From Takakia lepidozioides (Eukaryota > Plantae > Bryophyta), in contig CM060734.1 of assembly GCA_030704615.1 (NCBI GenBank), positions 29,636,001 to 29,700,000 of the forward strand: DNA of 64,000 bases, written 5' to 3'. Below the pieces are notes generated by a model. That model was not told the origin of the DNA. It did not search any database and saw nothing but the letters and a program-made list of their open reading frames with translations. The position numbers and the translations under genes are program-made. Below, one piece after another: positions 1-64,000 of the stretch (the first letter of the stretch is position 1; each line of letters opens with the position of its first letter).

Positions 1-340
1 TCAAGTTTCCCAATCCGCTCTGGCAGCTCCGTAAGCCCCTTACACAAAAGTAGATCGAGCTCTTCTAATTGTGTGAGGCATCAGATCAAATGAGGCGGCA
101 AATTGATTGTGGCAGTTTTTTCAAAGATGCGAGAACCCCCACGCACTCTGGTAGTTTGCGCATGTTCCGACTAGAACTTATGTCAAGAACACTAGCTCCT
201 TGAGATACACAAAGGATTTTGGCAAATTTGCTAATCGAGTAAAAGCGTAGAAAGAGTGGTCTCAATCGACTGGAATGTTTCCAGTCAACAAATTCATTGT
301 GGAGCCTGCCAATGACACGCCTTGCACAATGCTATCCACC
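1..340 (-). pseudogene. Degenerate leucine-rich-repeat (NLR-type LRR) coding fragment, runs off the window
   Basis: Manual minus-strand translation gives VLDISSSRNMRKLPECVGVLASLKKLPQSI and, after a stop/frameshift, LTQLEELDLLLCKGLTELPERIGKL, matching the LxxLxLxxCxxLxxLP plant LRR pattern. Confidence 0.5.
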
Positions 341-700
341 TGCATGAAATTGGAACCAAGGTGAGAAATGATGCGCTTACGTATACTTGATTCATATTCT
401 ATCCATCACTCATTCAAGCACCAAACTGATATACATAAATTTTAGCAAAACTGGCTATGGAGAATGATTCTTTCAATGCCTCGATGGCAAGAAATTAGAC
501 AACAAACATATGATATCCACACAAAACAGCAGCGTTACTAGTATGGGAAAAAAAACGATTTCTACACTGTCTGATCCATCATCTGCTTAGCTCGAAGGGC
601 CATTTCCCCCTTGTCCACCTCCCATAATCGGTCACCAAAAGGTAGGGAGTTCTCTCTTGAAATTTTCCGACCTATGTCCCGCAACTAATCATGCATCAGC

Positions 701-2128
701 ATTTTTTTACTTTTTATTTTATTTACGATAAAGGGGAGCGGAGGCCCTTTTAATCAAATTAAAAAAGAAGGTTCAACAATTGTGGAAAAAATAACCACTG
801 GGGAGGCCGTGAGGCTTACTGCAGGGAGACATCCCCGAAACCTTAGCAGACAAGCTACTGAGCATTGTGAGGGAGCAATGTAGATTTCAGGATATATGGT
901 GTAGAAAGAGAGGAGGTAGAGATGAATGAGGGGCTGCATGCTAACTGGTCTGCAAGGACCGAAGCCCTGACTTTAAGCAGGAGTGAATCAGCTGAGGAGA
1001 CTCTTGTCATGTCCAAAGTAGTGAAATGGAGTGACAATAAAGTAAGAAGAGCTAGAACTGCTGACTGAAGACAGCGAGGAGGAGCGCCTAGCGTGCATTG
1101 GAGGTGCAGCCTGCGTGGTCCGAGTTGTGGCTTCTGGTGCTGCTAGCTCCCATATTGAGCCCACGGTTCAGAACTTGAGCTGCGTTCTGGATTTGGTGTC
1201 TCGGGGCTTCTTGTGCCTCCAATTGAATTCTGCATCTTCACCCTCACCAGGGGACTTCCCATTGAGAGGGGATTGTGACTTTCCAGGTAAACCTTGTGTT
1301 GGGATAGCTGGTTCCGAGCATGTTGTTTTTACCCCAGGAGTGTTCGAAAGCTTGAAGCAGCTGCCTCCCGCGCTGTTCTGAAGTTCTGGGAAGAGCTGCA
1401 CATACATGTTCAAAGGCCTTCCTCCCCTCAGTTAGCAGGTCTTGATATATGCGAAACAAAACAGCTCTGCCACTGGGGTGCTTCCCCTCAAAAACCCAGG
1501 CACAACGCATCTTCCACAAATTCCACAAAGTGAGCGCTCTCAGAGAAGCCCAAACCGGGCAGCTACACTGAGACCTACCAGGGATGGAATTTAGAAGAAG
1601 AAGAAGAGGAGGTGGGGGGGATGGGAAAGATGTCCAATTGCAGTAGAAGGCAAGGGCCCTCTGCCAGACCCTGCTTGACAGACTACAATGGAGGAGCGAG
1701 TGTTCAATAGTCTCTGGTAGAGAGTTGCAGATAGGGCACAAAGGTAGATCTTCATGCGTTTTTAGTCTGACTGGCAGGATCCTGTGAGCCACTTTCCACA
1801 GAAAACCGGAGACCTTCGCTGGCCTGTCTTTCCTCCAGATGTCCTTCCAAATTTTCCCCCAGTCAGCTTGAGTGAATTGCATCTGACTCCATTTTGAGTT
1901 CCATTTGGTAAGGAAGGATCTGGGAGGACTAAGGAGGAGGTACCCTAGCTTCACCGAATAAGCAAAGAAGGGTGAATGTTTTTTATCCATCCATTTCCAT
2001 TCCCCAGGGTCGAATTGGAGATCCGACAGGGGGCACTGAAGGAACCAAACGAAAGAATTATGGATTGCCCACTGGATATCCTGGCCTTGGTGTTGGGTTG
2101 ATATTTCCTTTCCCATCATAGACTCTGT
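701..2128 (-). mobile_element. 5'-truncated L1-clade LINE (zf-RVT C-terminus, 3' UTR, A-rich tail)
   Basis: ORF 1244-2149 contains KVSGFLWKVAHRILP...CPIC...ETIEHSLLHC (zf-RVT) and LWNLWKMRC. T-rich run at about 701-725 is the tail. The 3' UTR resembles that of the copy at 18131-19200. Confidence 0.85.
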
Positions 2129-3565
2129 GTGGGTGCATCTAGGATGCAAAGGGAGTGTTCGACACTATGGCTGAACAAGATGTGGTGTCATGGAGTGCGA
2201 TGCTTGCATGGTATGCACGGCAGGGACGTGGGATGGAGGGCTTTGGAGAGCTATGAGCAAATGATGGGGGAAGCACATCATGTTTGTGTGCATTTGCAAT
2301 GTGCGTGCAAGCCTGGCAGCCCTGGAGAAGGGCAAGAGATGCATGGGGATATCATCAAAGCTGGAATTGTGCCAAATGTCAATCTGAACACTGCCCCGGC
2401 AGCTTTGGAAATGGGGAAAGATGTGCATGGCGACATCTTCAGAGCTGGAATTGTACTAGATGACATTCTGAACAATAGCCTGGTGAACATGTTTGCAAAA
2501 TGTGGGTGCATCTAGGATGCAAAGGGAGCTATGGCTGAACGAGATGTGGTGTCGTGGAGTGCGATGCTTGCATGGTATGCACGGCAGGGACGTGGGATGG
2601 AGGCTTTGGAGAGCTATGAGCAAATGATGGGGGAAGCACATCATGTTTGTGTGCATTTTCAATGTGCGTGCAAGCCTGGCAGCCCTGGAGAAGGGCAAGA
2701 GATGCATGGGGATATCATCAAAGCTGGAATTGTGCCAAATGTCAATCTGAACACTGCCCCGGCAGCTTTGGAAATGGGGAAAGATGTGCATGGCGACATC
2801 TTCAGAGCTGGAATTGTACTAGATGACATTCTGAACAATAGCCTGGTGAACATGTTTGCAAAATGTGGGTGCATCTAGGATGCAAAGGGAGCTATGGCTG
2901 AACGAGATGTGGTGTCGTGGAGTGCGATGCTTGCATGGTATGCACGGCAGGGACGTGGGATGGAGGCTTTGGAGAGCTATGAGCAAATGATGGGGGAAGC
3001 ACATCATGTTTGTGTGCATTTGCAATGTGCGTGCAAGCATGGCAGCCCTGGAGAAGGGCAAGAGATGCATGGGGATATCATCAAAGCTGGAATTGTGCCA
3101 AATGTCAATATGAACACTACCTTGGCAGCTTTGGAAATGGAGAAAGATGTGCATGGCGACATCTTCAGAGCTGGAATTGTACCAGATGACATTCTGAACA
3201 ATAGCCTGGTGAACATGTTTGTAAAATGTGGGTGCATCTAGGATTCAAAGGGAATGTTCGACACTATAGCTGAACGACATGTGGTGTCGTGGAGTGCAAT
3301 GTGATGTGCTTGCAGGGTATGCACAACAGGGATGTGGAATGGAGGCTTTGGAGACCTATGAGCAATGGAAGCACATCATGTTTGTGTGCATTTGCAATGC
3401 TTGTGCAAGCCTGGCAGCCGGCCTGGAGAAGGGCAAAGAGGTGCATGGGGATATCATCAAAGCTGGAATTGTACCAAATGTCAATGTGAACACTGCCCTG
3501 GCAGCTTTGGAAAAGGGGGAAGAGGTCCACATGGCGACATCTTCAGAGCTGGAATTGTACCAAGG
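2129..3565 (+). pseudogene. PLS-class PPR pseudogene built from about 4 tandem 363-bp units
   Basis: ORFs end at 2515, 2878 and 3241 (period 363 bp). Motifs include [23 protein letters not shown] and LNNSLVNMFAKCG. The units share a TAG after GCI and a frameshift. Confidence 0.85.
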
Positions 3566-3569
3566 TGAA

Positions 3570-6500
3570 TGCCTGTCAGATTACCGGATGCAAAGAGGTG
3601 CATGGTTGCATCGCCAAAGGCAGCAGCTGCAGCGGCACAGTTGAAACAGTTGAGTCTTGTTAGTTTCAACAAATCCCCTCACCAACAGATTGCCTTCGAT
3701 ATCTGCCTGGAATTTAAGGCCGAATGCCATGTTCCCTTGGAATGCCAGCACAGGACGACTGCAAGTGTTGGGCTCTGAACTGTGGAAGCCATCCAGGCTG
3801 GGGTGCTGCAGGCCCTGTTTGTTTCATCCAGTAGCGGGGACATGTAGTCTGGTATGTTTGAGAGGATAGTGGTCCAGGCCCGGGCTCTTCTCCCACCCAC
3901 CATTGCAGCTACCTCCTCTTCCGTGATGAACTGATTGTTTGCTCTTATGGAAGCAAGGTGTGTAAATCCTTGTGCCTCCCAGAAGGCCCATCTAGGAGTC
4001 TGCTCAAGCAGGATAGAGGAGTCCATGTTGTAATTTGCGAACAGCGGCTGCCTTTCACATTCTTGTGCTGTTTTGGGCATTGTTTGAGTGAGCCAGCCTC
4101 TCATGTTCTGCCATGCCATCCATATTGATTGCCAAGCATTGGAACCCAGCCTGGTGTTTTTGTTCTTTCCCTGCACAATCCATCTCAGCGACTGGGCCCA
4201 GAGAGGGGAGGTAGAAGGTATAGAGCCCATGAGATAAGGCTGTATCAACTTGCTCCATGGAGTGGTTGTGTGAGTGATGGCCCTGGTTATCCACTTTGCC
4301 AGCAGTGCCTGCGTTTGCTTGTTAGGATCGATAATCCCTAAGCCCCCTTTGTTTTTCTTTTGGCAAAGTTGTTCCCATGAAACGAGGGCTCTTCTGACTG
4401 GGCTCGCTGGGGTTGCCCCCCAAAGGAAGTTCCGCATCATAGCCTTGATTTTTTTTATTGGTTATTGCTCCAGGGTTAATCCACACTGCCGAGTAAAACC
4501 ACTTGGTTGCAAGTAGGACCTGGTTGATCACCAGCGCTCTTCCAACAATAGAGAGCATCGCTGAGCTCCAGAAAGCCAGTTTTTTCCTTATTTTCATGAT
4601 GACCTCCTTCATCCTATTCTGCTGGGACAGGTTATGACCCACCTGATGGCCAAGCAGCTTGTGAGATTCTCCCTCCCGAAGCCAAGACAGCCCAAGGTCG
4701 ACTCCCCATGGAAGGCAGTGTGTTGCTGCAGATTGTACTCATAAGACGTTGTTTGCCGTAGCCTTGTGGCCATTGACCCCGCGCCCAGTTTGAGCGGGAA
4801 CAAAAGGGACAGAACCTACCTCTGTCAGGGGCTGACGTTGGTAGTAAGACTTACCTCCATATAAAGAATTAATCCGGGTTTTCCAGATATCCTCTAGAAA
4901 TCCCTTCACACAAGCATCAATCTGCTGTGTGTGATTTGCCCAAAAACTAGGCCTCAGGAGGGCCTGGGCTTTTGGCTCAGCCTCGAGACTTTCAAAGTTG
5001 GTAAACAGGGGTACAGGCACAATTCCCTTAATAGATTTGAAGAGAGCGTCTCTTTGGTGAGAGAACCCCGAACAGTGTATGCTGCAGAGCCAGCTTGTAA
5101 GATAGACAGGATACCAACCGATTTACGCCAGTTGACTTTGAGTCCAGTGCCCAGGCAGAAGATATGAAGGGCCTGCAAGGCCTTGTCTATATTCCCTCTA
5201 TTGGAGTTGTCCAGCAGAAGGGATGTGTCATCGGCGTACATTGAAGTTTTTAGCATTTCTGGCTGGAGAGTGGGTAGGTGCAGCCCAATGATATCATGCC
5301 TTTGTTCAAACAAATGTCCCAGGGAGTCTGCCGCAATGAGAAACAGGAAGGGGGCAAGTGGACAGCCTTGTCGCACCGACCTGGTAATTGGAAAGGAAGG
5401 GGAGATGACTCCGTTGACCATAACCCGACTGGAGGCTGAATGCAACAGAATGTGTACCTAGCTGGTGAAGGCCCCCCCCCATTCCAGCTTTCTCCAAAGC
5501 CCTCAACAGAAAATTCCAGTCGATTGAGTCAAAAGCTTTTTCGAAGTCGAGCATGAGGTAGGCCAGTGGCTGATTGTTAATATGTGCTCTGTGCAAGGCC
5601 TCATGTGCCAATAAAATGTTATCCAGGATCATTCGGTTCTTAAGAAAACCAGTCTGATCTCTTCTGATGATCTTTGGCAGCAGAGGTTGTAGCCGGAGCA
5701 CCAGGGTTTTCGCCACAATCTTGTAGGTTGTGTTAAGCAAGGTTATAGGCCTGTAATTTGCCATGTTGTCCCTTTGCCCTTTTTTGAAGATCAAGGTGAC
5801 CAGGCCTTCAGAAATCTGGGAGGGCATGATTTTCTTTTCCAAGATATCATTTGTCATTGCCAAGAAATCCTCTCCAATGGCTCCCCACAACACTTTGAAC
5901 AGCTCAACCGGCAGGCCATCAATACCAGGGGATTTTTGTGAAGCCATTGCCCTTACGGCTTCTCCCAGTTCCTCAACTGTGAATGGGACAGCCAGGGATA
6001 TTCTGTCAGTATCCGAGAGCACACATGGAATTTGCCTCAACAGGGTGAGAATAGCCTCTTCTCTGGTGCAGGTGAGCAGTCCTGTCTGTGGAACAGATCC
6101 TTGAAAAAGCCAGCAGCCACTTCAGCCATCTGTTTGGGGCTGTCTGTAATTGACCCTGTGTTTGGATTTAGAAGGGCAGGGATCAATGTGGCTGATCTAC
6201 GCTGGGCTGCCTTGACGAAGAAATATCTCGTCATCTTCTCACCCTTCAAAGACCAGTTCACTCCAGCTCTGATCCTCATAAACTCTTCCTTTTCATGCAG
6301 TAAGACTGAAAGGTTCCGTTTGGCTGCTGTATAGGAGGTCATTGTGTACGGGCCCTCCCGACCACTCTGAAGTTGAAACTGGCATACTTGAAGGCACTTG
6401 GTGAGTGCTTTCTGCCTGCGGACTTTCTCTTCCGCTTTTTCCTTTGCAATATCCTGGCAGAGCTTCCTGAGCATGCGAAGCTTGGAAAGAAATAAGAGTG

Positions 6501-6830
6501 TTGGTGAGGAGTATGGCGGTGCAACAGCAGCCCAAGCCTCTTGGAGCGTTAGGATGACGTTGGGGTCCTTGAGAATAAGCGGGTTAAGTTTGAAGAACCC
6601 TCTTCCCCTTGCTCTGTGCCCCGGGGTGGACAGGGAGACCTTGACTGCGGAGTGGTCAAAGCCCGGTAAAATGGGTTGAATTGGCTCCCGCTTCATCCAT
6701 GAGGGCAGAGTGGGTGTTAGCATAGAAGCGGTCCAGCCGAGCTTGGCAGAGGTGTGGAGGTGCACGATTGTTGGACCAGGTGTGCTGCAGCTCGCCCCAG
6801 AGTGGAGTAGTGGCGTCTAGCAGGCCCACA
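3570..6830 (-). mobile_element. Degenerate L1-clade LINE ORF2 (end of endonuclease, RT, post-RT region)
   Basis: FDHSAV (EN end), KSPGIDG, NYRPITLLN, LDFEKAFD, RQGCPLAP, YADD, and NFLWG...GGLGI. Split over several frames. Confidence 0.9.
4735..5017 (-). repeat. Unclassified repeat interrupting the LINE RT; second copy at 36956-37168 (+)
   Basis: The reverse complement matches 36956-37168 (cctgtacc...aactttgaaagtctcgaggctgagccaa...ggccacaaggctacggcaaacaacgtctta). Confidence 0.6.
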
Positions 6831-8271
6831 GCAAAGCACAGGGAGTCCCATGCGGGGATTGAAAATGCAAAAGCGGTGAGCGGTGAGCATGAGCGGAGTA
6901 TTCCGAACCTTGCCCGAACCTACACCGAACCAAAATTATAGAACCGAAAACGCAGGTCCCGACATCCCCATACATAACAGGGAGAATTTGGGATTTTGTA
7001 AAAGCGCACGGAAATTGGGGTTTCAACGCCTATAGCCGTGCCCCAAGTTTCGCCGTTATAGTCGGCACCGACTACAACATAGCAAGCCAATGTGGGGTAA
7101 AACGGCCCGCGCGAAGCTTGCAGGTGTTGTAATTACATGAAACCCCTTCACCTATCCCCCAATACAAAAGCCACAACCATGTTGCATTACAGTCGAACAG
7201 AATGCAATCTCACAGAACAAGGCTTTTACAAGGCTTTTACAATTTCCACATGACATGGCATCTCTCACTTGAGGCAATCTCTCTGACTGTAATTATGACG
7301 CTGTCTGCAATCGGCACTTTTCTTCTCTAGCTCACATACTGCCGAGCAGTATTTCACCAGCATCTCCGAGAGACAAATCGATCCTTGCCTCATGAAGATG
7401 GGTGGCGATGCTTCTCTTCTCTATGTGTCAAAAGGAAGAAAAAGCTAGGAGGTTCAAACACATGTATGTATGAGTAGTGTAGGTCTGTATGTATCAAACC
7501 CTCGATTCAAAAGATACATACTGGTACTATTTATACGCAGTTAACATTTAACCAGGGTGGAAAGGAGACATGGTCATGTTCTTCGCTTGAAGCCCGGGAT
7601 ACAGAAAATTTGTCCCAAGATAAGGAATATTTTCTCGGGCTAAGGATTTCTTCTCCCGGGCCTTTCTGAAAGTACACGCCTCCCTCGTCTTCAACTCCTA
7701 CTGTATAGGCTCCTGAGAGTAGCAGATGCCATTTTTAGTCATCTCTGCCTAGGCATAGGCACTCATCTACATCAGTTCATCCTCGCTGAGAGGAGCCCGT
7801 TCAAGTTGAGAAACAGCTCTGCAGAACGAGGTAGAGAGTTTGCGTGAATGTAGTTCAGAAGAGAGGCGAGAGATGACGTGTTTGTACACACTTCAGACGG
7901 ATGTTGCTTGGAAAATGGTTCGAAATGCAGCAGCTGGTTGACACAACTCCTGATCACGGCTCGATTACACTTCTGAGCATCCATGAGAGTCCACAAAGTT
8001 ACAAATAATGGACACAGCAACGTGCAATTCATTATTGCTCGTAAAATGACATGTCATCTTTGGAGGCATTCCGCAATACAATCCAACTACGAATAAATTG
8101 AAAAACACCTGCGAGACCCCTTGAAATATGTAGTTCTAAATTACACCTGTATGTCTCCATGTGTGCCGTGAAAACCTAGCTATGGGCAACACGCATGGTA
8201 AGGCTTACAAGATTCAACGAGGCCTGTCCTGAGTTCAACCAGAGCATGAGTGGAGAAAGGAATTCACATAA

Positions 8272-8889
8272 TCACCTACTTTTCAATTCTGATAATCTAC
8301 GGCTTAAATCGTCTTCGGATACGGTCGATGCGGTCTCACTCGCAGGGACCTTATGAGATGCCGGTTGCGGCAGACCAACAGAGACCTCCAAGCCATAGTC
8401 ATCTGCCACCTGGTGCATGAGAGAATTTACTTCATCCTCAGGGGTTGAGAGGCTGGTACTGCCAGCCATGGCAGTCTCAACAAATTCTGACTGCACCTCC
8501 ATGTTCACAAAAGTCTTCTCGAATTGGTCCATAGTTTGCGAGATCTTCTGCATGTTGCCAACAGCCAGGGCACTGTCCAGAGCCTTAACAATACCAGCCA
8601 TAGATTTGCTGATGGTCTGCATTTTGCTTTGTGTCCCGAGGCGAGCAACAACAGCATCCAACCGCGAGGAAAGCCGTAAGTAATTAAGCTGTTCATTGTG
8701 CTTCCGAATGGCGTTCTGTGCATAGATCCGGGCACCGTCCATGTTCCCCTTCTCGATCGCCTTCTTCACCTTGAGCTTCTCGCTCTTCTCCTCGCTCTCG
8801 CATTTCTTCGCTTGCCGCACCAAGCTCTTCGCCGTGAACTTCAACTGAAATATCTGGTCTAACAACTTCTCCTGGCTGCCGCCTCCCAT
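8272..8889 (-). CDS. CHMP1: ESCRT-III associated protein CHMP1/VPS46 (Snf7 family)
   Basis: Intact 205-aa ORF with [40 protein letters not shown] and a C-terminal MIM1-like [13 protein letters not shown]. Confidence 0.95.
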
Positions 8890-9357
8890 GTTGCTTGATG
8901 ACAGGAGCTCGACTTTACAGATTCACAGACACAAGCAATCCAGTTCTTCTCGGAATAGACAAAGATCTACCTGTGCAGATGATAAGTTCTCCAACCAGTT
9001 AAAGCCCTAACAAGCAGAGTCCTCTCAAATCAGCAGAACAACACCGTTCCTTCAGAGAAATCGAAGTACAAACGAGCCCGACCAACTATCCACTATCGAA
9101 CAGGTCAGAGTGGATTCAAGTCATACCTTCTTCAAGTAAAACTCCGATGCGAGGAGGCGCCAAGGAAAGCACGAGGAAAGAAACTTTGCGTGCCGAAAAG
9201 TTGAAGAGAAGACTCGCGCTTGGTTGTCGTTGTGGTCGGACGGTAGATACTTTCATCCACATGCAAAGGATGAACGTGGGATGAAAGTTATGGCCATAGC
9301 TAGCACGAGTGGGAGAGAAGAGAGGAAGGGAAGGCTGGCTATGGCGGAGGTTCAGAG

Positions 9358-10813
9358 ATGATGCGAGGATTGGTGGAGACGGAGGCTGGCAGGCTTGCGG
9401 GCAGGCTCGGCCTGCCTGCGCGGGTGGTGCAGGGATGCGTGAGGGCGGGGAGAAGGCATGGAATACAGAGCATGCAGAGTAGGAGGCCGAGAATTGTGCA
9501 TTTGAGGCAGGATGAGGTGGGGCGATTGTTGCCCTGGGCGGGATCGAGCCAGACGATACAGCAGCAGATAGGTGGGCCTGGGGCTTGGGTGGTGCGTTTG
9601 GCAATTTCTCTGGCTGGGTCGGTGATGCTCTACAACTACAATACGTTGGCCGCGTCTGTGGCGTCGCTGTACTGGGCCTGGGCTCCCATGTGGAGCACCG
9701 TCTTGTCCAATTTCGTTCTGCGTGTACGCTGTTCGCATGCAGGTCTGCCTTTCTACATTACGGTCGCTGCTGCAGACGTTACTCTCACTGTATCGTATTG
9801 TTGGACATTGACAAAGAGTCTGCTGCAGGTATTTGGAGGGCCCGTGTTGTTCATTCGAAATTCAGCCACCAACCTTTAAACAATCAGAGACAATTTCTGC
9901 TTGAAGACATCTTTGAAAGACGACCTGTGACTCCACCACTTCTCCACGTTGTCATTGGGGATGGTAGTTCAGCTACTCTGGAGGTATGAATGTTCTTCTC
10001 TACCCTGCTGCTCTGAGGAAGCACGAGTGGAAAGTAAAGAGAGCTGACACCCAAGTTTACGCAGGTGTCCCGAGTGCAGCTGTGTCTCAGTCTTTATAGT
10101 TTACCAGGATTTAGCTGGGTTTCGAGATGCTGTCTTAGTGTATCTTCGATTCTTACTATCTTTCCAACAAGGCAGAAAAAGGTTGGGAACAGAAATATCT
10201 AGAACTTCTAGAACAGAGAGATAAGAAAAGATAAGGGATGACGATCAGATGCTGTTATCAAACTTGAAAAGCGGGTAGGTGCCGAATTGGTAGTTAAAAG
10301 ATATATGGAAGGAGAGATTAATTCAATGCCGGTGAAGTATTCCTTGAGAGTGCTCCAATTATATAACTTGAGGACTCCTGATAATGTTTGTGGTGACAAT
10401 ACAGTGATGTGGATGCATAGATGAAAGTTCAGGTGCCTACCAACGGATATATGGTACAAGTAGGGGAGCCTGTGGAGGTGCTTGTGTTTTCTGATCGGAA
10501 GAGCATGTCCCGATTCAAGGCGGTGCACGATGTCTATGTACCAAACAAGAGAATCTGGATTTCGGAGCACCCTTGCATAGAGAGGCATGTTTTTGAGGAT
10601 ATGAGTGACGACTTTTCCCTGTCTGTGACAAGCCTCCCCTCACAGGTGCATTCTCCTCTGCATTTGTCACTTGAATTGAGAAGACCAGGACTTTGGAGTG
10701 CATTTGATGTAGATGTTATGTTCCTGTGCTTTAAATCAATCATTGCAAGGGCATGGATGGGCATGAAGGATCATCTTCAATATAAAGTAATACAATGTGA
10801 TAGCCATGAATAA
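9358..10813 (+). CDS. Conserved plant protein of probable cyanobacterial origin, likely plastid membrane protein; about 3 exons (9358-9741, 9829-9983, 10421-)
   Basis: GT-AG introns join LYWAWAPMWSTVLSN...HAG/IWRARV...HVVIGDGSSATLE/MKVQVP...DVYVPNKRIWISEHPCIERHVF in frame. The family resemblance is from recall only, and the 3' end is uncertain. Confidence 0.6.
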
Positions 10814-11877
10814 TCATAGATAAGTAATCACGGCTCAGATCTTAAATTACGATTCATCTTGTAGCCCCTAAAAGCTACGTTCTGGAAATAGCATTCTTAG
10901 CGAAGCTAGGAGGGACAAAAGCCACACGAAATGAGCCCTTCTTCGAACCTAAATCTACAACGATTCATTGCTCCGCCTCACCATGAACATCTAGGTTTAT
11001 CGAAATGTTGGCACAGCCGCAAAGCAGGGTGCAGCAAATGAAAAAGATTAGGAACTCGGGATCAGGAGCCACAAAGCAAAAAAATACTTGTTTTTCCTAG
11101 ATGACTGGATCATGGTTAGTCATCTTAATGGATGATCACCTCCCTTTATGGCAGTGCTCATCAGACACTGAAGTCCTGTACATGGTTTGTGTGGGAAATC
11201 TTAGCAGTCACCGTTGTTCATTTTGTAGGCACAGGGTGTTCAAAGGGTGGAGGCTGAGTCCCCATTGTTGGAAGAAGGCATTGCGAATGAAACCTGGTCA
11301 TTATCAAGCGAAGATGACTACCCAACACAGTTGCTCCCTTCCGGAAGACCCAGCCAGAAGCAACTATCTGACAGGATGTTTGAGAGAGTGCCGGAGCAGG
11401 ATCAAGACAACTATTACTAGTGTATGAGGGATTGGGACTTCCAAGGTGTCTCAGCTGTTTATGTGCCAACATTGGAAATCATAAGCATGACTCCAAGGCA
11501 GGCCTTGAATATCCTGCTCTGTGACTCACATTCCCAGAAAGTTTGTGACCACATTTTAGTCTGACACAATGGGCCATGATTTTTGAGCCTCTACATTTTA
11601 TAGTACCCCAAGAAAACAAACTTAAAGGGTCAGTTCGGTAACTCAACTCTTGTATACCTGGTTAGTTCCTAAGAATGTGTCTTCCAACAAAAGGCTTTAT
11701 AAAACAAGTCAAGCTCTTCAAATTGGGTCCTGAAAGAAATAATTCATGCCTATCATGGATGTTGTGATGGACTCAAAACTTTATGACGGCTGTAAGTCAA
11801 AGATACCTAGTTTGTTATCTTCTGCCTGTAACCTTTTCTGAAATCTAGGGTTGTAGCACCGTCCAGTTATGGGTACT

Positions 11878-14800
11878 TCATCCCGGCATCAGATAGGGAG
11901 TTAACTTCACATGCCATCCAGACTGCAAGACTGCCTGGTCAACAGAAGTTGCTCGACTGCTGTCTTTGAGGGTGACGTAGCACTTAGTCTGATCCAGCCA
12001 AACAATGCGAGTGATGTCACAATCCATGGTGCTGAAGCGCAACATTATCTCATCTCTGGATGGTAAGGGCAAGGAATCGCTTGCAGTCAACAGGAATAAA
12101 TTGGAGCGGTCTGGAATTGGAATCGGCCCTTGCAATGGAAGGTAGGGCAGGTCACTTCGCATCATGCACACCCTGTCCATATAGGCTTGCACACTCTGCA
12201 CCATGACAGGGACATTGCGTGTTCAATGTGGTCGGCAATTAGACATGAAACACTAGAGCAGGAAACACAAAGCACATTGCATCAATGTCGAGCAAGCACA
12301 CCTGCAAATCCAAACAGCACTCCCCCAGTGCAGAAGCAGAGGAGCCGCTGCTTCGAGCCTCCAGGAGCTTAGAAATCCATATAAAAATTGTACCTGTCAT
12401 ATATGCATCATAGCTGGGTCCATAGAAATTCACCTTGTCAGTATTATCATGGCTGCATGAGTCACATGTCTATGAAATCTGTGCAGTGGCCATCCAAGCC
12501 TCCGCAATCAATGGCAATCCAGACCATGGAGCTAGGGGCATAAAGGACTGCTGCCACTTTGATTCATCCACTACCTTCAGAGGGCTCGATGAACAAGTCA
12601 AATAATATGTTTTCTGACATCTAATATTGGTATCATCGTCACCACCAGCCTCCATGGCAATTTTGGCTCCACATGGGAGCTCGGGACTGGGGAAGGCTTG
12701 GTCCCATGCCCTCCATGGGTTTTTGGACCATTGATCTCCAATTACATTGCTCCACAGAAAAGAAAGTCATTAAAACCTCAACGTCCACCACCTGAACTTA
12801 CCCAGCTTCATGGCTGCAGCTTTTGTTGGCACCTACGTTCTTATATCTATCAAAGAGGCTGGCATGCATGACCCTAGGCAACCCCACTTTGGTCAGCTCA
12901 CCCCGTGTGTCTGTTATACCTGCCAAAGAAAGGTAGGATGCATGTAAAATCAGGAGACATGTCAGCAAAATTGGAAGACCATCAGCAATACAAGGAGCAA
13001 GCAAGCTACATTACATGCTCCACTCATTTAGGCAATTAAGGCAACATACTCTCCGTGAGGTCTGCGAGGAGGACGTGTGCACAGCCATCCTCAACCCCTG
13101 AACAACTTGTTGGATGCAAAATACCCTTGCCATTGACTTCATCTTCAGCAGGTATGTGCTTTCTTGCCAATGTAGTCTGAATGTCGTCCAGGGACGTAGA
13201 AGGGAATACCTTGGGAAACAACGCTGCAAGGTACTTTGTGTCATAAATTCCCCCTGGGAACAGAACCTTCACCTGTTCATCACCCAACCCTATTCTGCCC
13301 TTAAAACACCTAAGTAGCCCTATCCTACATCGATATCAGCACTTAGGCCCAACTTGAGTGACTCAACAAGGTGCTCCTGGATGCAACTAAACTGCTATTG
13401 TGCTTCCATCTCTGCACTAACTCCTCCCAAGATGGTAAGCTTCAAAATCAGAATATGAAACTGCTTCGGCTACGCTATCACAAAGATTAGAGGCACCACA
13501 ATGTTCAATCCCTGATGTCATTTCCTACCTTTTCATACATCCAATGGACAAAGTCACATCAACAAATTCCCCCAGTTAGAAGGCAACATACCCTTAGATA
13601 GTTCCACAGATGTCAACTCAAGACTGTTGCATCCATCTCTTAGATTGTAAATGTGGGGAAACCAACTTAATATATGCAAAGAGGAAGCCAAGAACCCTCA
13701 ACCCTAACCTGATAGATTAGTGGGTAGTTTATACTAGTCTACTTACAAGATACTGCCATAGAGAAGGATCTCCCCAGAGAACTTTGGCAACAGGAAACTG
13801 CCAGTCAGTTGAGAGTGGTCATCACAGACATGCAAGCATACATCTATCCGGTCATCAACAGATTCTATGGGAATTTCTGGCTCGGGATTGGAGCAAAGAG
13901 ATTGAGCTAAATATTCACTAGGCAAGCCAGATGAGGACTGCAAAATGTTCGAGTGTCCTGCTATCTTAAGACAAGGAGGCACTCACTATCACCACAGTTG
14001 TGGCAGGTAGTCCCTCGTACTGCAAAGAGCACAAAAAGCCCAGTTGCTGACCTGCTCTCGAAATTCATTCAAGGTTGGAGGAAGGGGCCCAACAAACTGC
14101 TGGTGGAGATACGCCAGATCTAGCAACATATTGTGCCCCACGACGGGCTTGTTGCAACTTGCCAGGGCCTGCATCACATGTGCAAAGCCAACGGCACGTT
14201 CCATCTGCCGCTGCCTCTTTGCCGCCACCTCTGATTCCTGTGCTGCTATTACTGCTGGGGTTGCTCTTGTCAACTTCAAGCTAGACCTACGACTCCCACC
14301 GTTTGGCTGCCACCCCACTACACACATCAGTATCCCCCAGACACATCAAGAGCTCTCTATCCTCTAAACCCTGCTGAGGCAAGATATGAATACAGAAACA
14401 TCCCTCTCCTTTAGTTAAATGGTTTCCTGTTGTTCCATTTTGTGTTGGTGTCCTGCGGATATTTAAATTTCTTAACTCCTTACTTCCTTCTTTAGGATGA
14501 TACTTTTCTTTGGTTTCTGTGGTTCTACTGAGTTGGTCTATGGACCCTTTGGGCCTCTCCAGGAAGTAATAGATTGAACCTCTATTTCTTTCTTTCTCAC
14601 TCTACTTGGCATAGGACTTCAGCTATGCATAAAGCTCTGTGTCTGGAGTTTCTAACACATTCTTTTGGTTCTCTCTTGTCCTATGTCCAGTGGGCGCTCT
14701 TAAGGCTCCCTGGGGACGGTAATAGATCTCTCTTCCTTCTTTCTTCTCTCTGTTTGGGGACCAGACTGACTGGCAGCCTTACCTGCATAAGGTACTGTCT

Positions 14801-17662
14801 TTGGGTGACATTTTTGGGTGACATTTTTGGGTGACTTTTGGTGTATATTGATGACTGAATCAACAAATGACACAACAAAATTGCTAACTGTGGAAGGTGT
14901 TAAACAGTTTAAATTATGAAGCATCCAGGCAACCCTCCACGGTACTACAGCTGTTTTCAAGACACAGAAAGTACCTGTAACCGCTCCACATAAAATTCAG
15001 ATTTGCCAAACTCATGCTCCAACTGCTGATATAGAGCTGCACGCAAATAGCTGTTACTGGGCTCCAATACCAGAGTTGCAGGTCCCAAGTCCAAGCCACT
15101 CTCGGGAACACTTGGCTGTGTGCTTTCAACCCAACAGCGAATATTCTCCATCTGTTGAGCAACAAAATTGCGGTCTTCCTCTTGTTTCAAAACTAATGGG
15201 TGTCTGGGTACTCGCAGTTCCGTACTCTTCTCTGCCCTTAGCTGCTCCAGTGTGATGTACGGAATTCCTGCATGACAGTTATACATGCATTGATGTACAT
15301 GCTGCTGCATATGCCTCCTATACCCCCACACGAAGACCCTAAGCAGCTTCCTTGAGCTAAGAGTAAAGGTAGAACAGGCCTGCACGCATGCAGGGCCCTA
15401 CAAAAACCTGATGGATACATGATGTGCAACTTGGTCAGACACCAGTAGTAATATTTTTGTGCTGTTGCGGTACCTTGTTGAGGCTCAACTATCATTCAAT
15501 TGAGGTGAAATAGGGAGCCTGAGTAGTGCACACAGAGAGATAAGCGGGGGGAAAGGCTGGGGAGCAAGAGAAGAGAAGCAGAGAATACAGGTGTCTACCT
15601 GGCATTTGCCGATGCAACACTAGAGCCACACAAAGAAACAAAAAGGAGATCCAACAGTAAGACAAATTGACCCAGACTGACAATTGTGCTTCAGAATGCT
15701 TCCTTCCTGCGTCCTGGTCACCTTCTCACCTGCATTGAACATAGGGCAATCTGTTCAGAGCTTGTACACTAAAACCTGTCACTCTGCAGTCCTGGCAAAC
15801 CATGCACAACAAGCTCATTTCCAGGTGTGCTACACAGCTCATGACCGAAAACCTAACAACTACTACTCATGACTATTAAGACAGCATTTTAAAGCTCTCA
15901 ACAATTGAGTTCTCATACTAACATAATTTGCAAGTCAGAAACCCACCTGAATAGACAAACTTATTGAAGTCAAAACCATGTTCCCGAAGAAAATCGAAGG
16001 ATGAGGCCTGCAGCATGTAAATACAATGTCAATCAAAATGGAACACTCTGTCATATGGGGTAAACTTTGTCCAATAACAAACACTTTTCACAAGACCTTC
16101 ACATAAACCTTCATCTTTACCTGGCAGGTGAATCGTATGTCAGTGCCTCCGTTTGAATGAGGAAAAATGTAAAAATTGAAGGTTTGTGCCTGATAGCAGC
16201 CCTCCTCCACGCTCCAATTGAATGTCGCCAAACCAAACTAACAACCAGCTACAAGTTAATAGCCAGGAAAATACCGCAAAGGGTTACAGATCATATGTTA
16301 GAACAAACGTCTTCTCCCAGACTCACCATTTCTGATGCTAGCTGACTGCTACAATGCTCAACACAGATCCTTATTACACAAGTTCCTGCCTTGACATCAA
16401 TGTAGCAATCCACATACTAACAGTTTCCAAAAAATGGGCCACTATCATGTCATCCTCAGCAATTTTATACTGGAGTGAATGTCATGGTATATGCAATCTT
16501 CATCTCCTTTTAAGCAGAGATGAAATGGCCTGTCATCCTACACTGGCTATTTCAACTCTCTTAGTTTCAGGCATTTTGAAGACCCAAATAAAAGTTAAAA
16601 TTATGTATCATACCGTATACACCTCACATCTATTTTGAGCAGCTTCAGAGCTGCTTTTAAACAACGGGTGCAAGAAATTGACTTCTGCAGTCAGTGTCAT
16701 TAAAAAGCCACAATTGCCAGTGCTCATACATCAAAATCTGCCATACTTTACAGAGCTGCTCCCCCAGAAGAGGCCAAGCACCTGCCTAGAAGCTTGGTCG
16801 ATAGACATAATGTTCACGACAACGGTAAAGGGATTAGGGTGCTTCTACCTGCATGATAAGAAAGTGTTGTGCGGAATTTCTAACTTTCGCGTAACGCTGC
16901 TCAGCGTCATCCAACACATCCTCCCTTCTGCAGAAACAAGCGTATACTTCTGATGTGCTAAATTGCTCCCTTCGGTGCATGGCTTCCCAAATCATGCTTC
17001 GACCACTCTCGATACAAGCGAAGCCCTCTGGACAGAGTGACTATCACAACCCGATAAACGCACCCTTTGTTTTCCACCATCTCTACCATTCGTCAGCACG
17101 TAGTTCTACCAAGAAGACCCTAAGCTTTAAAAATGTTCCAGTACCAGAAAATATGTCACCCTAAACCCCAACCCCTGCATACATTTACCACAACAACTAA
17201 GATGAATGCTGGATGCGATCCAACGTAGTTACGAGTGCCTACAACAGCCTTACTATCAACTGTTTCCTCCCTTCGAAGCTGGGTTGTTTCATTGTCAAAA
17301 CTACTCGAAAAAGACTTCCAGTATTAGCACAACACCGAGACGCATGGTCTACTAAGAAACGCGTGCATCAGCTGAAAACGAGCTCAGTCCAGAAATAAAA
17401 GAGCAACAGTTGTACAAGTAAAGATCGAAAGAACAAATTGGGCAATGAACCCACACTAGTTCTCCTATCCATACCAAAGACAAACAGGACAACCACCATG
17501 AGTTGCAGCACTGGATGCAGTTCCCACTTTCTGCAAAATTTACCGGGGATTGGAGAGAGAAAGTCCCGTGAATTCCCCGTCTATTGCGCAGAACTGGCAG
17601 CAACTGAGAGAGTTGTGAATGCGGGGAAGCACATCCTCGAAGTTGCTACTGGTGACCTCCAT
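11878..17662 (-). CDS. PARN: Poly(A)-specific ribonuclease PARN (CAF1/DEDDh nuclease with R3H-like insert and RRM-like C-terminus), multi-exon
   Basis: Exons translate to MEVTSSNFEDVLPRI...CAIDGEFTGL (17662-), QRYAKVRNSAQHFLIMQ, QTFNFYIFP, ASSFDFLREHGFDFNK, NSYLRAALYQQL, KPVVGHNMLLDL, IYDTKYLA and SHEAG. Exact exon borders and the stop are approximate. Confidence 0.85.
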
Positions 17663-18130
17663 CTCTCCCGCCTTCCAGCAAGTGCACACTCCACAAGACA
17701 GCCAAAAGGCGATCGCAGGATGTCAAGTTGCCATGCCACCATGCATTCTGACTATACCATCCAATGAACATCCTTGTGGATCGATCACACATGGGAACTT
17801 TTACTTAACCCTCTCTATAAACGTACAAATCCTAAACAGACTGTCGCAGCTTAGTAAAAACATCATGAAAACATTCACTTAACGCTTAAGGGCCCACCAT
17901 TGGGCCCAAAAAACTGACATCTGGCAAGTTAACTGAGGCTACACACCTACCTTGTTACATCCCAAAAAAATGAACCTTGCCAGATTCACCTTGGCTACCA
18001 TGTAGCCTACATCAACTCAACAAATTGCAGAGAAATTAACCATACGACTTACAGAGATAATAGGGTAGCATGTGCCGTTGGCCCAAGTGTCCAGTCCAAG
18101 TGCTTCTCCTATGTCGAGGCCCATGTGTGA

Positions 18131-19200
18131 ATTTTATTTTATTTTTATTTTTTTAAGAGAACAGGGGAATAGGGGCCCTGATCAAACTTTATTGAAGAAG
18201 CGGGGTACAGAGGAGGAAAAAATAACCTCCGAAAGGGCCGTAAAGCTAAGCGCACGGGAAACACCCTGAACCGAAGGGAAGGGGGAGGGAAGCGGGATAT
18301 GTAGGATTTTTCCGAGCAAGATGAGCAAGGACACTAGCAACGAATAGAGAGAAATAACAATCAGATAAGGAAGCTAAACCAAAGCATAGAGCCGCTGGCA
18401 CTACTGAAGGCGTGATGATCAGAACAAAGGAGAGCACTGGCACCGCTGAAGTCCAAGTGGGCTTTGGATTTGGGAAGTCGTAGCTTCTGATGGCGCCAAT
18501 TGACCTCAGGATCGGCAGATTCAGTGGGTGACTTCCCATTGCTTGGGGAATTCATCATTCCAAACGATTCTTGAATCAGAGACCCTAGAGCAGAGGAAAT
18601 TGTCTTTTGCCAAGGTGATATCGAAAGCCGAGAACAGTTGAGCTCGCCTCCTGCTGCCACACCTGTTGGAAGCTGTTTGCAGGGACACCCACGCCTTACG
18701 CCCCTTAGGCATCAGATCTGAGAACACTTTATGTAAAATGAATCTGATGCTGGGGCTCTTACCCTCAAACACATGAACACATCTGACTCTCCACAGGGAC
18801 CACAATGTGTGTGCACGCAGGCAGGCCCAAATGGGGCAGGCATTCCAGATAGAGCCATTGTGAACATTAAGTAGGCAGAGATTGGGAGAAAGAACCGGAA
18901 GAGAGTCCCATCTGGCATAGAAACTCGAAACCATTCTCTAGACTGTGGAGGCCGAGCGGCAGGAAACCAGGCAATGTTCTATGGATTCATTCTCGCCCCT
19001 ATCACACATCGTACATACAGGGGATCCATTGTCAAAGAAAGCGGCTACTGGCAAGATACGGTTGGCTACTTTCCACAGAAAGCCGCTGACTTTGGCGGAT
19101 CGTTGCTTAAGCCAGATGTCTTTCGAGACGAGCTTCCAATCAAACAGATTGCCCGTAACGCCCCATTTGCGGAAGAATTGAAATCGATACACTAAAATGA
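18131..19200 (-). mobile_element. 5'-truncated L1-clade LINE (zf-RVT end, 3' UTR, tail)
   Basis: KVSGFLWKVANRILP...CTMC...ESIEHCLVSC and LWSLWRVRC. T-rich tail at 18131-18155. Related to the copy at 701-2128. Confidence 0.85.
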
Positions 19201-19803
19201 AGTTGGATGGTTTTTTTTTTCTTTTTTTCCTTTTTCTTAGGTTTATTTGCAGGGAAAAAAATTAAAACCCCATTGAAACGCCATACAGGCACACACACCG
19301 GAATCAGTGATAGTAGAACTGCCCTCATATGATGAGTGGATCAGAGTCGAATCTCATCCTACATGGATGAATGAATCTCCGTAGTGGAGCTGCGGAAGAG
19401 AACAGGCCCCATGGGTCTCCATCCAACATGGATGATACCTTCTCCTATCTGTTGATTGATGTTTGTTTAGTTACAAAAAAATGCGGTGTGTTACATGAAT
19501 GAACTAATGTTTAAAGAATATTGTAAACATGAACAAAGTGAGCAACAATGTAATGTGCTATTTTTCATGAATTTCCAGCGACTTGGTACCATTGGAAAGC
19601 CCTCGATGAGGAGGGGTGCACAGACTTAGTCTCATAAATTTGGATCTGCTGGAAATTCAGGGTTGGCCCCACGGTTGGGATACCTCAACGCTACAAAACA
19701 AAACAAAACAAGCGGCTAGTCGTGTAATGGCTCCACCCTAAAAGTCAAAAGAAATTCTTAAAATATTATATTAAAATAAGGCAATGACATATTCAAACTA
19801 TAT

Positions 19804-19960
19804 TTAACCCTTAAGTTCCCAAGCGACCTGAATCGGGTCACTTTGAATTTGCAATTCCACCTAATTTTTGCAGATCTAATCTGATGGGGCCCACTCTTGA
19901 AGCTTTAATGACAAGGGATTTGTCTCGAGTATGATGCAAAAAACAAAATTTAAAAAAAAA
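19804..19960 (+). mobile_element. One arm of a piggyBac-like non-autonomous element (TTAA + 17-bp terminal repeat CCCTTAAGTTCCCAAGC)
   Basis: The same TTAACCCTTAAGTTCCCAAGC occurs at 21973. The two become inverted termini if 19961-22641 is flipped back. Confidence 0.6.
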
Positions 19961-20257
19961 CACCAAGGGCACCTTTGCTAAAGGAATCCACCCTAAAAGC
20001 CCTCACCACACTCCCTCTCAATACCTAGAGCTATGGAGGTGGGAGAGGCTCATGGAGGCTCAACTACAAGAAGATGAGCCCTCCTCAACCCTCACAAGGG
20101 GAAAATCCATCCCCATGTCCCAAGTGAGGCTTGACACCTCACTTGGCACATGAGACCAAATGAAGTCCCAACACACAAAATGCACATATAAATATCCAAA
20201 ATATCCTAGTTAACTAGAAGTAGGTAATTCTAGTTAACCATGACTAAAACCATGACA
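19961..20257 (-). repeat. 5' part of the A terminal repeat of Ty3/gypsy element 2, displaced by inversion
   Basis: The minus strand begins TGTC and contains gggctcatcttcttgtagttgagcc and gtggattcc...ggtgcccttgg. These are homologous to A of element 1 (gaggctcatctttctcgagttgagcc; gtggattcc...ggtgcacttgg). Confidence 0.75.
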
Positions 20258-21619
20258 AAAGCTCCAGAGAGCTACCATGTCCTCATTGTCAACACTGGCA
20301 AACGGTGGGGAGCTGGAGAAACTGGGGTATAGAAAGGGTTCTGAGTTGATGTTGATGTCCCACAAAGCACATAGGCGAAAGCTCCACAGAACCACCATGT
20401 CCTCATTATCAACACTGGCCGCTGTTAAGCATCCACTTTGAACCCTACATTCTCGCTGGGTATTCAGAGTCACATCTGCACTGGTTAGAGCCACCATGAG
20501 ACGTTTGTATATGCTAGCTTGGGATGTGAATATAATAATCTAAGTCGTGCACTGATGTTTCACATACACTTGATTTCAGGGCCTTGCAAGAGATAATCCA
20601 GTGGCCCCAAATTTTGCTAGTGTCTAGGCGTAATGCAGCCATTGGAATTCAATTTAGATGTGACATGTATGATTCCTTCTATCAACATGCTTTAGTGGCT
20701 AGCAAGGTGGACATCAGGGGTTGTCCTTTCCATATTGGACCATTCGGTCGCTCGTTAGAGAATATGTCCAGATATGAGCAAGTATTATTTCCAGGTCTTT
20801 CGGCAGCAAGGAGTTTGATGTAGGCCCTTTCTTTCAGGTGGTTTGCAGCAGACAAGTTTTTGGATGCACCATTGTTATTTTTTGATAAAAGAGAGCCCAT
20901 CATACCTCCCAAAACCCCTGAGGAAGGCCTTGGCTTGGTTCTTCACCACATGGTCTGTTTTTGTGCCCTCTCTAACTTGTATGTCATTACCTGCACACAC
21001 CTGTTCCTCTATAGATTATTACTTTTCTTTCTCTAGTTCCTAAAATGTTATCTGCCCTCTTATTTCCTATTCCCCTACACCAGAATCGGTTGGGGTATGC
21101 AATTTATCATCCGTCAAGACAGAAGTGTAGTTATTGATGCTTGCATATGATGGTTGGATATGATATATCCTCCTGGGGATATGCCCGAAGGGCTCGTAAC
21201 CTTTTTGCGGTCAGTCCTAGTTTTTCACTTGTCAAGGGTGTGAAAGCGAGCTTGGTCTTTTTGTAGTGCCTCTCCTTAATCAACAAAAGGTTGCTTGAGT
21301 GTTGGTGTATGGGCAGAGAGGGGTAGTGCACGCACATGTGCATCCCACAGTTTTGTGACCTTGGAATTGTGGGAGGTTGTGCTACTTTGCAAGTTCAGAT
21401 TGTGTGAGCACCGTGATTGTTATTTTTTCGTTTTGGTTTTTACATGGTGCTCATGGCTTCATTCCAAATTTCGTTAACATAGGCTCAAATTCAAGTTGTG
21501 GTCTATCCTCTGCTTGGGAAGGCCGAGGGATGGGAATGCCTCTTCTAACATTTGTAGCATGTGAGGACACTATGTGCGCGTGAAAGAGGCTCTATAGACT
21601 TTAGATTCAAATGCCTACA

Positions 21620-21830
21620 ACATTTCAATACTTCAAAGTTTCAGTATTTCAATATGTCAATCAGGATTTTCAACAAGTATTTCAGTATTTCAGCCAGTAT
21701 TTCAATAATTCAGCCAGATTTTCAGCCAGTAATTGAAATTCAGTCAGATTCAGCAAGTATTTTAATATTTCAGCTAGTTCTTCTGCAAGTATTTCAATAT
21801 CTCAGTTAGTATTTCACCAAGCATCTAAAT
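21620..21830. repeat. AT-rich degenerate short tandem repeat (ATTTCAG/ATTTCAA units)
   Basis: Repeated atttcag/atttcaa/attcagc units are visible. Confidence 0.6.
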
Positions 21831-21972
21831 GTTTTAATAATTAGTAAACCTGAAGATCAATTTTGTAATATCATACATCAATAAAGTTCTCTCAAGGTCT
21901 TTGTCCCCGGCTTTATATGAATAAATACATAAATAAATAAATAAATATTTTTTTCTCCTATGCAAAACATGT

Positions 21973-22641
21973 TTAACCCTTAAGTTCCCAAGCCCTTTTT
22001 TGACTTTTTACCAATTTTGGGTACCCAGCTGCAGTAAATTGCCCCTAGAAACCTACCAAAAATCATCCACAGATTCCAGCCTTATAGCAATGGGCCCAGC
22101 CCATTTATGTATGACATACCAAAAAATGAGCAAGTCCACCGTGGAAATTGTGAGATTATAGCGTTGGCCCGGACCTCAAATATCAGGTCCCAAAGAAAAA
22201 GTGAGAAGGAAATTGGTTTGACCAAATCAAAACCTAGCTTTCTCCAATTTTGCTTGCCCCAAGACCCACCATAACCAAATCAATAGTGGAGTGGCCATGA
22301 TCCCACTAAATTGCAGGTCCAACTGATTTTTTCACCTATGCTTGCTATTCATGCAATTACATGGGGGTTGAAATCTCAAAATTGAAAACAGAAAATGTGC
22401 CTCCAAATGAAGTACTTTTTTTTCTACAAATTTTTTAAAAGCCAATGGTGGATGTGTGTATGTAATGCTCACACACCACAAGGTGAATTGTTTTTTCCAC
22501 AATTGCAAATTTTCTGCCAAAAATGGCCTTTGGAGTGCAATCTGTTTTGGGCTTGTTTACCTGCCACGTCAGCGGTCAACAACCCTTTTCAGGCCCCAAA
22601 ACGTAAATGAGAGATCTAAGATATTTTTTGTAAGTCGCAGC
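21973..22641 (-). mobile_element. Other arm of the piggyBac-like element, inverted
   Basis: TTAA at 21973-21976 is followed by the same 17-bp terminal repeat as at 19808. Confidence 0.6.
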
Positions 22642-23657
22642 TTTTATGTGATTGAGTGGATTCATGAGTGGAGTGTTTCCATTATGTGTTCACTTTCATT
22701 ATCACTACAAGAAGATGACCTTATGCTTGTGAGTGCGGAGTGTAAGGATTAGTGTAGCACTTGTGTTGGTGTACACCAAGGAGTGAGAGAGCTAGGAAAG
22801 CTCAAGTATCTCACAAGGCTTGCAAGGTTTTGCAAGGAAGAGTGTTTTTGCATTGCATCAAAGAGGTGGAGAGCTCAAGGAGAGAGCTCTTGTGCTTGCA
22901 AGGTGTTGCAAGAAAAAACACATGTTTGGGTGTTGTTTGCACCAAGGAGTTGGAGAGCTAGGAGAGCTCTTGAGTTACAAGACTTTGCAAGTATTGCAAG
23001 GAAAAGTCTTGTATGTGTATAAGCATTATTGTGCACAAAGGGTTTGAGAGCTTGAAAAAAAACTCTTGCATCACAAGAGGAGTTTCTTGTGTGTGGAGAA
23101 GAGCGGCACATGCTTGGATTGGAAATACCATAGAAGGAGGACAACAAAGATAGCTTGAGGAGCATAGAGTAGCTCCAAAGAAGCTAAGAAGTGGTTGTTA
23201 TATCCATGGTGAAATGAAGCCAAGTGGGGTTCCATTTGGTTGACAAACAAGCAAGCTAAGGCGGCGCTAGAAATGAGTGTTTTTGCTAGTTCTATGAATT
23301 CTTGGATTGCTCTTGGTGAAGCAAGTGATTGACCAAGCAAGTGGCACATGTGTGGAGCATGCTTTCCAAGTGTGGCTTCCAATTCAAGCTTGAGGAGAGC
23401 TAGAAGGTGAAGTGAGCAAGTTCATTCCTTGTGTATGAGGTGGTGCATGTTGTGGAAGAAAAGCCAAGGAGCTACATAGGCTAGGGCTTGAAGACAACAA
23501 AAGCAACCACTTGGAGAGCATCAAGAAGCTCAAGATAACTCCAAAGGAAAGCATGTGGGGGAGAATTCTATCCATGATGATGTGAAACCAAGCTTAGAGT
23601 ATTGAAGAGCTTGGAGCACGTGTAGGAGATCATTGGAGGTGGTCTTCATGAAGAAAG
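22642..23657 (+). mobile_element. Ty3/gypsy element 2: 3' end of A repeat (CA at 22703-22704), self-complementary PBS (22705-22718) and first part of the 5' leader
   Basis: ttcattatca|ctacaagaagatga parallels element 1 ttctttatca|ctcgagaaagatga. The leader shares catgtgtggagcatgc motifs with 38200-38530 and 60240. Confidence 0.75.
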
Positions 23658-24709
23658 CACTAGAGGAAAAACGCGGAATAACCACTCTGGCAACCACTCA
23701 TTTTGAGTGGGAAAATACACCCAACCACTCTGGCCCCAAAGTGGTCTAGAACCAGTGGATCTTGACTCAGCAGTGGTTAAAGACATGACGTGTCCGAAGT
23801 GATTTAAAGATAGTGGTTACGATCACTTGCCTCCGAGTCCAGCTGTTCGCTTACGTGTTACAGTGGTAAACTAACCACTTCATAACATAGACCACTTCCA
23901 CCGTATGCGACGTGGACGCATCAACTCCGTCAATCATACTTAGCAATGGACGGACACGTGTCCGTATCCATATGGACACGTGGCCGAATCCAGTTAGGCG
24001 ATTATGGGCTCCATTATCTGGACACGTGGCGATATTGCAAATGAGCACGTGCCCTATTTGTGCTGAAAAATGCAATGACTTCACAAACAACTCTGTGAGT
24101 GAGACTTAAATGACTCTAATAGTCATGATTCGAAAATAAACAATGTATATTATCACTGAATGTGTGGTTCTAATAGTATTGATGTGTACTAAAACCACTT
24201 ACTGAGTGGTTCTACCAGTATCAATGTAGTGGTTAGGTTGTGTGCTAAAACCACTAACGAAGTGGTTCTACCAGTATTGATGTAGTGATTAGGTTGTGTG
24301 CTAAAACCACTGACGAAGTCATCCAGTGTGTCCCACCAAGTAGGAACCATGTTTTTGAATTATTACTACCAGAGTGGTATGTAAGTGATTGGGGCTACAT
24401 CTGGAGGAGTACAACCACTCTTGCATACTGTCACAGTCTTACATATACCACTGACAGAGTGGTGTGTAAGTGATTCATACATTCCCATATAATTCTCCTA
24501 CAATTCCCATACATTCGAAGTGAATCTGCAAATCCAAATGCTTTTGAAGATTCACCATTCAAAAAACAGAATAGAATCCAAGACAGTTAGTGTTGGAACA
24601 GAGTCAACAAAATCCAGCCATGATAAAGGGTGACATACTATATCTACACTACGTCTCCGCAGGCATGCTAAAAGCCATGAACTACTTTCTGCCTTTTGGT
24701 CAGTGATAG
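23658..24709 (+). mobile_element. CACTA (EnSpm) left arm: 29-bp TIR and AACCACT/AGTGGTT subterminal repeats
   Basis: CACTAGAGGAAAAACGCGGAATAACCACT at 23658, preceded by AAG. Many subterminal motifs and a ~57-bp tandem at 24190-24320. Confidence 0.9.
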
Positions 24710-25252
24710 TGTCGCGCACCTCACTTCGGTAAGCTCCCTCCCTCAAGTCATAGTTACTCGCTTGATGCGCACGCCTAACTCCCAACCTGGCCGCCGGGCC
24801 AACTTGGAGCTTTGGCTACTCACCGGGACATAACGGTCCCCCCTTGATCTCCCAAAGAACCCTCCAACGATTATAGTACGTGAACGGAAGCACGTGGCTT
24901 CCGCGTTAGCCCGCACTACAAAGCAACCCCCTCGGTAGCGCAGTTATAGTATGCGCACGCGCCAGGTGCGCACTAGCACGTGAACCCCTAAAGAAGGCGC
25001 AAGTTTCCTTGCCCCTTGGATGGGAGTCACCCGATTTCGGCACTGCGCAAACACACGATTAACCCAAATTACCTCTCCCACTTTTGTAAGCTAGCATGCA
25101 TTCTACACACTAGCCAACCACACCATGCATCAACATTCCAAACAAAATAGGACGCACAACATTTGGAACCCATTTCCTTTATAACAAATTTTTGTACAAT
25201 ACAAGTTTTTGCAATCGGATTCCTAAGCTAGCTAAGCCGGGCTAAGCATGCA
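24710..25252 (-). repeat. 3' LTR of a chromovirus Ty3/gypsy element
   Basis: TG...CA ends. A polypurine tract lies at 25253-25263 on the minus strand. The first ~150 bp match 34705-34858. Confidence 0.8.
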
Positions 25253-25286
25253 TTTCCTCCCCCACGCTCCAAGGTTGATGTCCCCA

Positions 25287-28091
25287 TCAACGCTTCTTTC
25301 GCTTTTGAGGTCGCCCTTCGAAAACTGCAACCGCCTCGGATGCGTTTCCCATTTCTGAGGCACGCACCCAAGATGCCTCCACATGATGATAGCCCTTCCA
25401 TTTGACGAGATACTCCGTTTCTTGGTTCTTGAACCTCCTTGACTTAAGTACTGCCTCCACCTCGTACTCAGGTTCATTTTCATGATCCAACAGCACAGGT
25501 GGCGGACGCAACACTTGATGCCGATTCGGACGCGCTTCATCTTTGAAGTAAGGCTTCAAAAGGGAGACGTGGAATACTGGATGCACCTTGCTATTTGCCG
25601 GCAGCTCCAATTCATACACATCCTCATTCATAACCTTCCGGATGCGAAAGGGTCCCGCATACGGAGGTACGAACTTTAGACTCACTTCCGGAGGTAGTCG
25701 GAAATTCTTGATGTTCAACCAGACCTCCGTGCCTGCCTCAAACTTCACTTCCCTCCGCTTCCGATTCGCCTGCCTTTCATACCGTTTCCTAGCTTTGGCA
25801 ATGTTGTACTTTGCGAGCTTCAACAAACGCTCGCGTTCTTCCAGTACCGCCGCTACTGCCGGTTCCTCAACGTTCTGGGCGGCCCAACTTGTTGGCACCA
25901 GAGGTGCTTTTCCATAGACCAATACAAAAGGGGAAACTCCCGTTGCGGAGTGTTCTGTGTTATTATAACAGAACTCTGTCACGTCTAAGTGTTCCACCCA
26001 GTCTGTTTGGTCTGCCGACACGTAATTCCGCAAGATCTGCTTCACTACGGAATTCACTCTTTCCGTTTGGCCGTCGGTCGTAGGTCGGAAGGCGGTGCTC
26101 ATCTTCAGCCTCGTCCCCATCTTCTTCCAAAGTGCCCTCCAAAATTTACTCGTAAACTTTGGATCGCGGTCCAAGACTATATCCTTCAGGACTCCATGAT
26201 GCTTTAAGACGTGTGCGAAGTAAAGTCGTCATGTTTCCTGCGCCGTTGCCGTCTCCTTGGTGGGGATGAAATGGCCCATTTTACTGAACCTATCCACCAC
26301 CACCATGATTGCATCGAATCCTTTTGACAGCGGCATAGCAGTCATAAAATCCATCGAGACGCTTTCCCAAGTCCCCTCTGGAATCGGCAAGGGTTGTAAC
26401 AGCCCCGCTTGCTTTTTGTACTCGCTCCGGTTTTGTTAGCATGTGGTGCATGTCTTGACATACTCCTCTGCCTCCTCCCTCAGTTTGGGCCAGAAATACT
26501 CTTTCTTCAAGAGTGCCGCAGTGCGCTTGGCTCCGCCGTGGCCCGCAAGCGGGCTATCATGACATTCTCTCAAGAGGCTATCTTTGATCCCTCCCTTCGG
26601 CACGTAGAGACGCTTTTGCTTATACCGGAGCAGTCCATTTTGCAAGTGGAACTGCGATTTAACCCCCATCCTCAAGTCCTGCATCACGGACTTCGTCAGC
26701 TCATCCTTCCGGCAAGCCTTCCGGATCTTCCTTTGGAGCGCCGTCTCGCCCCTGTACACCAACAAAAACTACTACTTTCTACTTAAGGCATCGGCCACCA
26801 CGTTGTCCCGTCCCGGTTTGTACTGGATATCCACGTCAAACACCGCCAAAGTATCTTGTCACCTAAGTTGTTTTGGGGACAACTTGGGCTGCGTGGCAAA
26901 ATACTTCACCGTGACATTGTCCGTGAACACCTTCACTGGGTTGGAACCAACATAGTGGCGCCAAAGCTCAAGACAGTGCACCACCACCTTCATCTCTTTC
27001 TCGTGCGTCGGCCACCGTCGCTCCACTTCATTCAGGTTCTTACTTTCGTAAGCCACTAGGCGTCCATCTTGCATCAGTACACCCCCAATCGCGAAGTCCG
27101 ACGCATCTGTATGAATCTCGAATGGACGATCGAACTCCGGGATTTTCAAGACTGGAGCTTCCACCATCCGCTGCTTCAATTCAGCAAAAACTTGGCCACA
27201 AAAGGTGTTCCATGCCCAGACTTTGGATTTACACAGAAGGTCTGATAGCGGCCCCGCGATCTTGGCAAAATTTCTCACATACTTCCGGTAGTAAGAGGCG
27301 AGTCCTAGGAAGGATCGCACTCCCGGGACCGAAGTCGGAGGCTCCCAGTCCAAGATTGCCCTCACGTTCCTGTCATCCATTCTGATCCCATCCTGTGTAA
27401 TCACATGCCCCAGGAACTCCACTTTTGTGACCCCGAATTTGCACTTTGAAGCTTTGGCATACAGCTTCATTTCCCGCAATTTCTGGAACACCCTTTTGAG
27501 GTGCTCCAGGTGCTCCTCCTTTGTTTTCGAATACACCAAGATGTCGTCGATGTACACGTTCACAAAGTCATCCAACCACTCCTGGAAAAGGCTGTTCATC
27601 AGCGTGCTAAAGGTCGCGGGAGCGTTGGTGAGTCCAAAAGGCATCACCAAGAACTCATATGAACCATACCTTGTCATGCACGCGGTCTTCTCCTCATCTC
27701 CTTCCGCCACTCGAATTTGATGATAGCCGGAGCGCAGATCGATCCGGCTGAAATACTTCGCTCCTGCCAACCGATCGAAAAGGTCGTCGATCCTTGGCAA
27801 AGGGTACCGGTTTTTTATAGTCACCTTATTCAAAACCCTATAATCGACACACATCCGCAGCGTCCCATCCTTATTGTCTGCGAATAGCACCGGGGCTCCG
27901 TAAGGTGACTTACTCGGCCCGATGTACCCCTTTGACATTAGATCTTTGAGCTGAGGTTTCAGCTCGACCAACTCTCTGTGGCTCAACCGGTAGGGCGCCT
28001 TGGCAGGCGGTTCCGATCCCGGTATCACCTCAATTTTGTGGTCAACTCCTCTTTGCGGTGGCAAGCCGCTTGGTAAATCCTCCGGCATCAC
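25287..28091 (-). pseudogene. Chromovirus (Tcn1/Galadriel-like) pol: RT, RNase H, integrase, class-I chromodomain; frameshifted and 5'-truncated
   Basis: [35 protein letters not shown]...CTTC, DRDPKFTS, GQTERVN, YAGPFRI and EYEVEAVL...YLVKWKGY. Confidence 0.95.
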
Positions 28092-28099
28092 ATCCTGGT

Positions 28100-29081
28100 A
28101 TTACAACAGGCATTGATATCATCCGGCACAGAGGTATGTCCAGACGCCCTCCAGATACGAGCATGTCCCTTATAACCTCCTGAGAGTTTACCTTCTGGAA
28201 TGACATGAGTTCTTTCACCTTGTCAAGGTAGTGCACTTCGGATTCATCTGCTTCATCTGTATTCTCTGAGCTTTTTGCGGACTCGTCCCCATCTCCAGAT
28301 CCTTTCCCCTCTGATCCTGTAGGCTTCGACCTCACAGTTTTCTGCACGATGCCATTCAGTTCTGACTAAGTGATTTGCAAATAGTGAATGGCGGTAACGA
28401 CAATCACTCTGTATCAAGGAAACTCATCATGAATGGTGTGAAAGAATTCAGCACAATCTACACATGCAAAGCCGAGACTGCCGTATTCAAAACAAAAGTG
28501 AGAGCGATAGCGAACGGCGTTAACGACAATCACAAAAGATAACAACATGCCGGATCGGTGTTGTGTAATGACATATATGTGCAACTGATTGGCGGCAACG
28601 ACAATCATTGTAGTTTAGGGAGAATAGTAAGTGCAGACTCTCTATTCAAACACATAGGTACATAAATCTCATGAGGAGAATCGAATGGCGTTAACGGCGC
28701 TCGCGATTCAGTAGTTCCTGCTAAAGAATGGAAGAGGAAGGACTCCTTGAAAGGCAATCAGACAGACTATATGATAAAACTTACTGGCACCTTCTTAGGT
28801 TTTGAAATTTGATCCCCTTCTGCAGCTTTCCTCTTCCCTCTCACATCTGCTGGAGTTTCTGTCTGCGCAAGGGTTTCTTGACCTTCTGCAGGTTCGGCGT
28901 TCCGCGTGCTTCCACCTTCTTCAGTGTCCCTGCGATTCATCTCTGCCTCCACAGGCTGGCGCACTCTTATCGCCGACTGTGTCGCAGCCGCTGCCTCAGT
29001 CTCCGTCTGCTCTTGTGAATCAGTCTCCGCGTTCACCTGCTGCCTTGGCCCTGTGTTCTCCAACAAACGACGCCTCGTCAT
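28100..29081 (-). pseudogene. Truncated MULE accessory gene, 2 exons (29081-28785 and about 28365-28100); acidic/basic N-terminus with NLS-like motif
   Basis: MTRRRLLENT...KRKAAEGDQISKPKKVP, then a GTAAGT donor, then ...LDIPLCRMISMPVV, cut at the junction with pol. Confidence 0.55.
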
Positions 29082-29935
29082 TTTCTCTCTTGCTCTGCGT
29101 CTCTCTCTAAGGGAAGTAAAATAAAGAGACTTTCTTCTCTTTCGTATTCTAGAAGGAACCCTCTCCAGCTTGACTACCACTCTCCCTCTAAGCGCGAAAA
29201 GTAGAAAAACGCAGTGACTCCCGATTTCTTGCGGGATTGCCTGTGTTCTTGCGTGTCTCTAGAAGCATCGGATTCCCTCCCGCGTGACCGTTACACATAG
29301 TCGTTTCCTTATTAGTGCACATGCCAGCAATTGGTGTACAGCTGTTCGTATTCAGTTATGGATGTCTGACGTGTGCCGCCCAAAAAAAACGGCATGTTCT
29401 TTATTATAATGGGTTCAATATTTAAAAAGAACAGCGAATCCCAGAAATTGATGCGCAGTCTTAAACAAATAAATATAAATGAACGAGAGTTTGATGACAA
29501 ATTTTGGAATATCATACACGGTCATCCTTGTTATCCAAACCCCACATTCGTTTCACATTTGGAACTTTCCAGGTGCGCATGATCATTGGTAGTAGTATAT
29601 AGATACATTTACTTAATCTGCAATCCCATTCTCAGATCCTGTGGCATGCTTCCAGGAAGTCGGCTTTGTTATTGGGTTTATTGATGAGGTTCTGATTAAC
29701 GGTTTAACAGTTGCCGACACTGCCCCTAGGGATTCTCTGACCACTGGGCCCACAAGAAAAGTAATTAAAATGGATGGCTGCATATCTGGAATGAATAACA
29801 GAATATGCACAGTCGTTATCTGAGCTTCCTCCGCCATATGCTCTGCTCATTCTTCAACTGTGTTCTGGAGACAGCAGTAAACCGATTTACACTAGATCTG
29901 CGATAGCAAGGTACAAACATACTCGAGGAAGGAAG

Positions 29936-32900
29936 ATGGCTTCCTCTGAAGCGGAGTTCTTCTCAGACGACAAACCAGTGCCGTTCTCCCAGGAAGTCCT
30001 TGACAATGGATTTGCAATTGTTCTGGAACATGTCTTGGCTACCCGTTTTCAGCTGCAGAATGGCTCCATCTTTTTGGAGAAAGAGGTTTACGATCTGAAA
30101 GGGAAGTTGGTGAAATATTCTTTCCAAAACCGTGATGAGACGGCTCATATCAGCTAGTGGAGAGTGCGTCCTGGTCGATACAGAGTACTTGGAGAGCCTC
30201 GGCGAAAGTCCCTTGGGTCATATGTGACGCCCGGGACTGCTGCTTCGGTCGTTGAAGACAAGAGGGAGGTGGTGGTGAAAAAAGAACAGACTTCCTCCAC
30301 TCCAATCGTTGAGCTTTCGGATTCTTCCGATGATGACATAAGTGAAATTCCAAATCCAGTCCTTCCTATTGTGGTTGCAGAAGCTGATGAAGAAGAGATT
30401 TGTAGTGTCATTCCAAAATTGCGGGCGATGGGAGGAATGGCTGGATTCAAAAGTGAGTTGCGGGGAATTGATTGGGAATCTTTGAAGCAGGTGCCTGTGA
30501 AGTTCTTGCCGGAGACTTTTGATGGCGATATCCTATTCGAGCTGCCTCCTCCTCCGCGAGTTGGAGGTGTAACAATCATGATGCATGGAATGGACAAGAA
30601 ACACGACGGGCACCCGTGGTGCAGAACAAAAACATCCAATATTCAGAATGATGACAAGCTTGTTTCAGGAGGACAGTTTGCAATGGACACCTTAGGTGTG
30701 ATAATTTGAATTGCAGACACTTTCTTCAGTCTGGTGTTCATAATCAAAGCGAATGGGAGGGTCTGGCGGAGAATCCATTTCAGCATGGGACTGCCCCTCC
30801 ACCGGCAAACACTTTCGTCTGCAAATTCTGCAAACTTGTGCCATCCTGCTTGGCGCTCTGCGGAGCAAGAATGTACTATGTTGTCCACCGTTTGAATACA
30901 ATGACGAGAGCTTGTGTGCATTTTGGATCCCATAACCATCCTGTCTCGAAGGGGATTACAGGGAGAGTGTTGAGACAGTATCGAGGTTGATCAAACAGGA
31001 GTTCGGGAGAAACCCATCCGCAACAAACATCTGCAATTGCTCTTGGCGCAAGCAAGTCCTTCTTGGAAAGCCATATTTTGAGTGAAGGAGATTCTGTGGG
31101 GACTAAACTTGACGGTGCAGCATTGGACCTGGTCATGGATCATTTCTCCACTTTAAGTTCACATAACATTCGGCATCAGATCAATGCATTGAGAATGGGC
31201 TCTGGGATCAGAGGCTACATAGACAATATTTTGGAATTGAAACGACTGAGCAAGTACGATTACATCCAGGACAATGTATTCCTAGGTCAAGGTGCCATCA
31301 AAGTTTTTCTTTTCAAAATGTCGACTGTTGGGGAGGGCAGTGGGGTTAGCCTCGTGAAGCGGATGCAGAAGACTGGGGACTTGCAGAACTGTTTTCTTAT
31401 GTTTGATCATGTGAAACGAGTGAAGGATTGGACGACAATGGCTTGTCATGTCTACGATCCAATGTACCAACGAGTTATGACAATTGCAGTTTGTGACATG
31501 CAATCCGAGGATACGGAATCCCAGAAGCTCATGTGGAATTCCCTGATACGTGTCATGGGCTGCCATGGGCTGCCATCTCCAAATTTTGCAGGTTTCATGG
31601 CAGATAGTGCTCAAGCAAATTTCAATGCTATTCGTATTGTCTTCGGATCGGGCGACCCAAAAGTGCCTATGCCAGGAAGAGAGCGTACATGTCTATTCCA
31701 TTGGACACAATCTCTGGAAAAACATACAAAGTCGGACATCAAACCAGAGATGCAGACTCAGCACCGTAAATTGTGCAAAGAGTACAAAGATGCTAGAACA
31801 ATGAAGGAGGCGGACACTTTGTTCCAGACAATTCGTGCCTGGTGGTTCTCTTCTGGAGCTGCATCACTTGAGAGTATGAGAGCATTGGAAGATTGGCTGC
31901 GTTTTGGCACTTCCGGTATAGACAGTGGGGAGCAGCCATGACAATGGTACGAGGCTTCTATTTCATGCTTTGCTTTCCATATTTTTGACTCATTGCTTTC
32001 TTTATGTTGTTTCCTGTGCACTATTCTGAAGTGTGGTTATCCTCTTTGCAGAACATGTCCATTGAGGAAATGGTGGACATGCCATCTTGCAATTTGGCAG
32101 AAACTGTGCACAATGCATGGTTGCAGCAGTCTGGGAAACGAGGTCGGGATTTGTATGTGGCAACAACAGATGATTTGATACGTGCCTTGCAACAACAAAC
32201 CCGATACCGTGATTTCTTACGAGGTGGGGTTGGTGGCAAGGGTCCGGACAAATGGGAGTTGATGTTGCGTGCTGCAAACAGATCTGGGGATCCAATCAAG
32301 ATAGCACGGGCGGTGAGCATGTATGCCCAGGGAACGCCACTTGTTTCTAGAGTTCCACATCTTGAAGGGGAGGAGAGATTCGGCTCTTGTAAGAGGAAAT
32401 TGAACACTCCACCTGGTTCGGATTCAGATTCCCACAGGGCAGACCGTGATAACTTCTCGAGCCTCGTGTTCCCCTGCATGACAGCTCCATGTCCGGAACC
32501 TCCATTGTGGAGGAACCTCCAACACGACGGCAAGCTCCAGCATCAAACCGTGCCACTAAAATGTGCAGGAGAGAAACAACCCCCTTGATGTGCTTGAGTC
32601 CGCATGCCCCGACCACGTTTGGCACATAGAACGCACAAGTGTCGGGTCTCGTGTGAAATGTACAGCGATCGGGGCAACTAATTTTGAGAAGTGCACTTCA
32701 TCTATATCCAGAGGTGGTGCCCGAACTCCTGCTCCGACTTTCACGGGCTTGATGCGTCCATACGGTCAACCAGAAGCCAAGAACCACAAGTTCTGGTTCT
32801 GCGCAGATGATTGTGTCAGATGTGTGCATGGAACTGTGCGTCCTTCCGTAGTGATGAAGCCATCTCCTCCAACCGTTTGGCCCGTGAAGGTGGGAACACA

Positions 32901-33440
32901 TCTCAGCTTTCAGGAGATTGAAATGCTGGAGGAGGCAGGTTTTTTCCCTTGCGAGACAACCCCAATTCCATGCATGTGCTACTACTCCTGCGTCCTCCCG
33001 GGTCCCCCGGCAAATCCTGACTTGTGGCCAACCAAACGAGATGGAAAGCTCGTTCGGCGTTTCCCTCCAACCGCTGAACACTCTGGCAAAGTGGAGTCCG
33101 CAAGAATGCTCCAAGCTCGTGTCGGAAGCAACACGGAAGTACCCGATCCAGGATATGGTCGGGTATTCACAATCATCACTTCCACATCTGCTGTTCATGA
33201 CAGGACCTACGACATCACGGTTTCCAATTTCCCCAATGCACATGTCCTGATTTTGTGAATATGCTATCAACCATTTGGGCAAGAGAGGTAAATTCATACC
33301 CTGCAAACATTTGTATTTCATATTTTTGAGGAGGATGGTTTGCGATCCCAAACGTGACAACTTCATTCACCAGGCACTATGAGTTTCAACGAGGTCGATA
33401 CTCTTTTGCAGCGGGATACAACACATGGTAGCATGAACTA
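29936..33440 (+). pseudogene. MULE-type DDE transposase with N-terminal GCM/WRKY-like zinc finger and C-terminal SWIM finger, frameshifted
   Basis: DGHPW...CVHFGSHNHP; MFDHVKR (D1), FMADSAQA (D2), CLFHW (CxxH), NLAETVH (E); and YDITVSNFP...CPDF...PCKHLYFI (SWIM). Confidence 0.85.
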
Positions 33441-34107
33441 TGTAATGTGGTATGTGGATGACCATGATTTGAAATGTGTAATTCACATCAATTCGTCGGC
33501 TGTGCAATGATATGGCCTCCAACTATACGGAGTGAGGTCTGAGTGACAACTTTTAGGTAGTGCACATTTGTCATTGCACCGTTCGAAGTCTACATGTCTT
33601 GCTGTCGCTATGCACTACAATCATCTTTTGAAGATGATCATACTCTCATTGTTATTTGAGGAGGGAGGAAGTCTTCTCGTGGCAGCCTTATGCGCCACAC
33701 TTTGTGAGGATATTGTTGTTCGTCTTCGTAATTGTAAAAGTGAAACAAGCATTTGTAATTGCACAATGTTGGATGCTGCAATTGTAGGCCTCAACGCTCG
33801 TCTTGATTCTATTTAGGCAAGATTCCCTGCATTAATTCCACGGTAATGGACCATCCACGGTTATAGGCGGCGCATGTTAATGCTGACGTGGCAGTTGACG
33901 GACAGTGCCATGTCATCATTTACCGCCACATCAGCATGCTGACATGACGCTCATGCCACGTCAGCGTGTGTGCAGGCTCACGCCACGTCAGCTGGCGTGA
34001 GCGTACGCTCACGCCATGTCACTCCTGCGTGAGTGTACGCTCGCGCGCTCACGTGCAACGCTCACGCCATTGCGTCGTTGGACGCGTTGAGGGGCACAAA
34101 CTGCCTC

Positions 34108-34702
34108 TTCATCAATTCCTTGAACCCACTCCAGTTCAAGGTTTCCGGGCTTGGACCTCGGTCGTGAAGGTGTTTCTGCCACCATTGTTGAGCATAGCCC
34201 TCAAATAGGTGGGAGCCACTTCCACCCGATCCTCGTCACTCAACTTGGCCGCCGGGAAGTACTGCTCCAGCTCCAAGAGCCAGGTGTTGAGTGCCTTCCG
34301 ATTTCGGACGCCCTCGAAGGTGCCGGGTTCCTTCGGCTTCACCTTAAACTTTGCCTTAGTGGAAGTGGTATTAGCCGCCTTCAACACGTCTTTCAACGTC
34401 CCGCCAAAATTGCGCCAACAACCCTTCCCAAAAGGCTGCCGGCATGGGAGGCATCTGTTGGTCGGTCGGAGCTCTCAAGGATTCCTCAGGCTCGACTCCT
34501 CAGATTCCTCCGCTCTTGAGCGGCCTCGTTTTCGGAAACATGCATCGCTTCCTCAAACGGCCGCCTCGGTGACACGTCGCTTCCATCGGGCTCACCAGGA
34601 TCATCATCTTTGGACCGTTCCGCTTTCGCTTTGGCTTGCCCGACCCCATGATGAGGCCAATCCCAAGGACGATCGCGTACTGAACTCTAAGCTCTGATAC
34701 CA
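34108..34702 (-). mobile_element. Chromovirus gag N-terminal fragment and tRNA-iMet PBS (34691-34702)
   Basis: KEPGTFEGVRNRKALNTWLLELEQYF. TGGTATCAGAGC lies 2 nt from the LTR on the minus strand. Confidence 0.85.
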
Positions 34703-34704
34703 AG

Positions 34705-35416
34705 TGTCGCGCACCTCACTTCGGTAAGCTCCCTCCCTCAAGTCATAGTTACTCGCTTGATGCGCGCGCAACCTGGCCGCCGGGCCAACTTGGAGCTTCG
34801 GCTGCTCACCGGGACATAACGGTCCCCCCTTGATCTCCCAAAGAACCCTCCAACGATTTAGAACCAGCAGAATTCCTTTGGTAGTTGGCAGTCCGGAACA
34901 GCTCCCCACTCTTTGGTCGCTTTCGGCTCACTCGCTTACTCACTAGCTTTTGGTCACCAACGGCTTGCACCTTTCTCGGGGGTTACTACTCCCTATATAT
35001 ACTTCTGTAGCTATCCGCGGGGGTTTCACAAACAACCATGCCATTTTATGGCGAACCACGACGAACACCCTCGACTCCCGGTGATGAGTCGCGGTGAGTC
35101 TTGGCCCACTCACCACGGCCCCTATGGACCGTGATGAGTCCCAAGACTCCCCACGACTCCCACCACGAGGTCTTCGCCCCAGGGTGAGTCCTATGCCACC
35201 CCCACTAAGTCCCGCTAAGCTACCACCACCCCTTGTGGAACCACCCCCACCGCAACCTGGTGTGCGGGGCTCCACCTAGTGAGCGCCTCCGCCTCCTTGA
35301 GTGCTTTGGGCACTCAAGGTGCTTCGCCCCCATACCTATCGCTACCACTGCCCCCACCACAGGGGCAGCCCCTCTTGTGTCCCGACCCCTTGCCCTCAAG
35401 GCAAAGGGCCGCGACA
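34705..35416 (-). repeat. 5' LTR of a chromovirus (712 bp, TGTCGCG...CGCGACA)
   Basis: Perfect 7-bp terminal inverted repeat, adjacent to the PBS. PPR coding sequence resumes at 35417. Confidence 0.8.
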
Positions 35417-36955
35417 TTGAAAGCCTCCTCACCATGACCACTATGTGCACATCCTCCAATCATCACAGTCCATGAGACCACATCTCGCTTAGGCATTCTG
35501 TCAAACACATTGAGTGCATCCATCATACTCCTGCACTTGCAATACATACTGACAAGGGCATTCCCGAGTCCAACAACTGACTCAAATTCAGCTTTGATGA
35601 TGTTGGCAAGGAGCTGCTTGCCCCGTTCTAAAGCCTCCAGGCCAGCACAAGCGTTGAGGACAATAATAAAAGAGACAATATCTGCCTTCATGCCTTCTCT
35701 TTGCATGCGCTGAAAGAGTTAAAAAGACCATGACCATGCTGAGCAGATCCTACAATCATAGCAGTCCATGAGAGCCCATCTCGCTTGGGCATTGCACGTC
35801 AAATACTCGGATGGCATCCATCAAACTCTCACACCTGCAATACATGCTGACAAGGGCAGTCCCCACAGGGACATCCCCCTCAAGTCCAGCCTCAATGCAC
35901 GCACCACATCACGTTCAGCAATACTGTCAAACACTCCATTTGCATCCTTGATGCACCCACATTTGACATACATGTCCACCAGGGCAGTGTTCACAATGAC
36001 ATCGGGTACAATTCCAGATTTGATAATGTTACCATGGACCTCTTTGCACTTTTCCAGGGCTGCCAGGCTTGCACACGCATTGCAAATGCAAACAAACGTC
36101 ATGTAGTTGGGCTTCACCCCCTTCGCACATCATTTGCTCATATGTCTCCAAAGCCTCCATCCCGTGCCCTTGCTGTGCATATCCTGCAATCATCGCACTC
36201 CACGACACCACATTTCATTCAGCCATACTGTCGAACACTCCCTTCATACATGTCCACGAGGGTATTGTTCAGAATGACATTTGGTACAACTGCAACTCTG
36301 ACCATGTCGCCATGGACCTCTTTGCCCTTTTCCAGAGCTGCCAGGCTTGCACACGCATTGCTAATGCATAGAAACGTGATGTGGTTGGGCTTCACCCCTT
36401 GCCCCATCATCTGATCAAGGTCTCCAAAGCCCCCATACCATGTCCCTGCTGTGGATACCCTACAAGCATCGTCTTCAATGACACCACATCTCGTTCAGCC
36501 ATAGTGTTGAAAACTCCCTTTGCATCCTTAATGCACCCACATTTGGCATACATGTCCACCATGGTAGTGTTCACAATGACATCTGGTACAATTCCACCTT
36601 TGACGATGTCACCTTGCACCTCTTTGCCCTTTTCCAGGGCTGCCAGGCTTGCAAACGCACAGATGTGATGTGGTCGGGCTTCATTCCACCACCATCATTT
36701 GCTCACACGTCTCCAAAGCCTCCATCCCGCGCCCCTGCTGCGTATGCCCTGCAAGCATCGCGTTCCATGACACCACAGCATACATGTCCACCAGGGTAGT
36801 GTTCAGAATGACATCTGGTACAATTCCAGCTTTGACGAGGTCATCATGGACCTCTTTCCCATTTTCCAGGGCTCCCAGGCTTGCATACGCATTGCAAATG
36901 CAACCGAACGTGATGTGGTTGGGCTTCACCCCTTCGCGCATCATTTGCTCATACG
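35417..36955 (-). pseudogene. PLS-class PPR pseudogene fragments
   Basis: RDVVSWTVMIGG, ALVDMYVKCG, KPNHITF and ACASLAALEKGKEVH, with many frameshifts. Confidence 0.85.
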
Positions 36956-37168
36956 CCTGTACCTCTGTTTACTAACTTTGAAAGTCTCGAGGCTGAGCCA
37001 AACGCCTAGGCCCTTTTGGGGCCTAGTTATTGGGCAAACCACACACAGCAGGTTGATGCTTGTGTAAAGGGATTTCTAGAGGATATCTGGAAACCCGGAT
37101 CAATTGTTTAAACTGGGCGCGGAGTCAATGGCCACAAGGCTACGGCAAACAACGTCTTAGGAATACTC

Positions 37169-37495
37169 TGTCAAGTTATTTTATCACTAGTGTGAAACTA
37201 GCTAGGAAATAGCTAGCTTTTACATATTGACATTTGGGATTGGCCCAAGTGTCAATCTAGGGGTCAAGACAGATTTAGGCCCTGGAGTGGTTATCTTCAC
37301 GGCAAGCGCGGGAGGCTCATCTTTCTTGAGTTGAGCCTCACCGCGCCTAACTATGGCGCCGTAGTGTGGATTCCCCATGGCGCGGGGTGCACTTGGCTTG
37401 ATTTGTATTTGAGTGATGAGGTTATATATGCATGAGTTTATGCTTCAGCTTTGTGAGCTCGCATGAGCTTGTGCTTGTATTCTTCTTCTTTATCA
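37169..37495 (+). repeat. Repeat A1 (327 bp)
   Basis: Differs from A2 (47047-47372) by 6 substitutions and 1 indel on manual comparison. Confidence 0.95.
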
Positions 37496-37511
37496 CTCGA
37501 GAAAGATGAGC
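37496..37511 (+). promoter_or_regulatory. Putative self-priming primer-binding site
   Basis: CTCGAGAAAGATGAGC directly follows the CA of A1. It is the exact reverse complement of 47192-47207 in A2 and has 1 mismatch to 37315-37330 in A1. There is no TGG tRNA-type PBS. Confidence 0.8.
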
Positions 37512-39034
37512 TCGTATCTGTGAGTGCCAGATACGAGTTAGTTGTAGCACTTGTGGTTTTTGCTTGAGAATGAGAGAAACCAGGTTGTTTATGCAAGGAG
37601 CACCGTGGAGCTCTTGGTTGTTAGAAGCGGAGGCGATGTGGGTTACGAGGTGGTAGACCTGGCATTCGATCTTCAGCTTCAGAGATGAAAGCACCATACT
37701 GCAGGTAATTCCAGCACCTTGATGGTTTCAGATTGTGTACATGCATGAGCAAGCACGATTGGGAAAAGGACTAGTCAAGCAGGTTATAGTGGCTTTGGTG
37801 GCAAAGCTGAGAACTGGACTTGGGAATGCGAGCTTTCATTGTGTGAAGGATTGCACGACCAAGCGAAAGGGCTGATTTGGCTTGGGGCAAATCAGTGCAC
37901 TTTGTGGAGTATGTTGAGATTGGGTTTTAATCTCGAGCTTCAGCATTGAGAGGGCTCTTATCATGGCAAAAGCAGGGCTGGAACAGGAGCTAAGAGGTGC
38001 GGCAAGGCCATGGAATGTGCACCTAGGGTTTCAGAGCTTGGAAGAAGAGCTCTTGCACCACAAGAGGAGTGTCTTGTGGCTGGAAATGTAAGCCTTAGGG
38101 TTTCAGGAGCTTGGCAAGGGCTGTGGAGTGCTTAATCTTGTCTTAGAGAGAGCATCAAGGAGCTAAGGAGCCAAGATAGGGGGCTGATACCTCTTGTGTG
38201 AAGAGGTTGCATGTGTGGAGCATGTATTCAGCTCATTGAAGCTTCAATCTTCAAGCTTGGAGGGCAAGCAAGGAAGAGGGAAGGGCTGACTTCCCTTATG
38301 TGAGGGCAATGCATGTGTGGAGCATGCTTTCGGCCTGTTGTTGAAGGCTTGTACTTTCAAGTTTGGGAGTGCAAGAAAGGAAGGAAGGGGCTGGTTTCCC
38401 TGTAGGGCATGTGTGGAGCATGCTTCCAGCCCGCTGAAGCTTGTATTTTCAGGTTGGTGGGTGCAAGAAAGGAAGCAAAGGGGCTGATTCTCTTGTGGTG
38501 AGAGCGGGGCATGTGTGGAGCATGCCTTCAGTCCATTGGGCTTTTGTTTTCAAGCTTTAGAGAACTAGAAGGGAATGTAAGGGGCTGATATGCTCTTATG
38601 TGACAGTCCGACACTTGTAGAGCGTGTTCTAAGTTGGGGTTTCAACCTCAAGCCTAGATAGAGCATGGCTCTTGAAGTGGCAGATGTAGGGGGCTGGAAT
38701 AGGCTCTAAAACAAATGCTATGGCCAAGGAAAACGCTTGAATGAGTGTTCACAATGGCTGGAAATTAGCAAGGCTTGGTTGTTTGCCATTGAGTTTAGTG
38801 GCGTGTTTGGGGAGTCTAAGTGAGAAAGAAGGCTTGGTTTGTGGCAACCATCTTCCTCATGGCTTAGGGCTACTATTGGTGGTGTGTGGGAGCCGAAAGA
38901 GCAAGAATACCTTGCTGATTTCTTCACAGCCGCCATAGCTCGGTGCAAAGAAGCCTAGAGTCCAAGAGACACAAACCCTAGCTTGGCGTGGCTAACCCCT
39001 TGGAGAAATGGCTAAACTGCCATGAGTGGCCATG

Positions 39035-39880
39035 GGGGTGTGAGGGCTGTGAGGGGCTATGACAGGGTGTGCCCGTGGCCTGTGGGGCTATGAGGGCTGT
39101 GACATGTGCCCGTGGGGCTGTGACGGGCTGTGACACCTGTGATGGGCTGTGATGTGGGGCCTTGTGGCCTGTGGGGCTGTGACGGGCTATGAGGGGCTAT
39201 GACAGGCTGTGCCCTATGGCCTGTGGGGCTGTGAGGGCTGTGACAGGCTATGGTGGCTGTGGCCTGTGGCCTTGGGGCTGTGATGGCTGTGGCGGGCTGT
39301 GACAAGCTGTGCCCAGTGGCCTGTGGGGCTGTGACGGGCTGTGATAGGCTGTGCCCTGTGCCCTGTGGCCTGTGGGGCTGTGACGGCTGTGAGGGGCTGT
39401 GGCCTTTGGGGCTGTGACCCCTGTGACCTGTATAGGGCTGTGACAGGCTATGCCATGTGGCCTGTGGGGTGTGGCGGGCTGTGAGGGGCTGTGCGGGCTG
39501 GGACAGGCTGTGCCTGTGGCCTGTGGGGCTGTGACGGGCTGTGGCGGCTGTGACAGGCCTGGCCTATGGGGCTGTGAGGGCTGTGACAGGCTGTGGCCTT
39601 TGGGGCTGTGACCCTGACCTTTGTAGGACTGTGACAGGCTGTGGCCTTTGGGGATGGGCTGTGACAGGCTGGCCTGTGGGGCTGTGACCCTGTGACCTTT
39701 GTAGGGCTGTGACAGGCTGTGCCTGTGGCCTTTGGGGTTGTGATGGGCTATGACAGGCTGTGACAGGCTATGGCCTGTGTGGGGCTGTGACGGCTATGAC
39801 GGCTGTGACCAGTGAGCTGTGTGGGCCTGTGCTGGTCTGTGGTGCCCCGTGTTGACCTGTGGACGGCCTGTGCTGACTCG
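39035..39880 (+). repeat. G-rich degenerate ~10-bp tandem array (GGGCTGTGAC/GGCCTGTG) in the 5' leader of element 1
   Basis: Dozens of ggctgtga/gcctgtgg units. Confidence 0.9.
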
Positions 39881-40746
39881 TGGAGGCACTGGTGGACTGC
39901 CTAAGGACTGGCATGTGGTCTTGAAGGCCGAATTTTGAAGCTCGTGGAGGGCGGTTTGAGGAGTATCTTCATGATATTCCCATGGTCATGCAAGTGAGGG
40001 AAGAGTGGAGAGGAAGAGTTGGGATAAGGGCATGTTGGGTTTAGGCATTGCTTAAGCTTCTCTTCCTCGTAGTTTCCACCCTCTCATTAGGCCAAGACCT
40101 TTCTGTAGGTGGAGGCAAGAGTCAGTCCGGGTTTGGGCTGGGATGTCCTTGCAGGAGCAACACCGTGGAGTTGTTTTTGGTGTCGGGGAGTTGTCGTTCT
40201 GATTTCTTGTGTTTGGATCCCCTCCATACCTGCATGCTTGACTGTGCGCATGCTAGTTTTGTGTGGGCGCTTGTTTTTATAGGTGATTGGTCCGGATTTG
40301 ATCACCGGCCAGTCCTAGAGCATGCTGTCGATGGTGAGGCTGGGGTGATGACCAACCAGACCATCATTGTTTCTCATGTGGTGAGGTTGGATGTGATGAC
40401 CAGCCAACCATAGGAGTGCTTGCGGTGGATGCAGGTACAGGTGTAGGCTATGTTAAGAACTTAGTATTCCAACCATAAGCCGCAACAGGTTCTCTACCCG
40501 GTTACCTTGTGGAGAGGGGGTTAGGGACATGTTCATGACCGGTTTGAGTGTCAACACGAGGTGCCACTAGTTGCTGGGGACAGTGCGGTTCGAGCACTAG
40601 CGATACTAGTGGGTACACGAGACGAGGTGTGCGGTTTAGGCCACCTTCACCTCCTGTGTCTTCTACGGAAGGTTCTGATTCGGATTGTGAATCAAAGGAC
40701 TCATACCGGCGGTGCAAGTTGTTTCTTGCCATTGTTGTGGGACACA

Positions 40747-43100
40747 ATGGAGGAGATGTATGGAGCTACCAAGGGGCCACGAAGGTACTCTGGGGCGGTG
40801 GGCACCATCGAGTTGGATGATTTTATCCAAGAGTTTGATAGTTGGTGTGATTTGCAGCAAATGCGCAATCCACAACTATTTACGCCCTTTCATGGCATGG
40901 AAGGGGTTGTTTCAGCACCTTGAGGGGCCGCCTATGGATGATTACCATGAGTTCAGGCGGGGGCATGAGGTTGAGATCGAGGAGTGGAGGATGTACTGGT
41001 CACCCGACTATGTCTCCATCACTAGGGGCACTAGAGTCCGAGGGCAGTGGCTACACCTGCCGCTGCACCGGCAGCTTCAGCAAGCAGCAGTGGGACTAGT
41101 AGGACTGGTGGTACCGTAGCTACGATGTCCACCCAAGCCACTACCGCACCAGCACCAGTACCGTGCCTGCCTTCAACCCTGTTGTGGAGTTCTTCGAAGA
41201 GTTGAGAGGGAACTACCAAGGGGTGAGGACAGAGAAGTTGCGGAGCTTGCAAGAGTTCCAACGGAAGCCGACTGAGAGCTTGAGGGAGGCTTTCACTCGC
41301 ATGAGGCGCTTGATAAATGTAACCCAAGGGGTTACGGAAGCTCAGGCAGTCCAATTCTGGTATGGGATATTGGACAAGGAGCTGAGGAGAAGGGTGCGGG
41401 ATGCAACTCTCCTACAAGCGGCCCAACCCACCTTAGCAAATGTGTTTTTGCTGGCAGAGCGGATAGAGCTCAACATGGTGGAGGAACGAGTGGTCATGGT
41501 GGGATTTGCTAAGGAGACACCACGGTAGTGGTGCTCCTAGCCAACCACTACCTCAACGTGCTCAAGGCAACAATGGGGCTCAGGTGAAGCTCAGGGAAGG
41601 GCAGAGAGGACCTCAGATGCAGGGGTCTCTCCCTTCATTTGCTGGCCAACAACGGCCGGATGTGGTGTGCTGACATGTGGAGGACCCCATGTCAAGAAGG
41701 ATTGCCCAGAGGGAGGCAAAGGGCCGACACATGCACAGCCTGCACAGTTGCAGTGTGGGCATTGTGGCAAGTACGGGCATGGAGAAGCCCAGTGCTATGG
41801 TTTGCATCCTGAGTTGCGCCCAGGCCAGTTCCAAGGGAACAATGGTGGCGGGGGCGAGGTGGAGCAGCCCAGAGAGGACGAGGTGGCCAGGCACGAGGTG
41901 CAGGCCAAGGGCAAGCTCAACATGGCCAAGGACGCGGAGGTCAGGGTGGTGACCAAGGCATGGCCAACCGGCTTCAGCAGCTAGAGCAGAGGCTCGCTGC
42001 CATGGCACAGCTTAGGTGTACCGGCTCCAAGGCCGGATGGTCCACCTCCTGCTCCTGAAGGAGGAGACTTGGGAGCATGGGATTCATGTGCGGGCAGCAC
42101 TACCACTAGTGAGGGGTGCCACTACCACTACCACTATGTGCGGGGCGGACTACCACTAGTGCAAGTGGAGTCAGCTGCGGCAGTGACTCGAGGAGCAGCA
42201 CGAGTTCCTGAGCCACGAGGTGCGGAGGTGAAGTTGGATCCACAGCGTGGGGAGGCAAGCCGTCAGGCCAGGCTTCCTCAGTCATTCACATTGGCGAGAC
42301 AGTGTCGACGCCGTCCATGGCACCTAGTTCTCGCCCGACTGTTACCGAGGCGGAGGTTACTATGCCATTGGGGAGAGCTACACGGGCAGCACCACTACCT
42401 AGTGTTGCCAAGCTGGGGGCGGCACACAGCTGTGTGCCAGGCTCCATTGTTCTCGGCTACCATGATTGCGACGCCGGGGGTAAGACCAGCTGAGGTGTTC
42501 AGGCTGGCAGCTACACTCTGTGAGAGTGGGGAGGTTACTTCATCTTCTGCGGAGATAGTGGGAGGTGTAGTGCCGGAGGGATCCTCGGATTTGAGGGTCA
42601 AGACTGCCACGGCGGCGCCATGGCAAGCTGCAGCTGCCAGGTTGATGGAGCTGCCAGCTAGGCCAGCCATTGAGCGCGCCATGGTGACACCTGGAGTTGT
42701 CATGTTAGACAACCAGGATGGCATTTTCTGTTTGAGTGGACCGGCAGGCAAGAGGTACCGGCCACTGCGGGTCTTGTTGGACTCGGAGCTCAGCCATTGA
42801 TGCTGGGCAGAGCTGCTATTGCAGGCTTGGGCCTCACGGAGGCGATATGGAGCCTTGTCCTTTCCAGATACAGACGTCTCTGGGAGGATCGGAGCAGGCT
42901 CGGGGCATGACACGGCGTGAGTTGGCTATCAGACTACGGCCGGATCACCCTACAGATGGCTCAGTGATGCGAGCCAAGGCCATTGTGACAGACGCGGTCT
43001 CGTACGATGTCCTGGTTGGTGGGGGCAGTGTTGTACCCCATGGGCTTCACCCTGGATTTTTGGGAGGAGTCAGCTTCCTATAGGCCTGGATGGCAGTCAG
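40747..43100 (+). pseudogene. gag (two zinc knuckles) and aspartic protease of element 1, frameshifted
   Basis: ELDDFIQEFDSWCD, FQRKPTESLREAFTRM, C-x-TCGGPHVKKDC, CGHCGKYGHGEAQC, LRVLLDSG and YDVLVG. Confidence 0.85.
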
Positions 43101-43488
43101 GGGAGGGCCGGCGTGTGCAGCTCCCTGTGACGTTTATAGGAGGAGTTGCGGTTGCCCAGCGAGGCAAGATGCCGACACTAGCAGCATTCACAGTGCAGTG
43201 AGTTGGCCTGGAGAGTTGCTTGAGGGCAACGCTCATTCAGAGGATGTGCCACCTCCGGGAGAGCAGGATGACATGTATGGTATGGCGGAGTTGCCTACCA
43301 TGGTTGCTCAGACTCCATTGTGGGGCACGAGCAAGGATTTGCAGCGGGATGCTGATCGACGGGTGCAACAAGCCTGGGTGGAGGCTTTTGTACCGTCAGG
43401 AGAGGAGGAGAGTGCGGGGATTGCACCAGGACCACCTCAGTTGTCTCCATTGGACACCACACCTATTGTGTGGCAGTATCCGGATGAA

Positions 43489-44440
43489 GGCATTTGTCTT
43501 CTGGACTTGTTTGGCGGGATCAGCACCGGATTGGCTGCTGTGTTACAGGCAGGTGTACGAGTTCGGCGTTACCTGTATGTGGAGAGGGATGAGACTGCAC
43601 GACGCGTTTCACTTCGCATGTTGCTCAGTTGGTGCAGCGGTACCCTGAGTTGTTGCCGGTGTCTGCAGTTCGTGGATATCAGCAGGCCTTGCCAGCAGAC
43701 ATTTCGTTGCTGGGGGCGCAGGATTTGGAGCGGGTTGGCTCCATTGATCTGGTAGTGGCAGGTTGGCCCTGCCAAGGGCATTCATCAGCGGGCATGGCAA
43801 TGGATTGCGAGACTCGAGGTCGGGTCTGTTTTGGGAGATGGTGCGGGTTTTGCGCCACTTGCAGCTTCATCAAGCTGTATCTCCAGCATACATCTTGGAG
43901 AATGTGCCACTGATGGGCGATTCTCGGGCCAGGGTGATGGCCAGTGTGCATCAAGTCCGGTCGTGGCTTGGGTCAGCAGTGTTGCTAGATGCAGCTGCAG
44001 TGGGGTCACGGGCTCATCGTCCACGGTTATGGTGGACTAACTTGATGCCACCGCACTGCTCAAGCGTGCATTTGATGGGGTGCAGCGGCCAGCACACCTC
44101 ACAGTGGATAGCATTTGGACACAGGAGGCAGTCTCAGCGTGTGAGACACGATGACCGTTCGCCTTTGGCAGTGGTCAACAAGGTGGGTCAACCACGAGCA
44201 GCATACCTACACTGCTCAGCTTCCCAGGATCGCATGCTTTCCGGGATAGTGGACCTGGCCTCCTGTGGGATGCTCAGTTGCAGCAGTTAGTGGAGCCTAA
44301 TGCTGACGAGCGTGAGCGGGCAATGGGTTTTACCACTGGTACCACGGCGGTGTCGTCTCTTTCTGAGGCATCACGTCGTCAGGTGTTGGGGCAAGCAATG
44401 GATCTCAATTGCTTGACCTGGATTATCAGCTTGGCTATGG
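43489..44440 (+). pseudogene. DNMT3-like C5 cytosine DNA methyltransferase domain within the pol region, frameshifted
   Basis: Motifs in canonical order: I LLDLFGGISTG, II YLYVERD, IV DLVVAGWPCQG, VI YILENV, VIII AHRPRLWWTNL, IX ERERAMGF, X RRQVLGQAMD. Confidence 0.9.
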
Positions 44441-44894
44441 CTGAGCAACGCAGAGTGCGGAGTACACTTCCCTCGATGGTCTCTCTGCCTACCGAGACGG
44501 TACAGGCAGTGAGTGGGGGCGAGCATGTGAGGACCACGGGTGTAGACATCCATGGCACACGTGGGAGGTGCTCGAGGTTCAGAGGGAGTTGGCAGCCAAG
44601 GCGGCTGTGATGGATGAGGTTGGGGATTCTTCTCGGGTTGAGGAGGTCCTCAAGGATGAGATGATGGGGCAGGATGAGGCCTTGTCATTGACTGAGCAGG
44701 CAGGGAGTACTGCTCAAGAGGTTGCGGCATAGCAACCACGGGACGCGTCCTCTACCTCTAAGTCTGCTGGACTTAAGGTTGCAGTTACGAAGGGCAATTG
44801 GGAGCCTGACATTGGACTATTGTCACTAGAGGAGAGAGACGACGTATACGGCGGTTCCTGAGGCTTACAGAATTGCTTTGCCTCTCGTGCTACG

Positions 44895-46597
44895 GTGGAG
44901 GAGCATGAGAGACATGTTCAGGTTGTGCATCGACCGGGTTTGGTCAATAGGGATGCGGATGGATTGAGTCGCAATCCATGCACGAGCCAGCAGGATGACA
45001 CTGGAGCTCGTGGCATGGTGAGACGGACGAGGAGATGGTGTCGGGATGGCATGCATCTGCCTTTTTGTGTATCTTGGCATCGGAGGTCAGGTTGGACCTA
45101 CAACAGGGATGACTGTAGACGGAGTGTCTGAGGACCCTGAGGCTAGTGATGAGCCAGGTGGTGCCAGAGATATACATGAGGATTCGGTTGTGTTGGACTA
45201 CCTCCGCACTGGAGACACGACAGCTAGTGTGACTGCCAAGGAGAGGGATCGGATCCTGCAACGAGCCAAGAGGTTCAAGTGGGAGGGGATACACCTGCTT
45301 CGAGTGTGGGAGGATGGTCGGGTGAGGATTGTGCCTCACCCCACACAGCGTGCACGGTTAGTGCGGCATGCCCATGAGGAGTTGGGGCATTTTGGAGTGC
45401 GACGCACTCACAGTTTACTGCAGGGGCAGTATTGGTGGCGTGGTATGCATAGAGGTGCAACAGTTTCGTGGCTAGGTGCATGGTGTGTGACAGGGTGCGT
45501 GCTTCATTCAACGCCCCTACACCACAGTTGCATCCTTTACCAATCATGGGATTGGGCTACAGGTGGAGTCTTGACTTCGCAGGACCGTTGCCACTGACTA
45601 TGCGCCACCACAGATATGTGTTGGTGATGGTGGAGCACTTCTCCAAGTGGATTGAGTTGGTTCCATTGCCTGACAAGGCTAGTGAGGGGGCTGCGTATGC
45701 ATTCTTGGATCGTGTGCTTAGCCGATTTGGTGCTCCAGCTGAGGTACTCACGGACCAAGGGAGAGAGTTCTTGGGGGAGTTTCAGGCTTTGTGTGATAAA
45801 GCCTTGATAGACCACCGCACCACTTCTCGGGATCATCCTGAGGCCGATGGCTTGGCAGAGAGAGTTGTTCAGACGGTGAAGAGGGGTTTGCGCAAGTATG
45901 GCTTGCAGAAGGGACACCTAGGAGATTGGGATCTTCAGGTTCCTTGGTTAGCCATGGGCTACAGGTTCAGCAAACAAGCATCACTTGCCTCTTTCTCTTT
46001 GGCCGAGAGCCGGATTTGCCTGCAGCCATTCGTAGGGACACTGCTCAAGTCCTTAACCTTGACGATCCGGACGTGTGGGTACGTGCATGTGATCAGCGTG
46101 CAGAGTTGTTCAAGAAAGTCATGCCCATGGCTTTTGAGAACCTTGCCATTGCACAGCACCGTGATACGTTGAGGTATGCCACTATACGTGGTGGAGGATA
46201 TCGTCCTGGGGTTCGGAGGTTTAGCCCTGGTGACTATGTTTATTTGCAGCAGACTGCTCCTACGACTCTGGATGTTACTGCAGGGCGTGTTATTCTGAGG
46301 GTTCGAGAGGTGTTGCCCTCAGGGGTCCTGATCTTGGAGGGTCGGGATGGCATGACTTGGAAGGACCATGTGCGTAATTGTGCGCCATGTCACCTTCCCA
46401 ATGTCGATGGCAGAGTTGACCCAAACTTGGCAGTGGTACCTGCAGGTTTGAGGTGCATGCTCTGTGGGTCTGCCAAAGGGGCAGCCACCATGCTGGTGTG
46501 TGATCGATGCTCAAGGGGTTGGCATATGGGATGCTTGACACCACCTCTTGAGAAGGTTCCTGACGGAGATTGGTTGTGTCCACACTGCTTGGGATAG
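44895..46597 (+). pseudogene. RNase H tail plus DDE integrase with C-terminal PHD finger
   Basis: VVHRPGLVNRDADGLSR; HEELGHFG...YWWRGM...CMVC; SLDFAGPLP, TDQGREF, GLAERVVQ; CMLC...CDRCSRGWHMGCLTPPLEKVPDGDWLCPHC. Confidence 0.9.
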
Positions 46598-46856
46598 TGG
46601 CAGTGGACATGACTGGAGGCAGCTAACAAGACATGGGAGGCCAAGCTCATAGGAGTCAATACATGAGATCCCAAGCTCAAGTTCACAGGTTGCAAGACGG
46701 CGACTAACGATGGGGCAACTCTTGCACCCGGCCTCTTGATCTATCGAGTTGAGTGTAGTAGGGATAGTGGTGGAGGACTTAGTGAGGCTATGGTCACTAT
46801 CACATCTTGTGGCTACCTGGACTTAGAGGGACCTAAGCACCAGCTAGGGGGGCGAT

Positions 46857-47044
46857 TGTGTGGACTAGTGACTGCCATAGTGGGGCAGCATAGTGGCAGC
46901 CTAGTGACTGACTAGTTGTAGCCTAGTGGTTGGACTAGTGGTGGACTAGTGGTGGACTAGTGATATACTAGTGTGTGGCGTGCACATGTGTTGTGTGGTT
47001 TTGGACAGCGATGTAGTTGTGTAGCGATATGTATGCGCACGACA
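46857..47044 (+). repeat. Repeat B1 (188 bp), preceded by polypurine tract AGGGGGG (46846-46852)
   Basis: TG...CA ends, rich in GGACTAGTG units. Matches B2 (47374-47549). Confidence 0.95.
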
Positions 47045-47046
47045 GC

Positions 47047-47372
47047 TGTCAAGTTATTTTACACTAGTGTGAAACTAGCTAGGAAATAGCTAGCTTTTAC
47101 ATATTGACATTTGGGATTGGCCCAAGTGTCAATCCAGGGGTCAAGGCAGATTTAGGCCCTGGAGTGGTTATCTTCACGGCAAGCGCGGGAGGCTCATCTT
47201 TCTCGAGTTGAGCCTCACCGCGCCTAGCTATGGCGCCGTAGTGTGGATTCCCCATGGCGTGGGGTGCACTTGGCTTGACTTGTATTTGAGTGATGAGGTT
47301 ATATATGCATGAGTTTATGCTTCAGCTTTGTGAGCTCGCATGAGCTTGTGCTTGTATTCTTCTTCTTTATCA
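47047..47372 (+). repeat. Repeat A2 (326 bp)
   Basis: Direct repeat of A1, joined to B1 by GC and to B2 by T. Confidence 0.95.
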
Positions 47373-47373
47373 T

Positions 47374-47549
47374 TGTGTGGACTAGTGACTGCCATAGTGG
47401 GCAGCATAGTGGCAGCCTAGTGACTGACTAGTTGTAGCCTAGTGGTTGGACTAGTGGTGGACTAGTGATATACTAGTGTGTGGCGTGCACATGTGTTGTG
47501 TGGTTTTGGACAGCGATGTAGTTGTGTAGCGATATGTATGCGCACGACA
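47374..47549 (+). repeat. Repeat B2 (176 bp), right terminus
   Basis: B1 minus one 11-bp unit and one G. Followed by the TSD ACTC. Confidence 0.95.
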
Positions 47550-47729
47550 ACTCTCTCTATCTCTCCCTCCAGACGAAAGGAATTCAAGGTCAGATGGTTG
47601 GGTCAGCTGCAATGTAGGACTAAAAACACATACCCTAAGTTAATCGACTCTATCTTGGAAGCAGGATTGCCCTGTCAAACAGGTTAAGTCCTGGCGGAAG
47701 AAACGGTTTTCAAGGATTTGATTCTGAGT

Positions 47730-49215
47730 CCGCAAACACAAACGAACATGATGTGGATGGGCTTCACCCCTCGTGTGCACCTGCTTTCCAGCTTCAAGGC
47801 CTTTCATCTTGATGCACTTATGCAAGAGACAGACATACGTATCTGAATCTGCTGAAATTCCTCCTTAGTTTAAAGTTTGTAGAGCCTCTTTCAGTCTGCT
47901 TGCCTCACAAAGCATCTTCACATGCCCAGAAGTGCCAGAAGAGGCATTGTGGACTCCCTTTCTTGATCCTCTTTCAGAAGTTGTGGTAACGGTATATGCC
48001 CATGAATTTGAGCATAATAATATATGTGCAACACCCGTTGTCAGGAGCTGATGAATCGATGGGGTGTGATGGCAACTTGTCACTGAATGTTAAGACTGCA
48101 CTCTTTATGTTGCGCTAGTCAGTTGACCATTTCCCCATGCAGGTTTCTTGTAATTGGGGGTCAAGTGCTTTAAGTATGGCATTGGGGATGAGGTCGGGGC
48201 CGGGGGCCTTAGTTTTGGAGAGGGCTTTTAGGCATGAATCATAGAGAACATCTGGAGCTTGAAGTCCGGCCCTGTTGGATGAGTCTGGACCCACACTCTA
48301 TCCATGCTCCTTCAGCTATCCATGCCTATGTACAAATCATGCATACATCCTTGCTTTGCTGCTAGCAGCTGACAATGACAGCCTAGATTTGTTCTAGGAA
48401 ACACCCAACTCAACTTATCACACTAGTTCCTATGTTCAATTGCATCTGCTACTCTCTGTAATCCAACAGGCATTTACCTTTTTGCCTCGATTGTCCCACC
48501 ATTAACAGGGGTCAGAAAAGTATTCATTCCATAGCTTCTCATCTTTGTTACCTGTTTCTCGATACTTTCATGTTGTCACATTGGCAGTATCATGTCAGTC
48601 ACTCCAAACTATCAAAGGTTTAATCAACCAGCTTACTTGCAGAATTCAACATGAAAATTTAGGGCTGATTCTGATAATAGGCATCTCAGGGCCGAGTCCG
48701 ATGAGAGGCAAAAACAGGCTGAAATAGGTCGAAGAAGAGGGTGCCGTCACCATATTGCGTGAAACCCCTCCGCGCTCAAGGATGCCGGGTGGCTCAATTC
48801 TGGCTTTGATAATATCAGCATGGATCTTTTTGCCCTTTTCCAGGTCTGCTAGGCTGGCACATGCATCGAGAACGGAAGTGAATGTGACTTTGTCCGGTAC
48901 CCACCCTTCCCATATCATTTGCTCATAGGTCTCCAAGGCCTCCTGAACACACCCTTCCTGAGCATATCCTGCAATCATCGCATTCCATGAAACCACATCT
49001 CGTCCAGCCATATTGACAAAAACTCGACGGGCCTCCTTCATGCTCCCGCACTTGGCATAGATGGCAGCAAGGGCAGCCTCTAGAATGATATCTGGTGCAA
49101 TTCCAGCTTTCATAATGTCAGCTTGGACCTGTTTTCCCTTTTCCAGGGCACCTATGCTGGCACACGCCGCTGAGAGCAAAAACGAACGTGACCTTGGTGG
49201 GCGTCACCCCTTCAT
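47730..49215 (-). pseudogene. PLS-PPR gene fragments (N-terminus at 47750-47980; PPR motifs at 48790-49215) with duplicated upstream sequence
   Basis: RLKEALQTLN, HKCIKMKGLEAGKQVH and RDVVSWNAMIAGYAQEG. The non-coding stretch 48380-48680 is a diverged copy of 57410-57720. Confidence 0.8.
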
Positions 49216-49528
49216 GTACCATTGGTCAAAGGATCCACATTTTGTGTGATGCTTGTGTCTGTAGTCAGGTAATGCCAGATTGGTCTATGAGAACCACCAC
49301 GGTGCAGCTGAGCAGAAAGAGATTGAAACACGGCGTAAGACCAAGCTGACTCTTCCAAGAACCTTGTAAACGCGATCAAGGACGCGGGGGCATCATCTAT
49401 CCGGGTTTTTTTCCCAGTTATTTTCGAGCAGACTGGGCAGGGCCCAAAGAAATTGACGACGTACGAAACGTGGCGACGACAGCTGGCGACGATGATGTGG
49501 CACTATGGCACCCTATTCCTGCTCTACG

Positions 49529-49858
49529 CTAAACTAGCTCTCGACCTTCGGTCGTCGCTAGAACTAGGGCTTCGTGTTGCTCCGCACTACTAGCGACGAC
49601 TTCTGAGAAGGACGTCTGGACGGATGGGCCATACTCGAGGATCATGAGAGAGAGTACGGATCCGATTGGTGGGGGGAGGAGGGAGTTGGAGGGGTTTTCC
49701 ATTGGTTGTCTTGGTACAACAAGTAGATTTGGATTATGATAAATCAGTATTTTATTATTATTATCCGTTGTGAGCATGCATTGGGACAAAATGTAGACTT
49801 TTTGAAGAGGAGAAGGAGGACGGTCTTTATAAAATATGGTGGCCCTTACATGGAACAT
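49529..49858 (-). CDS. Hypothetical 109-aa ORF immediately downstream of the SSB-like gene
   Basis: The ATG lies 22 bp after the stop of the SSB-like ORF. No recognisable domain. Confidence 0.3.
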   Translation of the reverse strand: MFHVRATIFYKDRPPSPLQKVYILSQCMLTTDNNNKILIYHNPNLLVVPRQPMENPSNSLLPPPIGSVLSLMILEYGPSVQTSFSEVVASSAEQHEALVLATTEGRELV

Positions 49859-49880
49859 TTAGATGTGTCTAATTTAAGCT

Positions 49881-50538
49881 CTACCAAGCTATGCTTTTGC
49901 TCCAGTTGTCGTCATTCGACTCTGTCTCCTCTTGTGCTATGGCCAACAGTTTGACCCCTTTTAGTTGGAATGAAAGCCCGTGTTTCTTGTGACGAAAATT
50001 CATCCAATATCGGATGTTACACTTGACTGCAACGAGATCCCCTGAACGTACGGATTCTCCATCCATTTTCTGGCCATTTTCGTTGAGGACTTCTATTGTA
50101 TTGAACATCTCGTCGTTGTTTGTTTTTTTGACGTTTGTGTTGTTACCGGACGTCGAGCCAGAGTTGTTTGCGTTAGTTTTTAGGAGTTTTTTTTGTGAAA
50201 CTCATGTTGTTTTCCTGGCTGTCTTCTATCAATATTGTGAATTTTGCGTCTTTTAGTTCTTCGGCGAAAGTCACGAATCTGCAATTCCCGGTTTTGCCAA
50301 GGTAGGGGAATTTTGCAATACCTACGAAGATTGCTATTTCTTCACGGTCCAAAGGGACGTTCCACAATGCACTTTGGAAGTTTGTACTGTAGGGCAGGCG
50401 TTTCCATGTGTTCCCCACCTTTGGGGCATGATGGTCATTGGACGTGAAACTGTCGTATATCACGTTTGTCATGTCTTGGTGGGTTATTTCTTGGTCCATT
50501 ACAGTGTCTATTGTGTCGGCTATTTCCGACGTTGACAT
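49881..50538 (-). pseudogene. Putative phage/virus-type (T7 gp2.5-like OB-fold) single-stranded DNA-binding protein, 218 aa after one frameshift repair
   Basis: Removing one A from the A8 run (50187-50194) fuses ORFs 50173-50538 and 49881-50108. The C-terminal half reads IEVLNENG...VRSGDLVAVKCNIRYW...GLSFQLKGVKLL, then an acidic tail ending in W. Confidence 0.5.
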
Positions 50539-50558
50539 GGTTGTTTATATGTATGGTG

Positions 50559-50582
50559 CAGAGAGAGAGAGAGAGAGAGAGA
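50559..50582. repeat. (GA)n microsatellite
   Basis: Direct observation. It lies just upstream of the SSB-like ATG. Confidence 0.9.
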
Positions 50583-51254
50583 TGAATAGCAGACATGTCG
50601 GTAGAAGTAGAGCATGATGCAGCCAGAAGAGCTTTCAAGAGGCAGTGGACAACCATGGCTATGGTAGGAGGCAAATGCTATGCTTTTGAGTCCTAGCTAC
50701 TGCTTCCAAATAGCCCATTAGTGAAAGAGATAGACGTCACAACACAGGTGGTAATTCTGGGCTTGGATCACATCTAAATTCACTAGTCCCCAGCACAGAG
50801 AAACTTACTGCCACTTCTTGGCCAGTAATCTAGGGACCTACTATGCAAGGATTAGGTGTTGACCTAAGGGACCAGAATCAATGAAATCTGACTGTACAAC
50901 AAAGATATTTTCTCTTGCCGTAAATGCATAATAGAAAATGTACCTGGAAGCATCATTCGATTAGGGACCCTCTCACTATCGGTTATTTTTTTAGCAGCAA
51001 CACCCAGTGAAGACGAAAGGCATAGTCCATTGATGTTTGATTCAGGCCCAGCTATGCTGATCGAGGAATTCCAATAGGAGATGGCCCTTCACTTCCTGCT
51101 CACAATTGTTTTGTTCCTGTCATAAAACCAGAGAACCTCACATCAGAACGTATAGGCTTACAAATACATACAGATCCATCTCCACTTTTTCAGTGCTCAA
51201 AGACTGGCACAGGCATCAGAATACACATGAGGTTCACCTACCAGGTATCACCCA

Positions 51255-54200
51255 TTCACAATCTCCAAAGCCTCCCTGCCACACCCAGTACATAAATAGA
51301 GTACACATAAGTTCCTTGCTTTGCATCCTCAATGCACCCACATTGAGCATACATGTCCACCAGGGCAGAGTTCAGAATGACATCTGGTACAATCCCAGCT
51401 TTGACATTGTCACCATGGACCTGCTTTCCAGCTTCCAGACCTTTCTTGGCATGAATCCACATCAGAGTTTGTTGGCACTAGGAAAGGGTTGAGACTGAGC
51501 TGCTCAACTACTCCCTTGTCTTACTGGGTTTACATAGTGTGCCAAGCACAACATCAGGTGCCAAAGCCTCCATCCAGTGCCCCTGCTATGCATACCCTAC
51601 AAGCATCAAGTTCCACGACACCACATCTCGTTCAGCCATACTGTTCTCTTCATGCATGTCCACGAGGGTGTTGTTCAGAATGACATGTGGTACAATTGCA
51701 GCTCTGACAATGTCGCCATCAACCTCTTTGTCCTTCTCCAGAGCTGCCAGCTTTGCACACGCATTGCAAACTATCAAAGGTTCAAAATTGCAGAAATCAA
51801 CATGAAAATTTAAGGACGATTTCGATAAGAGGGGAAAACAGGGTGAAATGTTTTGAAGGCACTTCATCTGCCCAGACAATCTTCTCAGCTCAGCATGGAT
51901 TTCCTTAATTCTGGGATGCAACCTGTCATCTACAGCGAAGGTGTGCACCCTGTTGCAAATCTCAATGCAGTAGCGACCTGGCTCCTTTCTAACCCCTCTG
52001 ACCTTCATCATTCTTCTCACCAACTCCTGCTTTTGCGATGCAACCATGCACCCCTTTGCTCATTTCCAGGGCTGCCAGGCTTGCAAACACACAGACGTGA
52101 TGTGGTCGGGCTTCACCCCTTCCCCCATCATTTGCTCATAGGTCTCCAAAGCCTCCATCCCACGCCCCTGCTGTGCATACCCTGCAAGCATCGCATTCCA
52201 CGACACCACATTTCATTCAGCGATATTGTTGAACACTGCCTTCGCATCCTCGATGCTCCCACATTTGGCATACATGTCCACGAGGGCATTGTTCAAAATA
52301 ACATCGGGTACAATTCCAGCTTTGACGATCACCCCTTCGCAGAGTACACATAAGTTCCTTGCTTTGCATCCTCAATGCACCCACATTTTGCATACATGTC
52401 CACCAGGGCAGAGTTCAGAATGACATCTGGTACAATCCCAGCTTTGACATTGTCACCATGGACCTCTTTACCCTTTTCCAGGGCTGTCAGGCTTGCACAA
52501 GCATTGCAATCACAAATAAATGTGATGTGGTTGGGCTTCACCCCTTCCCCCATCAATTGATCATAGGATTCCAAAGCCACCAACCCTCGTCCCTGCTATG
52601 CATACCCTGCAAGCATAGCGTGCCACAACACCACATCTTGTTCAGCCATAGTGTTGAAAACTACCTTCGCATCCTTGGCATGAATCCACTTTGGATAATG
52701 TGAGTATGCACTTGCTTTCCAGCTTCCAAACCTTTCATCTTGACGTATCTGAATCTGCTGAAATGCCTTCCACATTTGGCATACATGTCCACGAGGGTAT
52801 TGTTCACAATGACATCTAATACAATTCCAGCTTTTGCACCCATTCTGCTAAAGAAGTTTTACTTGAAGTTTATCTCACGCTTACGAGACGTTCAGACACA
52901 TGAGCAAACGAGCTATGATAAAACCCATCGAGACAGTTCAACGGCAGTGGCAACATACAGATGCACAAAGTGCTTCCGCACATGCATTGCAAACGCACAC
53001 AAACGTGATGTGGTCGGGCTTCACCCCTTCGCACATCATTTGCTTATATGTCTCCAAAGCCACCATCCCGCGCCCCTGCTGTGCATATCCTGCGAGCATT
53101 GCGTTCCACGACACCACATTTCGTTCAGCCATATGGTCGAACACTCCCCTTTGCATGCTCGATGCTCCCACATTTGGCGTACATGTCCACCACGATATTG
53201 TTCAGGATCACATCTGGTACGATTCCAGCTCTGACAATGTCGCCATGCACCTCTTTGCCCTTTTCCAGGGCTGCCAGGCTTGCACATGCATTGCAAACGC
53301 ACACAAACGTGATGCGGTTGGGCTTCACCCCTTCGCACATCATTTGCTCATACGTCTCCAAAGCCTCCATCCCGCGCCCCTGCTGTGCATATCCTGCGAA
53401 CATCGCACTCCACGACACCACATCTCGTTCCGCCATATTGTTGAACACTCCCTTTGCATGCTCGATGCTCCCACATTTGGCATGCATGTCCACCAGGGTA
53501 TTGTTCAGGATGACATCTGGTACAATCCCAGCTCTGACGATATCGTCATGCACCTCTTTGCCCTTTTTCAGGGCTGCCAGGCTTGCACATGCACTGCAAA
53601 CGCACGCAAACGTGATGTGGTCGGGCTTCACCCCTTCCCCCATCATTTTCTCATAGGTCTCCAAAGCATTCATACCACACCCATGCTTGGTAAATCTTGC
53701 CAACATTATATTCCATGTGATCAAAGATCGTTGAGGCATTCTGTTGAACACTTGGTGAGCATCCATGATGCTCCCGCACTTAACATACATGTTGACAAGG
53801 GTGCTGAGGAGAAAAACATTTGGCGTGAATCCACTTTGGATAATGTGAGTGTGCACATGCTTTCCAGCTTCCAGGCCTTTCACCTTGATGCACTTATGCA
53901 AGAGACAGACATACGTTTCTGAATCTGCTGAAATGCCTCCTTGGTCACTTAACGTGCCTCTTTTACACTCCCGCATTTGGCATACATATGGACTAAGGTA
54001 GTCTCCAAATTAATAGATGACTCCAGCTTCCTTGATGTCAGCATGGATCTACTTCCCTTTTTCCAGTGCTCCTAAGCTACCACAGGCATCGAGAATGGTA
54101 ATAGACGTGACTCTGTCAGGCATCACCCTTCCAGAGCATTCGCTCATAGATTTTGAGAGCCTTTTTGCCATGTCCAAGCTGAGCATACCCTGTGATCACG

Positions 54201-57179
54201 GCACTCCATGAGACCACATCGTGCTTAGACATTCTGTCAAACACTTCATGCGCATCCTTCACACTCCCGCAACTGGCATACATGTGGACCAGAGCGGTGT
54301 CCAGAATATTGTCTGACTGAATTCCAGTTTTGATGATATCAGAATGGATTCCCCTGCCACTTTCCAGGGCTATTGTACTTGGCTATAGCTATCCTCCACA
54401 TATTGTTGGAGTCACATCATGATCTTGAGTCAGGGAATGAAAGTAATGCCTGCCTTCATCCACTAGGCCAACATGGCTACATGGAGAGAGCAAACACAAA
54501 TGAAGGTGATCTTGTCCAGCTTCAAGCCTTCCTTTTGCATTCCTTCAAATAGTTGCAGGGCCTCCCTATGGCAACCGTGCTGGGCATATCCTGCCATCAT
54601 CACATTCCACGACACCATATCTCGTTCCATATTGTTGAACACTTCCTTTCCATCCTTGATGCTCCCGCACTTAGCATACATGTCCACAAGGGTATTGTTC
54701 AGAATCATATTTGGTACAATTCCACCTTTAACGATGTCAGCATGGACCTCTTTGCCCTTTTGCAGAGCTGCCAAGCTGGAACACGCATTGCAAACGCAAA
54801 CAAATGTGATCTGGTGTGGTCTCACCCCTTCCCACATCATTTGCTCATAAATCTCCAAAGCCTCCATCCCGTACCCATGCTGGGCATATCCTGCCATCAT
54901 TGCATTCCACGTGCAGCCATATTGTCGAACACTCCCTTTGCATCCCTGATGCTCCTGCATTTAGCGTACATGTCTAGGAGGGCAGTGTCCAGAATGACAT
55001 CTGGTACAATTCCAGCTCTCATGATGTCACCATGAACCTCTTTGCCCTTTTCCAGGTCTGCCAGGCTTGCACACACATTGCACATGCACACGGACGTGAC
55101 GTGGTTGGGCTTCACCCCTTCGCAGATCATTTGCTCATAGGTCTCCAAAGCCTCCATCCAACAACCAAGCTGGGCGTATCTGTGATCATCGCACTCCAGG
55201 ACACCACATCCCGTTCAGCCATATGGTCAAATATCCCACTGCATCCTTGATGCTCCCACATTGGTATACATGTCTATGAGGGTAGTTTCCAAGATGATAT
55301 TTGGTACAATTCCAGCTTTCCTGATATCACAATGGACCTCTTTACCCTTCTCTAGGGCTGTCAGATTCGCACACACACTGCAAATGCAAACAAACGTGAC
55401 CTGGTTGAGTGTCCCCCCTTCTAGGATCATTTGCTCATAGGTCTCCAAAGCCTCCCTCGCACACCCATGCTGGGCATATCCTGCTATCACTGCATTCCAT
55501 GTCACTACATTTCGTGCCACTATATCATCAAACACTACCTTGCATCATTGATGCTCCCGCATTGGGCATACATATCCACCAGGGCGGTGCCTAGAATGAC
55601 ATCTGGTATAATTCCAGCTTTCATGATGTCAGCATGGACCTCTTTTCCCTTTCCCAGGGCCGCCAGGCTTGCACACGCATTGCAAATGCAAATGAATGTG
55701 ACCTGGTTGGGCTTCACCCCTTCGCGCATCATTTGCTCATATGTCTCCAAGGCATTCTTACCACACCCATGCTTGGCAAATCCTGCAATCATTATGTTCC
55801 ACGAGATCAAACCTTGTTGAGGCATTTTGTCGAACACTTGGTGTGCATCCACAATGCTCTTGCATTTGACATACATGTTGACAAGGGTGTTGTGTAGAAA
55901 CACATTTGGCTTGAATCCACTTTGGATAATGTGAGCGTGCACCTCCTTTCCAGCTGTTAGGTCTTTCATCTTGATGCACTTATGCAGGAGACAAACAGAA
56001 GTATCTGAATGTGCTGAAATATCTCCTTGGTTCAAAGTTTGCAGAGCCTCTTTCAGTTGTCCTGCCTCACTTGGTGTCCTTTGCCCAAAAGCACAAGAAG
56101 ACATCTTCTGGACTCCCTCTCTTGGTCCCCTTTTGGAAGTGGTTGTCATGGTGGAAGTGCCTGATTTTATCAGCTGTGGTCCCACTCCTGCTTCCAGTTG
56201 ACCATCTACCCATGCAGATTTCTTGCAGCTATCAATCTTGGTACTCTTGTGCTTGAGATCTGGCCCTCTGGCATGGACCTGGACCCACAACTCCATCACG
56301 ACCTCCAATTATCCCTGCCTTGGCAAAAACAAAATCTCCACCTTGCTGCTGAGAGCTAAGATGACAAACCATAATTTATCTAGCAAACACCCCAACTTCA
56401 CCTTCCAGACCTTTCATCTTGATGCACTTAAGCAAGAGACAGACAAACGAATCTGAATCTGCTGAAATACCTCCTACATTTGGCATACATGTCCACGAGG
56501 GTATTGTTCTGCTATGCATACCCTGCAAGCATCGTGTGCCACGACACCACATCTCGTTCAGCCATAGTGTTGAAACTCCCTTCACATCCTCAATGCACCC
56601 ACATTTGGCATACATGTCCACCAGGGCAGTGTTCAGAATGACATCTGGTACAATTCCAGCTTTGACGATGTCACCATGGGCCTCTTTCCCCTAGTTTTCC
56701 AGAGCTCCCAGGCTTGCACACGCATTGCAAACACAAACAAATGTGATGTGGTTGGGCTTCACCCCTTTATGCAGCATTTGCACATAGGTCTCCAAAGCAT
56801 TCCTACCACACCCATGCTTGGTAAATCCTGCCAACATTATATTCCACGTGATCAAAGATCGATCGTTGAGGCATTCGGTTGCACACTTGGTGAGCATCCA
56901 TGATGCTCCCGCACTTAACACATACATGTTGACAAGGGTGTTGAGGAGAAAAACACTTGGCGTGAATCCACTTTGGATAATGTGAGTGTGCACCTGCTTT
57001 CCAGCTTCTAGACCTTTCATCTTGATGCACTTAAGCAAGAGACAGACAAACGTATCTGAATCTGCTGAAATGCCCCCTTGGTTTAAAGTCTGTAGAGCCT
57101 CTTTCAGTCTGCCCGCCTCACAAAGCATCTTCACATGCCCAGAAGTGCCAGAAGAGGCATTGTGGACCTCTCTCTTCAT
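51255..57179 (-). pseudogene. Cluster of fragmented PLS-class PPR (E+/DYW-type RNA-editing factor) genes
   Basis: Several copies of the same N-terminus (QGGISADSDTFVCLL.KCIKMKGLEAGKQVH) and near-identical PLS triplets. An E2/E+ PG-box fragment VRKEPGRYCIEICNRVHTFAVDDRLHP lies at about 51860-52030. The longest ORF is 283 aa. Confidence 0.9.
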
Positions 57180-58499
57180 CCTGTTTCAAAAGCTGTGGTC
57201 ATGGTTGAGGTGCCTGATTTTATCAACTGTGCCAGCAGCTGCTTTTAATTGACCATCTACCCATGCAGGTTTCTTTAACTATAGATCCACAGGGAATCAT
57301 AGGTAATCTTGTGCTTGAAATCTGGCCCTCTTGGATGAATCTGGACCCACACTCTATCCCTGGTCCTTCAGCTATCACTCATGCATACTTCCTTGCCTTG
57401 CAGCTGATAATCACAGCCTAGATTTGTTCTAGGAAACACCCAACTCAGCTTATCACACTAGTTCCTATGCTGAATTGCGTCTGCTACTCTCTATAATCTA
57501 ACAGGCATTAACCTTTTTGCCTTGGTTGTCCCACCATTGACTGGGGTCAGAAAAGTATTCATTCCACAGCTACTCCTCATCTTTGTTACGTGTTTTTGGA
57601 TACTTTTTTGTTGTCATGTTGGCAGTATCGTGTCAAAGTCACTCCAAACTATCAAAGATTCATTCAACCAGCTAACTTGCAGAATTCAACATGGAATTTT
57701 AGGGCCGATTCTGATAAGAGGGGGAAAAAGGATGAAATGTGTTGAAGAAGGTACCTTCAATAGCAGTGCCTGATTTTATCAATTGTGCTGCTGCTGCGCT
57801 TCCAGTTGACCATCTACCCATGCAGGTTTCTTGCAGTTATGGATCCACAGGGAATCATAGGTAATCTTGAGCTTGAAATCCGGCCCTCTTAGATAGCCTT
57901 TCTTGTGTGAAGGCTTTCTGTAGTAATTTCTGTTCCCTTTTGTTTTGTCACATACACTCACCCCTCTCTCACATGATTCAGTCCATTCGCATCTACAAAG
58001 CAAAGACAAGGAGCTCAACCAGTATAAGAATTTCACTCGAGTCTTTGAAACTCGCCGTCTCCGCAAACTTCCGTTACAACCGACACACAGAAATGACGAT
58101 GACGTGGCTGTCGACGCCGACGTGGAACTATGGCACCCTATTCACGCTCCACGCTAAACTAGCTCTTGACCTTCGGTTCGCTAGAATTGTACATACGTGA
58201 TGGGCAACTTTTTAAGTTTTTTAACCTTTTTACAAACCCTATAAGCAACTTTTTTTTTTTTTTTTTTTTAATAATTTTTTTTTAAAGGAAACCTCATGCC
58301 CTTGAGGAGGGGGGAAAATTAACCCCCTTTCATTTATGGGCCATGAGACCTACATGATGATCAACGCCCAGACATACCGTCGTCACAAACAATCCTACAC
58401 ACGGGGTAATGCAGCGGGTTTGAACCCTGAACCACCAGGGTGACACACTCTGCACTTACCAGCCGACGTGTTTTTTTTAAATCTTTTGCACTTTGATTT

Positions 58500-60123
58500 G
58501 TTTTTTAAGAAAAAAATCATTTTAGTGGTTACAAGTGAGCACATAGATGTATTCCATGGAGATAAACAAAACTGTTCATCCAGTGTCTTCACGGTGGATG
58601 TATCCCATGGAGCGTTACATGAAAGATCTTAAGGAATACGTTAGGAATTACGCAAAGCCAGAAGGGAGTACGGCTGCAGGGTATGTTCTTGATGAGGCCA
58701 TGGGGTTCATGACTGAGTATATGCAATCATTTGATGCAACTCAACGGCGGACTTGGGATGTAAATGCGGAGGAAGGGGTTGAGGACGAGGTCTTCGAAGG
58801 TGTCGGCAAAAAGCGGGACATGACTGGAGCTGGGAGAGATGCAGCACAAATTTTGTATGTGCTGAACAATACCAATATCGTGGCTCCTTGGGTGCAGTGA
58901 GTACTTCTTTTCATTGCACCTTATTTATATCAAGTTCAATTTCAATTCTGACTGTCACCAGTGTAATCAAACCACCCACAAAATCACAAATGTTAGTGGT
59001 TCATCCTGAGTATAACCAATGTTGTAGTAACGGAATGTCTGAGTGAGTGACTTGTTGGAAGAGCATGTTCATTTACAAGTCATTCTGCTCACTCCTCCAG
59101 TGGTTTTCAAAGTATCATTCATACTAGGTATTTTTTGCCAAGTAATGCAATACTTCATTGCTAACATGTATCATTCTTGTTGTCATTTTGTGACAAAAAG
59201 TATGCAACAGAGAAGGCACAGTTCACAGTAGACAAAGAGGCATATGGTGATGAGTGGCGTGCCAATCGACGTCTACCTTATCAGATCAGCCAATACCTAG
59301 GTCATTAGATGGTGCCACGGCTCTAAATAAAGAAGACCTGGCTATGTTGGCTACCATTCAAGCGGCATTTGTGCAACCAACCACTATTCCAGTTGAGCAA
59401 AGTGATTCAGAGGGTGACGAATATGTTTCAGATTCAGAATAAAGTTTATTGTTGGAACCATTTGTTCAATAGCATCATCCCACAATGGTCTGGCCACTTG
59501 TCTGTTTTTCAAAGTCTGTCACAGCTGCACAAACCACTTAAAGTTTTTCATGTATCACCCAAAAAGTGGTACCAATCACTGTTGTGTAGGCAACCACTCA
59601 TGAGCAACCACTAAAATAGTGGTTCCAATTACTGCAGTATCTTTCACCACCCACTCTCCACCACTGTCAAAGTGGTACAAATCAATAAGGTGTCTTTAAC
59701 CACTCAAGATCAACGTGCACTGTCCCCGTCCACGTGGAATATTATATTTATTAATTAAAATATATTTCCAAATCATAAATCACAAATAAAATTTGAATTA
59801 TTACACGTGGAGTAGCTAGTGGTTTCAACCACTTCCCATCACTAAGGTGTCTATAACCACTCACAATGTACCACTGCACTCGTCCACGTGGAATATTATA
59901 TTTATTAATTAAAATGTATTATCAAATAAATAATAATAAATAAAAACAAATTATTACACGTGGACTACTGAGTGGTTGAAACCACTTCCAACCACTGTCT
60001 GTGATGCCACCGTGGCATTTCATTGGGATTAACCACTGGCAAGTGGTTACTAGTGGTTTATAGAGTGAGAAAAGACAGTAGTGGTTAAAGGGCCAGTGGT
60101 TATTCCGCGTTTTTCCTCTAGTG
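58500..60123 (+). mobile_element. CACTA right arm: transposase (DUF4218-like) fragment, subterminal repeats, 29-bp TIR
   Basis: PVSSRWMYPMERYMKDLKEYVRNYAKPEGS (58547-58900). The TIR ends at 60123 and is followed by AAG. Confidence 0.9.
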
Positions 60124-60126
60124 AAG

Positions 60127-63100
60127 GAGATTGTGGCTCAAGGCATGCATGTGACAAGACGAGGAAGGGGAAGGTGAAGCTCATGTATTCATTCCCTTTT
60201 TGCTTAAGTTTTGTGGTGGATGATTGATCAAGCAAGTGATGCTTATGTGGAGCATGCTCTTTAGGGCTTGTGACTTCAAGTTTGAGAAGATGAGCTCTTG
60301 AATAGAGGTGTGGATACACATTATGGTGAATGAAGACAACACCTAGGTCAAGAGGTGGAAGTGTGTGTGACTAGCCCATGCAAGGGAAAGCACATGGAGA
60401 TGGCATACAAAATTCAAATTGAAGCAAGGCTTGGCGCTTGTCATGGGGCACATTAGCTTGCTATGAGTTCCAAGGAGATCAAGATGAACTTGTCAATTTG
60501 GGATGAATGCATTGCAAGGTAAGATAATGCAATCTTGCATGCATGTTAGGGGGAAGATACCATGAAGAAAGTGTTTCTTACTATACTCTACAAGCCCTAG
60601 TCTCCATATATTTCACGAAACTGAGTATGGGCTCCCTATGCCCAACATACACTTTTGTGAACAGTGTATGGGCCCCCTCTGCCCAACATACTCTTTTGTG
60701 AACAGAGTATGGGCCCCCTCTGCCCAACATACGTTTTTGTGAACAGTGTATGGGCTCCCTCTGTCCCACCATACACTTTTGTGAACAATGTATGGATACA
60801 AGTGGAGAGACTTTGCCTACCATACGTTTTCATTAAAAGTGTATGACATCTAGGGTGTATCTGGAGGAGAATTGCCTTTGGAGGATCTTTTTGGGGTCCT
60901 TTGAGGAGCTTTTGTAAGACACTTGAAGAGCTCTTGAAGGGGTGTTTGGAGGACTATTCCCCCTCTCCACAAGGTAACCGGGTAGAGAACCTGTTGCGGC
61001 CTATGGCTTAGACTAGTACTAGGTTCATAATATAAACCTGCACCTGCACTTGCATCCACCGCAAGCACTCCTATGGTCTGCAGGTCATCAACCCAACCTC
61101 ACCATAAGAGAAACAATGATGGTCTGACTGGTCATCACCCCAGCCTCACCACCGACAACACGCTCTAGGATTGGCCGGTGATGAAATCCGGACCAACCTC
61201 CTATGAAAACAAGCGCCCACACAAAACTGACATGGCGCACTTTCAAGCATGCAAGTGTGGGGGGGATCCAAACACAAGAAAATCAATACAGTAATTTTCC
61301 CACACCAAAAACACTCCACGGTGTCGCTCCTGCAAAGACACCCCAGCCCAAACCCGGACTGACTCTTGCCTCCACCTACGGAAAGGTTTTGGCCTACAGA
61401 GAGGGTGGAAGACTACGGGGAAGAGAGACTAAAGCAATTCCTAATCCCAGAATGTTCTCATCCCACTAGTCTCCCCCTATCTCTAAACGCTCTTGACAAG
61501 ACTACCTTCTAGGGTCTCTCAAATCACTCTCCAAGATCTCTCATGATGTCTCTCAAACAATCTCACTAAGGCCCCCAAAGCTTGTACAATTGGACTCCAA
61601 ATAGTCCACCAAGGCCCCAAGAGCCTGCCAAATCCTAGCCCTCAAGGACCCCAAATAGTCCTTCAAACAAGTCGCCAAGACTCCTTAAGCTCGCCAAATA
61701 TTGGCCTCCAAAGATCCCAAATAGTCCTCCAAAGGCTTCAAATGTTTGCCAAATATTGGTCTTCAAGGACCCCTACAACAAGTGTGGTTATGAGTTTTCA
61801 TCACGGAGGTGCCACCTGTTGCTGAGGGGAGTGTCGGTGCGAGCACCAGTGATACTAGTGGGTACACAAGACGAGGTGTGCGGTTTAGGCCACCTTCAGT
61901 GTCTTCTGAGGAAGGTTCAGACTTGGAGTCAAGAGGACTCTCGCCGAGGGTGCAAGTCATTTTCGTACCATTGTTGTGGGACATGATGGAGGACATGTGT
62001 GGAGCTACCAAGGGGCCACGTAGGTACTCTGGAGCTGTGGGCACCATCGAGCTTGATGACTTTATACAAGAGTTTGATAGTTGGTGTGATTTGCAGCAAA
62101 TGCGCAATCCACAATTGTTTATGCCTTAAAGGGCCGCCCATGGATGACTACCATGAATTGAGGCAGGAAAATGAGGTGGAGATTGAGGAGTGGCGACAAT
62201 ATTGGTCACCTGACTATGTCTCCATCACTAGAGGCACAACAGCAAGATCCATGGCAACAATGGCAGCAGCTACACCAGCGGCTTCTGCAAGTAGCAGTGG
62301 AACAAGTGAGTCAGGATCAGCTAGGCCATCCACTGCCGTTCCTGCCGTTGCACCAACACCTGTGCCTGCTTTCAACCCGATTGTGGAGTTCTTCCAAGAG
62401 TTGAGAAGGAACTACCAGGGGGTGAGAACAGAGAAGTTGCGGAGCTTGCAAGAGTTCTAGCGAAAGCCTACTGAGAGTTTGAGGGAGGCTTACACTCGCA
62501 TGAGGCGCTTGATAAATGTAACCCAAGGGGTTACAGAAGCTCAAGCAGTTCAATTCTGGTATGGCATGTTGGACAAGGAGCTGAGGAGAGGGGTGCGGGA
62601 TGCAACTCTCCTACAAGTGGCCCAACCCACCCTAGCAAATGTGTTTTTGCTAGCCGAGCGGATAGAGCTCAACATAGTGGAGGAGCGGGTGGTTATGGTG
62701 GGGTTTGGCAAGGAGACACAACGAAGTGGGGCTCCCAGCCAACAACAACCAACTCCCCAACGTGCTCAAGGCAACAAGGGGGCTCAGAAGAAGCCCAGGG
62801 AAGGTCATGAGAGAGGATCTTAGATGCAAATGTCTCTTCCTTCATTCTCAGGCCAGCAACAGACGAGTGTGTCATGTTGGGATTGTGGAGGACCTCATGT
62901 CAAGAAGGATTGCCCGGAGAGAGGCAAAGGGCCGACACAGGCACAGCCTACACAAATACAGTGTGGACATTGTGGCAAGTACGGGCATGAGGAGGCCCAT
63001 TGTTATGACTTGCATCCTGAGCTACGACCAGGCCAGTTCCAAGAGAACAATGGTGGCCGAGGACGAGGCAATGTAGTCCAGAGAGGTAGAGGAGACAGAG

Positions 63101-64000
63101 GTGGTGGAGGTCGTAACCAAAACCAAGAAGCACAGGGTCAGGGTCAAGATCATGACCAAGGCATGGTGGATAGACTTGCCCAGCTATAGCAACGTCTTGC
63201 TGCCATGGCCACTACTCATGTTGCGCCAGCTCCAAGGCCTAAGGTTCAAGCTCCACCTGCACAATCTCCTATACCTAGGGAAGACCAGATTGGTATGGGC
63301 TTCATGTGTAGAGCCGCACTTGCAGGACCATTGCATGTGGACTCTGCAGTTGTTGTCACTCGAGCAACAACGCATGCTCCTGAGCCAAGAGGAGCGGATG
63401 TGGATTTTGATCCACAAAGAGGGGAAGCAAGTCGGCAGACAAGGCTTCCACAGTCTTTCATATTGGCTGAGACAGTGCCAACTATGCCATCGATGACACC
63501 CGCTCGCCCAAGTGTGTCAGAGGTAGAGTCACGAGTGCCATTGGGGAGAGTTGGTGTGGCTCGGGAAAGGCCAGTGGGTGGTACTGCAAAGCAAGGTGCA
63601 GCCAGTACATTGTTGGGGGCGGCTACAGCAATTTTCCAAGCTCCATTGTTTTCTGCCACGACAATTGCAATGCCAGAGATGCGGCTAGCTGCAGTGTTTA
63701 GACTGGTAGCTGTACTCTGTGAGAGTAGTGATGCATCGGCACTATCTGTGGGGATAGCGGATAAGGTGCAGTGCATGGATGCCCTGGATTCAAGGGTGAA
63801 GACAGCCACAGCTGCGCCATGGCAAGCAGCAGCTGCACGGTTGCAGTAGTTGCCAGCTAGGCCAGCCATTGAGCGCAGCATGGTGACTCCTGGGGTAGTT
63901 CTGGTGAACAATCAGGATGAAGTGTTTCAGTTAGGTGGCCCAACTGGGAGGAGGTATAGGCCACTGCGAGTCTTGTTGGACTCAGGAGCACAACCATTGA
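60127..64000 (+). mobile_element. Ty3/gypsy element 2: rest of leader, gag (from about 61983) and start of protease; continues beyond the window
   Basis: Clear homologue of element 1 gag (ELDDFIQEFDSWCD, CWDCGGPHVKKDC, CGHCGKYGHEEAHC) with LRVLLDSGAQPL at the window edge. Has in-frame stops. Confidence 0.9.
60610..60795. repeat. ~41-bp tandem repeat, about 4.5 copies, each with an internal GTATGGGC...GCCCAACATAC dyad
   Basis: Unit ttttgtgaacagtgtatgggccccctctgcccaacatactc. Confidence 0.85.

Follow-up and report, generated by a model that had tools for sequence, protein, structure and literature searches.

The arrangement A-coding-B-A-B defines the repeat structure of DIRS elements (PMC5890265, Fig. 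1e legend), and the corresponding A1-B1-A2-B2 layout is shared by PAT, TOC1, Kangaroo, Ngaro, and Viper (PMC4157794). It is also on record for KnitGypsy-Dnmt3 from Klebsormidium nitens, in which Gypsy domains are combined with DIRS-type repeats (de Mendoza et al. 2018; PMC5890265, Fig. 4c legend). The earlier note on the DNA studied here knew of no description of such an element, a claim that this legend overturns. The layout itself is therefore already known from one figure legend of 2018, and our addition is its anatomy and a proposed mechanism. The text of that paper, as far as it was available, gives one sentence on the layout, for K. nitens only, and is silent on target site duplications (TSDs), att sites, priming, a PHD finger, an A-int-B form, and mechanism, but its figures may show more. 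Our literature search, which left subscription papers and Repbase outside, returned no report of the TSDs, the internal att palindrome, the self-priming, the A-int-B form, or the spread in bryophytes.

Canonical Ty3/gypsy elements, including the self-priming Tf1/Sushi and Tcn1, share with the lineage described below the gene order, the polypurine tract (PPT), TG...CA ends, 4-bp TSDs, and predicted self-priming (PMC6317226). In contrast to them, our lineage lacks two whole LTRs, carries TG...CA inside the LTR, and has a PHD finger in place of the chromodomain. Phygy and Selgy are short elements whose LTRs are conventional; Phygy has a preference for NCGN targets (PMC6317226). A PHD finger is also found in Chlamydomonas Gypsy-7a, but its LTRs are near-conventional according to a figure legend (PMC9940879). 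The accessible text of a 2026 preprint on adenine-methylase retrotransposons contains no such layout. REXdb was built from LTR-FINDER predictions that need two LTRs with TG/CA ends (PMC6317226) and therefore probably misses the lineage. Retroviral integrases, which are likewise DDE enzymes, cut the palindromic att-att junction of two-LTR circles after CA on both strands, as demonstrated in vitro for HIV-1 integrase (PMC1905944; PMC4372172). In that case, the two cDNA ends meet to form the palindrome, and its cutting restores a normal provirus; the circles count as dead ends or as a reserve, with cleavage of their junction as a side reaction (PMC4372172, PMC1905944).

The window, that is, the whole 64-kb stretch of Takakia lepidozioides DNA that was analysed, contains a split-repeat element whose oriented features all lie on the plus strand. 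Repeat A1 (37169-37495) starts with TGTC, the left att end, and presumably represents the downstream part of an LTR, namely the end of U3 followed by R-U5. The internal region is followed by B1 (46856-47044; presumably the upstream part of U3), the dinucleotide GC (47045-47046), A2 (47047-47372), and B2 (47373-47549), which would be joined to A2 at an end-to-end junction and terminates in GACA, the right att end. The A-int-B-A-B repeats noticed earlier at this locus are thus confirmed, since all four are present; the positions given for A1 and A2 hold, whereas B1 and B2 each start one base earlier than stated. The termini TGTC...GACA and the 4-bp TSD copies ACTC on both sides (37165-37168 and 47550-47553) are as described. 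B1 ends in CACGACA, and the GC behind it lies inside a perfect palindrome, GACAGCTGTC. The internal att palindrome GACA-GC-TGTC (47041-47050) appears to be an uncut junction; its GC is absent from both element ends. A single A (46855, 47372) is common to the A end and the B start, and the polypurine-tract region GCTAGGGGGGCGA (46843-46855) is located immediately 5' of B1. A1 and A2 differ by six substitutions, all of them transitions, and one gap (326 aligned bases), and B1 and B2 by no substitution over 177 bases, one 1-base gap, and one 11-base gap. A LINE fragment in the left flank breaks off no more than 2 bases from the insertion, and the right flank does not continue it. Therefore, the empty site of this copy lacks independent confirmation, and it is the relatives that carry the TSD claim. 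The copy is surrounded by assorted fragments of a PPR pseudogene and of LINEs. A second copy is cut short by the end of the window, and the 5' terminus of that copy was not found within the 64 kb.

The window copy is a dead Ty3/gypsy element with domains for gag, protease, C5 DNA methyltransferase, DDE integrase, and PHD finger. Behind the primer-binding site (see below), a long 5' leader (37513-40690) contains dispersed repeats of ∼100 bp (38181-38594); farther downstream in it lies a degenerate, GC-rich tandem array (39026-39802). The gag region (40691-41981) is broken over several frames and includes a Retrotrans_gag match (41103-41525) and two zinc-knuckle-like motifs read by eye (41541-41981). 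It is followed by a frameshifted protease-like region (42802-43096), located by tblastn with a segment of P0061, a K. nitens protein that we take for a copy of the KnitGypsy-Dnmt3 type, and by the frameshifted C5 cytosine methyltransferase (43483-44439). This enzyme occupies the same place as in P0061, between the protease and RT positions, and its resemblance to the K. nitens element suggests that it is Dnmt3-like. The next segment (44440-44975) is a remnant from which a deletion has removed RT and the greater part of RNase H, leaving an RNase H tail (44904-44975); the RT-RNase H stretch is ∼1.2 kb shorter than in relative L017. The frameshifted DDE integrase (45340-46597), with an H2C2 zinc domain and a D-34-E core, carries a C-terminal PHD finger (46454-46588). 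Pfam matches were clear for Integrase_H2C2 (E 1.9e-9), rve (3e-14), and PHD (3.4e-11), bearing out the gypsy-type DDE integrase of the earlier note, and weaker for gag and DNA_methylase. That note had also seen no tyrosine recombinase, and indeed none of 82 stop-to-stop window frames of at least 60 aa on both strands (15 screened at E≤0.1, 67 at E≤0.01) matched a tyrosine recombinase family. What the note had overlooked is that the element carries a methyltransferase and a PHD finger and has lost RT together with most of RNase H.

We surveyed 83 related loci from four repeat families (f1-f4), the relatives stemming from short-read assemblies. L028, L049, and L063 were counted as separate loci despite a flank-based duplicate filter, and nine weak bacterial matches (L084-L092) were dropped. 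At 19 of the 83 loci, no B match of at least 60 bases was scored (contig ends, nested insertions, families outside the repeat library). Distinct 3' ends were of two kinds, B-A-B (n=27) and a single B (n=23); L032 and L054 are outside the latter count because their contigs stop at B. Conventional BA-int-BA relatives, which would have made the window copy an exception, did not turn up: the B-A-host 3' end expected of ordinary LTRs occurs at none of the 83 loci, and two complete terminal LTRs are found neither in the 13 complete relatives nor in the window copy. L063 was considered as a B-A-host end and rejected, since its A2 is followed by a stretch of the element's own pol in inverted orientation. 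L044, L057, and L079 are false matches of the B|A junction pattern. L081, L015, and L046 read B-A-leader, which fits collapsed assemblies but would also fit an ordinary 5' LTR. No clear case of a solo A-B unit was seen among the relatives, and a viral contig collection yielded no relative of the element. The permuted layout is therefore lineage-wide and not peculiar to the window copy. At a decayed copy amid PPR pseudogene and LINE debris, one might suspect that an ordinary B-A-int-B-A element was rearranged just once or was misassembled, but with the same layout in 27 independent 3' ends and in five complete relatives with their own flanks, and on record for K. nitens (PMC5890265), this explanation is refuted at the lineage level and we regard it as extremely improbable. 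The earlier idea of a gypsy lineage with a DDE integrase whose integrated form is a circularly permuted provirus (B-A-int-B-A) is thus borne out in part: about half of the informative relatives are of the form A-int-B and not A-int-B-A-B.

The ends of the relatives were then compared. An exact 4-bp TSD, different in each case, flanks seven of the 13 complete relatives, and four more match in 3 of 4 bases; cross-paired flanks as controls gave 1/156 exact and 10/156 3-of-4 matches. L030 and L039 show no TSD. As the earlier note had anticipated, independent relatives start with TGTC-A, end with B-ACA, and differ in their 4-bp TSDs. None of eight exact TSDs follows the NCGN pattern. At the B|A joint, the palindrome ACA-GC-TGT is conserved across relatives; of 31 distinct junctions, 28 have a spacer of exactly 2 bases, most often GC. 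This spacer is missing from both element ends. The PPT is flush with the start of B in every family, and a G-run precedes B1 in all four; the B start and the A end of the relatives carry no conserved TG/CA. In f2, the A|B joints are ragged, with one exact join common to 8/18, whereas the B|A spacer shows no such raggedness. The right end of L074 lies at an att-like repeat ∼15 bases upstream of the usual site, and therefore both ends need not derive from one junction.

To trace the origin of B2, B1 and B2 were compared within and between elements. In f2, their distance is 0.079 within an element versus 0.114-0.122 between elements, 16 of 22 variants with two carriers are shared inside one element (expectation ∼1 in 27), and no alignment column separates B1 from B2. 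In f1 (five elements), the within-element signal is weak, and gene conversion may contribute. B2 thus seems to follow B1 of the same element. These data bear on the possibility of a PAT/TOC1/Ngaro-like element, in which the transcript would extend from A1 to B2, B2 would stem from the parental B2, and a circle would be inserted by the element's own or a borrowed tyrosine recombinase, with the DDE integrase as a passenger. PAT, Ngaro, and Viper do have this A1-B1-A2-B2 layout, also in single orientation (PMC4157794). Unlike PAT, TOC1, Kangaroo, Ngaro, and Viper, however, our lineage has a DDE integrase and no recombinase, TG...CA ends, 4-bp TSDs, a PPT, and, in intact relatives, a gypsy RT. Recombinase matches are absent from the window element, L017 (34 frames), and L038 (40 frames) in frames of at least 60-70 aa; there are no B2-specific variants; the PPT is flush with B1 and the primer site with A1; and the supposed passenger, the integrase core, is 87-94% identical to its closest relatives. 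Largely refuted by the variable TSDs, a recombinase-driven origin is very unlikely.

The primer-binding site (37496-37512) lies directly 3' of A1 and does not start with TGG. It can pair over 17 bases, G-U included, with a predicted self-primer at 37314-37330, the likely 5' end of the transcript, and it is a perfect 16-base complement of A2 at 47192-47207. In four families of differing sequence, a complement of the primer site occurs 120-190 bases before the end of A. It reached at least 9 bases in 11/17 tests, while being rare in controls, and 5-8 paired bases in the remaining 6/17. The leader of the window copy folds as predicted (z -7.7, for a fold window picked after the match was seen). 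Since the primer site pairs with a site inside A, this points to self-priming from the transcript 5' end.

Taken together, we consider it probable that the element inserts by way of an end-joined, self-primed cDNA that is cut by the DDE integrase at the internal LTR palindrome, with a 4-bp stagger. The transcript would start ∼145 bases into A1, and its first 12-17 bases, folded onto the site behind A1, would serve as primer for the minus strand, as in Tf1 or Tcn1. The plus strand would be primed at the PPT, in which case the true LTR is B+GC+A. Ordinary reverse transcription would then yield B-A-int-B-A, both ends of which would be joined imprecisely to give A|B. In the upstream LTR copy, the integrase would cut both strands of the B|A palindrome after CA; the overhanging GC would be lost, and both new ends would be inserted with a 4-bp stagger, in place of the trimming of free cDNA ends. 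What we see is the end product, A-int-B-A-B, which has TG...CA ends and is flanked by a variable 4-bp TSD. A one-LTR circle, cutting at both junctions, or a later recombination between B1 and B2 could each give rise to the A-int-B form. Having no 3' copy of R, this form would be a dead end. A symmetric two-LTR circle offers two equal B|A sites and predicts A-B-A-int-B as well, which counts against the circle reading: this mirror form was found in none of eight A-int-B copies with a visible 5' flank.

The same product could also form without a free circle, if the upstream-LTR site was cut in linear cDNA, the short B and the long A-int-B-A were co-inserted, and host end-joining sealed A to B. 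Because the end product is identical, such a pathway differs from the circle in the order of steps alone. The ragged A|B joints fit it, as does the A2 end of L063, which is joined to the inverted pol piece like a free end, and an upstream site only 100-190 bases from the cDNA end could explain the site bias. But the two fragments would have to be held together through integration, and failed sealing predicts many A-int-B-A-scar copies, of which there is at most one (L063) among ∼51 informative 3' ends. We therefore consider linear cDNA an unlikely substrate, though not a negligible one.

Returning to the end-joined cDNA, we lean slightly towards a broader picture of an old and widespread gypsy lineage of streptophyte algae, liverworts, and mosses, in which both att sites moved to the middle of U3 and the end-joined intermediate became obligate. 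Its DDE integrase would open a 2-base-spaced palindrome much like a restriction enzyme, the layout would have converged on that of recombinase retrotransposons, and something, possibly the element's own methyltransferase acting at CG/CHG sites of the palindrome, would pick which of two identical junctions is cut. Compared to the retroviral palindrome, the one described here is internal to the LTR, includes a spacer of 2 bases, and is apparently the sole att of the element. A lineage that seemingly depends on cutting it would offer a natural integrase and a 10-base substrate for a direct test of the chemistry, and suggests a route from ordinary LTRs to split direct repeats without a recombinase. 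Such multi-copy bryophyte elements are likely to be missed by LTR-finding tools that demand two TG...CA LTRs.

The affiliation with Ty3/gypsy agrees with the order gag-PR-RT-RH-INT of the complete relatives, with the DDE integrase after RNase H, which is kept in the window copy despite its deletion. Among solved structures, the integrase matches Ty3 Gag-Pol best (E 1e-11), whose core is one residue longer; D-34-E spacing was found in 101 of 103 pattern-matched proteins (120 examined). Because RT is absent, the window copy could be placed by its integrase only, which is nearest to liverwort and moss integrases in a tree with few, long-branched outgroups. P0061 falls into the open base of the integrase tree and groups with f1, f3, and f4 in the RT tree (89/93, under the starred level). 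Like the window lineage, KnitGypsy-Dnmt3 combines Gypsy domains and A-coding-B-A-B repeats with a C5 methyltransferase inside pol (PMC5890265), and P0061 shares the D-34-E core. A C5 methyltransferase inside pol is also present in relatives from f1-f4 and in P0057 (source label Sphagnum fallax).

The repeat segments of the window copy were re-located at 37169-37495 (A1), 46856-47044 (B1), 47047-47372 (A2) and 47373-47549 (B2), agreeing within one base with the positions in the earlier note. A1 and A2 differ by six transitions and one gap over 326 bases, while a 1-base gap and an 11-base gap are the sole differences between B1 and B2. The copy starts with TGTC, ends with GACA and is flanked on both sides by ACTC. 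The two bases GC lie between B1 and A2, creating the palindrome GACA-GC-TGTC, and this spacer is missing at both ends of the copy. The left flank (36955-37166) is presumably a fragment of what we take, by eye from its translation, to be a LINE at 3682-6816 (minus strand). Since the fragment breaks off no more than two bases from the insertion and has no continuation beyond the right end, the empty site of this copy is not checkable. The element inserted into a cluster of PPR genes and pseudogenes (2100-3560, 35400-36950, 47700-49200, 51300-57200).

We compared 83 related loci, three from genome contigs (nine weak bacterial matches were dropped from that search) and the others from metagenome assemblies. 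B was scored in 64 of the 83, and insertions present in two assemblies were removed before distinct 3' ends were counted. Among these loci, the metagenomic ones being the best 80 of 495 confirmed, 27 distinct 3' ends showed B-A-B (including L057, which is divergent in its middle part), 23 showed a single B and then the end, and none showed B-A followed by host DNA. B preceded the upstream A in 0 of the 14 loci in which this A is visible. In L049 and L072 the contig ends within A, and in L063 A leads into a stretch of the element's own pol in inverted orientation. In L081, L015 and L046, B-A passes into the leader, matching what collapsed assemblies would give; L082, which comes from the assembly that also contains L081, shows B-A-B and then flank. 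The repeats of the four families (f1-f4) cannot be aligned with one another, the identity of their integrases to the query protein P0003 is about 50-85%, and f2 stands apart in both the integrase tree and the RT tree. We conclude that the window element belongs to a structural variant of Ty3/gypsy that is real and extends across the lineage. L046 represents a fifth family; its junction, about 350 bases beyond the PHD finger, carries a longer perfect palindrome (CCCGACA-GC-TGTCGGG). L081, L082 and L083 are plant- or alga-type retrotransposons in cyanobacterial MAG records, likely through eukaryotic contamination of the bins.

Thirteen relatives were complete, five of them A-int-B-A-B and eight A-int-B. 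As the earlier note had anticipated for independent insertions, the 4-bp target-site duplications (TSDs) differ: seven of the 13 are exact and all different (CATA, ATGT, CCTT, TACA, ACTA, CCAA, TTTT). Four match at three of four bases, the left end of L059 being uncertain, and L030 and L039 show no match. Cross-paired control flanks gave exact matches in 1/156 and three of four bases in 10/156. Insertion of both forms is of the DDE-integrase type. In L074, B contains two att-like repeats in tandem, and the right end of the element falls at the upstream repeat, immediately against the TSD, suggesting that another att was used or that a small deletion occurred.

In the window copy, Pfam and tblastn identify gag and a protease-like stretch together with a C5 cytosine methyltransferase; RNase H is represented by its tail, and a DDE integrase and a PHD finger are also present. 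All of these regions are frameshifted. RT is deleted along with the greater part of RNase H (465 bases versus about 1655 in the relative L017), so this copy cannot move by itself. Tyrosine recombinase families had no match among 82 frames of 60 aa or longer from the window, or among frames of 70 aa or longer from L017 (34) and the relative L038 (40). Among named integrases, those of the liverworts Calypogeia and Riccia are closest (87-89% identity), and relatives from Sphagnum, Klebsormidium, Closterium and chlorophytes come next, so that the host is likely a bryophyte. The catalytic core has 34 residues between the second D and the E (45754-45861), one fewer than in Ty3. This spacing is lineage-wide (101 of 103 pattern-matched proteins, out of 120 fetched) and could relate to an unusual integrase substrate.

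A 2-base spacer separates B from A in 28 of 31 distinct junctions (GC 13, AC 9, GT 3, AT 2, AA 1), the remaining three being pattern mis-hits; AC, GT and AT are expected from C-to-T decay of GC. Neither the B start, after the PPT, nor the A end carries a TG or CA conserved across families. The sole TG...CA pair therefore lies in the middle of B+GC+A, the unit expected to serve as the LTR in reverse transcription. As the best reading, we infer for every step before the product that self-primed, ordinary LTR reverse transcription would yield B-A-int-B-A, that the free cDNA ends would be joined, and that the DDE integrase would cut each strand of the internal palindrome after CA, with strand transfer, staggered by 4 bases, as the next step. 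According to passages in the respective papers, HIV-1 integrase is able to make such cuts where an LTR-LTR palindrome lies internally (PMC1905944), and integration can draw on 2-LTR circles (PMC4372172). The main difficulty for cleavage of a circle is asymmetry. With the two identical B|A sites of a two-LTR circle, the mirror form A-B-A-int-B should be as frequent as A-int-B-A-B, and it was found in 0 of 8 testable copies. A-int-B may arise directly or by recombination, or may in part reflect assembly collapse. For this lineage the integration model is specific and testable.

No TGG-type tRNA site directly follows A1. A stretch of 12-17 bases after A1 complements a site within A, with 16 perfect pairs to A2 in the window copy. 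In 11 of 17 tests, over four families, the complement spans 9-16 bases, a result matched by 0-3 of 200 random controls; in the six tests of old copies it spans just 5-8 bases. The paired sequences are not the same from family to family; thus, both sides changed together. A predicted fold of 37314-37520, picked after the match was seen, has its 5' end on the primer site (z -7.7). By eye, TATA-like words lie about 26-32 bases upstream of this site in f2 and f4; none was clear upstream of it in the window copy or f1. Self-priming is predicted for Tcn1 and Tf1/Sushi in a passage on REXdb (PMC6317226).

In f2 (14 elements), the B1-B2 distance was 0.079 within elements versus 0.114-0.122 between elements, and no alignment columns separated B1 from B2. 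Of the two-carrier variants, 16/22 occurred in both B repeats of one element (about 1 in 27 expected), and own B1 was the nearest neighbour of B2 in six of the 14. The trend was the same, if weak, in f1 (five elements). In f2 the A|B joints are ragged: one exact join accounts for 8/18, and most others are rearranged or short by 1-3 bases; in f1, 4/5 have one length. Distances and ragged joints both fit a B2 that is copied from B1 and newly joined to A in each cycle, though gene conversion or assembly effects may contribute.

The earlier note knew of no description of this layout, but one exists. KnitGypsy-Dnmt3 was described in K. nitens (de Mendoza et al. 2018, PMC5890265), and the legend of Fig. 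4c there gives its repeats as arranged as in DIRS elements and its domains as Gypsy, which is the layout of the window lineage. Sections 9 and 11 of that text give no TSD, att site, priming or mechanism, and neither "KnitGypsy" nor "TSD" matched in the text of three supplement files, figures being outside that search. In the literature searched we found no fuller account and no use of the name beyond PMC5890265. The layout was known before, glimpsed once. The K. nitens protein P0061, of KnitGypsy-Dnmt3 architecture, groups with the window's relatives in the RT tree with moderate support. In an algal-type branch (L083 and the proteins P0071, P0073 and P0086) the methyltransferase lies after RNase H, not before RT; hence, this domain moved or was gained twice.

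A second copy of the lineage (60959-64000, 74-86% DNA identity) runs off the window, within which its 5' terminus was not found. A 500-base leader segment of this second copy (60959-61465), which matches 40020-40520, lies in reverse orientation to the gag of that copy; in L081 the segment is oriented as in the first copy. Elsewhere in the window we assigned by eye what are presumably an unrelated gypsy element with a D-35-E integrase (25290-28100, minus strand), a CACTA-like transposon end (about 58500-60125) and an ESCRT-III/CHMP1-like gene (8275-8922, minus strand). Finally, a short hairpin-like motif, CCGG-ATTTGATCA-CCGG (40291-40308), directly follows an AG splice-acceptor-like site in the leader. 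It is conserved between the window family and the distant f4 (in L081 about 1900 bases after PHD) and is possibly an RNA signal or an intron boundary.
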